Shown here in pieces: positions 1 to 47,217 of a stretch of 47,217 nt of DNA (position 1 is the first letter of the stretch; every line of letters begins with the position of its first letter). A model generated the notes under the pieces. The model was not told the origin of the DNA, did not search any database, and worked only from the letters and a program-made list of their open reading frames with translations. The DNA comes from Thermostichus sp. DRC_bins_24 (GTDB taxonomy: Bacteria > Cyanobacteriota > Cyanobacteriia > Thermostichales > Thermostichaceae): NCBI GenBank assembly GCA_039794845.1, contig JAUQVK010000053.1:1-47217 (forward strand), written 5' to 3'. The position numbers and the translations under genes were made by a program.

Positions 1-161
1 CGGGCAATGGGAATTGACCTGGGATTGGAGCGATTCTTGACCGCTTCGGATGGCAGCTTCCAAAAGCGACCCAAGTTTTTCCAGTCGAGGCTACACAAGT
101 GGCAATTGCTGCCACGCAGAGCGACTCGAGATGGGAAGCCCGCGCTCTACCCGCTAGGGTG
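1..161 (+). pseudogene. tnpB: IS200/IS605-family tnpB remnant, internally deleted, ending in a truncated right-end hairpin
   Basis: The RuvC-I motif GIDLGLERFLTASDG joins almost directly to the tail GKPALYPLG, which is also seen in the 39.6-kb element. Hairpin GGGAAGCCCGCGCTCTACCCGCTAGGGTG at 133-161. Confidence 0.8.
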
Positions 162-171
162 CCGTACAAGC

Positions 172-1149
172 TTATACCGGCGGGTAACTTAGGAAGGGCA
201 TTTGGGCCAGGGTGCCTTGCACAGGGCCAACCTGAACGGCTAGCCCCTCTGCCGGTGCAAACTTGGTGCGCACATATCCCAGCCCCCAGTATCCCCGAGG
301 GGTCTGGCCTACACTGGTCAAAAGCCCAATTTTTTCTCCCGCTTGCTCAATGTCTGTGCCAGGTGCCACTGCTCCCTCCAGTCGGATCCCCCACAGGGTT
401 TGCCGAATGCGCTTATAGGTGACCTGCTTGGCCAAAACCTCCTGACCGATGTAACACCCTTTCGACAGAGAGATCGCCTGCCAAAGACCCGCCTCTAGGG
501 GGTTGTAATCGGTGGTGAGCTCGCGATCGGCAGCGGGGCGACCGGCCTCTAGGCGCAGTTGCTCCCACAGTTCTGCCTTACCGAGGGTGGCTCCAGCCTC
601 CATCAGCCCCTTCTGAACCTCAGCTTTCCCCGCCAGATCGCCCCAAAGGGTAAACCCTGGCACCACAACCCCCGTCCCACGGGCGAGATGAACCGGAATC
701 CCCTGGATTTCAACCTGTCGGTGCTGATGCTGTTCTGCCGGGATCCGCTCCGAACCGATTAGACCTTGTAATAATGCTGTACTCTCGCTGCCCAGCAGCC
801 CAAACGCGAAGGTGTGTTCTGTTGCATCCGATAACTGTGCCCCGCGCACAAAAGGCAACATCCGCCCCAAACTCTGGCTTAAGGTCTCCCGCCGCTGGGG
901 GGAGGTCCAAATCCAGCACTCTTCTTCCAACACATACACCGTCGTCAAATCGAGGATCCCTGCCGTGGGTGTCACAAAAACCGTATCCGCTCCCCGCCCA
1001 GGCTGCAGCGCTTTCAAATCCTGTGTGCTTTGGTTGTGCAGATATTCCAACCCTGGGGATCCCTTCATACGCAGGCGGCCCCACTCAGAACGGTCGATCA
1101 AGAGGGATCCTGCCCCTACGTGGGTTTGAATTGCAGAAAGAAGAGGCAT
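172..1149 (-). CDS. ygfZ: YgfZ/GcvT-family folate-binding Fe-S cluster repair protein
   Basis: Signature KGCYIGQE; GcvT-like N-terminus (RLRMKG...LHNQSTQD). Confidence 0.9.
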   Translation of the reverse strand: MPLLSAIQTHVGAGSLLIDRSEWGRLRMKGSPGLEYLHNQSTQDLKALQPGRGADTVFVTPTAGILDLTTVYVLEEECWIWTSPQRRETLSQSLGRMLPFVRGAQLSDATEHTFAFGLLGSESTALLQGLIGSERIPAEQHQHRQVEIQGIPVHLARGTGVVVPGFTLWGDLAGKAEVQKGLMEAGATLGKAELWEQLRLEAGRPAADRELTTDYNPLEAGLWQAISLSKGCYIGQEVLAKQVTYKRIRQTLWGIRLEGAVAPGTDIEQAGEKIGLLTSVGQTPRGYWGLGYVRTKFAPAEGLAVQVGPVQGTLAQMPFLSYPPV

Positions 1150-1336
1150 CAATCACTCACCCCAGCTATCCAATTTGGGTTTCTCCACTACCTTAGAGTC
1201 TTTTCACAGGCAACCCCCGGGTTGCCCTGGGGACTCAACCCGTAAACCCCATTCCCGAGAGCCTTGTGGCCACTGCCTAACTTAGAATAGGCTAGCTTAC
1301 CCTGCTATCTGTGGCGGATCCCCCGCCCACTGAACC

Positions 1337-2887
1337 GTGATCGAGGTCGAAGTTCATCAACAGTTGCGGCAGCTTTTGCGGCGGTCTCCCGAAGCCCTGT
1401 GGCCTCATCAATTGACGATGGCTCGCATGGTGGCGCGGGGATTGCGGCTGGGTCGTAGCGCCTTGATCCAGGTGCCGGCCGGGGGGCAGCATCGTCTCAG
1501 CTATCTGTTGCCGGCCCTGATGTGGCCCAATGCCACTCTTCTCTGTGCTACGGCTGCTGTGCAAGCGCAAATTTTGGGGGAAGAGATCCCGTGGCTACAG
1601 CACACCCTGCAACTGCATAAACCTGTCCTCCAAAAGGACCGCTGGCCGGATCCCGACTTTCAGGGGTTGCTTTTGGTGGATCCCGGTGATTGGCTGCAAG
1701 CTCGCCTGAGAGCTGGGGTTTCGGAGATGCCGACGGGGATCCCGGTGATCCTCGATGGGGCAGAAGATCTGGAAGATTGGGCCTACCGTGCCCTCACCGT
1801 TACGGTACAGGCACCCGACTGGCAACAGTTGCGACAGATTTTTCCGGCGGAGGCAGAACGGATCTCCCAGGCCCAGGTGAGCTTAGCCCTGCACCTGTTG
1901 CGTCGGCCCCTTTCCCGATGTCTGTTGCAGTCGGATGAACAGGTTCACCTGGATGGGGTGCTCTCTTTGATTGCAGGACACTCGGGCTGGCTACCGGATC
2001 CCTGGGAGCAGCTACGCCAACGGGCCAGCCTTGGGGGGGATCCCTCTTGGATTTGGTGGGCCGAAACCGACCGAGAAACCGGCAGCCTAACCCTCCACAA
2101 CAGCCCGTCTGCTCCCCAAGACTGGCTGGCACCCCTTTGGGCAACTCAGCCTGTGGTGATCATCGGCGAAGCGCTGGATTTGGATCGTCGGGCCCAAACC
2201 TTTCGACAGCGGTTGGGTTTGCCGGATCTCACCCCTTTGCGGTTTTTGTCGGGGGAGGGATGGCCCCGTTCTGGGGGGGGATTGGAGCCCTTGCAGAGCC
2301 TTTCTCTGTACTTGCCCCGTCTACCCTTGCCCAACAGCCCTCTTTTTCAGAGTCACCTGCTGCGGGAGCTGAAGTCCCTTATCCCTCAGGCTCAAGGCTT
2401 TGTGGTGGTGCTGGTGTCGGATCAGCCCTTGCAGTCGCAAGTGGGGGCGGTCTTGGCTGCCGAATTTGGCTCACGGGTACGGGTGAATGCACCGCTGCTG
2501 GCCGAGAACGGCATTTTGGTGTGCGACTGGCACCACTGGCTTCAACACAAAGCCAGCTTGCCCCGCCCCGAACTGATGGCGATTGCCACCTTGCCTTTTC
2601 CCTCGGTGGAGGATCCGAGGGTGGCTGGACGGGTGCAACACATGCAACGCACTCAGCAGGACTGGTTTCGTCAGTATCTTCTGCCTGTGGCTGCATCCCA
2701 ACTGCAACGGGCAGTGGCACCTTTGCGGCAGCGCTCTATCTCCGGTACGTTGACGGGAACAGAGCCGGGTTTGCTGGCCATTCTCGACAGCCGCATGATC
2801 GCTCGTAGCTACGGTACCTCCCTTTTGAATGCGTTGGGGCCAACCCTGCGGGTTGAACAAGGCAGTCAGCTCTTTGCTCCCCTCTAG
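1337..2887 (+). CDS. DinG/YoaA-like helicase-domain protein with degenerate motor motifs
   Basis: 516 aa with helicase C2-like motifs (ATLPFPSVEDP, LAILDSRM). Walker A and DEAH positions are degenerate. Confidence 0.75.
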   Translation: MIEVEVHQQLRQLLRRSPEALWPHQLTMARMVARGLRLGRSALIQVPAGGQHRLSYLLPALMWPNATLLCATAAVQAQILGEEIPWLQHTLQLHKPVLQKDRWPDPDFQGLLLVDPGDWLQARLRAGVSEMPTGIPVILDGAEDLEDWAYRALTVTVQAPDWQQLRQIFPAEAERISQAQVSLALHLLRRPLSRCLLQSDEQVHLDGVLSLIAGHSGWLPDPWEQLRQRASLGGDPSWIWWAETDRETGSLTLHNSPSAPQDWLAPLWATQPVVIIGEALDLDRRAQTFRQRLGLPDLTPLRFLSGEGWPRSGGGLEPLQSLSLYLPRLPLPNSPLFQSHLLRELKSLIPQAQGFVVVLVSDQPLQSQVGAVLAAEFGSRVRVNAPLLAENGILVCDWHHWLQHKASLPRPELMAIATLPFPSVEDPRVAGRVQHMQRTQQDWFRQYLLPVAASQLQRAVAPLRQRSISGTLTGTEPGLLAILDSRMIARSYGTSLLNALGPTLRVEQGSQLFAPL

Positions 2888-3057
2888 CTGCGGATCGGAT
2901 CCCCAAAAAACCGGCAGAACCACAGCCTTCTTTCCCCTTATGGCCTAGGGCTTGTTGTTGCCAGATCCCGATTTTGTCAATCCGATATGGTTGATGTTTC
3001 TCAGACTGCCCGCCGCGAGAGTTACTGTGTATCAGGTTGTGTGATGAGGATAAGGCC

Positions 3058-3417
3058 ATGACCGTCGAACGCTGGACAGATGCCATGCTCGACAAGCTGG
3101 GATCCGATGTGGCGGCTCTGCTTGAGGGGCAACGACTGATTGTGCAAATCTACCAGCAGGAACACGAGGCTCGTGTGGAGGATCGCCGTCGATTCAATGC
3201 TTTTATTGAGCGGCAGGAACGCCTGAACCAAGAACAGCAGCGCATTAATCAGGAACAGCAGCGTATCTATGAAGAACAGCAGCGCATTAATCAGGAACAG
3301 CAGCGCATTAATCAGAATCTGCAACACACACTTCAGCAGTTGGAGATCTCGATAGCCCGTATCGAAGAGCATCTTCGCTTCAGCCGAGAAAATGGCCATC
3401 GCAACGGGGCAGAATAG
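3058..3417 (+). CDS. Coiled-coil hypothetical protein with INQEQQR heptad repeats
   Basis: ATG at 3058 preceded by GAGGA; starts MTVERWTDAMLDKL; contains in-frame 21-bp repeats. Confidence 0.7.
   Translation: MTVERWTDAMLDKLGSDVAALLEGQRLIVQIYQQEHEARVEDRRRFNAFIERQERLNQEQQRINQEQQRIYEEQQRINQEQQRINQNLQHTLQQLEISIARIEEHLRFSRENGHRNGAE
3232..3315 (+). repeat. Coding tandem repeat, 4 x 21 bp (GAACAGCAGCGCATTAATCAG)
   Basis: Units at 3232, 3253 (variant), 3274 and 3295. Confidence 0.9.
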
Positions 3418-3499
3418 GCAGGGTTTGTATCCTGCGAAGCCAAATCCAACTAAGGATCCACGTTATCCTGAGACTGGATTACTCCTACTCTTCCTTGCC

Positions 3500-3694
3500 A
3501 TGATGAGTCCTGCTCTCAGCTCTGATTCAGCACTGCATGCGCAAGCGGTTTGGAAGCCATTGCGTCAGGCGATCGTGGAAAGCTCCGGTTTCCAGGGATG
3601 GCTGCAGGGCCGCGAATTGCCCGGCCAAGACTTTGAATTGGATCAGTTGGTGCATCAGTACCTCGAACAGACTCTCTCCCACTTGGCCTACTGA
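3500..3694 (+). CDS. Small conserved cyanobacterial hypothetical protein
   Basis: The pattern W..LRQAIVESSGFQGW...LDQLVHQYLEQTLSHLAY resembles a small cyanobacterial family ending in LAY. Confidence 0.7.
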   Translation: MMSPALSSDSALHAQAVWKPLRQAIVESSGFQGWLQGRELPGQDFELDQLVHQYLEQTLSHLAY

Positions 3695-3813
3695 TGCCTG
3701 TCTAGGCTGGCTCACCGCTCAAGAGGTGGATGGGGTGAGCTTCTATGGGGCTGAGGAGGTCTTGCCAGAGCCCATCCTTGCTGTGCTTTTGCCCGAGGAT
3801 TCCAATCGCAAAT

Positions 3814-4782
3814 TCAAGCACCCCACAGACTGAGCCAGAGGGGTAGGGTCACCAGCAGCGCCGGATAGCCAATTCCCAGAGCTGTCACCGTGATCTCCCG
3901 ATCCAAGTTATATTCTTCCGCCAGCACAAGGGTGGCAATGGCGGGGGGCATTCCCGATTGCAAAACCAGCACCAGCTTGGCCAAAGGGGGGTAGGGGGTG
4001 AAGGCCAACCCTATTCCCACCAGTAAGGGCACCAGCAACAGCTTAATGAAGAGCGCAACTCCGGCGGGCTGAAAGGATCCCCAGCGGTTCACCAAGGCCA
4101 GTCGCATCCCCAGCAGGATGAGACTCAACGGGATCATCCCCCACGCAAAGGTGGTCAATCCCTGAGATAACCACCCCGGCAAGGGTTGACGCGCCAACAA
4201 TAGGCCCAGGCCAAAAGACCAGAGGGCAGGGGTACGCAAAATGTGAACGCCCACTTGCCAGGCTTGAGCACAGGAGTTGCCATGGCGGCTGGCCACCCAC
4301 ACCCCAAACCCATAGGCCATGAACAAGGTGCCCAAGAGGTCGTAAAACAGCGCCCAGCCGAAATAGGGGGCTCCCGCCACCGCCAGACAGATGGGGTAGC
4401 CCAAATAGCCGGTATTCCCTAGGGTTGCCGCCAAGTGAAAGCTGCCCTGCTGAGCGCTGCTCAAAGAAGGGGGCAAAACATCTGCAAGCTCTGGCTTTCC
4501 CTGCAGGTAATGCTGCCAGCGCAACCACCCGCTGGCCAGTCCGGATCCCAGCCCTACCGACAACCAACAAATCAGAGGGGCTACCCAAATCTGCCCCGAC
4601 AGATCCACCCCCTGCAAAAAACCAACAATGCTGAGGGGCACCCCCACCCAAAACATAAACCGCCCCAGCGGATAAGGGCCCAGCCAACGGTTCCAGTCCG
4701 TGGGCATTCCCTTCTGCAGGAGATAGCCCAGTACTGTCCAGCCCAGCAACGGGGAGTAAACCTGAACAAGAGTGGTGAGCAC
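3814..4782 (-). CDS. AEC (auxin efflux carrier) family transporter
   Basis: About 10 hydrophobic segments; GNTGYLGYP and QSGMPPA motifs. Confidence 0.88.
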   Translation of the reverse strand: MLTTLVQVYSPLLGWTVLGYLLQKGMPTDWNRWLGPYPLGRFMFWVGVPLSIVGFLQGVDLSGQIWVAPLICWLSVGLGSGLASGWLRWQHYLQGKPELADVLPPSLSSAQQGSFHLAATLGNTGYLGYPICLAVAGAPYFGWALFYDLLGTLFMAYGFGVWVASRHGNSCAQAWQVGVHILRTPALWSFGLGLLLARQPLPGWLSQGLTTFAWGMIPLSLILLGMRLALVNRWGSFQPAGVALFIKLLLVPLLVGIGLAFTPYPPLAKLVLVLQSGMPPAIATLVLAEEYNLDREITVTALGIGYPALLVTLPLWLSLWGA

Positions 4783-4835
4783 GCAACCGTAGCCTTAGCG
4801 AAGGGATCCCCTTTGAGTTGGGGGGGAGGGGCTGA

Positions 4836-6110
4836 TCATGTCAGCGCCGGGAGGGGAGAAGGCTGAGCTTCGGAATCCCGCAGGGCGAAGATGCGCTCGA
4901 TCACCTCCTCCACCACCCGGTCGGGGGTAGAAGCGCCAGAAGTGATGCCAATCTGCACCGGTCCATCGGGCAGCCATCCTTCTGTGACGGTGATCTCTCC
5001 CTGCAACGGTTTGTGACGGATGCGGTTGTTGGCCTCAATGCAAGCAGGGCCATCGATGTGAAAAGAGCGCAACCCTTTTTCCAGAGCAATTTCCTGAAGG
5101 TGGGTAGTGTTGGAGGAATTGAACCCCCCGATCACCACCATGACATCCAAGGGTTCCTCAATCAGCTCAAACATGGCATCTTGCCGCTCTTGGGTAGCGT
5201 TGCAGATGGTGTTGAAGCTCATAAAGTGCTCGTCCAACCGTTGTGGCCCATATTTGCGCAGCATCGTGGTTTCAAACAGCTTGGCGATGGCACGGGTTTC
5301 TCCCTCAAGCATGGTGGTTTGGTTGGCGATGCCAATCCGCTCCAGATCCCGATCCGGGTCAAATCCAGGAGAGGTAGCTTTGCCGAAGCGCTGCCGGAAG
5401 TCTGTCGCATTTCCGCCTTCGAGAATGTAGCGAGCAACCCATTCGGCTTCTTCCAGGTTGAGCACCACCAGGTATTTTTCGGCAAAGGAGCTGGTAGCTA
5501 AGGTCTCTTCGTGATTGTATTTGCCGTGGATCACGGAAGTGAACTGGGCGGCCCGATGTTTGTCCACCTGGTTCCAGACCCGAGAGACCCAGGGGCAGGT
5601 GGTATCGACAATCTCGTTGCCCTGTGACCGGAAAAACTCCATTTCCGATACGCTCGCCCCAAAGGCAGGCCAGAGCACCACATCCTGAGGCTGAATGGCG
5701 GAAAAATCCTTTTGCCCATCGGGCCCTTTGCCGACAAAACGGATCCCCATATCCTGGAGGTGTTGGTTCACCAAGGGGTTGTGGATGATCTCGTTGGTGA
5801 TCCACAGTTGCCGATCCGGGAAGCGTCGCCGTGCCTCATAGGCATACTCCACCGCTCGCTCTACCCCCCAACAGAAGCCAAAGGCCTTGGCCAGGCGAAT
5901 GGTGATATCCCCCCTTTGGTAGCGGTAAGCCTGGGCGCGAATCTGTTCGACAAGGGGGCTTTTGTAGGTGGTTTGCAGATCCGATTGCACCTGATCTTTG
6001 TGCTCCTCAAACCCTTTAGCAAAATAGGTGCTGGATCCGCGAAGCGCTTTGCGCAGAGCACGGGGATCCTGCGGCGAGGTGCCAGGGGCAGAGGATGGGG
6101 AATGAGCCAT
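4836..6110 (-). CDS. ispH: 4-hydroxy-3-methylbut-2-enyl diphosphate reductase (IspH/LytB)
   Basis: [31 protein letters not shown] and GASTPD motifs. Confidence 0.97.
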
Positions 6111-6264
6111 GATCACGACAAGTTGAGGGATCCATTCTCAGCTTACGTCCAGTCTCGAATATCTGTAGCGGATGAAGACATGGACAGGAAGAAGATCCCG
6201 TCTTTTTCTCTCCGGGCTTCACCGTGTTGATGGTCTGTCCGCAGATTTGTAAGCCCTACCCGCC

Positions 6265-6348
6265 TCAGCTTGACTTGCAGGAACCCCGCGCTCTATGCGT
6301 AGCATGTTGGCGTTAGCCTGCCGTTAGGCGTTGCGTTGGGTAGTTTAC
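6265..6348 (+). mobile_element. Solo IS200/IS605 right-end remnant (multi-hairpin, ends GGGTAGTTTAC)
   Basis: Closely similar to 45060-45143 and to the right end of the tnpB remnant at 39588-39660. Confidence 0.75.
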
Positions 6349-6413
6349 GGACGCTTGCCCTTGGGTAAATCCAGGCCGTAGGGTGAAAAGGTCAAACGAC
6401 CTTGCCCCCACCC

Positions 6414-7262
6414 ATGCCCAGTGCCACCCTGTTGGTGTCTTGCCCCGATCAGAAAGGGTTGGTAGCCAAGCTCTCTGCCTTTATCCACAGCTACGACGGC
6501 AATATCATCCACGCCGATCACCATACGGATCCCGAGGCGGGGTTGTTCTTGAGCCGCATCGAGTGGGATTTGCAAGGGTTTCAGCTAGAACGGGCGGAAA
6601 TCATTCCCGCCTTTTCGGGCATTGCCCGCAGCATCCAGGCCAACTGGGAGCTACACTTTTCCGATGCCTGCCCCCGCATCGCCCTCTGGGCTAGCAAACA
6701 AACCCACTGTCTACTGGATCTGATCTGGCGGCAACGGGCCGGGGAATTACCGGCGGAAATCCCCCTGATCATCAGCAATCACCCGGATCTGGAACCCACA
6801 GCCCGTTCCTTTGGCATCGACTACCATTACATTCCCGTCTTGGCTCCCCAGAAAGCAGAAGCCGAGGCACAACAACTGACCCTTCTGAAGGAGTATCGCA
6901 TTGACTTGGTGGTGCTGGCCAAGTACATGCAGGTTTTGAGCGGATCCCTGCTCCGCCAGTCCCCGCCGGTAATCAACATTCACCACTCAACGCTACCCGC
7001 CTTTGCCGGGGCCAACCCTTACCACCGCGCCCACCAACGGGGGGTCAAGATCATCGGTGCAACCGCCCATTACGCCACCGAAGATCTGGATGAAGGGCCG
7101 ATCATCGAACAGGATGTGATGCGGGTGAGCCACCGCGATACTGTGGCCGACCTCATCCGCAAAGGCCGCGATATGGAGCGGATGGTTTTGGCGCGGGCCG
7201 TGCGCTACCACCTGGAAAATCGGGTGTTGGTCTACCGGAACAAAACGGTGGTGTTCGCTTGA
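6414..7262 (+). CDS. purU: Formyltetrahydrofolate deformylase
   Basis: N-terminal ACT domain (CPDQKGLVA); INIHHS, GATAHY and LDEGPIIEQ motifs. Confidence 0.97.
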   Translation: MPSATLLVSCPDQKGLVAKLSAFIHSYDGNIIHADHHTDPEAGLFLSRIEWDLQGFQLERAEIIPAFSGIARSIQANWELHFSDACPRIALWASKQTHCLLDLIWRQRAGELPAEIPLIISNHPDLEPTARSFGIDYHYIPVLAPQKAEAEAQQLTLLKEYRIDLVVLAKYMQVLSGSLLRQSPPVINIHHSTLPAFAGANPYHRAHQRGVKIIGATAHYATEDLDEGPIIEQDVMRVSHRDTVADLIRKGRDMERMVLARAVRYHLENRVLVYRNKTVVFA

Positions 7263-7280
7263 GTACCCGACCCGACTCCT

Positions 7281-8063
7281 TCAGGGCGTGGCGCCTTTCA
7301 GGGGGATCCCTTGTCGTTCTCGCAGCAGGGCCATGATCTCATCCTTCACATCCTGAAAGGCGGAGGTGCGCTTGAGGCTGTAGTCCCGCTGGCTGGGGAA
7401 ATCAACCGGGATCTCCCGCTTCACGCGACCGGGGTGGGAGGTGAGTACGTAGATGCGCTGCGACAGAAACACCGCCTCCTCCACATCGTGGGTGATCATC
7501 AAAATGGAGGTGCGTGTCCGTTGCCAGAGTTCCAACAAAAACTCCTGCATGGTTTCTTTGGTTTGCACATCCAAAGCACCAAAAGGTTCGTCCAAAAGCA
7601 AAATTTTCGGTTGGGCCGCCAGAGCACGGGCGATCGCCACCCGCTGTTTCATGCCACCCGAGAGTTGTTTGGGCAGGGCTTTGGCAAAGCGCTCTAAACC
7701 GACGATCTCCAAAAAATAGTCCACCCGTGCCGCCCGCTCCTGACGGTTCACCCCCTGCAATTTCAGGCCAAAACCGACATTCTCCGCCACGTTCATCCAG
7801 GGGTAGAGGGTATAGGACTGGAACACCACCCCCCGATCCGCCCCCGGCCCAATCACCGGCTCGCCATCGACGCTGATGGATCCCTGGCTAGGCTGATCCA
7901 AACCGGCAATCAGGCGCAACAGGGTGGTCTTACCTGAGCCAGAAGCCCCCACTACACAGACAAATTCTCCCGACTCCACGTGCAAATTCACCCCGTCCAG
8001 GGCCAAAACGGATCCCTGTCGGGTGGGAAAGGATTTGCTTAGGCCGACCACTTCCAGATGCAT
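7281..8063 (-). CDS. NitT/TauT-family ABC transporter ATP-binding protein
   Basis: GASGSGKTT, LSGGMKQR and LLLDEPFGALD motifs. Confidence 0.93.
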   Translation of the reverse strand: MHLEVVGLSKSFPTRQGSVLALDGVNLHVESGEFVCVVGASGSGKTTLLRLIAGLDQPSQGSISVDGEPVIGPGADRGVVFQSYTLYPWMNVAENVGFGLKLQGVNRQERAARVDYFLEIVGLERFAKALPKQLSGGMKQRVAIARALAAQPKILLLDEPFGALDVQTKETMQEFLLELWQRTRTSILMITHDVEEAVFLSQRIYVLTSHPGRVKREIPVDFPSQRDYSLKRTSAFQDVKDEIMALLRERQGIPLKGATP

Positions 8064-8072
8064 GGCACTCCC

Positions 8073-8945
8073 CTATAGAAAGGCCCAACGGCACGTTAAA
8101 CGCACCAAACGGCGCAACAGCAAATCCAGTAAGAAACCAATTAAGCCCAAAACAATTAAGCAGGCAAAAATTTCGTCCGTTCTAAAAAAGCGTTGTGCCA
8201 ACTGGATTCGCCTGCCTAGCCCCTCGTTGGCCGCTACCAATTCTGCCACCACCACCAGGTTCCAAGAGGCAGCCATGTTGATGCGAAAGGTATCGAGAAT
8301 ATTGGGGGTAATGTAGGGAGTGATCACCTGCAGCAACACCTGCCAACGCCTGCCCCCTAGGGTGTAGGTGGCCTCGATCAGCTCCTTGGGAATGAACTTC
8401 ACCGCATCCATGATCATCAGCATGTTGAAAAAAACGGTGCCAATGAAAATTAGGCCAATCTTGGGGGCTTCATCCAACCCCAGGTAGATGATCAACAACG
8501 GGGTAAAGGCAGGGGCGGGCATGTAACGAAAAATGCCGCTAATCGGCTCGATCAGGGCGCGGATGCTGGCAAAGGTGCCCATGGCAATGCCGAGCGGGGT
8601 GGCCACCACTGCCGCCAACAAAAAACCGCTGCTTACCCTCCCGAAGCTGGCTAGAGTGTCGGTCCACAACAGACCATCCCGCCAAAGCCGCACCAAAGCC
8701 GCCCCCACCAAAGGTGGCGAGGGCAAAAAGCGCGGCGGCACCCACCCCGATACCGACAGCCCCCACCACGAAGCAAAGGGCACCAGCACCGACAACGCCA
8801 TCAGCAACAACGCCAGTGAACGGGGGATCCCTTCCGCAATCCGCCAGAATACTGTCGGGGGCAGGCTAGGGCGGGCCGGGGGAGGTTCAACCGGAGCAGT
8901 TCGCATTTTTTTCGCCTCCTGAAGGGATCCCTGCGGTCTCAACAC
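8073..8945 (-). CDS. NitT/TauT-family ABC transporter permease (start may be 8906)
   Basis: FLPSP and EAA-like ELIEATYTLG motifs; transmembrane segments. Confidence 0.9.
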   Translation of the reverse strand: MLRPQGSLQEAKKMRTAPVEPPPARPSLPPTVFWRIAEGIPRSLALLLMALSVLVPFASWWGLSVSGWVPPRFLPSPPLVGAALVRLWRDGLLWTDTLASFGRVSSGFLLAAVVATPLGIAMGTFASIRALIEPISGIFRYMPAPAFTPLLIIYLGLDEAPKIGLIFIGTVFFNMLMIMDAVKFIPKELIEATYTLGGRRWQVLLQVITPYITPNILDTFRINMAASWNLVVVAELVAANEGLGRRIQLAQRFFRTDEIFACLIVLGLIGFLLDLLLRRLVRLTCRWAFL

Positions 8946-8971
8946 ACCTCAACCCAACAGAATCACCAACA

Positions 8972-10000
8972 TTACGGTTTAACCCCGACTGACTCGGCAT
9001 AGGCGCGGATGAAGCGGTCATCGAACAACGCATCCAGATCTGCAGGCCCTTCCGGAATAAAGCCCACCCCCACCATGAACTCCGTCATCTGCACCGCTGC
9101 GTAGCGCATATGTTGCATTCCTTCACCGGGACTGAAGGCTTCCAGGTTGTCTTCAACGGTGAAGAAACGGGTGCCATCCCTGAACAGTTGCAGCTCTTCC
9201 GGGGTGACCCCAGCGCGTCTGGCCATAATTTCGTCCGCCCGCTCAGGGTTTTCTTCCATAAACGCCAAGATATCGAACCAACTGTTGACCAACGCTTGCA
9301 CTTGATCCGGCTGCTCGTCGATCAGCTTTTGGCTCACCACCAACAGATCCGGAATCGCCCCCGGAAACTCCGCCGAAGAAAACAGCTCTTTGCTGCCGGG
9401 GCGCTCCAGAGCCGTCAACCAAAAAGGCGGAAAAGCTCCCACTGCATCCACCTGGCCTGCCGCAAAAGCAGCGGCGGCCGCCCCCGTTTCCAGGGGCACA
9501 ATTGTTACATCATCTCGAGAAAACCCCTCCCGTTCCAGGCCAAGGGTCAGGAGAAAATCCCCAACCACCCCCTCTTCCACAGCCACCCGCTTCCCAACGA
9601 GATCGGCAATGCTGTTGATTTCTTCGCTGACGATGATCTTGTCATTCCCGGCCGAGTTGTCGTTCACCAACACCACCACCTGGCCATTCACCGATTCCGG
9701 CGCAAAGGAGATGGTGTCGTTCAGGGTTTGGGCATTGGCATCCAGTTGTCCCGCAGCAAAGGCCTCCAGCGACTCCACATAGCCATCGAACCAGCGCAAC
9801 TGCACATTGGCCCCGTTTTTTTCGAAGATGCCTTCTTCTTCTCCGATCGCCCATGGCCACCATCCGGCCCAGCTGCTATAGCCCATTTGAATGGGAGTTT
9901 GGGCCAGTGCAGGAGGGGATCCCCCCAGCAAGAGGGTGGGCAGCAGCCCCACCACCCAAGACACAACATGACGACGAGGGATCCGCAGCAAAGAAGTCAT
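8972..10000 (-). CDS. NitT/TauT (SsuA/THI5-like) ABC substrate-binding protein
   Basis: Signal peptide ending ALA-Q; GYSSWAGWWPW and NDNSAGNDKII motifs; first gene of the ABC operon. Confidence 0.88.
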   Translation of the reverse strand: MTSLLRIPRRHVVSWVVGLLPTLLLGGSPPALAQTPIQMGYSSWAGWWPWAIGEEEGIFEKNGANVQLRWFDGYVESLEAFAAGQLDANAQTLNDTISFAPESVNGQVVVLVNDNSAGNDKIIVSEEINSIADLVGKRVAVEEGVVGDFLLTLGLEREGFSRDDVTIVPLETGAAAAAFAAGQVDAVGAFPPFWLTALERPGSKELFSSAEFPGAIPDLLVVSQKLIDEQPDQVQALVNSWFDILAFMEENPERADEIMARRAGVTPEELQLFRDGTRFFTVEDNLEAFSPGEGMQHMRYAAVQMTEFMVGVGFIPEGPADLDALFDDRFIRAYAESVGVKP

Positions 10001-10091
10001 AGGCTGTGAAGCGTGAACAGCAGCAGGGCAAGCCAGACGAGAAGCATTAGCAGACTTTGTTTCCAGAGTCCTCTTTATGAGAGCATTAAAC

Positions 10092-10107
10092 TGTGGATTT
10101 GGCTACA
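10092..10107 (-). promoter_or_regulatory. Possible NtcA-type site upstream of the ABC operon
   Basis: Minus strand reads TGTAGCCAAATCCACA (GTA-N8-CAC, one mismatch to GTA-N8-TAC). Confidence 0.35.
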
Positions 10108-10130
10108 AACCTTTGCCATCCTTCGGTGGC

Positions 10131-10454
10131 TTAGTATTCGAAGGTCATCGGGGGAAAGCGTGAGGGTTGGGGTTTGTGCCGCCCGGGTTCTGGGGTAGGG
10201 GCGGAGTCCTTGGTCAGCTCGGTTGTGAAGGTTGCGGCATCTTGTTTGAGCTGCAACATGGCTTGATCAATTTCCTGGAGGCGGGTATGGATTTGCCCTT
10301 GCCGCTCCTGAATCGATTCCAATTCCTGATGGAGGCGTTGCTTCTCCACCGTTAACTGTTGCATCTCGGCGTAGAGAGCAGACTCGGTTTTGCGGCGGGG
10401 GATTGAGCGCAATTTTGGGCGAGGGCGGGAACGGGGCATGCGAGGCAAGCTCAT
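10131..10454 (-). CDS. GvpV-like coiled-coil protein
   Basis: RPKLRSIPRRKTES...EKQRLHQEL coiled coil and a C-terminal F..MTFEY resemble cyanobacterial GvpV as remembered. Confidence 0.55.
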   Translation of the reverse strand: MSLPRMPRSRPRPKLRSIPRRKTESALYAEMQQLTVEKQRLHQELESIQERQGQIHTRLQEIDQAMLQLKQDAATFTTELTKDSAPTPEPGRHKPQPSRFPPMTFEY

Positions 10455-10720
10455 GATTTTTGGATCCCAGTCAGAAGTCTGTGGGCACATCCTAGCAGGG
10501 AGACCCGTGGCTCACCCAAGAACCGTCGTCGGCTGGGATCGGTCGGGTTGCCGATGGTGAAAACAGTCTCCAAAAGTCTCCAAAAGTTCCCGCTCCTTAT
10601 TCCGTTTTGTTCAGGAAAGCCTAGGATGGGATCGGGATCCCATGACTTCTATCCCAATTGCTTGGCGATAGCTCAATTCCCCCAGTAGGATCCGGTACGT
10701 CAGGCACAAGGAAGCACACC

Positions 10721-11215
10721 ATGGCTGAAACGGTGGCAGAACTGCTGCAAGGCTACAGCAGCGGCGAGCGGGACTTCAGCAACAGCCAACTGGCAGAGGC
10801 CGACTTAGCAGGGGCTGATCTCTCCGGGATCGACTTTGGAGGGGCAGTTCTCAAGCAAGCCAAGTTGGCCGCGGTTAACCTGGAGCGCGCCTACCTGAGT
10901 GGGGCGGATCTGAGTCAAGCCGACTTAAGAGGAGCAAATCTGCGACTGGCCACCCTAGAAAAGGCTCAACTCCAAGGATCCCAGTTGCAGGGAGCCAACC
11001 TGCGGGGAACCAACCTCGTGGAGGCCGACTTAAGTGGGGCAGATCTCAGCCAAGCCGATGTGGCGGGGGCCAATCTGACCAGGGCCAACCTCAAAGGAAC
11101 CAACTTAACCCAGTGCAAGCTCAAGCTGGCCAACCTACGCGAGGCAGCCTACGATGAGACCACCCACCTAGATGGGAATATCAGCGCACCTGAGCTGGGC
11201 ATGCTCCGAGCCTAA
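10721..11215 (+). CDS. Pentapeptide repeat protein
   Basis: Y..GERDFS followed by many A(D/N)LxG repeats. Confidence 0.92.
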   Translation: MAETVAELLQGYSSGERDFSNSQLAEADLAGADLSGIDFGGAVLKQAKLAAVNLERAYLSGADLSQADLRGANLRLATLEKAQLQGSQLQGANLRGTNLVEADLSGADLSQADVAGANLTRANLKGTNLTQCKLKLANLREAAYDETTHLDGNISAPELGMLRA

Positions 11216-11222
11216 CCCATCC

Positions 11223-11531
11223 CTAGTCCTCCCGCTCCAAGTCCAGGGCCTCTTGAATCTCAGCATCCGTGTAGCCCACCGCTCGCAGCTTTTCAGATAC
11301 CACCTGGATCTCCGTGTCAGAAAGCTCCTGCTGTCGCACCCGATCCCAGAGATTGGCCGCGATCTGCAACAGCAAACCGCTGCTTTCTGCCTCAAAAAGC
11401 TCAAAGGCCGTAGCCAGCTCGATGGCCTGCAGCACCTCTTCAGCATTGCCAATCGGCTGGTCAATGGATTGCTCCTCCAACTCCACGATCAACTGCCGCA
11501 ACCGGTTCAGGCCATCCCCGAGAGCAGACAT
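11223..11531 (-). CDS. Acidic helical hypothetical protein
   Basis: Fills the gap between genes; protein-like acidic, helical composition. Confidence 0.6.
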   Translation of the reverse strand: MSALGDGLNRLRQLIVELEEQSIDQPIGNAEEVLQAIELATAFELFEAESSGLLLQIAANLWDRVRQQELSDTEIQVVSEKLRAVGYTDAEIQEALDLERED

Positions 11532-11682
11532 GCTACAGGCTCCACAACGGCACTTGAATCCCCACCCTATCAGACTCCGATCGTTCAACAGAAGGGATCC
11601 GACAGATTCCGCTCCAGCTGGGGCTATCCTAATAGGAAGAAATCGATATGATCACTAGAAACCTGAGAGGAGATGCATCGGT

Positions 11683-12414
11683 ATGGCCCAAGCGAACGTC
11701 CTGCCCAACGCCCCCCAGCCCTTGGCTGGTGAAGGTCGCACCGCCCCTGACTACGGCAGTACTGTTTACCGGCAGGCCTACTCACGCATCAACGCCATCG
11801 TCATCGAAGGGGAGCAGGAAGCCAACGACAACTACCTGAAGCTAGCGGAGATGTTGCCCGAGGCAGCAGAGGAGTTGCGCAAGCTGGCCAAAATGGAGTT
11901 GCGCCACATGAAAGGCTTCCAATCCTGTGGCAAAAACCTGCAGGTGGAGCCAGATATGGACTTTGCTCGCGCCTTCTTTTCCCCTTTGCACAGCAATTTC
12001 CAAAAAGCTGCCGCAGAAGGAGACCTGATCACCTGTTTTGTGATCCAGTCTTTGATCATCGAGTGTTTTGCCATAGCTGCCTACAACATCTACATTCCGG
12101 TTGCCGATGACTTTGCCCGCAAGATTACCGAAGGGGTGGTCAAGGACGAATATCTGCACCTCAACTTCGGTGAACGCTGGCTACAGGAGCACTTCAGCGA
12201 GGCCAAAGGACAAATCGAAGCGGCCAACGCCCAAAACCTCCCCCTCGTCTGGCAAATGCTGCAGCAGGTGGATGAGGATGTGGAGAGCATTTATATGGAT
12301 CGAGAAGCCATTGTCGAAGACTTTATGATCGCCTACGGCGAAGCTTTGGCAAACATTGGCTTCAATACTCGCGAAGTGATGCGTCTCTCCGCCCAAGGCT
12401 TACGGGCCGCATGA
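11683..12414 (+). CDS. ado: Aldehyde-deformylating oxygenase
   Basis: [16 protein letters not shown] plus di-iron ELRH and DEYLH motifs. Confidence 0.97.
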
Positions 12415-12544
12415 TCCACCATGACCTACTCCTCGGTAACGAACGGATTGGGTTTTCTGGCCTAGCTCCGACAGCCACCTACCCTCTTGGGGTATGGACG
12501 TGCTCTGATGGGATCCATAGAATTATCCAAGCGAGTCAACCTTT

Positions 12545-13582
12545 ATGTTCGGCCTGATCGGGCATTTAACCAGCCTTACCCATGCGCAACGGGTGGCAGA
12601 TAAGCTGGGTTACCCAGAATATGCAGAGAGCGACCTGGAATTTTGGTGCATGGCTCCCCCTCAGGTTGTGGATGAGATCACGGTGACCAGCATTACCGGC
12701 CAAAAGATCCATGGGCAGTACGTCGAATCCTGCTTCTTGCCAGAAATGCTGGCGGGCGGACGGGTGAAAGCGGCCTGTCGGAAGATTTTAAATGCCATGG
12801 CCTTGGCCCAGCGGCGGGGTCTGAGCATTACTGCTTTGGGGGGGTTCAGCAGCATCATTTTCGAGAACTTTCGCCTCGACAGCCTCAGACGGGTGCGCAA
12901 TATCGATTTGGAGGTGCAGCGCTTCACCACCGGCAATACCCACACCGCCTACATCATTTGTCAGCAGTTGCAGTCGGCGGCCCAGCGCTATGCCATGGAT
13001 TTGGCGGCGGCCACAATCGCGGTGGTAGGAGCCACGGGGGATATCGGCAGTGCCATCTGTCAATGGTTGGCTGCCCACACCCATTTGGGCAAGTTGTTGC
13101 TGGTGGCGCGAGATCGACTGCGCCTGGAGGAGTTACGGGCTAACCTCAAGCTAGGGGAGATCTGCTCGGTGGAAGAGGCTCTACCCCGTGCTGATTTCAT
13201 CGTTTGGGTGGCGAGCATGAGTCAGGGTATGGTGCTCAATCCGCAGGTGCTGCGGGATCCCTGCGTGATTATCGACGGTGGCTACCCGAAAAACATTGCC
13301 TCCACCCTGCACCGGCAGGGGGTTCATGTGATCGATGGCGGCATGGTGGAACACTCTCTTGATATTGAATGGAGCATTATGCAGTTTTTGAATGTGGCCA
13401 ATCCGGCTCGTCAGTTGTTTGCCTGTTTTGCCGAGTCGATGTTGCTGGAGTTTGAGGAGTTGCATACCAACTTCAGTTGGGGGCGTAATCTGATCACCCT
13501 CGAGAAATTGGATCTGATCGGGCAGCTGTCTCGCAAGCATGGGTTCCGTCCCCTGATGCCCGAAGCCCAGCCTCTCAATTGA
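12545..13582 (+). CDS. aar: Long-chain acyl-ACP reductase (aldehyde-forming)
   Basis: [28 protein letters not shown] and FACFAE motifs; follows ado. Confidence 0.97.
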
Positions 13583-13705
13583 GAACCGTGGGAACCGTGA
13601 GAACAGATTTGGAGACGGGGGATCCCTTTTGTTCAAGCCCTGGCAAGGGATCCCTGAACATCCTTAGAACCTTAGAAACCGACAAAGCTCTGCAAAACGG
13701 TCATC

Positions 13706-14362
13706 ATGCCCGAACCATTCACTGCCCACCTTTGGCAAGCGATTCAACCCATTTACCAGCACATTATCGATCACCCCTTTAATCAAGAATTGGCGGCCGG
13801 TAGCTTGTCGCGGGAGCGGTTTCAATTTTATCTGCAGCAAGATGCCCTCTATCTTACGGATTTTGCCCGCGCTTTGGCGTTGATCGGATCCCGTTCCGAA
13901 GGCTCTGAGCAGGTGGTCAGTTTCTTGAACTTTGCCTTGGGGGCGATTGTGGCGGAGCGCAGCCTCCATGAGAGCTACTTTCGTCTTTACGAGATCCAGC
14001 CGGAAACGGCCTATGCACCGGCTTGTTTTGCCTATACGCGAGCGCTCTTGGCCTCTGCGGTTTTGGATCCCTACGAGGTGGCCATAGCCGCGGTGCTGCC
14101 CTGTTTTTGGATTTACCAAAAGGTGGGATCCGCCATTTATCAAAGTGCGCAGCCCAACAATCCCTACCAGCAGTGGATCGACACCTACGCCGGGGAAGAA
14201 TTCGCCCAAGTGGTGCAGCAGGCCCTCGACATAACCAACACTGTTGCTCAGCACACCACCGAGACCATGCGGGCCAAAATGACGGCAGCCTTTGTTACCG
14301 CCTCTCGCTTGGAGTGGCTGTTTTGGGACAGTGCCTACCGCCTTGAGTCCTGGCCCGTTTAG
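13706..14362 (+). CDS. tenA: Thiaminase II / TenA family protein
   Basis: HPF, YLQQDALYL, catalytic LPCFWIY and EWLFWD motifs. Confidence 0.92.
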   Translation: MPEPFTAHLWQAIQPIYQHIIDHPFNQELAAGSLSRERFQFYLQQDALYLTDFARALALIGSRSEGSEQVVSFLNFALGAIVAERSLHESYFRLYEIQPETAYAPACFAYTRALLASAVLDPYEVAIAAVLPCFWIYQKVGSAIYQSAQPNNPYQQWIDTYAGEEFAQVVQQALDITNTVAQHTTETMRAKMTAAFVTASRLEWLFWDSAYRLESWPV

Positions 14363-14366
14363 GGGT

Positions 14367-15065
14367 TTATGGATTGGGCTGCTGGGTGAGCAACCCCTTG
14401 GCCTGGGCAAAGACGGCGTCAAACATCTCTTCGGTGAGCAGCTTGGTGGCTGTGTTGCGTTGGCTGGGATGGTAGGAAGCCAGCACATACCGTCCCTGGG
14501 GGAGAGGGGCCACTTGGTTATGGCCAAAGCGGGGGCGCGGCTTGGGCAGGTTAAACAGGGTTAAGGTGTGCTTAAAAGCAAAGTGACCCAAGGCCAAAAT
14601 GACCCGCACGTGAGAGAGCAAGCTCAACTCCCGCGCCAGATAGCCCAGGCAGGTCTTTGCTTCTGCGGGAGTGGGGCGATTGTCCGGGGGAGCACAGCGC
14701 ACCACCGCCGAGATGTAGCAATCTTTCAGCTGGAGGCCGTCTTCTCGGTGGGTAGAGGTGGATTGATTGGCAAAGCCCGCCCGGTGCAGGGCCCGAAACA
14801 CCCAATCTCCGCTGGGATCCCCCGTGAATACCCGCCCCGTCCGATTGCCCCCATGGGCCGCCGGAGCCAAGCCGATGACCCACAACCGTGCCTGGGGATC
14901 CCCAAATCCCGGAATCGGTCTACCCCAGTAGGGCTGCTCCCGGAAACGGGCCACCTTCCGTAGGGCGACCGCCTCTCGCCAACGGACCAGGCGGGGGCAG
15001 CGACAGCACTCGACGATCTCAGCCGCCAAAGTGGCCCAAGGCTGGGGATCACTCGTCCTCTTCAT
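14367..15065 (-). CDS. Family-5 uracil-DNA glycosylase with 4Fe-4S cluster; start overlaps the end of rpoC2
   Basis: [26 protein letters not shown] and YHPSQRN motifs. Confidence 0.9.
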
Positions 15066-18000
15066 CCTCCTCCAATTCGTCAAAAGCAGGAGTGGAATCG
15101 TCAATCAGCTGGTCATCTTCCAAGATCCGGCGCGGCGGCAGATCCGGCAGGATCACCGACTCCTCCTCTTCTTCGTAGGGTTCCGGATCGGGGACAATTT
15201 CTTCGTAGGTGCTGAAGCCCGTACCCGCCGGGATCAAGCGCCCGATAATCACATTTTCCTTGAGGCCCCGCAACCAGTCCGACTTGCCCTCGATGGCGGC
15301 TTCCGTGAGCACCCGGGTGGTTTCCTGGAAGCTAGCCGCCGAGATGAAGCTATCGGTGTTCAAGCTGGCTTTGGTGATCCCCAACAGGACAGGCGTGTAC
15401 TTGGCCGGAGCCCCCCCCGTGATTGCCATGCTGGCATTGGTCTGCTGGATCTCCCGCAGCTCCACCAACTCACCCGGCAGCAGGATGGTATCGCCGCTGT
15501 CATCCACCCGCACCTTCGAGGTCATCTGGCGCACCACGATCTCGATGTGCTTGTCGGAGATCTCCACCCCCTGGGAGCGATAGACATTCTGCACTTCGTT
15601 CACGAAAAAGCGCTGCACCTCTCGCAGCGCCAGCCGCGCCGCTTGGTCGTCCCCGAGGATTTGGCGGTGGTACTCGTAGTAGCTCTCCAGGATGTCGTGG
15701 GGATTGGCGGGGCCGTCGGTAAGCGGATCCCCTACTCCCACCGGCTGCCCATCCGCCACCATCAGGTTTTGCCCCGGCAACAGCGGATAATCCGTGACCG
15801 TGCCATCGCTCTCGACAATTTTCAGGTCGGGTTCTTCCCCTCGCCAGCTCAGCTGAACGGTGCCGGGCCGCTTAGCAAGAACGCACATTTCCTTGGGCTT
15901 ACGGGCCTCCAACAGCTCCTCAATCCGCGGCAGACCCTGGATGATATCCCCGGTTTTGGCCCGCTCGAACACCAGTAGGCCGAGGGAATCCCCCCGCTGC
16001 ACCAGGTCACCATCCGCCACCTGCAAAATGGCCCCTGCAGAAACCAGGTAGGGCCGCGCCATGCGCAACACCACTCGGCCATCCTCTACCTGCATCACCT
16101 GTCCCGATTCCGGCGAAGGGATCCCAGGGGCGATCTCATCCTTGGCCCGCACCAGATCCCCCACCTTCAGGGTGGTGCTGCCCGTGAAGGGCACGCTCAC
16201 CTGATCGTCCTCGGTGACCACCAACACCCGCCGAACCACCTCTGCCCCTTGGCGGATCCCCTGAACAATCCCGGCCTTTTTGGCCTGAATTTCCGTGCGG
16301 GCGATCACCGATCCGGTGGCGATGCTATCGCCCTCTCCCACCAGCAGTCGGGTGTGGGTGCTGCCCTGGGTCAGATCCGCTTCCACATCACGGCGCAGCA
16401 GCAGGGTTTCCAGGATCACCAGTTGCAGGCGGCGAATCTCGGGGTCCTCGTCGTCCTGAATCAGCTCAATATCCGCCTTCAGCTGCGGAGCGTCGGTGTC
16501 GATCTCCAGTACCAGCTGGGTGCGCAAGAGTTCTACCCCGCCCACCGACCGGACGCGTTCGCCGTCCTTGAAGGGGATGCGCTGCACCGCCCGCAGGCGA
16601 ATCGAGCGGCCAGACTCGCTGGTGGAATCCTGGCTGGGTACCGAGGGTTGGTCGGGAATTTCGTACTCCTGTACCGGACGCAGCAGTAATCCTGGGCCTT
16701 CTGGGGTTTCCACATGCTCCAGGTACACCAACTGATCCGGCACGATGCTGCTCAACACCTGTTGCCCCGGCTGGATCAAGGTGCCATCCTTTACCTCCAT
16801 GTCGGCGGGGTTTTCCACCAGGTGCAGGGCTCCCGGCTTGATGACAATCTCCCGCAGAATGTCGTTTTTCTGGATCACCTCAACGATGCCGGCGTTCTGA
16901 CAGAAGATGTCCTTCACCACCTCCGTGCCCGCTTCCACAAACTGGCCATCCTCCACATTCAGCAGAGAGATGTCTTTGTTCACCTCGTGGGTTTCCTCCG
17001 GGATCCACAGCAGCGTCCCCCCTTTGATCACCTCAAAGCCCTGCTTGGCCTTGCCGCGCCGCGCCACCTCAATGCCCGCGAACTTGACCAAGCCGCCGGT
17101 TTGCGTGCGGAAATTGTTCTCGATCAGCTCCGCCACCACCTCATCGTTGCCCACTTTGGTGCCGGGGGTAGCCTTGAGGATGAAGGTCTGTCCACCGGCG
17201 GTATCCAGCAAAAACTGCTCCCGGCTCTGGTGGGATTCCACCCGGACTCGCGCCTCGTGCAGAACCACCGACGCGTTGATGATCTCTACCTCGCGCCCGC
17301 TTTTGCTGTCGGTACGCTCCGGCAGCCGCACAATCCCGCCGTGCTCCGTTACCAGGGAGGTTTCGGCGATCACGTCCCCTGCCTGTACCACATCCCCGTT
17401 TTGCACCACAGGCTCGGCACCAGGGGGAAGGTTGTACACCTGACCGGACATCACCCAAATCAAGCCCTGCCGTTGGGCGGTGTAGGTAATGTTGCCCTGC
17501 CGGTCGGTTTTCTCTTCGATGGGCAGATCGGCAAAGCGAATTTCTCCAGCCAGGTCGGAAATCACTTCTTTCTGGGCTTTTTCGGTGCTCTTGCGGGTGG
17601 CCTTGGCCAGCGACACTTCCGCAATCATCTGATCCGGTTGCACCTCGGCCCCATCCCGCACCAACAGGGTGGATCCCTGGGTCACGTCAAAGTGCTCCCG
17701 CCGCCCGTCGGATCCCTCCAGGATGATTTGGTTGTTCACCTCCACCTGCAGGGCATCGTCGCCGTGGCGGGTGCGGAAGGGACGGGTGCGGAAATTCTTG
17801 GGAAACCGCACCACTCCGGCGAAGGGGGCGCGAATTTGTCGAGCCACTTCCCCCGTAAACACACCGCCCGTGTGGAAGGTACGCATCGTCAACTGGGTAC
17901 CCGGCTCCCCAATCGACTGGGCGGCGATGATCCCCACCGCCTCTCCCATATCCACCAGACGGGAATGAGCCAGGCTCCAACCGTAGCAAAGACGGCAGAC

Positions 18001-18951
18001 CGAACGGTTGGCCTCGCAGGTGAGGGGAGAGCGCACGGTCACCTGTCTGATCCCGGTGTCTGCGATCACCTTAGCCAGATCGTGATCCACCTCCTGGTTG
18101 CGATGAGCGATCACCGCTTGGGTCTCGGGGTGCACCACATCCTGTGCCAGCACCCGGCCCACCAGTCGATCCTCCAGGGAAACCACCACCTTGTCTCCGT
18201 CCATCAGGTATTCCAGGACAATGCCATGCTCGGTGCCGCAATCCGATTCCCGCACGATCACATCCTGAGACACATCCACCAGACGGCGGGTCAAATAACC
18301 GGAGTCGGCGGTGCGCAAGGCAGTATCCACCAAACCCTTGCGAGCACCGTAGGAGGAGATGATGTACTCCGTAACCGTCAGGCCCTCGCGGAAATTGGTT
18401 TTAATCGGCAAGTCGATGATTTCCCCCTGCGGGTTGGCCATCAGACCGCGCATACCCACCAATTGCCGCACCTGGGAGACGTTTCCCCGCGCCCCGGAGT
18501 TGGCCATCATGTAGACGGAGTTGAGGGGATCGTTCTGCTTGAAGTTGCTGAGCATCTCCTCTTTGATCTGGTCGTTGGTTTGGTTCCAGGTATCGATCAC
18601 CTTTTGATAGCGTTCTACCTCGGTGATTTCGCCCCGAGTAAAGCGCTCGGTGGCCGCCTCAATTTCCGCCTCCGCTTGCGCCAGCAACTGTCGCTTGCTG
18701 GGGGGAACCCGCAAATCTTCAACGCTAATGGAAACTGCCGCTTGTGTGGCGTATTTGAAGCCCATTGCTTTGAGGGCATCCGCCATTTGGGCGGTGCGGG
18801 CGGTGCCATAGCGGGCAAAAGACCAAGCGATTAAGCTGCGCAGCTCTTTTTTGCCGATTTGATAATTGCGAAAGGGCACGGGGGGCAGGGGGGTGTTGCC
18901 ATCGGCAGCCTGCTGCAACAGGTCAGCAGAAGGTCGTCCTTTTTCGCTCAT
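15049..18951 (-). CDS. rpoC2: RNA polymerase beta' subunit (cyanobacterial RpoC2)
   Basis: [23 protein letters not shown] and [13 protein letters not shown]; large SI3 insertion. Confidence 0.99.
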
Positions 18952-19011
18952 GATTCCTCGATGATGACTGGACAGGGGGCAAGGTAGGGGATCCGAACGC
19001 TCTCGGACCGA

Positions 19012-20895
19012 CTAGGCGGACAGAATATCCTGCACGATCTTGTTGAAAATGATCCGGCCCGGGGTGGTGCGGATGTACTGGCTGAGAATGTTGCCGGCGT
19101 GATCTTCACGAATGCGCCGGTAGTTGGTGACCTTGACGCGAGTACCACCGGGTTCTTCGGTGATTTCCGGCTCGGACTCTTTCTCCCCTTTGCCCAGCTC
19201 CATTGGGCCGTTGTAGCGCACCCAGATTTTGGTGTGCAGACCCACTGCACCCCGGTCGTAGGCGATCAGAGCATCTTCCAGGCTGGAAAAGTAGCGATCG
19301 CGGCCACCAGGCTGCTGGGGGTTGTCGGCGGTCAGGTAATAACACCCCAAGACCATATCTTGGCTGGGGGTAATGATTGGAGTGCCCGTGGCGGGGGAGA
19401 GAATGTTGTTGGTGGCCAGCATCAACAGGCGTGCCTCTGCTTGGGATTCCAGCGAGAGGGGCACATGCACCGCCATTTGGTCGCCGTCGAAGTCGGCGTT
19501 GAAGGCGGGACATACCAGGGGGTGCAGCTGAATGGCTCGCCCCTCCACCAAAATCGGTTCAAAGGCTTGGATCCCAAGGCGGTGTAAGGTGGGGGCACGG
19601 TTGAGCAAAACGGGGTGGCCGTCGATCACTTCCTCCAGCACATCCCAAATTTGCGGGTCGTTGCTTTGGATCAGCTTTTTGGCGGCTTTGATGTTGTTGA
19701 CGATGCCCCGTTTGATCAGCTTGTGAATGACGAAGGGCTGAAACAGCTCGATGGCCATCTCTTTGGGCAAACCGCACTGGTTCATGCGCAGACTGGGACC
19801 GACCACGATCACCGAGCGCCCGGAGTAGTCCACCCGTTTGCCGAGCAGGTTCTGCCGGAAGCGCCCCTGCTTGCCTTCGATGATGTCTGACAAGGATTTG
19901 AGGGGACGGTTGTTGGCCCCCACCACGGTGCGGCCCCGACGGCCATTGTCGATCAGGGCATCCACCGCCTCCTGCAACATACGCTTTTCGTTGCGCACGA
20001 TGATTTCGGGGGCAAGGATCTCCTGCAGGCGGGCCAAGCGGTTGTTGCGGTTGATAACGCGGCGATAGAGATCGTTGAGGTCGCTGGTGGCAAAGCGGCC
20101 CCCGTCCAACTGAACCATCGGCCGCAAATCCGGCGGGATCACCGGGATCACCTGTAACACCATCCACTCGGGCCGGGATCCCGTGGCAATAAAGTTGTCA
20201 ATGACCCGCAGCCGCTTGATCAGGCGCGTCCGTTTCTGGCCCCGTGCGCTGGCAATTTCCTCCCGCAGCTGTTCGGCCTCTTTTTCCAGGTCAATGTCCA
20301 TCAGCAGGCGTTGGATCGCCTCCGCCCCGATCATGGCCCAGCGATCCGGCAGTTGCAGCTCGGATCCCTCCTCGTACATTTGATCCTCAATCTCGAGGAA
20401 TTGGTCTTCCGTCAGCAGTTGTTTGTAGGAGAGGTTCTGGGCATTGCCCGGATCCACCACCACGTAGGCGTTAAAGTACACCACCTGCTCCACATCCCGC
20501 AGCGGCATATCCAACAGTGTGGCAATGTGGCTGGGGATCCCTTTCAGGTACCAAACATGGGTGACGGGGGCAGCCAACTTGATGTAGCCCATGCGGTGAC
20601 GGCGTACCCGCGACTCCGTCACCTCCACCCCGCAGCGCTCACAGACAATGCCGCGATGGCGCACCCGCTTGTACTTGCCACAGTGACATTCCCAGTCTTT
20701 GGCCGGCCCGAAGATGCGCTCACAGAAGAGGCCATCCATCTCCGGCTTAAGGGTGCGATAGTTTATGGTTTCGGGTTTGGTGACTTCCCCCACCAGCTGG
20801 CCATTGGGTAGGGTACGCTGCCCCCACTCCATGATCCGCTCGGGAGAGGCCAACCCAATTTTGACGTAATCAAAACGCTGCTCTGTTCTCGCCAT
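19012..20895 (-). CDS. rpoC1: RNA polymerase gamma subunit (RpoC1)
   Basis: Zn finger CHCGK...CERC; catalytic NADFDGD. Confidence 0.99.
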
Positions 20896-21007
20896 CGCAA
20901 TTCGCTCCTGACTTGCTGCTGCCCTGGCACCTGATCTGAAAGGAGGGATGGTGCCCTACCACCCCTGCCTCAATCGGATGGGATCCCAATTGCATCCCTA
21001 GCTGCGA

Positions 21008-24000
21008 TCAAAAATTGTCCTCATCGTCCCCGTCTTCATCCTCCTCGTGGCTGCGACCGGCAAAGGCAAAAGCCACCGCAGGAGCCGGGGAGAGATCGTC
21101 GGACGTAACCGATTCATAGGTGGGTCGCGAGGGGGTATGGCGACTGGACATATCCGCCATCAGATCCGCCTCCACATCCCGAGTTTGCCCTTCGCTGTCC
21201 ACTTCCACCTTGTGTACCGACACATCCAGGCAGAGAGACTGCAACTCCCGCACCAACACCTTGAAGGATTCCGGCGTACCGGGTCGGGGGATGGGCTTGC
21301 CCTTGACAATGGCATTGAGGGCCTCGTTGCGCCCCACCATGTCGTCTGATTTGACGGTGAGCAGCTCCTGCAAAATGTAGGCAGCCCCAAAGGCTTCCAA
21401 CGCCCACACCTCCATTTCCCCAAAGCGCTGCCCACCCTGCTGAGCCTTGCCCCCTAGGGGTTGCTGGGTGACCAGAGAGTAGGGGCCGGTGGAGCGAGCA
21501 TGGATCTTGTCGTCCACCAAGTGCACCAACTTCAGCATGTAGGCGCGCCCCACCGTAACCGGCTGGTCGAAGGGCTCCCCGGTGCGGCCATCGAACACCT
21601 GCACCTTGCCGCGGTGCTTCCCTTCGGAGTTGAAGATCCAGTCTCGTCCGGTTTTCGCCTTCGCCTCCTCCAGCTTGGCCTCCACCGTTAGACGAGAAGC
21701 CTCAAGGCCGTGCATCTCGTCGAAGGGCATCAACTTGAAGCGCACCCCCAAGTGTTCCGCCGCCCAGCCCAGCAAGCACTCAAACACCTGACCCACATTC
21801 ATGCGGGAGGGCACCCCCAAGGGGTTGAGCACCACATCCACCGGTGTGCCATCCGCCAGATAGGGCATATCCTCACCCGGCAAGATGCGGGAGATGATCC
21901 CCTTGTTGCCGTGGCGGCCAGCGATCTTGTCCCCCACTTGAATCTTGCGTTTTAGGGCAATGTAAACCCGCACCACCATGTTGGCACCCGGAGGCAGCTC
22001 ATCCCCCTGCTCGCGGGTAAAGATGCGCACATCCACCACCCGACCCCGCTCACCGTTGGGTACCCGCAGCGAGTTATCCCGCACATCACGGGCTTTTTCC
22101 CCAAAGATGGCCCGCAGCAGGCGCTCTTCCGGTGGCTGATCCGATTCCCCTTTGGGGGTGACTTTACCCACCAAAATGTCGCCAGACTCCACCCAGGCCC
22201 CAACACGCACGATGCCGTTTTCATCCAGGTTGCGTAGAGCATCTTCCCCAACGTTGGGAATTTCACGGGTGATTTCTTCCGGGCCAAGCTTGGTTTGACG
22301 GGCTTCGATCTCGTGCTTTTCAATGTGCACCGAGGTGAAGACATCGTCGTAGACCAGCCGCTCGCTGATGAGGATCGCGTCCTCGTAGTTGTAGCCCTCC
22401 CAGGGCATATAAGCAACCAAGACGTTCTGGCCCAAAGCCAGCTCGCCCCCCTCGGTGGCCGGCCCATCCGCCAGCACCTGGCCTGCTACCACGCGCTCCC
22501 CCACGTGCACCAGCGGACGCTGATTGAGACAGGTGTCTTGGTTGGAGCGTTGGTACTTTTGCAGGCGGTAGAGGATCGGATCGCCATTGTTGTCGGGGCG
22601 AACCACTACCTTGTCAGCGGACACATCCACCACTGTGCCACTGGTGCGGGATACCACCACCATGCCGGAGTCCCGAGCTGCTTGGGCCTCTAAGCCGGTA
22701 CCGACGTAGGGCCGATCCGGCTTCAGAAGGGGCACCGCCTGCCGCTGCATGTTCGCCCCCATCAGGGCCCGGTTGGCATCGTCGTGCTCCAGGAAAGGAA
22801 TCAAGGACGTGGCGACCGAGATCACCTGTACCGGTGCCACCTGTACGTAATGCACTTCCGTCGGATGGGCGGTGGTGAACTCTTGACGGTAACGGACAGG
22901 CACCAAGTCCCCGGTGATGCGGCCCTCCCGATCCAGGGGCACATCCCCAGGAGCCACCCGATACTCATCTTCTTCATCGGCGGTGAGGTAGACCATACCC
23001 AGGTCTTTGCGCACCAAGCCGTTTTCGACGCGGTAATAGGGGCTCTCCACAAAGCCGTACTGGTTGACCCGGGCGTGGGTGGCCAGGGATCCGATTAAGC
23101 CGGCATTGGGGCCTTCCGGGGTTTCGATCGGACAAATGCGGCCATAGTGACTGGGGTGAATATCCCGCACCGCAAAGCCCGCCCGTTCCCGACTCAAGCC
23201 GCCAGGGCCGAGAGCCGAGAGCCGCCGCTTGTGGGTCAGCTCCGCCAGCGGATTGGTTTGATCCATAAACTGGGAAAGCTGGCTGGAGCCGAAGAACTCC
23301 TTGATGGCGGCCACCAAGGGTTTGGGGTTGACCAAAGAAGCCGGGGTAAGATTTTCCGACTCCGACACCGTCATCCGCTCGCGAATAATCCGCTCCAGGC
23401 GGTTAAGCCCCACCCGCACCTGGTTCTGCAACAGCTCACCCACAGAGCGCACACGGCGGTTGCCTAAGTGGTCGATGTCGTCCACATGGCCGATGTCGTA
23501 CTCGAGGTTGATCAGATAGTCGATGACCGCCAAGATGTCGGGGATGGTCAGCACCCGCACATTTTCAGCGACACTCAGGTTCAGCTTTTTGTTGAGCTTG
23601 TAACGACCCACACGGCCCAAGTCGTAGCGTTTCGGGTCGAAGAAACGGGTCTCCAGCAACTGTTGGCCACCCGATACGGTGGGAGGCTCACCGGGGCGCA
23701 ACTTGCGGTAGAGCTCCATCAGAGCTTCTTCTTCGCTGTAGTGCCCCTCTTTCTCCATGGTTTTCTGGAAATACTCGGGGTGGCGCAGACCATCGTAAAT
23801 TTCGGAGTCGCTGAGGCCGAGGGCTTTGAGTAGAACCGCCGCCGAGAGCTTACGGGTTTTGTCGATGCGCACCCAAACCAAACTGTTTTTGTCGGTCTCG
23901 AACTTCAGCCAGGCACCTCGATTGGGGATGAGGCTGGCACTATAGGTGCGACGACCGTTTTTGTCCAGATCAGACTTGTAGTAGACACCGGGGCTGCGTA

Positions 24001-24406
24001 CGATCTGGTTGACGATCACCCGCTCGGCACCGTTGATGATAAAGGTGCCGCGATCCGTCATCAGGGGCAGCTCGCCGATGAAGACATCCATGTCTTTGAT
24101 CTCGCCCGTCTCTTTGTTGATCAGGCGAGTGGGCACACGCAGTTGCGCCTGGTAGGTGGCATCTCGCCGCTTGGCCTCATCAGGGTCGTAACGGGGCTGG
24201 TTGATCTTGTAGCCTTTGGAGGGATCCCCGAGACGGAACTCCGGCAGAAAATGCAGTTCCAATTTCCCGGTATAGTCAACAATGGGGGAGAAGCTGAGGA
24301 GCTCCTCTTCAAACCCTTCTCTCAAAAACCATAAAAAACTCTCCCGCTGAATCTCTACCAGGTCAGGAAAGGTAGGAGCGGAAGGAAGCTGTGCCAATTG
24401 TGTCAT
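21008..24406 (-). CDS. rpoB: RNA polymerase beta subunit
   Basis: [25 protein letters not shown] and GGQRFGEME motifs. Confidence 0.99.
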
Positions 24407-24910
24407 GCGTTGCTTGGGAGGGGTCGCGCTGCAGTCAGGTCTTCAATTATAAAAACCCCTCTGACGATCGTCAATGAACGTTACAAAGACCCCGTGGCGA
24501 CCGAGACCCCCTCAACTCCGGCAGACAAGATCCTGGCAAAACTGCCCGGGAGCCCGGTTTTGGCTTGGGGAGAGGTTACTCCTCCCATCCGTCTTAAGGA
24601 TTGTTAATATCCATTCACACTCGGGGGAATTATTCTAATCATTGACCTTGTGCTTACTCCATCTGGGATTGCTGAGTTGAGATCCGGGGGGGGTAGGTGG
24701 TGTTGGCAGGCCAAGCCACGGGCTGAGTTTGCCGGCAAAGGTAGCTTTATGAACTTCGTCACCTTCTGGGTGCGCGGGCTCGGTGCTCCTCACGTTGTCA
24801 GGATGTGGGGCCACTCGAGATGAGAAGTAAATAGGTGTAGCTTTACAAAGCTTCTCAGGTTGAGGAAACCTTTTGGATGGGATAGAAACGTGGTTTGCTA
24901 GGAGGGTTTT

Positions 24911-25660
24911 GTGAGTCAGAGTTCCAATCACAGTTCCGGTAACAGTTTGTCCACACAACTGCGGGAGGGCACGAAGCAGTCCCACACGATGGCGGAGAAT
25001 GTCGGCTTCATCAAGTGTTTTCTGAAAGGAGTGGTGGATAAGCGCGCCTACAGCCGCTACGTGGGCAACTTCTATTTTGTCTACAGTGCGCTGGAAGAAG
25101 GGTTTACGCAACTGCGGGAGCACCCGGTGGTGGGCAAGCTCTACTACCCAGAGCTTTGGCGCAAGTCCAGCATTGAACAAGATTTGACCTATTTTGTTGG
25201 CCCCAACTGGCGCGCAACGGTACAGCCTTCCCCGGCCTGTCAGGTTTATGTGGATCGGATTCGGGAGATCATCAAGAGTGATCCGGTTTTGCTGGTGGCC
25301 CATGCTTATACCCGCTATATCGGCGACCTGTCGGGCGGCCAAATCCTTAAGAAAATTGCGCGGCGGGCCATGGGCTTACCAGAAGGGGAAGGGACAGCGT
25401 TTTACGATTTTGAGCAGATCCCCCACGAAGGCAAGTTCAAGCAGCGCTACCGTGCTCAAATGGATGCGCTGGGGCTGGATCAGGCCACCATCGACCGCAT
25501 TGTGGCAGAAGCCAACTACGCCTTCAAAATGAACATGGATCTGTTCAGGGAACTGGAGGGCAACTGGCTCTTGTCGATGGCTCGTCTGACCTGGAACTCT
25601 TTGCTCAGCCAGTTTCAGCGCAAGCCTACTCGTCCTGAGGCGGCAGCTCCCAGTTCCTAA
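24911..25660 (+). CDS. ho1: Heme oxygenase (biliverdin-producing, Ho1-like)
   Basis: LREGTKQSHTMAENVGF and HAYTRYIGDLSGGQIL motifs. Confidence 0.9.
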   Translation: MSQSSNHSSGNSLSTQLREGTKQSHTMAENVGFIKCFLKGVVDKRAYSRYVGNFYFVYSALEEGFTQLREHPVVGKLYYPELWRKSSIEQDLTYFVGPNWRATVQPSPACQVYVDRIREIIKSDPVLLVAHAYTRYIGDLSGGQILKKIARRAMGLPEGEGTAFYDFEQIPHEGKFKQRYRAQMDALGLDQATIDRIVAEANYAFKMNMDLFRELEGNWLLSMARLTWNSLLSQFQRKPTRPEAAAPSS

Positions 25661-25684
25661 ACCCATTTGACCATCGAACTTCCC

Positions 25685-25717
25685 AAGGGATCCCTGCTCG
25701 GGGGATCCTTACTTTTT
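25685..25717 (+). terminator. Probable intrinsic terminator whose stem is formed by two GGATCC palindromes
   Basis: GGATCCC-TGCTCGG-GGGATCC followed by TTACTTTTT, between convergent genes. Confidence 0.5.
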
Positions 25718-25734
25718 GGGTTAATCGCATTGGG

Positions 25735-26289
25735 TTAATCGCATTCAAGGGTGTCGCGGGTGGCTCGCCCCGTCACGGGGTTAACGCCTGCCGCCCGTTC
25801 GCAGAGGATGGAGAGGGCATCTTGCCGAATCAACACGTTGGTGAAGTCCGCCCCCTCGATCTGGATCCCGTCCACCCGAGCCAGCCACATCATGCTGTCT
25901 TGCAGTTGGGCTTCTCGTAGATCCGCCCCCTGAAGGTTGGCCATGTCCAAGGTAGCCCCGCGCAGATCGGCTCCGCGCAGATTGGCTTTGCTCAGGTTGG
26001 CTCCAAATAAATTCACCCCCGCCGCCCTGACATGGTGGAGATCGCTCTGGCGTAGGTTAGCCTTGAGAAACTTCGAGCCGGTCAGGTCTTGCCCCGCAAA
26101 ACTCATCCCCTGTAAGTCCCGTTTGGTGTAATCTTCCGCTTGGGCCGGGGATCCGAGCAAGATCACCCCCATGACCATCAGTACAGACAAGCCTATCAAC
26201 ACCATCTGCCGGAGGAAGTGGGTTGGCCGAGACTGTTTGATCCGATTCATCTGATTCATCCGAACCGAAGCGGGCAAGGTAACATCCAT
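25735..26289 (-). CDS. Exported/lumenal pentapeptide repeat protein (true start probably downstream of 26289)
   Basis: Signal peptide ending AQA-E, pentapeptide repeats, and C-terminal LC..A.G.NP.TG..TR.TL.C. Confidence 0.88.
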
Positions 26290-26442
26290 GGCGGCGCTCT
26301 GATTCTCGACGAGGGGATTGCTTTCATCCTACCGGATGAGGCTCCCACCTGCGGATTGGGCTATCTTGGCCTTTTGCGGGCAGAGTCCGCGACTCGCTGG
26401 ACGAGGTGTGGAGCAGGGTCGGTGAGGGGGCGACAGGGATCC

Positions 26443-26982
26443 ATGTCCAAGATTGAGATCCTGAATGCGGAGCAGTTGGCAGCGTTAATCCATCGGCTGG
26501 CCACAGCGATTGGGGCAGATCACCCCCAGCTGCAGCGGCTGATGTTGATCGGTATTCGCACTCGCGGGGTGCCCTTAGCCTATCGCTTGCGGGATCAGAT
26601 CGCCGCTCAATTTGGGATCCCACCGCAGGTAGGGGAGTTGGATATCACCTTCTTTCGGGACGATCTGAACACCGGTGGATTACGCACTCCGGATCGCAGC
26701 GAAATGCCTCGGGATCTGACCGGGCAGGAGGTGGTGCTGGTGGATGATGTCATTTTTCGCGGTCGGACCATCCGCGCGGCTCTGGAAGCCCTGAACCATT
26801 TTGGACGACCGGAACGGGTGCGACTGGCGGTGTTGATCGACCGTGGCCATCGGCAGTTCCCCATTCAACCGGACTATTGCGGACAGCAGCTGCTGACAAC
26901 ACCCGAGCAAATCGTGCGGGTACATCTCAGGGAAACCGATAACGAGGAGCGCGTGCTGTTGATGGAGGAGAGCATCCGTTAG
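26443..26982 (+). CDS. pyrR: Bifunctional pyr regulator / uracil phosphoribosyltransferase PyrR
   Basis: [37 protein letters not shown] and DRGHR motifs. Confidence 0.95.
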
Positions 26983-27061
26983 CAAGCCGAAGCAAAACCC
27001 AAATCTCGAGTCGGCCGCTGGGGTGCGGTATTTTGGGGATGACCTGCCAAAACTTGCCACC

Positions 27062-28021
27062 ATGTTCTTGCTGCCGGAAACTCGTCGTTACGCTGTGTTG
27101 GGTACGGGTGCCTTGGGAGGGTTTTACGGGGCTAAATTGCAGCAGGCAGGCTTTGATGTGCATTTTCTCCTTTACAGTGACTACGAGCACGTCCGCCAAA
27201 AGGGGTTGTGGGTACAGTCTTGCTGGGGTGATTTCCATCTGCCCCAGGTGAACGCCTATGCTGCTGTGGAAGACATGCCTGCCTGCGAAGGGGTGATCGT
27301 GGCGTTGAAAGCCACCCAAAATGCCCTTTTGCCGCAGTTGATCCCACCCGTGTTGGCGGAAAATGGCGTGGTGATCCTGTTGCAAAACGGGTTGGGGGTG
27401 GAGCCCGAGATTGCTGAATATGTTGGCCCAGAGCGTGTCATGGGGGGCCTGTGTTTCATCAGCTCCAATAAGGTTGGCCCCGGCCACATTCACCATCTGG
27501 ATTATGGTTCGGTGCTGCTGGCGGAATACGGCCCTGACTATGCCGCCCAAGGGATCCTCCCCCGCCTCGAACAAGTCCAGGCGGATTTTCAACGGGCAGG
27601 GATCCCCACTTCTCTTTCTCCGGATCTGATGTTGGCCCGCTGGCAAAAGTTGGTTTGGAACATCCCCTTCAACGGCCTGTCGGTGGTGTTCAATGCCGAT
27701 ACCCAGCAGATGATCGGGGATCCCGAGGCACGTGCCCTGGCAGAAACCCTTATGCAGGAGGTGGTGCAGGGTGCTGCGGCTTATGAGCGCCCCATTCCCG
27801 ACTCGCTGATCCAGCAAATGCTCATCAATACCGAAAAGATGGCTCCCTACCGTACCAGCATGAAGATCGATTACGAACGCAAACGTCCCCTAGAACTGCA
27901 GGCTATTTTTGGCAACCCCCTGCGGTATGCGCAGCAAGCTGGGATCCGCCTCCCCCGGATTGAAATGCTCTATCGACAATTGCAGGTGCTGGATCGCTTG
28001 AATCGAGGGATCCCTGCCTAG
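27062..28021 (+). CDS. panE: 2-dehydropantoate 2-reductase (ketopantoate reductase family)
   Basis: GTGALGG, LQNGLG, WQKLVWNIPFN and TSMKID motifs. Confidence 0.88.
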   Translation: MFLLPETRRYAVLGTGALGGFYGAKLQQAGFDVHFLLYSDYEHVRQKGLWVQSCWGDFHLPQVNAYAAVEDMPACEGVIVALKATQNALLPQLIPPVLAENGVVILLQNGLGVEPEIAEYVGPERVMGGLCFISSNKVGPGHIHHLDYGSVLLAEYGPDYAAQGILPRLEQVQADFQRAGIPTSLSPDLMLARWQKLVWNIPFNGLSVVFNADTQQMIGDPEARALAETLMQEVVQGAAAYERPIPDSLIQQMLINTEKMAPYRTSMKIDYERKRPLELQAIFGNPLRYAQQAGIRLPRIEMLYRQLQVLDRLNRGIPA

Positions 28022-28118
28022 GTTGTCCATTCGCGCAGGCTGTACATACCCCCGAGAAAGAACCTTCTGGGGAGACCAAAGAAGCAACGGACTTTCACCC
28101 TTGATTGCATAGGATCCC

Positions 28119-28132
28119 GTAGCAGAAACTAC
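28119..28132 (+). promoter_or_regulatory. Consensus NtcA box
   Basis: GTAGCAGAAACTAC matches GTA-N8-TAC; an imperfect -10 (TTGAAT, 28155-28160) lies 22 nt downstream. Confidence 0.55.
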
Positions 28133-28202
28133 TGTGGCCTCAGGGGGTCTTTGGTTGAATAAGGCCAAGCTTATCCCATTCCTGGAACCGCCTCGAACCG
28201 TG

Positions 28203-29219
28203 ATGAAAATCGGACTCTTTCACCAGATGTGGGCCCATGCCGCCCTTTCCGATGCGGAGTTCTTCGCCCAAGCAATTGCCGATGTGCGTTGGGCGGATGA
28301 ATTGGGGTTCGATTCTTTTTGGATGGGGGAACACCACCTGCTGCGCAACACCCCCTTCTACGGTCGGGTGCCGATTCCAGAGTTGATGGTGGCCCGCTTG
28401 GCGGGAGAAACCAGCCAGATCAAGTTGGGCACGGGGGTGAAGATCCTGACGGTGGCCCACCCCATGCGCTTCGCCGAGTCCATGACCACCCTCGATTTGC
28501 TCACCCAGGGGCGGGTGGTGTTTGGTGTGGGCCAAGGCAGCGGTGGCGATATCCAGCAGGCGGGCTTCACGGGCATCGACAAACGGGCACAGTTCCGCTC
28601 CAACCTGATGCAGGTACTGGACTACCTCAAGACTGGCCCCGATGCAGATAAACCCTGCCTCACCCCTCCCCCTAGCCCCGGATTGGTGGATAAACTTTGG
28701 ATTGCCTCCCGGGATGCGGAAACCGTCAGCCTCATCGCTCAGCACGGGTTGAATCTGCTGGTGGGGCAAGCGGAAGCCCCGGTCAAGCAAGCGGAGTACG
28801 TGCGACACTATCGTCAGCAGGGGCGACCGGGATCCAGCGGCCAGGTGTGTGGCTGCCGACTGGTGCATGTGGCGGAAACCGACGCGGAAGCCCTACGCCA
28901 GGTGGAAGTCGGAGCAACCCTCTATTTCAACCTCTACTCCAAAGGGGTTTACTACCAAGAAGCGGTCGCCGAGGGGCGGATCCCGGCTACCCCTCCCGAG
29001 AGCCTGACGGAGATGTTGGATCGCCTGGATTATTGGGTGGGATCCCCGCAGACGGTGGCCCAAAAACTGCAAAGCTACTGCGATACGGTTGGCTTGGATC
29101 TTCTGAATGTAATGGTGCACATCCCTGGGCTGGCGGAAGCGGATGTGCGGCGCTCCATGCAGTTGGTCATTCAGGAGGTGGCTCCGCAATTGCGCCCAAC
29201 CCTGTCATCTGTGGCCTAA
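28203..29219 (+). CDS. LLM-class (luciferase-like) flavin-dependent monooxygenase
   Basis: ADELGFDSFWMGEHH, IKLGTGV, HPMRFAE..TLDLLTQGR and VGSPQTVA motifs. Confidence 0.9.
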   Translation: MKIGLFHQMWAHAALSDAEFFAQAIADVRWADELGFDSFWMGEHHLLRNTPFYGRVPIPELMVARLAGETSQIKLGTGVKILTVAHPMRFAESMTTLDLLTQGRVVFGVGQGSGGDIQQAGFTGIDKRAQFRSNLMQVLDYLKTGPDADKPCLTPPPSPGLVDKLWIASRDAETVSLIAQHGLNLLVGQAEAPVKQAEYVRHYRQQGRPGSSGQVCGCRLVHVAETDAEALRQVEVGATLYFNLYSKGVYYQEAVAEGRIPATPPESLTEMLDRLDYWVGSPQTVAQKLQSYCDTVGLDLLNVMVHIPGLAEADVRRSMQLVIQEVAPQLRPTLSSVA

Positions 29220-29246
29220 GCTGGGGAAGGTGTTTTTCCCCGTATT

Positions 29247-29930
29247 GTGACCCCGCCTCCTCAGCCCTCTGGGCAGGATGATTTTCCGCCCCTGCCCCCA
29301 CCTCCACCCCGTTCTGAGGCCTTGAAGCTGGTGGAAACGGCCTTTTTGGCCAGCACCTCCGCCCTGATCTGGATCTTGAGCTATACGCCGTTGGCCCCCG
29401 TTGTGCGCCTGTTTTTCCCGATTCCGGTGGCGCTGGCGGTGATGCGGTGGGATCCTCGGACGGGGGCGATGGCTCTGGTGGTGTCTAGCCTCTTGTTGAC
29501 GGTGCTGATGGGGCCTACTCGCAGCATTCTCTATGTCATGCCCTACGGCGTTTTGGGGTACTGGTGTGCCCGCCTGTGGCAGCGTCGCCTTTCCTGGTAT
29601 GTTTCGGTGTTGAGCGGGGCTTTGCTCAGTGCCTTTGGACTGATCTTTCAGCTGTTGCTCTCCTCGTTGCTGGTGGGGGAAAACCTCTGGACATACGTGA
29701 CCATTCAGTTGACTGGTCTGACCAACTGGCTTTTGGATGTGTCTTTGAGCTGGCTGGGGGTGTATTGGGTGGCGGAACCCTGGATGATCCAGGTGGTGGT
29801 GGTGGGGTTCATCGCCTTTAACTCGTTAATTTATGTGTTTACGGTGCATCTGGTGGCGGCTCTGGTGATGGAACATTTTCGTTGCCCGCTGCCGCCGCCG
29901 CCAAAGTGGGTGCAGTTTTTGTTGGATTAG
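29247..29930 (+). CDS. DUF2232-type membrane protein
   Basis: LVETAFLAST and LLTVLMGPTRS motifs; multiple transmembrane segments. Confidence 0.8.
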   Translation: MTPPPQPSGQDDFPPLPPPPPRSEALKLVETAFLASTSALIWILSYTPLAPVVRLFFPIPVALAVMRWDPRTGAMALVVSSLLLTVLMGPTRSILYVMPYGVLGYWCARLWQRRLSWYVSVLSGALLSAFGLIFQLLLSSLLVGENLWTYVTIQLTGLTNWLLDVSLSWLGVYWVAEPWMIQVVVVGFIAFNSLIYVFTVHLVAALVMEHFRCPLPPPPKWVQFLLD

Positions 29931-30070
29931 GCTCACCCTCCAGATCGGTCTTTTTGGCCCGTCTCATTGCCCCTGCTCAAGGTGTAGTCTAGATCAAGCT
30001 TCATCAAGTCTTTGCTGTGGCCCTCTTGGGTTACACACGGCAGTCAAGCCTAGCCCTTAGCCCTCGCTCT

Positions 30071-30631
30071 ATGAACCCCCTGCCTGCTCCTGCTCACGAA
30101 TACCAGTTCCGTGCCCTTGGCCTGATTAAGGGATCCCTGCAACCGATCCCCGATGCCTATGCGCAGGCAATGTTGGTCACCCCAGAGGGGGAAGAGTATC
30201 CGGCCACACCGGGACGAGCCAATCTCCTCAGCCGCTTCAACCACTGCATCGAGAGCGGGCATACCTACTGGTTTTATGTGCAGCCGCAGCCGCGCTCGGG
30301 AGGAACCCTGGGCTTAAGCGTGATTCGCATCCTGGCCCTGCCGGAAGAGGAGCAAGATCCAGAGCTGGAGGAAGAGCCGTTTTTGCCCGCCCCCGAAGAT
30401 GTGGAAGAGGGGTTTAACATTCGCGGCATTGTTGAGCCCCATGATGGCTTTATATCCGTAACGGTGCGGCGCAAACCCCAGGGGAAAAAACAATTTCCGC
30501 CCTTGCAATTGCGCCTAGAGGGGTTTTTGCCTGGGGCTGCTGCAGGAGAGTTTTGGGACCTATTGGCGGAGCGAGATGGCAACGCACTGCTGCTGGTGGA
30601 TGGTAGCCGACTCTTGACAGCTGTGGCCTAA
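30071..30631 (+). CDS. Conserved cyanobacterial hypothetical protein
   Basis: YQFRALGLIKG and FNIRG motifs; co-oriented within the gene run. Confidence 0.65.
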   Translation: MNPLPAPAHEYQFRALGLIKGSLQPIPDAYAQAMLVTPEGEEYPATPGRANLLSRFNHCIESGHTYWFYVQPQPRSGGTLGLSVIRILALPEEEQDPELEEEPFLPAPEDVEEGFNIRGIVEPHDGFISVTVRRKPQGKKQFPPLQLRLEGFLPGAAAGEFWDLLAERDGNALLLVDGSRLLTAVA

Positions 30632-30676
30632 CTGCCTAGAACTAACCCAACCTTAACCAAGAGAGATCCCCGACTG

Positions 30677-31864
30677 ATGATGTCTGTTTCCGGCGGCTTG
30701 TCGCAACGGGTTGCTCATCTATCCCCCTCCGCCACCTTGTCGATCTCCGCCACTGCCAAGGCCATGCAGGCGGAGGGCCTGGATGTTTGCAGTTTGAGCG
30801 CCGGTGAGCCGGATTTTGAAACCCCCGACCACATTCGGGCTGCCGCCATTCGCGCTTTGGAGGAGGGCAAAACCCGCTATGGCCCCACCGCAGGGATCCC
30901 GGCCCTCCGACAAGCGGTGGCCGACAAACTACAGCAGGACAATGGCCTCCCCTTCAGCCGCGAACAGGTGATGATCAGCAATGGGGGCAAACAAACCCTG
31001 TTTAACCTGGCGATGGTGTTGTTGGATCCGGGGGACGAGGTGATTCTGCCGGTTCCTTACTGGGTCAGTTACCCCGAAATCATTACTCTGGCGGGGGCAA
31101 AGGTCGCTTTTGTGCAAACCGAAGAGGCCAAAGGATTTAAACTCACCGCCGAGCAATTGCGCCAGGCCCTTACCCCCCGCAGCAAATTGCTCATCCTCAA
31201 CTCCCCGGCCAACCCCACCGGAGCGGTTTACTCCCCCCAGGAACTGGTAGCTTTAGCCGAGGTGATCCTCTCGGTGCCGGATCTCTACGTGGTGTGCGAT
31301 GAGATCTACGAAAAACTGGTCTACGGGGCCGCCCGCCATGTCAGCTTGGGATCCCTGTCCCCACAAATTTTTGAACGGATTGTGCTCAGTAGCGGCTTTG
31401 CCAAAGCCTATGCCATGACCGGCTGGCGGATTGGCTACTTGGCGGGGCCCAAACCGATCATCGATGCCGCCATCAACCTGCAAAGCCACAGCACCTCCAA
31501 TGTGTGCACCTTCGCCCAGTACGGAGCTTTAGAGGCCCTCACCAGTCCGCTTTCTGCGGCTTCCGTTGAAAAAATGCGCCAGGAATTCTCGCAGCGGCGG
31601 GATCTGATGTTGCAGGGGATCCGCACCCTGCCGGGGGTGACCTGCCCGCAACCGGAGGGCGCATTTTATGTATTTCCCAATATCAGCCGGACCGGGTTGG
31701 CCTCGGTGGAGTTTTGTCGTCGCCTGCTCAAGGAGTACCATGTGGCTGCTGTGCCCGGTGTTGCCTTTGGAGCCGACCACTGCATTCGGCTTTCCTACGC
31801 CACCGATCGCTCTACCCTGGAAAAGGGTCTGCAACGGTTGAGCCAGTTCGTGCGCGCTCTCTAA
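30677..31864 (+). CDS. Class I PLP-dependent aminotransferase (aspartate aminotransferase-like)
   Basis: GEPDF, NSPANPTG, DEIYE and AKAYAMTGWRIG motifs. Confidence 0.93.
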   Translation: MMSVSGGLSQRVAHLSPSATLSISATAKAMQAEGLDVCSLSAGEPDFETPDHIRAAAIRALEEGKTRYGPTAGIPALRQAVADKLQQDNGLPFSREQVMISNGGKQTLFNLAMVLLDPGDEVILPVPYWVSYPEIITLAGAKVAFVQTEEAKGFKLTAEQLRQALTPRSKLLILNSPANPTGAVYSPQELVALAEVILSVPDLYVVCDEIYEKLVYGAARHVSLGSLSPQIFERIVLSSGFAKAYAMTGWRIGYLAGPKPIIDAAINLQSHSTSNVCTFAQYGALEALTSPLSAASVEKMRQEFSQRRDLMLQGIRTLPGVTCPQPEGAFYVFPNISRTGLASVEFCRRLLKEYHVAAVPGVAFGADHCIRLSYATDRSTLEKGLQRLSQFVRAL

Positions 31865-31915
31865 CTTGGGCTGGACAATCCATCAAAATTCGACTGAATC
31901 CCTACATAGAGTGCA

Positions 31916-31946
31916 AACACTATTGCCTAACGCTAGCTATAGTGTT
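31916..31946. promoter_or_regulatory. Inverted repeat (putative operator) overlapping a -10-like TATAGT upstream of the parA-like gene
   Basis: AACACTAT-N15-ATAGTGTT. Confidence 0.4.
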
Positions 31947-31974
31947 ATGGAACTGACTATGAGGGGATCAACTC

Positions 31975-32775
31975 ATGTCTAGCAGAACGGCGCTTGTCGT
32001 CACCGTTGCCTGTTTGAGTGGGGGATCCGGCAAAACCACCGCCGCCCTCAACTTGGCCACCATGCTGGCAGACCATGGCAAAACCTTGGCCATCGATTTT
32101 GACCCGCAGGGGAACCTGAGCCAGTGGATGGGCTGGACGGATTTGTCCGAGTCGGCCACGATTGCCGAGACAATCCTGCCGGGGGCGGATCGGGTGCACA
32201 TCAGCGAGATCATCCGTACCCCCCTGAATGAGGATCGCCAAGACCGGCTTTGGTTGGCCCCCAGCGATTACAGCCTGTCGCGGGCAATGGATGCGATTGT
32301 GATGGAGCCGGGGCGGGAACTGTTTTTAAAGCGGGCGTTGCGGCCGATTTTGTCGGACTATGACTTTTTGGTGATCGATAGTCCCCCCTCAAAAGGGTTA
32401 CTCACCTACAACAGCATTCTCAGTGCTGACCTGCTGGTGGTGCCCACCGAATGCACCCAAAAAGGGGTAATGGGGGCTTTAAGCACCCTGGTTTTGCTGA
32501 AAGAATTGGAGGAATTGGACTTCCATGTGCCCAAGTTTTTGGGGGTGCTACCGACACGGGAACAGTGGGTGGGCAACAATCGCACCAAAATGTCGCGGGC
32601 GGCAGTCGAAGCCCTGACCGAGACGATGCAAGGGATCCCCATTTTTACCCCGGTGCGGCAAAGTACAGTAGTGCAACAAACCAACAGCATGGGCTGGTCG
32701 CTGGCGGAGTCTGGGGAAGAAGTGTTGGCTCAACCCTATCGCGAGGTCATCGAGGCTGTGTTGGAGGCTCGCTAA
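31975..32775 (+). CDS. ParA/McdA-like ATPase with deviant Walker A
   Basis: LSGGSGKTT, DFDPQGNL, IDSPPS and ECTQKG motifs. Confidence 0.9.
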   Translation: MSSRTALVVTVACLSGGSGKTTAALNLATMLADHGKTLAIDFDPQGNLSQWMGWTDLSESATIAETILPGADRVHISEIIRTPLNEDRQDRLWLAPSDYSLSRAMDAIVMEPGRELFLKRALRPILSDYDFLVIDSPPSKGLLTYNSILSADLLVVPTECTQKGVMGALSTLVLLKELEELDFHVPKFLGVLPTREQWVGNNRTKMSRAAVEALTETMQGIPIFTPVRQSTVVQQTNSMGWSLAESGEEVLAQPYREVIEAVLEAR

Positions 32776-32776
32776 C

Positions 32777-33634
32777 ATGGCCACTTCCAAAAAGCTCCCC
32801 AAGAAAAAGTTGCCCACTGGCCCCACCAAGGCAGATTTGCTCTCGCGCATGGGGGTGATCAAGTCACCAGAAACGAGTGAAGGGGCAGAAGAGTCCTCTG
32901 CACCCCTACCCCTGCCATCTAAGCCTGTTGTCTCAGCTCAGCCCCGGAAGCCCTCCATTGCCTTGGCAGACGTGACGGATTCTGAGCCTGAAGATCCCAC
33001 GCCGGATTGGGATCCCTTGCCAGATCCCCCTGCCCTGGATCTGCCAAAACCCGTGGAGGTTGCCGCCGCCGTTGCGCTCCCACCCACCCACCCTCCTCCC
33101 CCCGCCCCACCCCTTGAATCTGTTCAACCGATTGAACTGAAAGCCAAGTTGCCTGAGTTGGCCATCTTGCCGACAGATTTGCCGACAGACTTTTTGCCTC
33201 CATCCCCAGCCCGTAACGGTAACGGCAACGGTTCCCACACCCATGACGCTGCCAGGAATGGCTCAAGCAACGGACAGGTGGCCCCACCCCAAAAGGCTCC
33301 CGCTGCTCCGCCGCCCGCCCCCCACGTGCCTGAGCCTACCCCTGCCCTGCCGGATCCCCGCGATGCTTTGGATGCACAACTGGGCTTACAAAAGCTCACC
33401 CTTAAGTGTTCTGCCGAAATGCTGGACAAATTGGCATCCCTGCAAGCCACCACGGGGCTACCCGGCGAGATTTTGCTGGAGGTGCTGGTGGATCACTGGG
33501 AGCATCTGCCCAAACCGTTGCAGCAGGACTGCCTCATGCAGGCGCACCGCATCCGGGTGGAACGGCTGGTGATCAGCCAAAACCACGCCATCGCCACCAT
33601 TGAGCAGCTCTTGAACGAGCAGCACTTGCTTTGA
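32777..33634 (+). CDS. Putative ParA partner: basic N-terminus, Pro-rich disordered linker, helical C-terminal domain
   Basis: Starts 1 nt after the parA stop codon; composition visible in the translation. Confidence 0.75.
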   Translation: MATSKKLPKKKLPTGPTKADLLSRMGVIKSPETSEGAEESSAPLPLPSKPVVSAQPRKPSIALADVTDSEPEDPTPDWDPLPDPPALDLPKPVEVAAAVALPPTHPPPPAPPLESVQPIELKAKLPELAILPTDLPTDFLPPSPARNGNGNGSHTHDAARNGSSNGQVAPPQKAPAAPPPAPHVPEPTPALPDPRDALDAQLGLQKLTLKCSAEMLDKLASLQATTGLPGEILLEVLVDHWEHLPKPLQQDCLMQAHRIRVERLVISQNHAIATIEQLLNEQHLL

Positions 33635-33842
33635 GGCTCTGGCCCATAAAGGCCGGGAAGCTCCCTCTCAAAATATCTGCTGGTGAAGGGGACAGCAGGG
33701 AGCCCACTCCTTGTGCTAGGGTCAGGATAGTATCCTCTGCTCTCTGCGCGACCCCACTGTGCTCTCTCCTCCCTGATCACCAGGTTGTGGCCCAGACATC
33801 CTTTCCCTGTTTCTCCATCGATCAGGTTGTGAACGATTTTTC

Positions 33843-35474
33843 ATGCAAGAACTCGATCTAGCCAAGGCCATAGAGCAGCGGCGCACGTTTGCCATTATTT
33901 CCCACCCGGATGCCGGGAAAACCACCCTTACTGAAAAGCTCCTGTTGTACGGAGGGGCCATTCAAGAAGCCGGGGCAGTAAAAGCCCATCGGGCGCAAAA
34001 GCGGGTGACTTCCGACTGGATGGAACTGGAAAAGCAGCGGGGAATTTCGATTACCTCGACCGTGCTGCAATTTGATTATCGAAACATTCGCCTTAACCTA
34101 CTCGATACCCCCGGCCACCAAGATTTTAGTGAAGACACCTACCGTACGCTGGCGGCAGCTGACAATGCCGTGATGCTAGAAGATGCCAGTAAGGGCCTAG
34201 AAACCCAAACCCGCAAGCTGTTTGAAGTGTGTCAAATGCGGGCACTGCCAATATTTACTTTCATCAACAAGATGGATCGCCCGACTCGGGATCCCTTGGA
34301 TTTAATGGATGAAATTGAAACAGAACTGGGCCTGAAGCCCTACCCTGTCAACTGGCCGATTGGCTCGGGTGACCAGTTTACAGGCGTGTTTGATCGCCGC
34401 ACTCAAGAGTTTCATTTCTTTGAACGGGTATCCAAGGGGCGGGTTCGGGTCAAAGATACGGTGATTAAACTTGGGGATCCCCAAATTGAGGAGTTAATCG
34501 AAGCGGATCTGTACTACCAATTTAAGGAAGAGCTGGAATTGCTGGATGGCTTGATGCCCAACTTGGATCTCAAACAGGTGCATTCGGGCAAACAAACCCC
34601 GGTTTTTTTTGGCAGTGCCATGACCAATTTTGGGGTGGAACTTTTTCTCAATTCGTTTTTGGAATATGCTCTGCCTCCAGTGGCCCACGAGAGTACCTTG
34701 GGGCTGATCCCACCGGAGCATCCTGAATTCACAGGCTTTGTCTTTAAGTTACAAGCCAATATGGATCCCCGCCATCGGGATCGCATCGCATTTGTGCGCA
34801 TCTGTTCTGGAAAATTTGAAAAGGATATGGTGGTAAACCATGCCCGACTTAACCGCACTGTGCGTCTGTCTTATCCGCAAAAGCTATTTGCCCAAGATCG
34901 CGTCTCGATTGATGAGGCTTATCCCGGGGATGTGATCGGCCTGAACAATCCTGGGATTTTCACGATCGGGGATACCATCTACACCGGCTCAAAATTGCGC
35001 TATGCCGGGATCCCGAGCTTCTCTCCCGAGCTGTTTGCCTACTTGAAAAACCCCAACCCCTCTAAATTTAAGCAGTTCCAGAAAGGGGTAGCGGAATTGC
35101 GGGAAGAAGGGGCTGTGCAAATCATGTACTCCGTGGACGAGTCCAAACGGGATCCGATTGTGGCGGCGGTGGGCCAGTTGCAGTTTGAAGTGGTACAGTA
35201 TCGCCTTGAACATGAATACAACGTCGAAACTCGTCTGGAGATGCTGCCCTACACGCTGGCTCGTTGGGTCGAGAATGGTTGGGAGGTCTTAGAAAATATC
35301 CCCAGCTTGTTCAATACCCTCATTGTCAAAGATATTCAGGATAGGCCCGTTCTGTTGTTCAAAAACGAGTGGACATTGCAACAGTTTGTGGGCAGCAATC
35401 CCAAGATTAAACTCAGCAAGATCGCCCCTGTTTTGGAGGTTGCCAAGGACGCGGGATCGAATCCACCAATCTAG
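33843..35474 (+). CDS. prfC: Peptide chain release factor 3
   Basis: [16 protein letters not shown] and [14 protein letters not shown] motifs. Confidence 0.98.
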
Positions 35475-37453
35475 GGTTGTGTTGCGGATTCCCTCAGCCT
35501 TTGAATGCGAAACATAGTGATACAGCAAATCAACCACAACGCTCCCAGGCTGTACCCCGCCAACACATCGCTGGGCCAGTTCAGCCCCAAGTAGGCGCGG
35601 CTAAGGCCAATCAAGGCCAAAATTCCCAATACTCCCCAGCGGATCCACCGTCGTTGCTCAGGAAAATAGCTTGTTAGCAAATAGCCCAGCAGCCCGTAGA
35701 TCACTGTTGCGCCGATGATCTGCCCACTGGGAAAGCTGTAGCCCGTCTCCGAGAGAATCGGATCCCATAAATCCGGGCGTTCCCGAGAAAACGTCGGCTT
35801 TAGCACCCCGGCAATCACAGCAGCTCCTAACCCTGCAACCATCAGCCCCCAAGCTGTTTGCCTTTCTTGCCTGCGCCAGAGCCAACCAAAACCCCAAGCC
35901 ATCAACCCTACCAATCCAAGTGGATGGCCCAACCCCCACCCCAACAAGGCCAAGGGATCCAGCCAAGGGCTGGCCCAATGCAGCATTTGCAAAAACCCTT
36001 CTTCAAGGGTTTGACTGGGGGACTGCAACTCCTCCAGGGCTTTACCCAATCCCCACAGGGCAATGGCAGATCCGAGGATCCCGCCCAAGCCAACGGTTGC
36101 CGTTAACATCGTCAAGCTGGGGGAGATGCGCTTGACCCAAAAGAGGGCGATTTTTTCGGCGGAGTTGGGCCGTTGTACGGGTGGTGCGATTACCGTCAGG
36201 CCGCCTGGAATCACCTCAATCTGCACGGGGGTTGTGCCCACCACCTCTCCATCGATGACCACCTTTTGGGGTGGGATCGTCTCCACCCGAATGCGGGAAG
36301 CCTTCAGGGTGAGGATCCCTTCCAGTTGCGGTACTTGTTTGGCCAAAGAAGCCCCCAGCAGATGCACCATATCCCCAAGGGGTTGTACCCGCCGTGCCAA
36401 AGCCTGGGAAAGCCCATTTGAGCCGGGATCCTCTTGACTACGCACCAAGGTCACATCCAATCGGCCATCCCCCGGATTTACGCGCCCACGGCCTTGAGCC
36501 AGAACGGAAGTGGCCGGAGCGGCATTGGCAATGGTGAGGGCGGTGGCTTGCAAGTGCTCCGGCTCGGAACCATCCACCTCCATCGTCACTTGAAAGGGTT
36601 GTTGATCCCCCAGTTGTTGCAACCCCGCCACCAGATAGGCCAGAGGGCCAAAACGGGTTTTCAATTCGCGGCTGGCGCGTTCGACCGTTTCTGCCTCAAA
36701 CCCGATCCCGGCCAATAGAATCATCGGTTGCCCATCACAGCGAGCCGCATCCACCACCCGCGTCGAACCGGCCAAGATCAGATCACACGCCCTTTGCAAA
36801 TCATTCGGGATCCCCAGTGCCGAGGCAAAGGCATTGGCGGTACCGCGTGGGATCACCCCCAGAGGAATGCCAGAGCCAAACAAAACCCCTGCCACCGCCG
36901 AAACGGTGCCATCTCCACCGGAAGCGATGATCAGATCCGGTTGGGCTGCTAGCGCTTCTTCCGCTAAGCTTTTGGCACCGCGATCCGGTTGGGTCAGCAG
37001 CACTTGCAGGCGGATCCCGGACGATAAATGTTGCCGCACCAGGGCCAGTTGTTGGGTTTCATCCCCTTGACCGGAAATGGGGTTGAAGATCAAGTACCCC
37101 AGGCGTTGCCCTGCCAAAGACAGAATCAGCGCCCGGGCCGTGGCCACATTCAGCGCCAAAGGAAGACTTGCCTGTTCGCAATCCTTGACCAGCTCGGCCA
37201 GCGCAGCAGGATCTGCCTCGGGATCCCAAAGGGCAATGACCGCCTGGGGGCTTCCCTCAAGGAGATAAGAACGCCATTCCGCCCGAGATGCAACTGTTTT
37301 TGTCGTCAGTCTGTGGTGTTGAGTTAAATGGCCGGCCAGGGATCCCTCAGCAACCAGACAAAACCGGGAGACCAAGGCCCGTTGCTGTTTCAACAGCTCG
37401 AGCAAGGCGGCTTCTTGGCGGTCTGTTGCTGAGATCAGGATCCCTGGTTTCAT
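35471..37453 (-). CDS. Fusion of an MGS-like domain, a YegS/DAGK-type lipid kinase and a membrane PAP2-like domain
   Basis: WDP...[10 protein letters not shown] (MGS-like); NPISG, GGDGT, PRGTAN (kinase); K-x6-RP, FPSG, SR..LG..WPSDV (PAP2). Confidence 0.85.
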
Positions 37454-37537
37454 GGGAAATCAGAAGGGGCATTCCAGCTAGGATAGCCGGATCCTCAGAG
37501 GCCTTGGGCAAAAGCTATGAGTACAGCCAAGAATGGG

Positions 37538-38014
37538 TTAAGCAGATTCCGAAGGGGCTCCTGCCTCTCCTAGAGTAGCACCGGGCCGGTTCTGCCGAAT
37601 TGCTTGCACAATCGCCACCGTGAGCAGATGGGAGAGTAGCCCCACAGGCCCAGCGAACAAGCACAAGATCAAGGAATGGGTTGTCCATACGCGCTGGTTC
37701 CACCCTTCTAAAAAGATCCAGCGACCGACAAACAAATCCATGACAATGTAGTGCACCCATCCCGTTGCCATGACCGAGGGCTGGCTGAATAGGGAAGTGA
37801 GGCTACTCAAGGACATTTGCGGGTCAGAAAACCCCTTTAACGTACTGGAGTCAAACCCTGTAACCAATAGATACAGATAAACCACTGCCAAAACCGCGAT
37901 GGGCAACAGCGGCTCCATCACCTTGCGGGTTACCTTCCAGCCGGGCAACAGGATCATCAAGGCCCAAAAGGGCAACGCAAACCAATTGGCCCCGTTAAAG
38001 ATCAGCTCCAACAT
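37538..38014 (-). CDS. ABA4-like (DUF4281) membrane protein
   Basis: LPFWALMILLP, GWVHYIVMDLFVGRWI and GPVGLLSH motifs. Confidence 0.85.
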   Translation of the reverse strand: MLELIFNGANWFALPFWALMILLPGWKVTRKVMEPLLPIAVLAVVYLYLLVTGFDSSTLKGFSDPQMSLSSLTSLFSQPSVMATGWVHYIVMDLFVGRWIFLEGWNQRVWTTHSLILCLFAGPVGLLSHLLTVAIVQAIRQNRPGATLGEAGAPSESA

Positions 38015-38331
38015 GTTTGGCAACCCACAACGCTACTTGTCCATTATTGACATAATGCCCTTTGGGATCCCTAACCGGCGCTTCATAATGAACGAATGAT
38101 GAACGAATGAATGAGAGCTTCTCGGATGGGGGATCGGGTCAAAAAACGGTCAGGAGAAGCCTGTGGATTAACTCGGTTTGGGGTCAACTTGGTCCCTTTT
38201 GGGCTTGGTGGTCAGTCGGCCCTGCGCCATTGACATACCGAAGAGATCATGACTCTGCTACAGCCGGATTGAAGCCAGATTGATACAACTTAAGAGGAAG
38301 TCGAGACTGCCATTCACCACAGGGGGATCCC

Positions 38332-39348
38332 ATGACTGTTCAACGTTCCGGCCCACCTCCAATTGTCTACATTCTCTTGCTCGGATTGCTAGGAGGCAGC
38401 GGCTGGTATGCCTACCGTTCTGGGCTACTGGATTCGCTACCCAACCCTTTGGGGCGCAGCAGCGAGACGGAGTCCTTACCCACCTCTACCCAGGCAGGGA
38501 TCCCTCCCACTCAACCCACCCAACCGCAAGCGCAAGCCCCCAATGCACCGGCCAATTCCATTAATCTGGATACCTCCCTGCCCAATCCCGCCGTGATCCA
38601 GATGGATGGCAGCGTGACGATGATCCGCATCATCTTGGCCCTGCGAGCGGGCTATACCCAACAAAACCCCAGTATTCCCATCTCCTATGGGATCCCGGAT
38701 GGCAAACCGAATGGATCCAATGCCGGCATGCGTGCTCTCTTGGATGGTCAGATTCAGATTGCCGCCACCTCTCGTCCCCTCAATGCCAGCGAGGTGCAAG
38801 CCGGTTTACAGGCGATCCCGATTGCCAAAGATGCACTGGCGGTGGCGGTGGGCATCAACAACCCCTACAAAGGTGGCCTAACGATGCAACAGCTGGCGGA
38901 TATTTTTCAGGGGCGCATCACCAACTGGAGTCAGGTGGGTGGGCCGGATCGTCCCATTCGCGTGCTCAACCGGGCCCGCCAAAGTGGTACCGCCAGCGTT
39001 TTCCAAGATTTGGTTTTGTTGGGACTGCCTTTTGCACCCGATGGGCCGAACTTCATCACCGCCACTGAAGATGCCACCACGCCGCTGTTGCGTGCCCTTG
39101 GGGAAGACGGCATCACCTACAGCACGGTCGATCAGGTGGAAAATCAGCAGACGGTGCGGATCGTGCCTATCGATGGCCAAATGCCCACCCGCGAGGCCAT
39201 CCAGAGTGGTCGGTATCCTCTGGCTCGCAATGTGTTTCTGGCCGTACCTCGGCAAACCAGCCCCGCCGTGGCCGATTTCATCAACTACGCTCTCTCCGAC
39301 CAAGGCCAGCAGATCATCTCCCGCACCGAGTTCATTCCCCTCAGGTAA
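38332..39348 (+). CDS. PstS-family phosphate-binding protein with N-terminal membrane anchor (no pstCAB adjacent)
   Basis: DGS.T, GSNAG, ATSRPL, ITNWSQVGG, R..SGT and YPLAR motifs. Confidence 0.82.
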   Translation: MTVQRSGPPPIVYILLLGLLGGSGWYAYRSGLLDSLPNPLGRSSETESLPTSTQAGIPPTQPTQPQAQAPNAPANSINLDTSLPNPAVIQMDGSVTMIRIILALRAGYTQQNPSIPISYGIPDGKPNGSNAGMRALLDGQIQIAATSRPLNASEVQAGLQAIPIAKDALAVAVGINNPYKGGLTMQQLADIFQGRITNWSQVGGPDRPIRVLNRARQSGTASVFQDLVLLGLPFAPDGPNFITATEDATTPLLRALGEDGITYSTVDQVENQQTVRIVPIDGQMPTREAIQSGRYPLARNVFLAVPRQTSPAVADFINYALSDQGQQIISRTEFIPLR

Positions 39349-39402
39349 ATCCAAGAGATGCAAGGGTTCTGCCGATTTCTACTCACCTGTAAAGCAACCA
39401 AG

Positions 39403-39501
39403 GGGCACATCGAAAAATCCAAGCTTTATCGAGAATAGCAACCATAGAATGAGGACTCTAGCCTCATTCGATTTGCAACAAGGTAGTTAATCGAAGTGCC
39501 C
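39403..39501. mobile_element. 99-bp MITE with 11-bp terminal inverted repeats and a 4-bp target-site duplication
   Basis: GGGCACATCGA...TCGAAGTGCCC (10/11 match), flanked by CAAG at 39399-39402 and 39502-39505; internal hairpin at 39447-39469. Confidence 0.7.
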
Positions 39502-39587
39502 CAAGGATTACTCTCAAGGATTACTCTTTAGAAGTTGCTTGCTGAATTTGCTGATCTGGAGTGCTCTCCCAATCTGGATCCGATGGA

Positions 39588-40045
39588 GTGACATCCTCCC
39601 GACGCAATGCCCAGCGGCAGGCTAACGCCAACACCCTAGCGGGTAGAGCGCGGGCTTTCCAAGATCGCTCTTGAGCATTCCTGCCCCACGCCACCGATCC
39701 AGGTCAGCAACCCCCGACAGACCGATCTGAGACGCTTCCCAAGTATCGTGCACTCTACGAATTGTGGTCTGCAACACTTGGGAATGCACCTTGCCCCAAT
39801 GTGGGAATTGCCTCGTTATACAGGCCTCTGCACGGTTCAAGCCCCAACCGCAGAGGACTCTGCTGTGGGGCATCGAGATGGATTCGAATAGATGCGATAG
39901 GTGTAGTTCATGGTCAGCGTAGCTGTGTTCTACCGTTCGCCAGACTGAACGGTGAATGGATGTCTCCTGCCCATGTAGGGGAATCGACAAGCGCGGGGAG
40001 TCCATGTATCCCGACGCTGACCCTAGGGGGTAGAGGGCGGGACTT
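39588..40045 (-). mobile_element. tnpB: Non-autonomous IS200/IS605 element with a deleted, frameshifted tnpB and both end hairpins
   Basis: TnpB fragments LTMNYTYRIY (about 39920) and HSQVLQTTIRRVHDTWE lie in different frames. Left hairpin at 40010-40041; right end ...GCGTCGGGAGGATGTCAC at 39588. Confidence 0.85.
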
Positions 40046-40051
40046 ATTGTC

Positions 40052-40127
40052 CTCCGGACGACCCGGAGGGTCATCGTGCTCCGCACGACCCGGAGGGTCA
40101 TCGTGCTCCGCACGACCCGGAGGGTCA
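40052..40127. repeat. Tandem array of about 3 x 27 bp (CTCCGCACGACCCGGAGGGTCATCGTG)
   Basis: Units at 40052, 40079 and 40106; each contains the hairpin GACCC-GGA-GGGTC. Confidence 0.9.
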
Positions 40128-40354
40128 CCGCTCCCCGTAGCGCAGCGTGCCGCAGGCTTACCCCTCATTAGTTAGTTAAATTGTCCATAGAATGTCTCCT
40201 GGGTAAGCGGAGCTGCAGACGAGTTGCCATAGCGGCAGCATCGATATCGCCTGAGGTGCAGGTAAACCCCCAAAAAGAGGGATCCCCATGAGCAACCTGA
40301 CCCGGCAAGTGCCCTCTACAATGGGAGGCTGACTCTGCAACGCAAGGATCCCTC

Positions 40355-43567
<3,213 letters not shown>

Positions 43568-43964
43568 GCCCGCCCCATGCCAAGGGTTTGGCCGGTGAGA
43601 GGGGATTTGGATCCTGCCATCCTGACCAACCGACAAAGATCGCAATGTCTCAGTACCCATTTGTGTCAGTAGATTAATTTGTTTCACATTCCCCCCGCCC
43701 ACAGTTAGGGATCCCTGTCGCTCGCAAGGGGATTGTCTAGCCTGGGGTAAGAGGCTCACCCAGAATGGAGCTTTTCGAAGATGAATTGCACTGTGTAAAT
43801 GTTAGGTGAATGTCTGGTTGCACTTGCATCTTTTCTCATCTTTTTCTTTTTGCCTGTCGGTTGCCCGATTGAGCTGAGCCATCGTCACCCAATCTTTCCA
43901 CTCAGGCTCAATTGACAGGCAGATGGACAGGCCCTGTTGATGATCGTTCAGGAGTCATTCTCTT

Positions 43965-45035
43965 ATGAGCATCTTGATTCGACGTTCCCCCAGCCTAACG
44001 AGAACTTGGGGCTGGAATGGTTTTTGTCAGTGGATTACCAGCACCGAAAACCGACTGTATATCGGTTGGTTCGGGGTGTTGATGATCCCCACCTTACTGG
44101 CGGCAGCTATTTGTTTTGGGATCGCCTTTATTGCGGCTCCGCCTGTGGATATGGACGGGATCCGTGAGCCGGTGATCGGCTCCTTGATGGGGGGAAACAA
44201 CTTCATTTCAGCAGCGGTTGTGCCCACTTCGGCAGCCATTGGCCTCCATTTTTATCCGATTTGGGAAGCGGCTTCTTTGGATGAGTGGCTGTACAACGGT
44301 GGCCCCTATCAGCTGATTGTGCTGCACTTTTTGATCGGGGTGTGGTGCTACCTGGGGCGGCTGTGGGAGCTGAGCTACCGACTGGGGATGCGTCCCTGGA
44401 TTGCGGTGGCGTTTTCTGCCCCGGCTGCGGCTGCTACGGCAGTGTTGTTGGTGTACCCGATCGGCCAAGGCAGTTTCTCCGAAGGCTTGCCCCTGGGGAT
44501 TGCCGGAACCTTTCATTTCATGTTGGCCTTCCAAGCTGAGCACAACATCTTGATGCATCCCACCAGTTGGCTTGGGGTAGCCGGGGTATTGGGTGGAGCG
44601 CTGCTGGCGGCCTTGCATGGCTCGTTGGTGACCTCCAGCTTGATCCGAGAAACCCATGAAATGGAGTCCGTTAATGCGGGCTATCGTTTTGGGCAACAGG
44701 AAGTTACCTACAACTTCATGGCGGGGCACTACGGCTTTCTAGGGCGATTGTGGGTTCCCAGCCTCGGCTTCAAAAACAGCCGTTCGGTGCACTTTTGGAT
44801 GGCGGCGTTGCCCACGATCGGTCTATGGGCGGCGGCAATTGGAATTGGCATGATGGCCTTTAATCTCAATGGCCTGAATTTCAACCAGTCCATTTTGGAT
44901 AGTCAGGGGCATTTCATCGGCACCTATGCCGATGTGCTCAACCGCGCCAACTTGGGGATCCAAGCGATGCACTCTCCCAATGCTCATCATTTCCCGCTGT
45001 TGTTGGCGGCAGAAGGGATCCAATCTGTTGGTTGA
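43965..45035 (+). CDS. psbA: Atypical 'rogue' (group 2 / sentinel-type) photosystem II D1 protein
   Basis: Clear D1 ([22 protein letters not shown]) carrying D170E, E333S, R334P and D342L; lacks the ChlF QD motif. Confidence 0.92.
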
Positions 45036-45059
45036 GATAGTTGAGATCTTTGGCTGAGA

Positions 45060-45143
45060 TCAGCTTGACTCGCAGGAGCCCCGCGCTCTACCTGCAAGGT
45101 GTTGGCGTGAGCCTGCCGCTAGGCATTGCGTTGGGTAGCTTAC
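45060..45143 (+). mobile_element. Solo IS200/IS605 right-end remnant (ends GGGTAGCTTAC)
   Basis: Near-copy of 6265-6348. Confidence 0.75.
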
Positions 45144-45219
45144 GCTAGAGCGGAAAGATGGCCGGTGAGGAGTGTTCATCTGCGATAGGGACTGTTTACC
45201 CTACGGGGAGGATCTGGCC

Positions 45220-46758
45220 ATGGAAGTGTTTGACTATGTGGTGTTGGGTGCTGGATTGGGGGGCCTGGCTGCTGCTGCCTGCCTCAGCCGTCAGGGATCC
45301 CGGGTAGCGGTGTTGGAGAAGCACTATTTGCCCGGTGGCTGTTGCCATACCTTCGACTATGGCAATTATTGCTTTTGTGCGGATGTCCACTACATTTCCC
45401 AGTGTGGGCCGGGGCAAGCGATTGACCAGTTTCTCAACTACCTTGGCCGCGAGGTGCAATTCAATTCGTTGGATCCCGATTGTATTGACCGAGTGATTAC
45501 CCCAGAGGCGGACTTTGCCATTCCCCTAGGGTGGGAGAACTTGCGCAACCGCCTGTTGGATCAATTCCCAGAAGAAGCCCCAGCAATCGAGCGCTACTGT
45601 GATGAAATTCAACGCCTGCACGACGACATTCACAACCTCAACCAAGAAGTGCGCTGGTACGATCCGAAGTGGTACGACTGGCTGAAACTACCCAAGTATT
45701 TCAACCTTTTCCAGAAACGCCACTGGACACTGCAAAACCTCTACGATCACGTCGGCCTTTCCCCCAAATTACAGGCGGTGTTGGCGGGGCAAAGTGGGGA
45801 TTATGCCCTCCCTCCCAAAGAGATCGCCCTGCTCACCCATACGGCTCTGGTTTGGGATTATTCGGAAGGAGCCTATTATCCACAGGAGCACTTCAAGGGG
45901 TTTGTGGACACGATTGTGGATGCCATTCTGCAGCAGGGAGGCACGATTCGCTACTCCACCCCGGTTGAACACATCGAAGCCAAAAGGGGGGCAGTGGAAT
46001 GGGTAACGGCGGGCGGCACCAACTTTGTCGCCAGCAAAGCCTACATCAGTGATCTGGACCCGAAACTGACCGTAGAGCTGATGCACGGGGGATCCCTGAG
46101 CAAGGCGGAGCGGCAGCGCCTCACCAACTACGAGTATTCTGCCAGCGCCTTCAATATCTACCTGGGTCTGGATAGCCGCTTCAACCCCGCCAGATACGGC
46201 ATCGGCAACTGGAATATCTGGTACTATCCCGACGGGGATCTCAACCGGGCTTACGAGCAACAACTGGCGGGCAACCTGGAGCACCCCTGGATCTTCCTCT
46301 CTTGCCCAACACTGAAATCCACTGCACCCGGCATGGCTCCCCCCGGACACCATGTGCTGGAGATTGCCACCGTTTGCCCCTACGAGCCCTTCAAGCACCT
46401 GCACGATACCGATCCCAAAGCCTATAAGGCCAAAAAACGGGAGGTTTACCAGGCGGTGATGGCCAGCGTGCGGGATCTCATCCCAGACGTGGATCGCTAC
46501 ATCCGCATGAAGGTATACGGCACCCCCACTACCAGCGAATTCTTCTTGGGCCAGCCGCAGGGCAACATCTACGGTGCCAAGTTGGTGCCCCAGCAGGTGG
46601 GGCTGCACCGCCTCGGCTACACAACGGAGCTGCCGAACCTCTTTCTGGTGGGGGCCAGCGCCGGGTATCCGAGTGTGCCGGGGGTGATCAGCAATGGCAT
46701 GGATGTGGTGGAACTGATCACCGGCAGGCGGGTGCGGCGTTCGCCGGTGAGGGTGTGA
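45220..46758 (+). CDS. Phytoene desaturase / carotene isomerase / retinol saturase-family FAD oxidoreductase
   Basis: GAGLGGL...VLEKH..PGG Rossmann fold; GTPTT....G...GNIYG and NLFLVG motifs. Confidence 0.85.
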   Translation: MEVFDYVVLGAGLGGLAAAACLSRQGSRVAVLEKHYLPGGCCHTFDYGNYCFCADVHYISQCGPGQAIDQFLNYLGREVQFNSLDPDCIDRVITPEADFAIPLGWENLRNRLLDQFPEEAPAIERYCDEIQRLHDDIHNLNQEVRWYDPKWYDWLKLPKYFNLFQKRHWTLQNLYDHVGLSPKLQAVLAGQSGDYALPPKEIALLTHTALVWDYSEGAYYPQEHFKGFVDTIVDAILQQGGTIRYSTPVEHIEAKRGAVEWVTAGGTNFVASKAYISDLDPKLTVELMHGGSLSKAERQRLTNYEYSASAFNIYLGLDSRFNPARYGIGNWNIWYYPDGDLNRAYEQQLAGNLEHPWIFLSCPTLKSTAPGMAPPGHHVLEIATVCPYEPFKHLHDTDPKAYKAKKREVYQAVMASVRDLIPDVDRYIRMKVYGTPTTSEFFLGQPQGNIYGAKLVPQQVGLHRLGYTTELPNLFLVGASAGYPSVPGVISNGMDVVELITGRRVRRSPVRV

Positions 46759-46810
46759 GTCGGGGGCCGCTAGGCTCCAGCGGCCAGGGATCCCCACAAA
46801 CCAGGACACT

Positions 46811-47217
46811 CTAGGGCTGATCCAGCTCGAAGGCGCGGTGAATGGCCTGCAACGCGAGGATCCCTTGTGCTCGCCGCACCACGCAGCTCACCTTGATCTC
46901 AGAGGTGGCGATCATCTCGATGTTGATCCCAGACTGGGCCAGGGTGGCAAAAAGGCGGGCGGCAACCCCGGGGTGGGCTTCCATCTCCGCCCCGACAATG
47001 CTGACCTTGGCGATATCGTGATCCGTGTCGACCCCGGCTGCCTGTAGCTCACGGGCCACCTGCTGACACACCGCCTCGGCAGCCACCGCCTGATCCTGGG
47101 GCACGGTAAAGGCAATGTCGTTGCTGGGGATGCCGTTGTGGTAGCCCCGCTGGCTTTGAATGATCGTATCGACGATGATTCCGGCAGCCGCCAACTGCCC
47201 AAACAAATAGGCAGCTG
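46811..47217 (-). CDS. lysC: Aspartate kinase C-terminal ACT domains (partial; gene continues beyond the window)
   Basis: IAKVSIVGAEM...PGVAARLF..LA..GINIEMIATSEIKVSC. Confidence 0.9.
   Translation of the reverse strand, partial: AAYLFGQLAAAGIIVDTIIQSQRGYHNGIPSNDIAFTVPQDQAVAAEAVCQQVARELQAAGVDTDHDIAKVSIVGAEMEAHPGVAARLFATLAQSGINIEMIATSEIKVSCVVRRAQGILALQAIHRAFELDQP

Follow-up and report, generated by a model that had tools for sequence, protein, structure and literature searches.

A Group 2 rogue D1 protein with serine in place of the PD1 axial histidine in the cyanobacterium Thermostichus

A divergent psbA gene between carB and ask

The window (the whole stretch of 47,217 nucleotides analysed here) comes from Thermostichus, which we take to be the newer name for the Yellowstone-type A/B Synechococcus lineage, and its gene content is that of an ordinary cyanobacterial chromosome (ispH, purU, an ABC transporter, the ado/aar alkane genes, rpoB-C1-C2, pyrR, prfC, carB and ask). 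It also carries a psbA open reading frame, referred to below as the rogue psbA, which has an intact frame, an ATG start and a TGA stop and encodes a D1 paralogue of 356 amino acids (Table 1). The product matches the Pfam family Photo_RC (PF00124, E 6.8e-87) and scores 590.5 bits against the NCBIfam psbA model TIGR01151, narrowly missing the equivalog cut-off of 596.05, as would be expected of a divergent paralogue. A phmmer comparison with PDB chains paired residues 17-350 of the rogue D1 with residues 14-346 of D1 (E 1.1e-168), which fixed the +3 numbering offset and revealed a one-residue insertion after H252. As the same insertion is present in PsbA4 of Cyanothece/Crocosphaera 51142 (P0073), it is a Group 2 trait and not a peculiarity of the protein under study.

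Table 1 Features at the rogue psbA locus (positions in the window).
Feature	Position	Strand	Basis and remarks
Upstream blocks common to the window and L001: ATTTGT.., TTTCACATTCCC, AGTTAGGGATCCCTGTCG, TGTCTAGCCTG	43659..43744	+	Pairwise alignment; ~220-300 nt before the start
Shine-Dalgarno-like site AGGAG	43950..43954	+	10 nt 5' of the ATG; also kept in L001
Rogue (Group 2) psbA coding sequence	43965..45035	+	ORF list; PF00124; TIGR01151; PDB D1 chains; tree placement
ACC-AGT-TGG, Thr197-Ser198-Trp199, in place of Phe/Leu-His-Met/Gln	44562..44570	+	PD1 axial-ligand position is Ser198
Remodelled QB loop, 17 residues, with the insertion after H252 and S264G	44721..44771	+	Alignments
C-terminal Mn-cluster ligand region: H332/H337/A344 kept; E333S, R334P, D342L	44967..45008	+	Alignments
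C-terminal extension AEGIQSVG past A344	45009..45032	+	Alignment

The gene order carB-psbA-ask is common to the window and to a locus in the MAG of Synechococcus sp. M44_DOE_062 (hereafter L001), the sole close orthologous locus that we found in genome contigs; the remaining 79 of the 80 loci contain genes for standard D1 or for other members of Group 2. The blocks conserved upstream of both genes are possibly regulatory. No sigma-70-like site was found in 43500..45250, no NtcA-type site (GTAN8TAC) near the rogue psbA, no match to an Rfam family within the window and no unusual RNA fold in the conserved upstream block (z +1.07). The 47-kb window contains neither nif genes nor photosystem-gene neighbours, so that the link between the rogue D1 and nitrogenase rests on the literature. 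A CrtI-family ORF lies downstream of the rogue psbA, and a conserved partnership with it was considered and rejected, since this ORF is absent from L001 and gave no tblastn match in any of the 80 loci. The assignment of the window to the Yellowstone-type A/B Synechococcus lineage draws on the nearest named relatives, on the literature and on GGGATCCC, which occurs in 48 copies against 2.5 expected.

Residues were assigned from the columns of a MAFFT alignment of the rogue D1 with its 120 best database matches, using a second alignment as a cross-check. The columns contain the changes N87A, Q/E130L, D170E, N181H, F197T, H198S, M199W, S264G, E333S, R334P and D342L, together with retained Y161, E189, H190, H215, H252, H272, H332, H337, A344, H118, T179 and M183. 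Every substitution and every retained residue listed in a first-pass annotation of this DNA is seen in these columns, including H198S, which is encoded by AGT at 44565-44567 (ORF codon 201) within an HPTSW motif at 44556-44570. The ligand set of the Mn4CaO5 cluster (D170, E189, H332, E333, D342 and A344) is incomplete, with D170E, E333S and D342L beside intact E189, H332 and A344. The loss of His198, the axial ligand of PD1, which the same annotation had claimed, is likewise borne out by Ser in the alignment column, and the other cofactor ligands are present, namely H118 (ChlZ), Y161/H190 and the H215 and H272 ligands of the non-haem Fe. The extension past A344 amounts to 2-4 residues in L001, P0007 and P0008.

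The residues A87, E170, H181, G264, S333, P334 and L342 form a Group 2 signature which agrees with the description of this group by Cardona et al. 2015 (PMC4408414), as E333 and D342 are lost, E170 and P334 are present and the QB pocket is altered (G264). A quick maximum-likelihood tree was computed from 126 rows, namely 119 of Group 2, assigned roughly by their residues at 333/334/342, and an outgroup of 7 taken from the 66 standard D1 rows; rows of <340 aa or >400 aa were left out and the three motif columns were deleted before tree building. The split between Group 2 rows and standard D1 received an SH-aLRT of 100 and the rogue D1 fell within Group 2; the tree spans Group 2 and standard (Group 3/4) D1 only. 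Tree and signature together uphold the earlier assignment to Group 2. Judged by its sequence, the protein is a Group 2 "rogue" or "sentinel" D1 in the sense of Murray 2012 and Cardona et al. 2015, the rPsbA of a cyanobacterium of the hot-spring Synechococcus A/B type, and is of the same kind as CYA_1748 and CYB_0216.

CYA_1748 of Synechococcus JA-3-3Ab and CYB_0216 of JA-2-3B'a(2-13), which we liken to the window protein by their published description, are likewise Group 2 D1 proteins with H198 replaced by Ser (PMC4408414). PsbA4 of Cyanothece/Crocosphaera subtropica ATCC 51142 (P0073), 73% identical to the window protein, has A87, L130, E170, H181, G264, A/S333, P334, a residue other than Asp at 342 and the insertion after H252 in common with it, but differs in keeping His198, with Leu197 and Met199. 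Group 2 psbA is also present in Thermostichales MAGs, according to a 2024 study (PMC11304991).

Distribution of Ser198-Trp199 and selection on the gene

We compiled a census of 200 distinct rows (the window protein, 120 proteins and the translations of the loci), comprising 77 standard and 123 Group 2-class rows, three of the latter being truncated or doubtful. His198 is present in all 77 standard rows and lost in 10 of the 123 Group 2-class rows, a difference (10/123 versus 0/77; Fisher p 0.008) that is indicative only, the rows being phylogenetically dependent. HP[T/A]SW accounts for eight of these losses, and the other two rows have Ala198 (P0092) and Asn198 (P0112). On the sequence record, His198 has also been lost separately, to Ala and to Asn, elsewhere within Group 2, and in none of the standard D1 rows examined.

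A second database search with residues 186-225 only, which yielded 104 proteins at E <= 0.001 among 196 candidates, added three further carriers of the motif (P0121, P0122 and P0123). In a regex census HP[TA]SW was found in 9 of 191 cluster representatives, and also in L001 and the window, giving 11 carriers overall; in this census P0177, P0182, P0189, P0190 and P0191 were not read at the motif, and P0025, P0040 and P0053 have His according to the column table. A close set of carriers, which includes Synechococcus sp. H55.2, is 85-92% identical to the window protein, and a distant set (P0028, P0034, P0065 and P0123) is 74-76% identical. The nearest named relatives are Synechococcus sp. H55.2 (P0008, 88%) and Synechococcus sp. 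M44_DOE_062 (L001, 87%), and the best cluster representative is P0004, with 92% identity. Conservation of H198S in orthologues, a check that the first-pass annotation had proposed, is thus seen in L001, which reads HPASW, and in the carrier set of H55.2 (P0008). Each of the 10 other carriers also keeps the ligands H118, Y161/H190, H215 and H272 in those columns that its sequence covers (P0121 is a fragment without the stretch Y126-D170).

Among the tree rows, Ser198 is found in 8/8 carriers and 0/111 other Group 2 rows, and the same counts apply to Trp199, the residue at 199 being Met in 90 and Gln in 21 of the other rows; both residues also occur in 0/7 standard rows. Leu342 is present in 8/8 carriers and in 11/111 other Group 2 rows, and Ile288 in 7/8 carriers and in a share of the other Group 2 rows under the 15% filter. 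At position 197 the carriers have Thr or Ala, and the other tallied Group 2 motifs have Leu or Phe. At the level of sequence, Ser198 is therefore always paired in carriers with Trp199 and with Thr/Ala197. No substitute ligand (a new His, Asn, Gln or Met) was found among the clade-specific columns.

Seven of the eight carriers formed a group in the free quick tree (SH-aLRT 92), which also took in one foreign row on a long branch; the eighth, P0028, fell in an unresolved polytomy. A tree constrained to hold the eight carriers as one clade had a log-likelihood 13.6 above that of the free quick tree and a p-AU of 0.66, in a test where the group was chosen by trait after inspection of the tree and the tree search was quick. 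The higher log-likelihood of the constrained tree and this p-AU make a single origin of the motif compatible with the data, and the sequences are likewise compatible with the carriers forming one clade that reaches down to ~74-76% identity.

The first-pass annotation had presented H198S as a new, additional feature. This has been in print since 2015, when Group 2 D1 proteins were described in which H198 is replaced, by Ser in Synechococcus JA-2-3B'a and JA-3-3Ab and by Gln in PCC 7336 (Cardona et al. 2015, PMC4408414), and the claim of novelty accordingly falls; the missing PD1 histidine of the hot-spring rogue D1 is real and has been known since that year. Within the literature collection searched, no paper pairs H198S with photosystem II, and M199, W199 and F197 have no occurrences in the main text of PMC4408414. 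The coupling of Ser198 with Trp199 may therefore be unreported.

In order to assess selection, we compared the window with L001. Over 351 codons, with 86.9% amino acid identity, the rogue psbA has a dN/dS of 0.069 by NG86 and 0.111 by YN00, which is not near 1, the value at which the first-pass annotation would have suspected decay. These figures come from one pairwise comparison with dS near 1, and are near those of the housekeeping neighbours carB (1070 codons; 0.053 by NG86 and 0.044 by YN00) and ask (131 codons of the C-terminus; 0.132 and 0.155, respectively). The motif is encoded by CAT CCC ACC AGT TGG in the window and by CAC CCT GCT AGC TGG in L001, so that the codons for H195, P196 and S198 differ only synonymously (AGT versus AGC for Ser).

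These comparisons bear on whether the gene is a decaying copy, or the three-residue change an artefact of sequencing or assembly. The score slightly below the TIGR01151 cut-off (590.5 versus 596.05) and the loss of many catalytic residues would fit such an explanation. Against it stand the intact frame, the dN/dS of 0.07-0.11, the recurrence of HP[TA]SW at a locus of an independent genome as well as in nine independent protein clusters, and the synonymous variation of the Ser codon. Furthermore, in situ transcripts have been published for the orthologues CYA_1748/CYB_0216 (PMC4477158), contrary to the absent expression that had been named as a possible sign of decay. Decay or artefact was rejected on the strength of the dN/dS and of the recurrence of the motif in L001 with a synonymous codon change, and we consider either to be scarcely credible; the earlier view that the three-residue change is not a sequencing error is confirmed by its recurrence in L001 and in 9/191 cluster representatives. 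By evolutionary criteria applied to the sequence, the rogue psbA is intact, under purifying selection and functional.

The PD1 site and the possible role of the protein

As an explanation of the whole, we favour a rogue or sentinel D1 which retains a pigment at PD1 and replaces standard D1 in a PSII incapable of O2 evolution, a reading to which we give a probability of about 60%. Judging from the published orthologues, synthesis of the protein would begin in the late afternoon and last until morning, the period of anoxia in the mat and of nitrogenase expression. Transcripts of rpsbA (CYA_1748/CYB_0216) in the Mushroom Spring mat were found in situ to fall in the morning, rise in the late afternoon and remain high until morning, in a nif-like pattern (Olsen et al. 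2015, PMC4477158). The rogue D1 would then take the place of standard D1 in PSII, giving a complex with no normal Mn4CaO5 cluster and no O2 production, as published relatives suggest. PsbA4 of Cyanothece is expressed in the dark and, as the only D1 in Synechocystis, gives a non-photosynthetic strain (PMC9640542), with PSII that lacks O2 evolution (Wegener et al., as summarised in PMC4408414 and PMC9640542). Deletion of psbA4 in Cyanothece 51142 is described as causing subtle phenotypes only, and the regulation of electron transport was judged to be independent of PsbA4 (PMC9640542).

According to this favoured reading, the PD1 site would remain occupied by a pigment, most probably a chlorophyll whose axial ligand is the Ser hydroxyl or a water molecule, and Trp199 together with the smaller residue at 197 would fill the space vacated by the imidazole (smaller residues at 197/198, a larger one at 199). 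We infer that chlorophyll is retained because engineered D1-His198 mutants keep a photoactive chlorophyll. In these mutants (H198Q in PsbA3 of T. elongatus; H198A/K and others in Synechocystis 6803) the PD1 axial His is likewise replaced, but they are laboratory changes made in standard, O2-evolving D1 and without Trp199. In T. elongatus, PSII with the H198Q change remains able to form [PD1PD2]+, blue-shifted by ~3 nm (bioRxiv 10.1101/2024.02.15.580457), and in Synechocystis H198 variants the potential is ~80 mV lower (review PMC8517396, citing Diner et al. 2001; the review swaps the D1/D2 labels). Both H198A and H198K mutants exist, and H198K permits photoautotrophic growth (PMC4408414). Furthermore, residues 186-225 of helix D are 85-95% identical to those of P0004, P0008, P0034 and P0123, versus 74-92% over the whole protein, a pattern that continued pigment binding would predict, although helix D has other contacts too. 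By analogy with the engineered mutants, an altered PD1 chlorophyll in the rogue D1 is plausible, and its absence would run counter to them, imperfect guides as they are without Trp199. The outcome would be an altered, probably lower, potential of the primary donor and poorer charge separation; as a speculation, a donor of lower potential might limit the damage that a centre without Mn does to itself at dusk and dawn.

The same residues could be read in another way, with the cavity taken up by Trp199 and closed to water, so that PD1 would be empty or occupied by pheophytin (a natural Chl/Pheo "heterodimer") in a near-dead centre acting as a quencher or placeholder, the role that the first-pass annotation had raised. 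The His ligand is gone, a bulky hydrophobic Trp is fixed alongside in 8/8 carriers and the clade-specific columns offer no replacement ligand; moreover, the engineered H198 mutants all lacked Trp199, the residue that could exclude water. In purple-bacterial centres, replacement of a special-pair His by Leu leads to bacteriopheophytin and quicker excited-state decay, and small residues keep BChl. Ser being small and polar, this precedent would instead favour a water-bridged chlorophyll at PD1. For Group 2, a pheophytin of low potential and a reduced yield of charge separation are predicted from L130 or Q130 (PMC4408414), in line with a near-dead centre. Nevertheless, the published Q, A and K variants of D1-H198 retain a photoactive PD1 chlorophyll and the strong conservation of helix D suggests that the pocket still binds something specific, and we consider an empty or pheophytin-filled site unlikely.

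A role in sulfide oxidation has been proposed for the orthologues by Olsen et al. 2015 (PMC4477158), who argued from nif-like diel transcription and the sulfide of the mat. In such an anoxygenic PSII an alternative donor, for example sulfide, would be oxidised in anoxic low light, and the change of PD1 ligand would tune the potential of the donor. Y161 (YZ), H190, E189, H332, H337 and E170 are kept, making some donor-side chemistry possible; Group 2 proteins may yet hold some kind of metal cluster (Cardona et al., PMC4408414), and a drop in P+ potential such as that of the H198 variants would be harmless with an easy donor. However, no sulfide-related gene adjoins the rogue psbA, and the QB pocket resembles those of herbicide-resistant, poorly working sites (PMC4408414), which speaks against sustained turnover. 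We regard this role as quite unlikely.

The rogue D1 can also be compared with ChlF, the Group 1 "super-rogue" D1 that makes chlorophyll f, which is likewise a D1 paralogue without Mn-cluster ligands and does not oxidise water (PMC4408414). By this analogy, the complex might be enzymatic and take no part in electron transport, as has been suggested for PsbA4-containing complexes in view of their low abundance (PMC9640542), and an activity directed at pigment would be in keeping with a substitution that is fixed in the clade precisely at a pigment position. The gene belongs, however, to Group 2 and not to Group 1, and the Group 1 hallmark Trp256, also found in the G. kilaueensis sequence (PMC4408414), is replaced by Gly256 in the stretch AGH-Y-GFLG. 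Nor is any pigment-biosynthesis partner conserved alongside, the CrtI-like neighbour being found neither in L001 nor in any of the other 79 loci, and an enzymatic role appears very improbable to us.

A bolder proposal would join several of these elements, the Ser198/Trp199/small-197 triplet marking a natural PSII with pheophytin or no pigment at PD1, which would have evolved once and been selected in a subclade of rogue D1 for a non-photochemical, energy-dissipating or alternative-donor role on anoxic nights; this we hold to be a doubtful conjecture. Beyond what was described in 2015, the additions made here are the evidence of selection, the strict coupling of Ser198 with Trp199 and a small residue at 197, the wider clade of carriers and the repeated loss of His198 in Group 2, and their value is modest. 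Rogue D1 proteins, the function of which is debated, are among the few natural experiments on switching off or repurposing PSII, and a branch which lacks the PD1 histidine while under purifying selection is a ready natural variant with which to probe the importance of the PD1 ligand.

Ligand losses elsewhere in Group 2 D1

His198, the axial ligand of PD1, has also been lost separately in two further Group 2 D1 clusters found among the database matches, P0092, which carries Ala at this position (motif HPFAM), and P0112, which carries Asn (HPLNM). Neither has Trp199, and both fall outside the Ser198 group (carriers of HP[T/A]SW) in the tree. Asn replaces H195 in 21 Group 2 rows (NPLHM/NPFHM). 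Gln is found in place of H215 in some Group 2 rows.

C-terminus of the rogue D1

The extension that follows A344 is short and varies in length among close relatives, with 8 residues in the window protein versus 2–4 in P0007, P0008 and the protein of L001, the single close orthologous locus (MAG Synechococcus sp. M44_DOE_062). The processing context reads LLLA where the standard is LDLA, and so, judging from these residues, processing by CtpA may be different or absent.

Surroundings of the rogue psbA

Table. Coordinates of features in the window and in L001.
Feature	Position	Strand	Remark
Aldehyde-deformylating oxygenase and acyl-ACP reductase genes, neighbouring	11683-13582	+	both well over equivalog cut-offs
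GGGATCCC, example copies	43525-43532, 43708-43715, 45294-45301
Conserved blocks, carB-psbA spacer	43659-43744	+	kept in L001
Extension after A344	45009-45032; L001, about 7045-7053		8 residues in the window protein
CrtI/CrtD/carotenoid-isomerase-family FAD oxidoreductase ORF	45172-46758	+	528 aa; NCBIfam best matches far under cut-offs

The palindrome GGGATCCC, a putative HIP1-like element whose core is a variant one, behaves like a highly iterated palindrome: there are 48 copies across the window (1..47217) against 2.5 expected from shuffles, a count matched in 0 of 100 shuffles. The oxygenase-reductase pair constitutes the cyanobacterial alkane pathway.

In the window the rogue psbA and ask are separated by the CrtI-family ORF; in L001 ask directly follows psbA, with no such ORF intervening. 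Because tblastn against 80 loci (L001 and 79 others, with standard D1 or other Group 2 genes) returned 0 matches, this ORF appears to be an insertion peculiar to the lineage and not a partner gene of the rogue D1.

Upstream, the carB-psbA spacer is not alignable with that of L001 outside the conserved blocks. Promoter-like, NtcA-like, Rfam and structural signals were sought in these blocks and none was found. The blocks could be a site at which expression at night or under anoxia is regulated.
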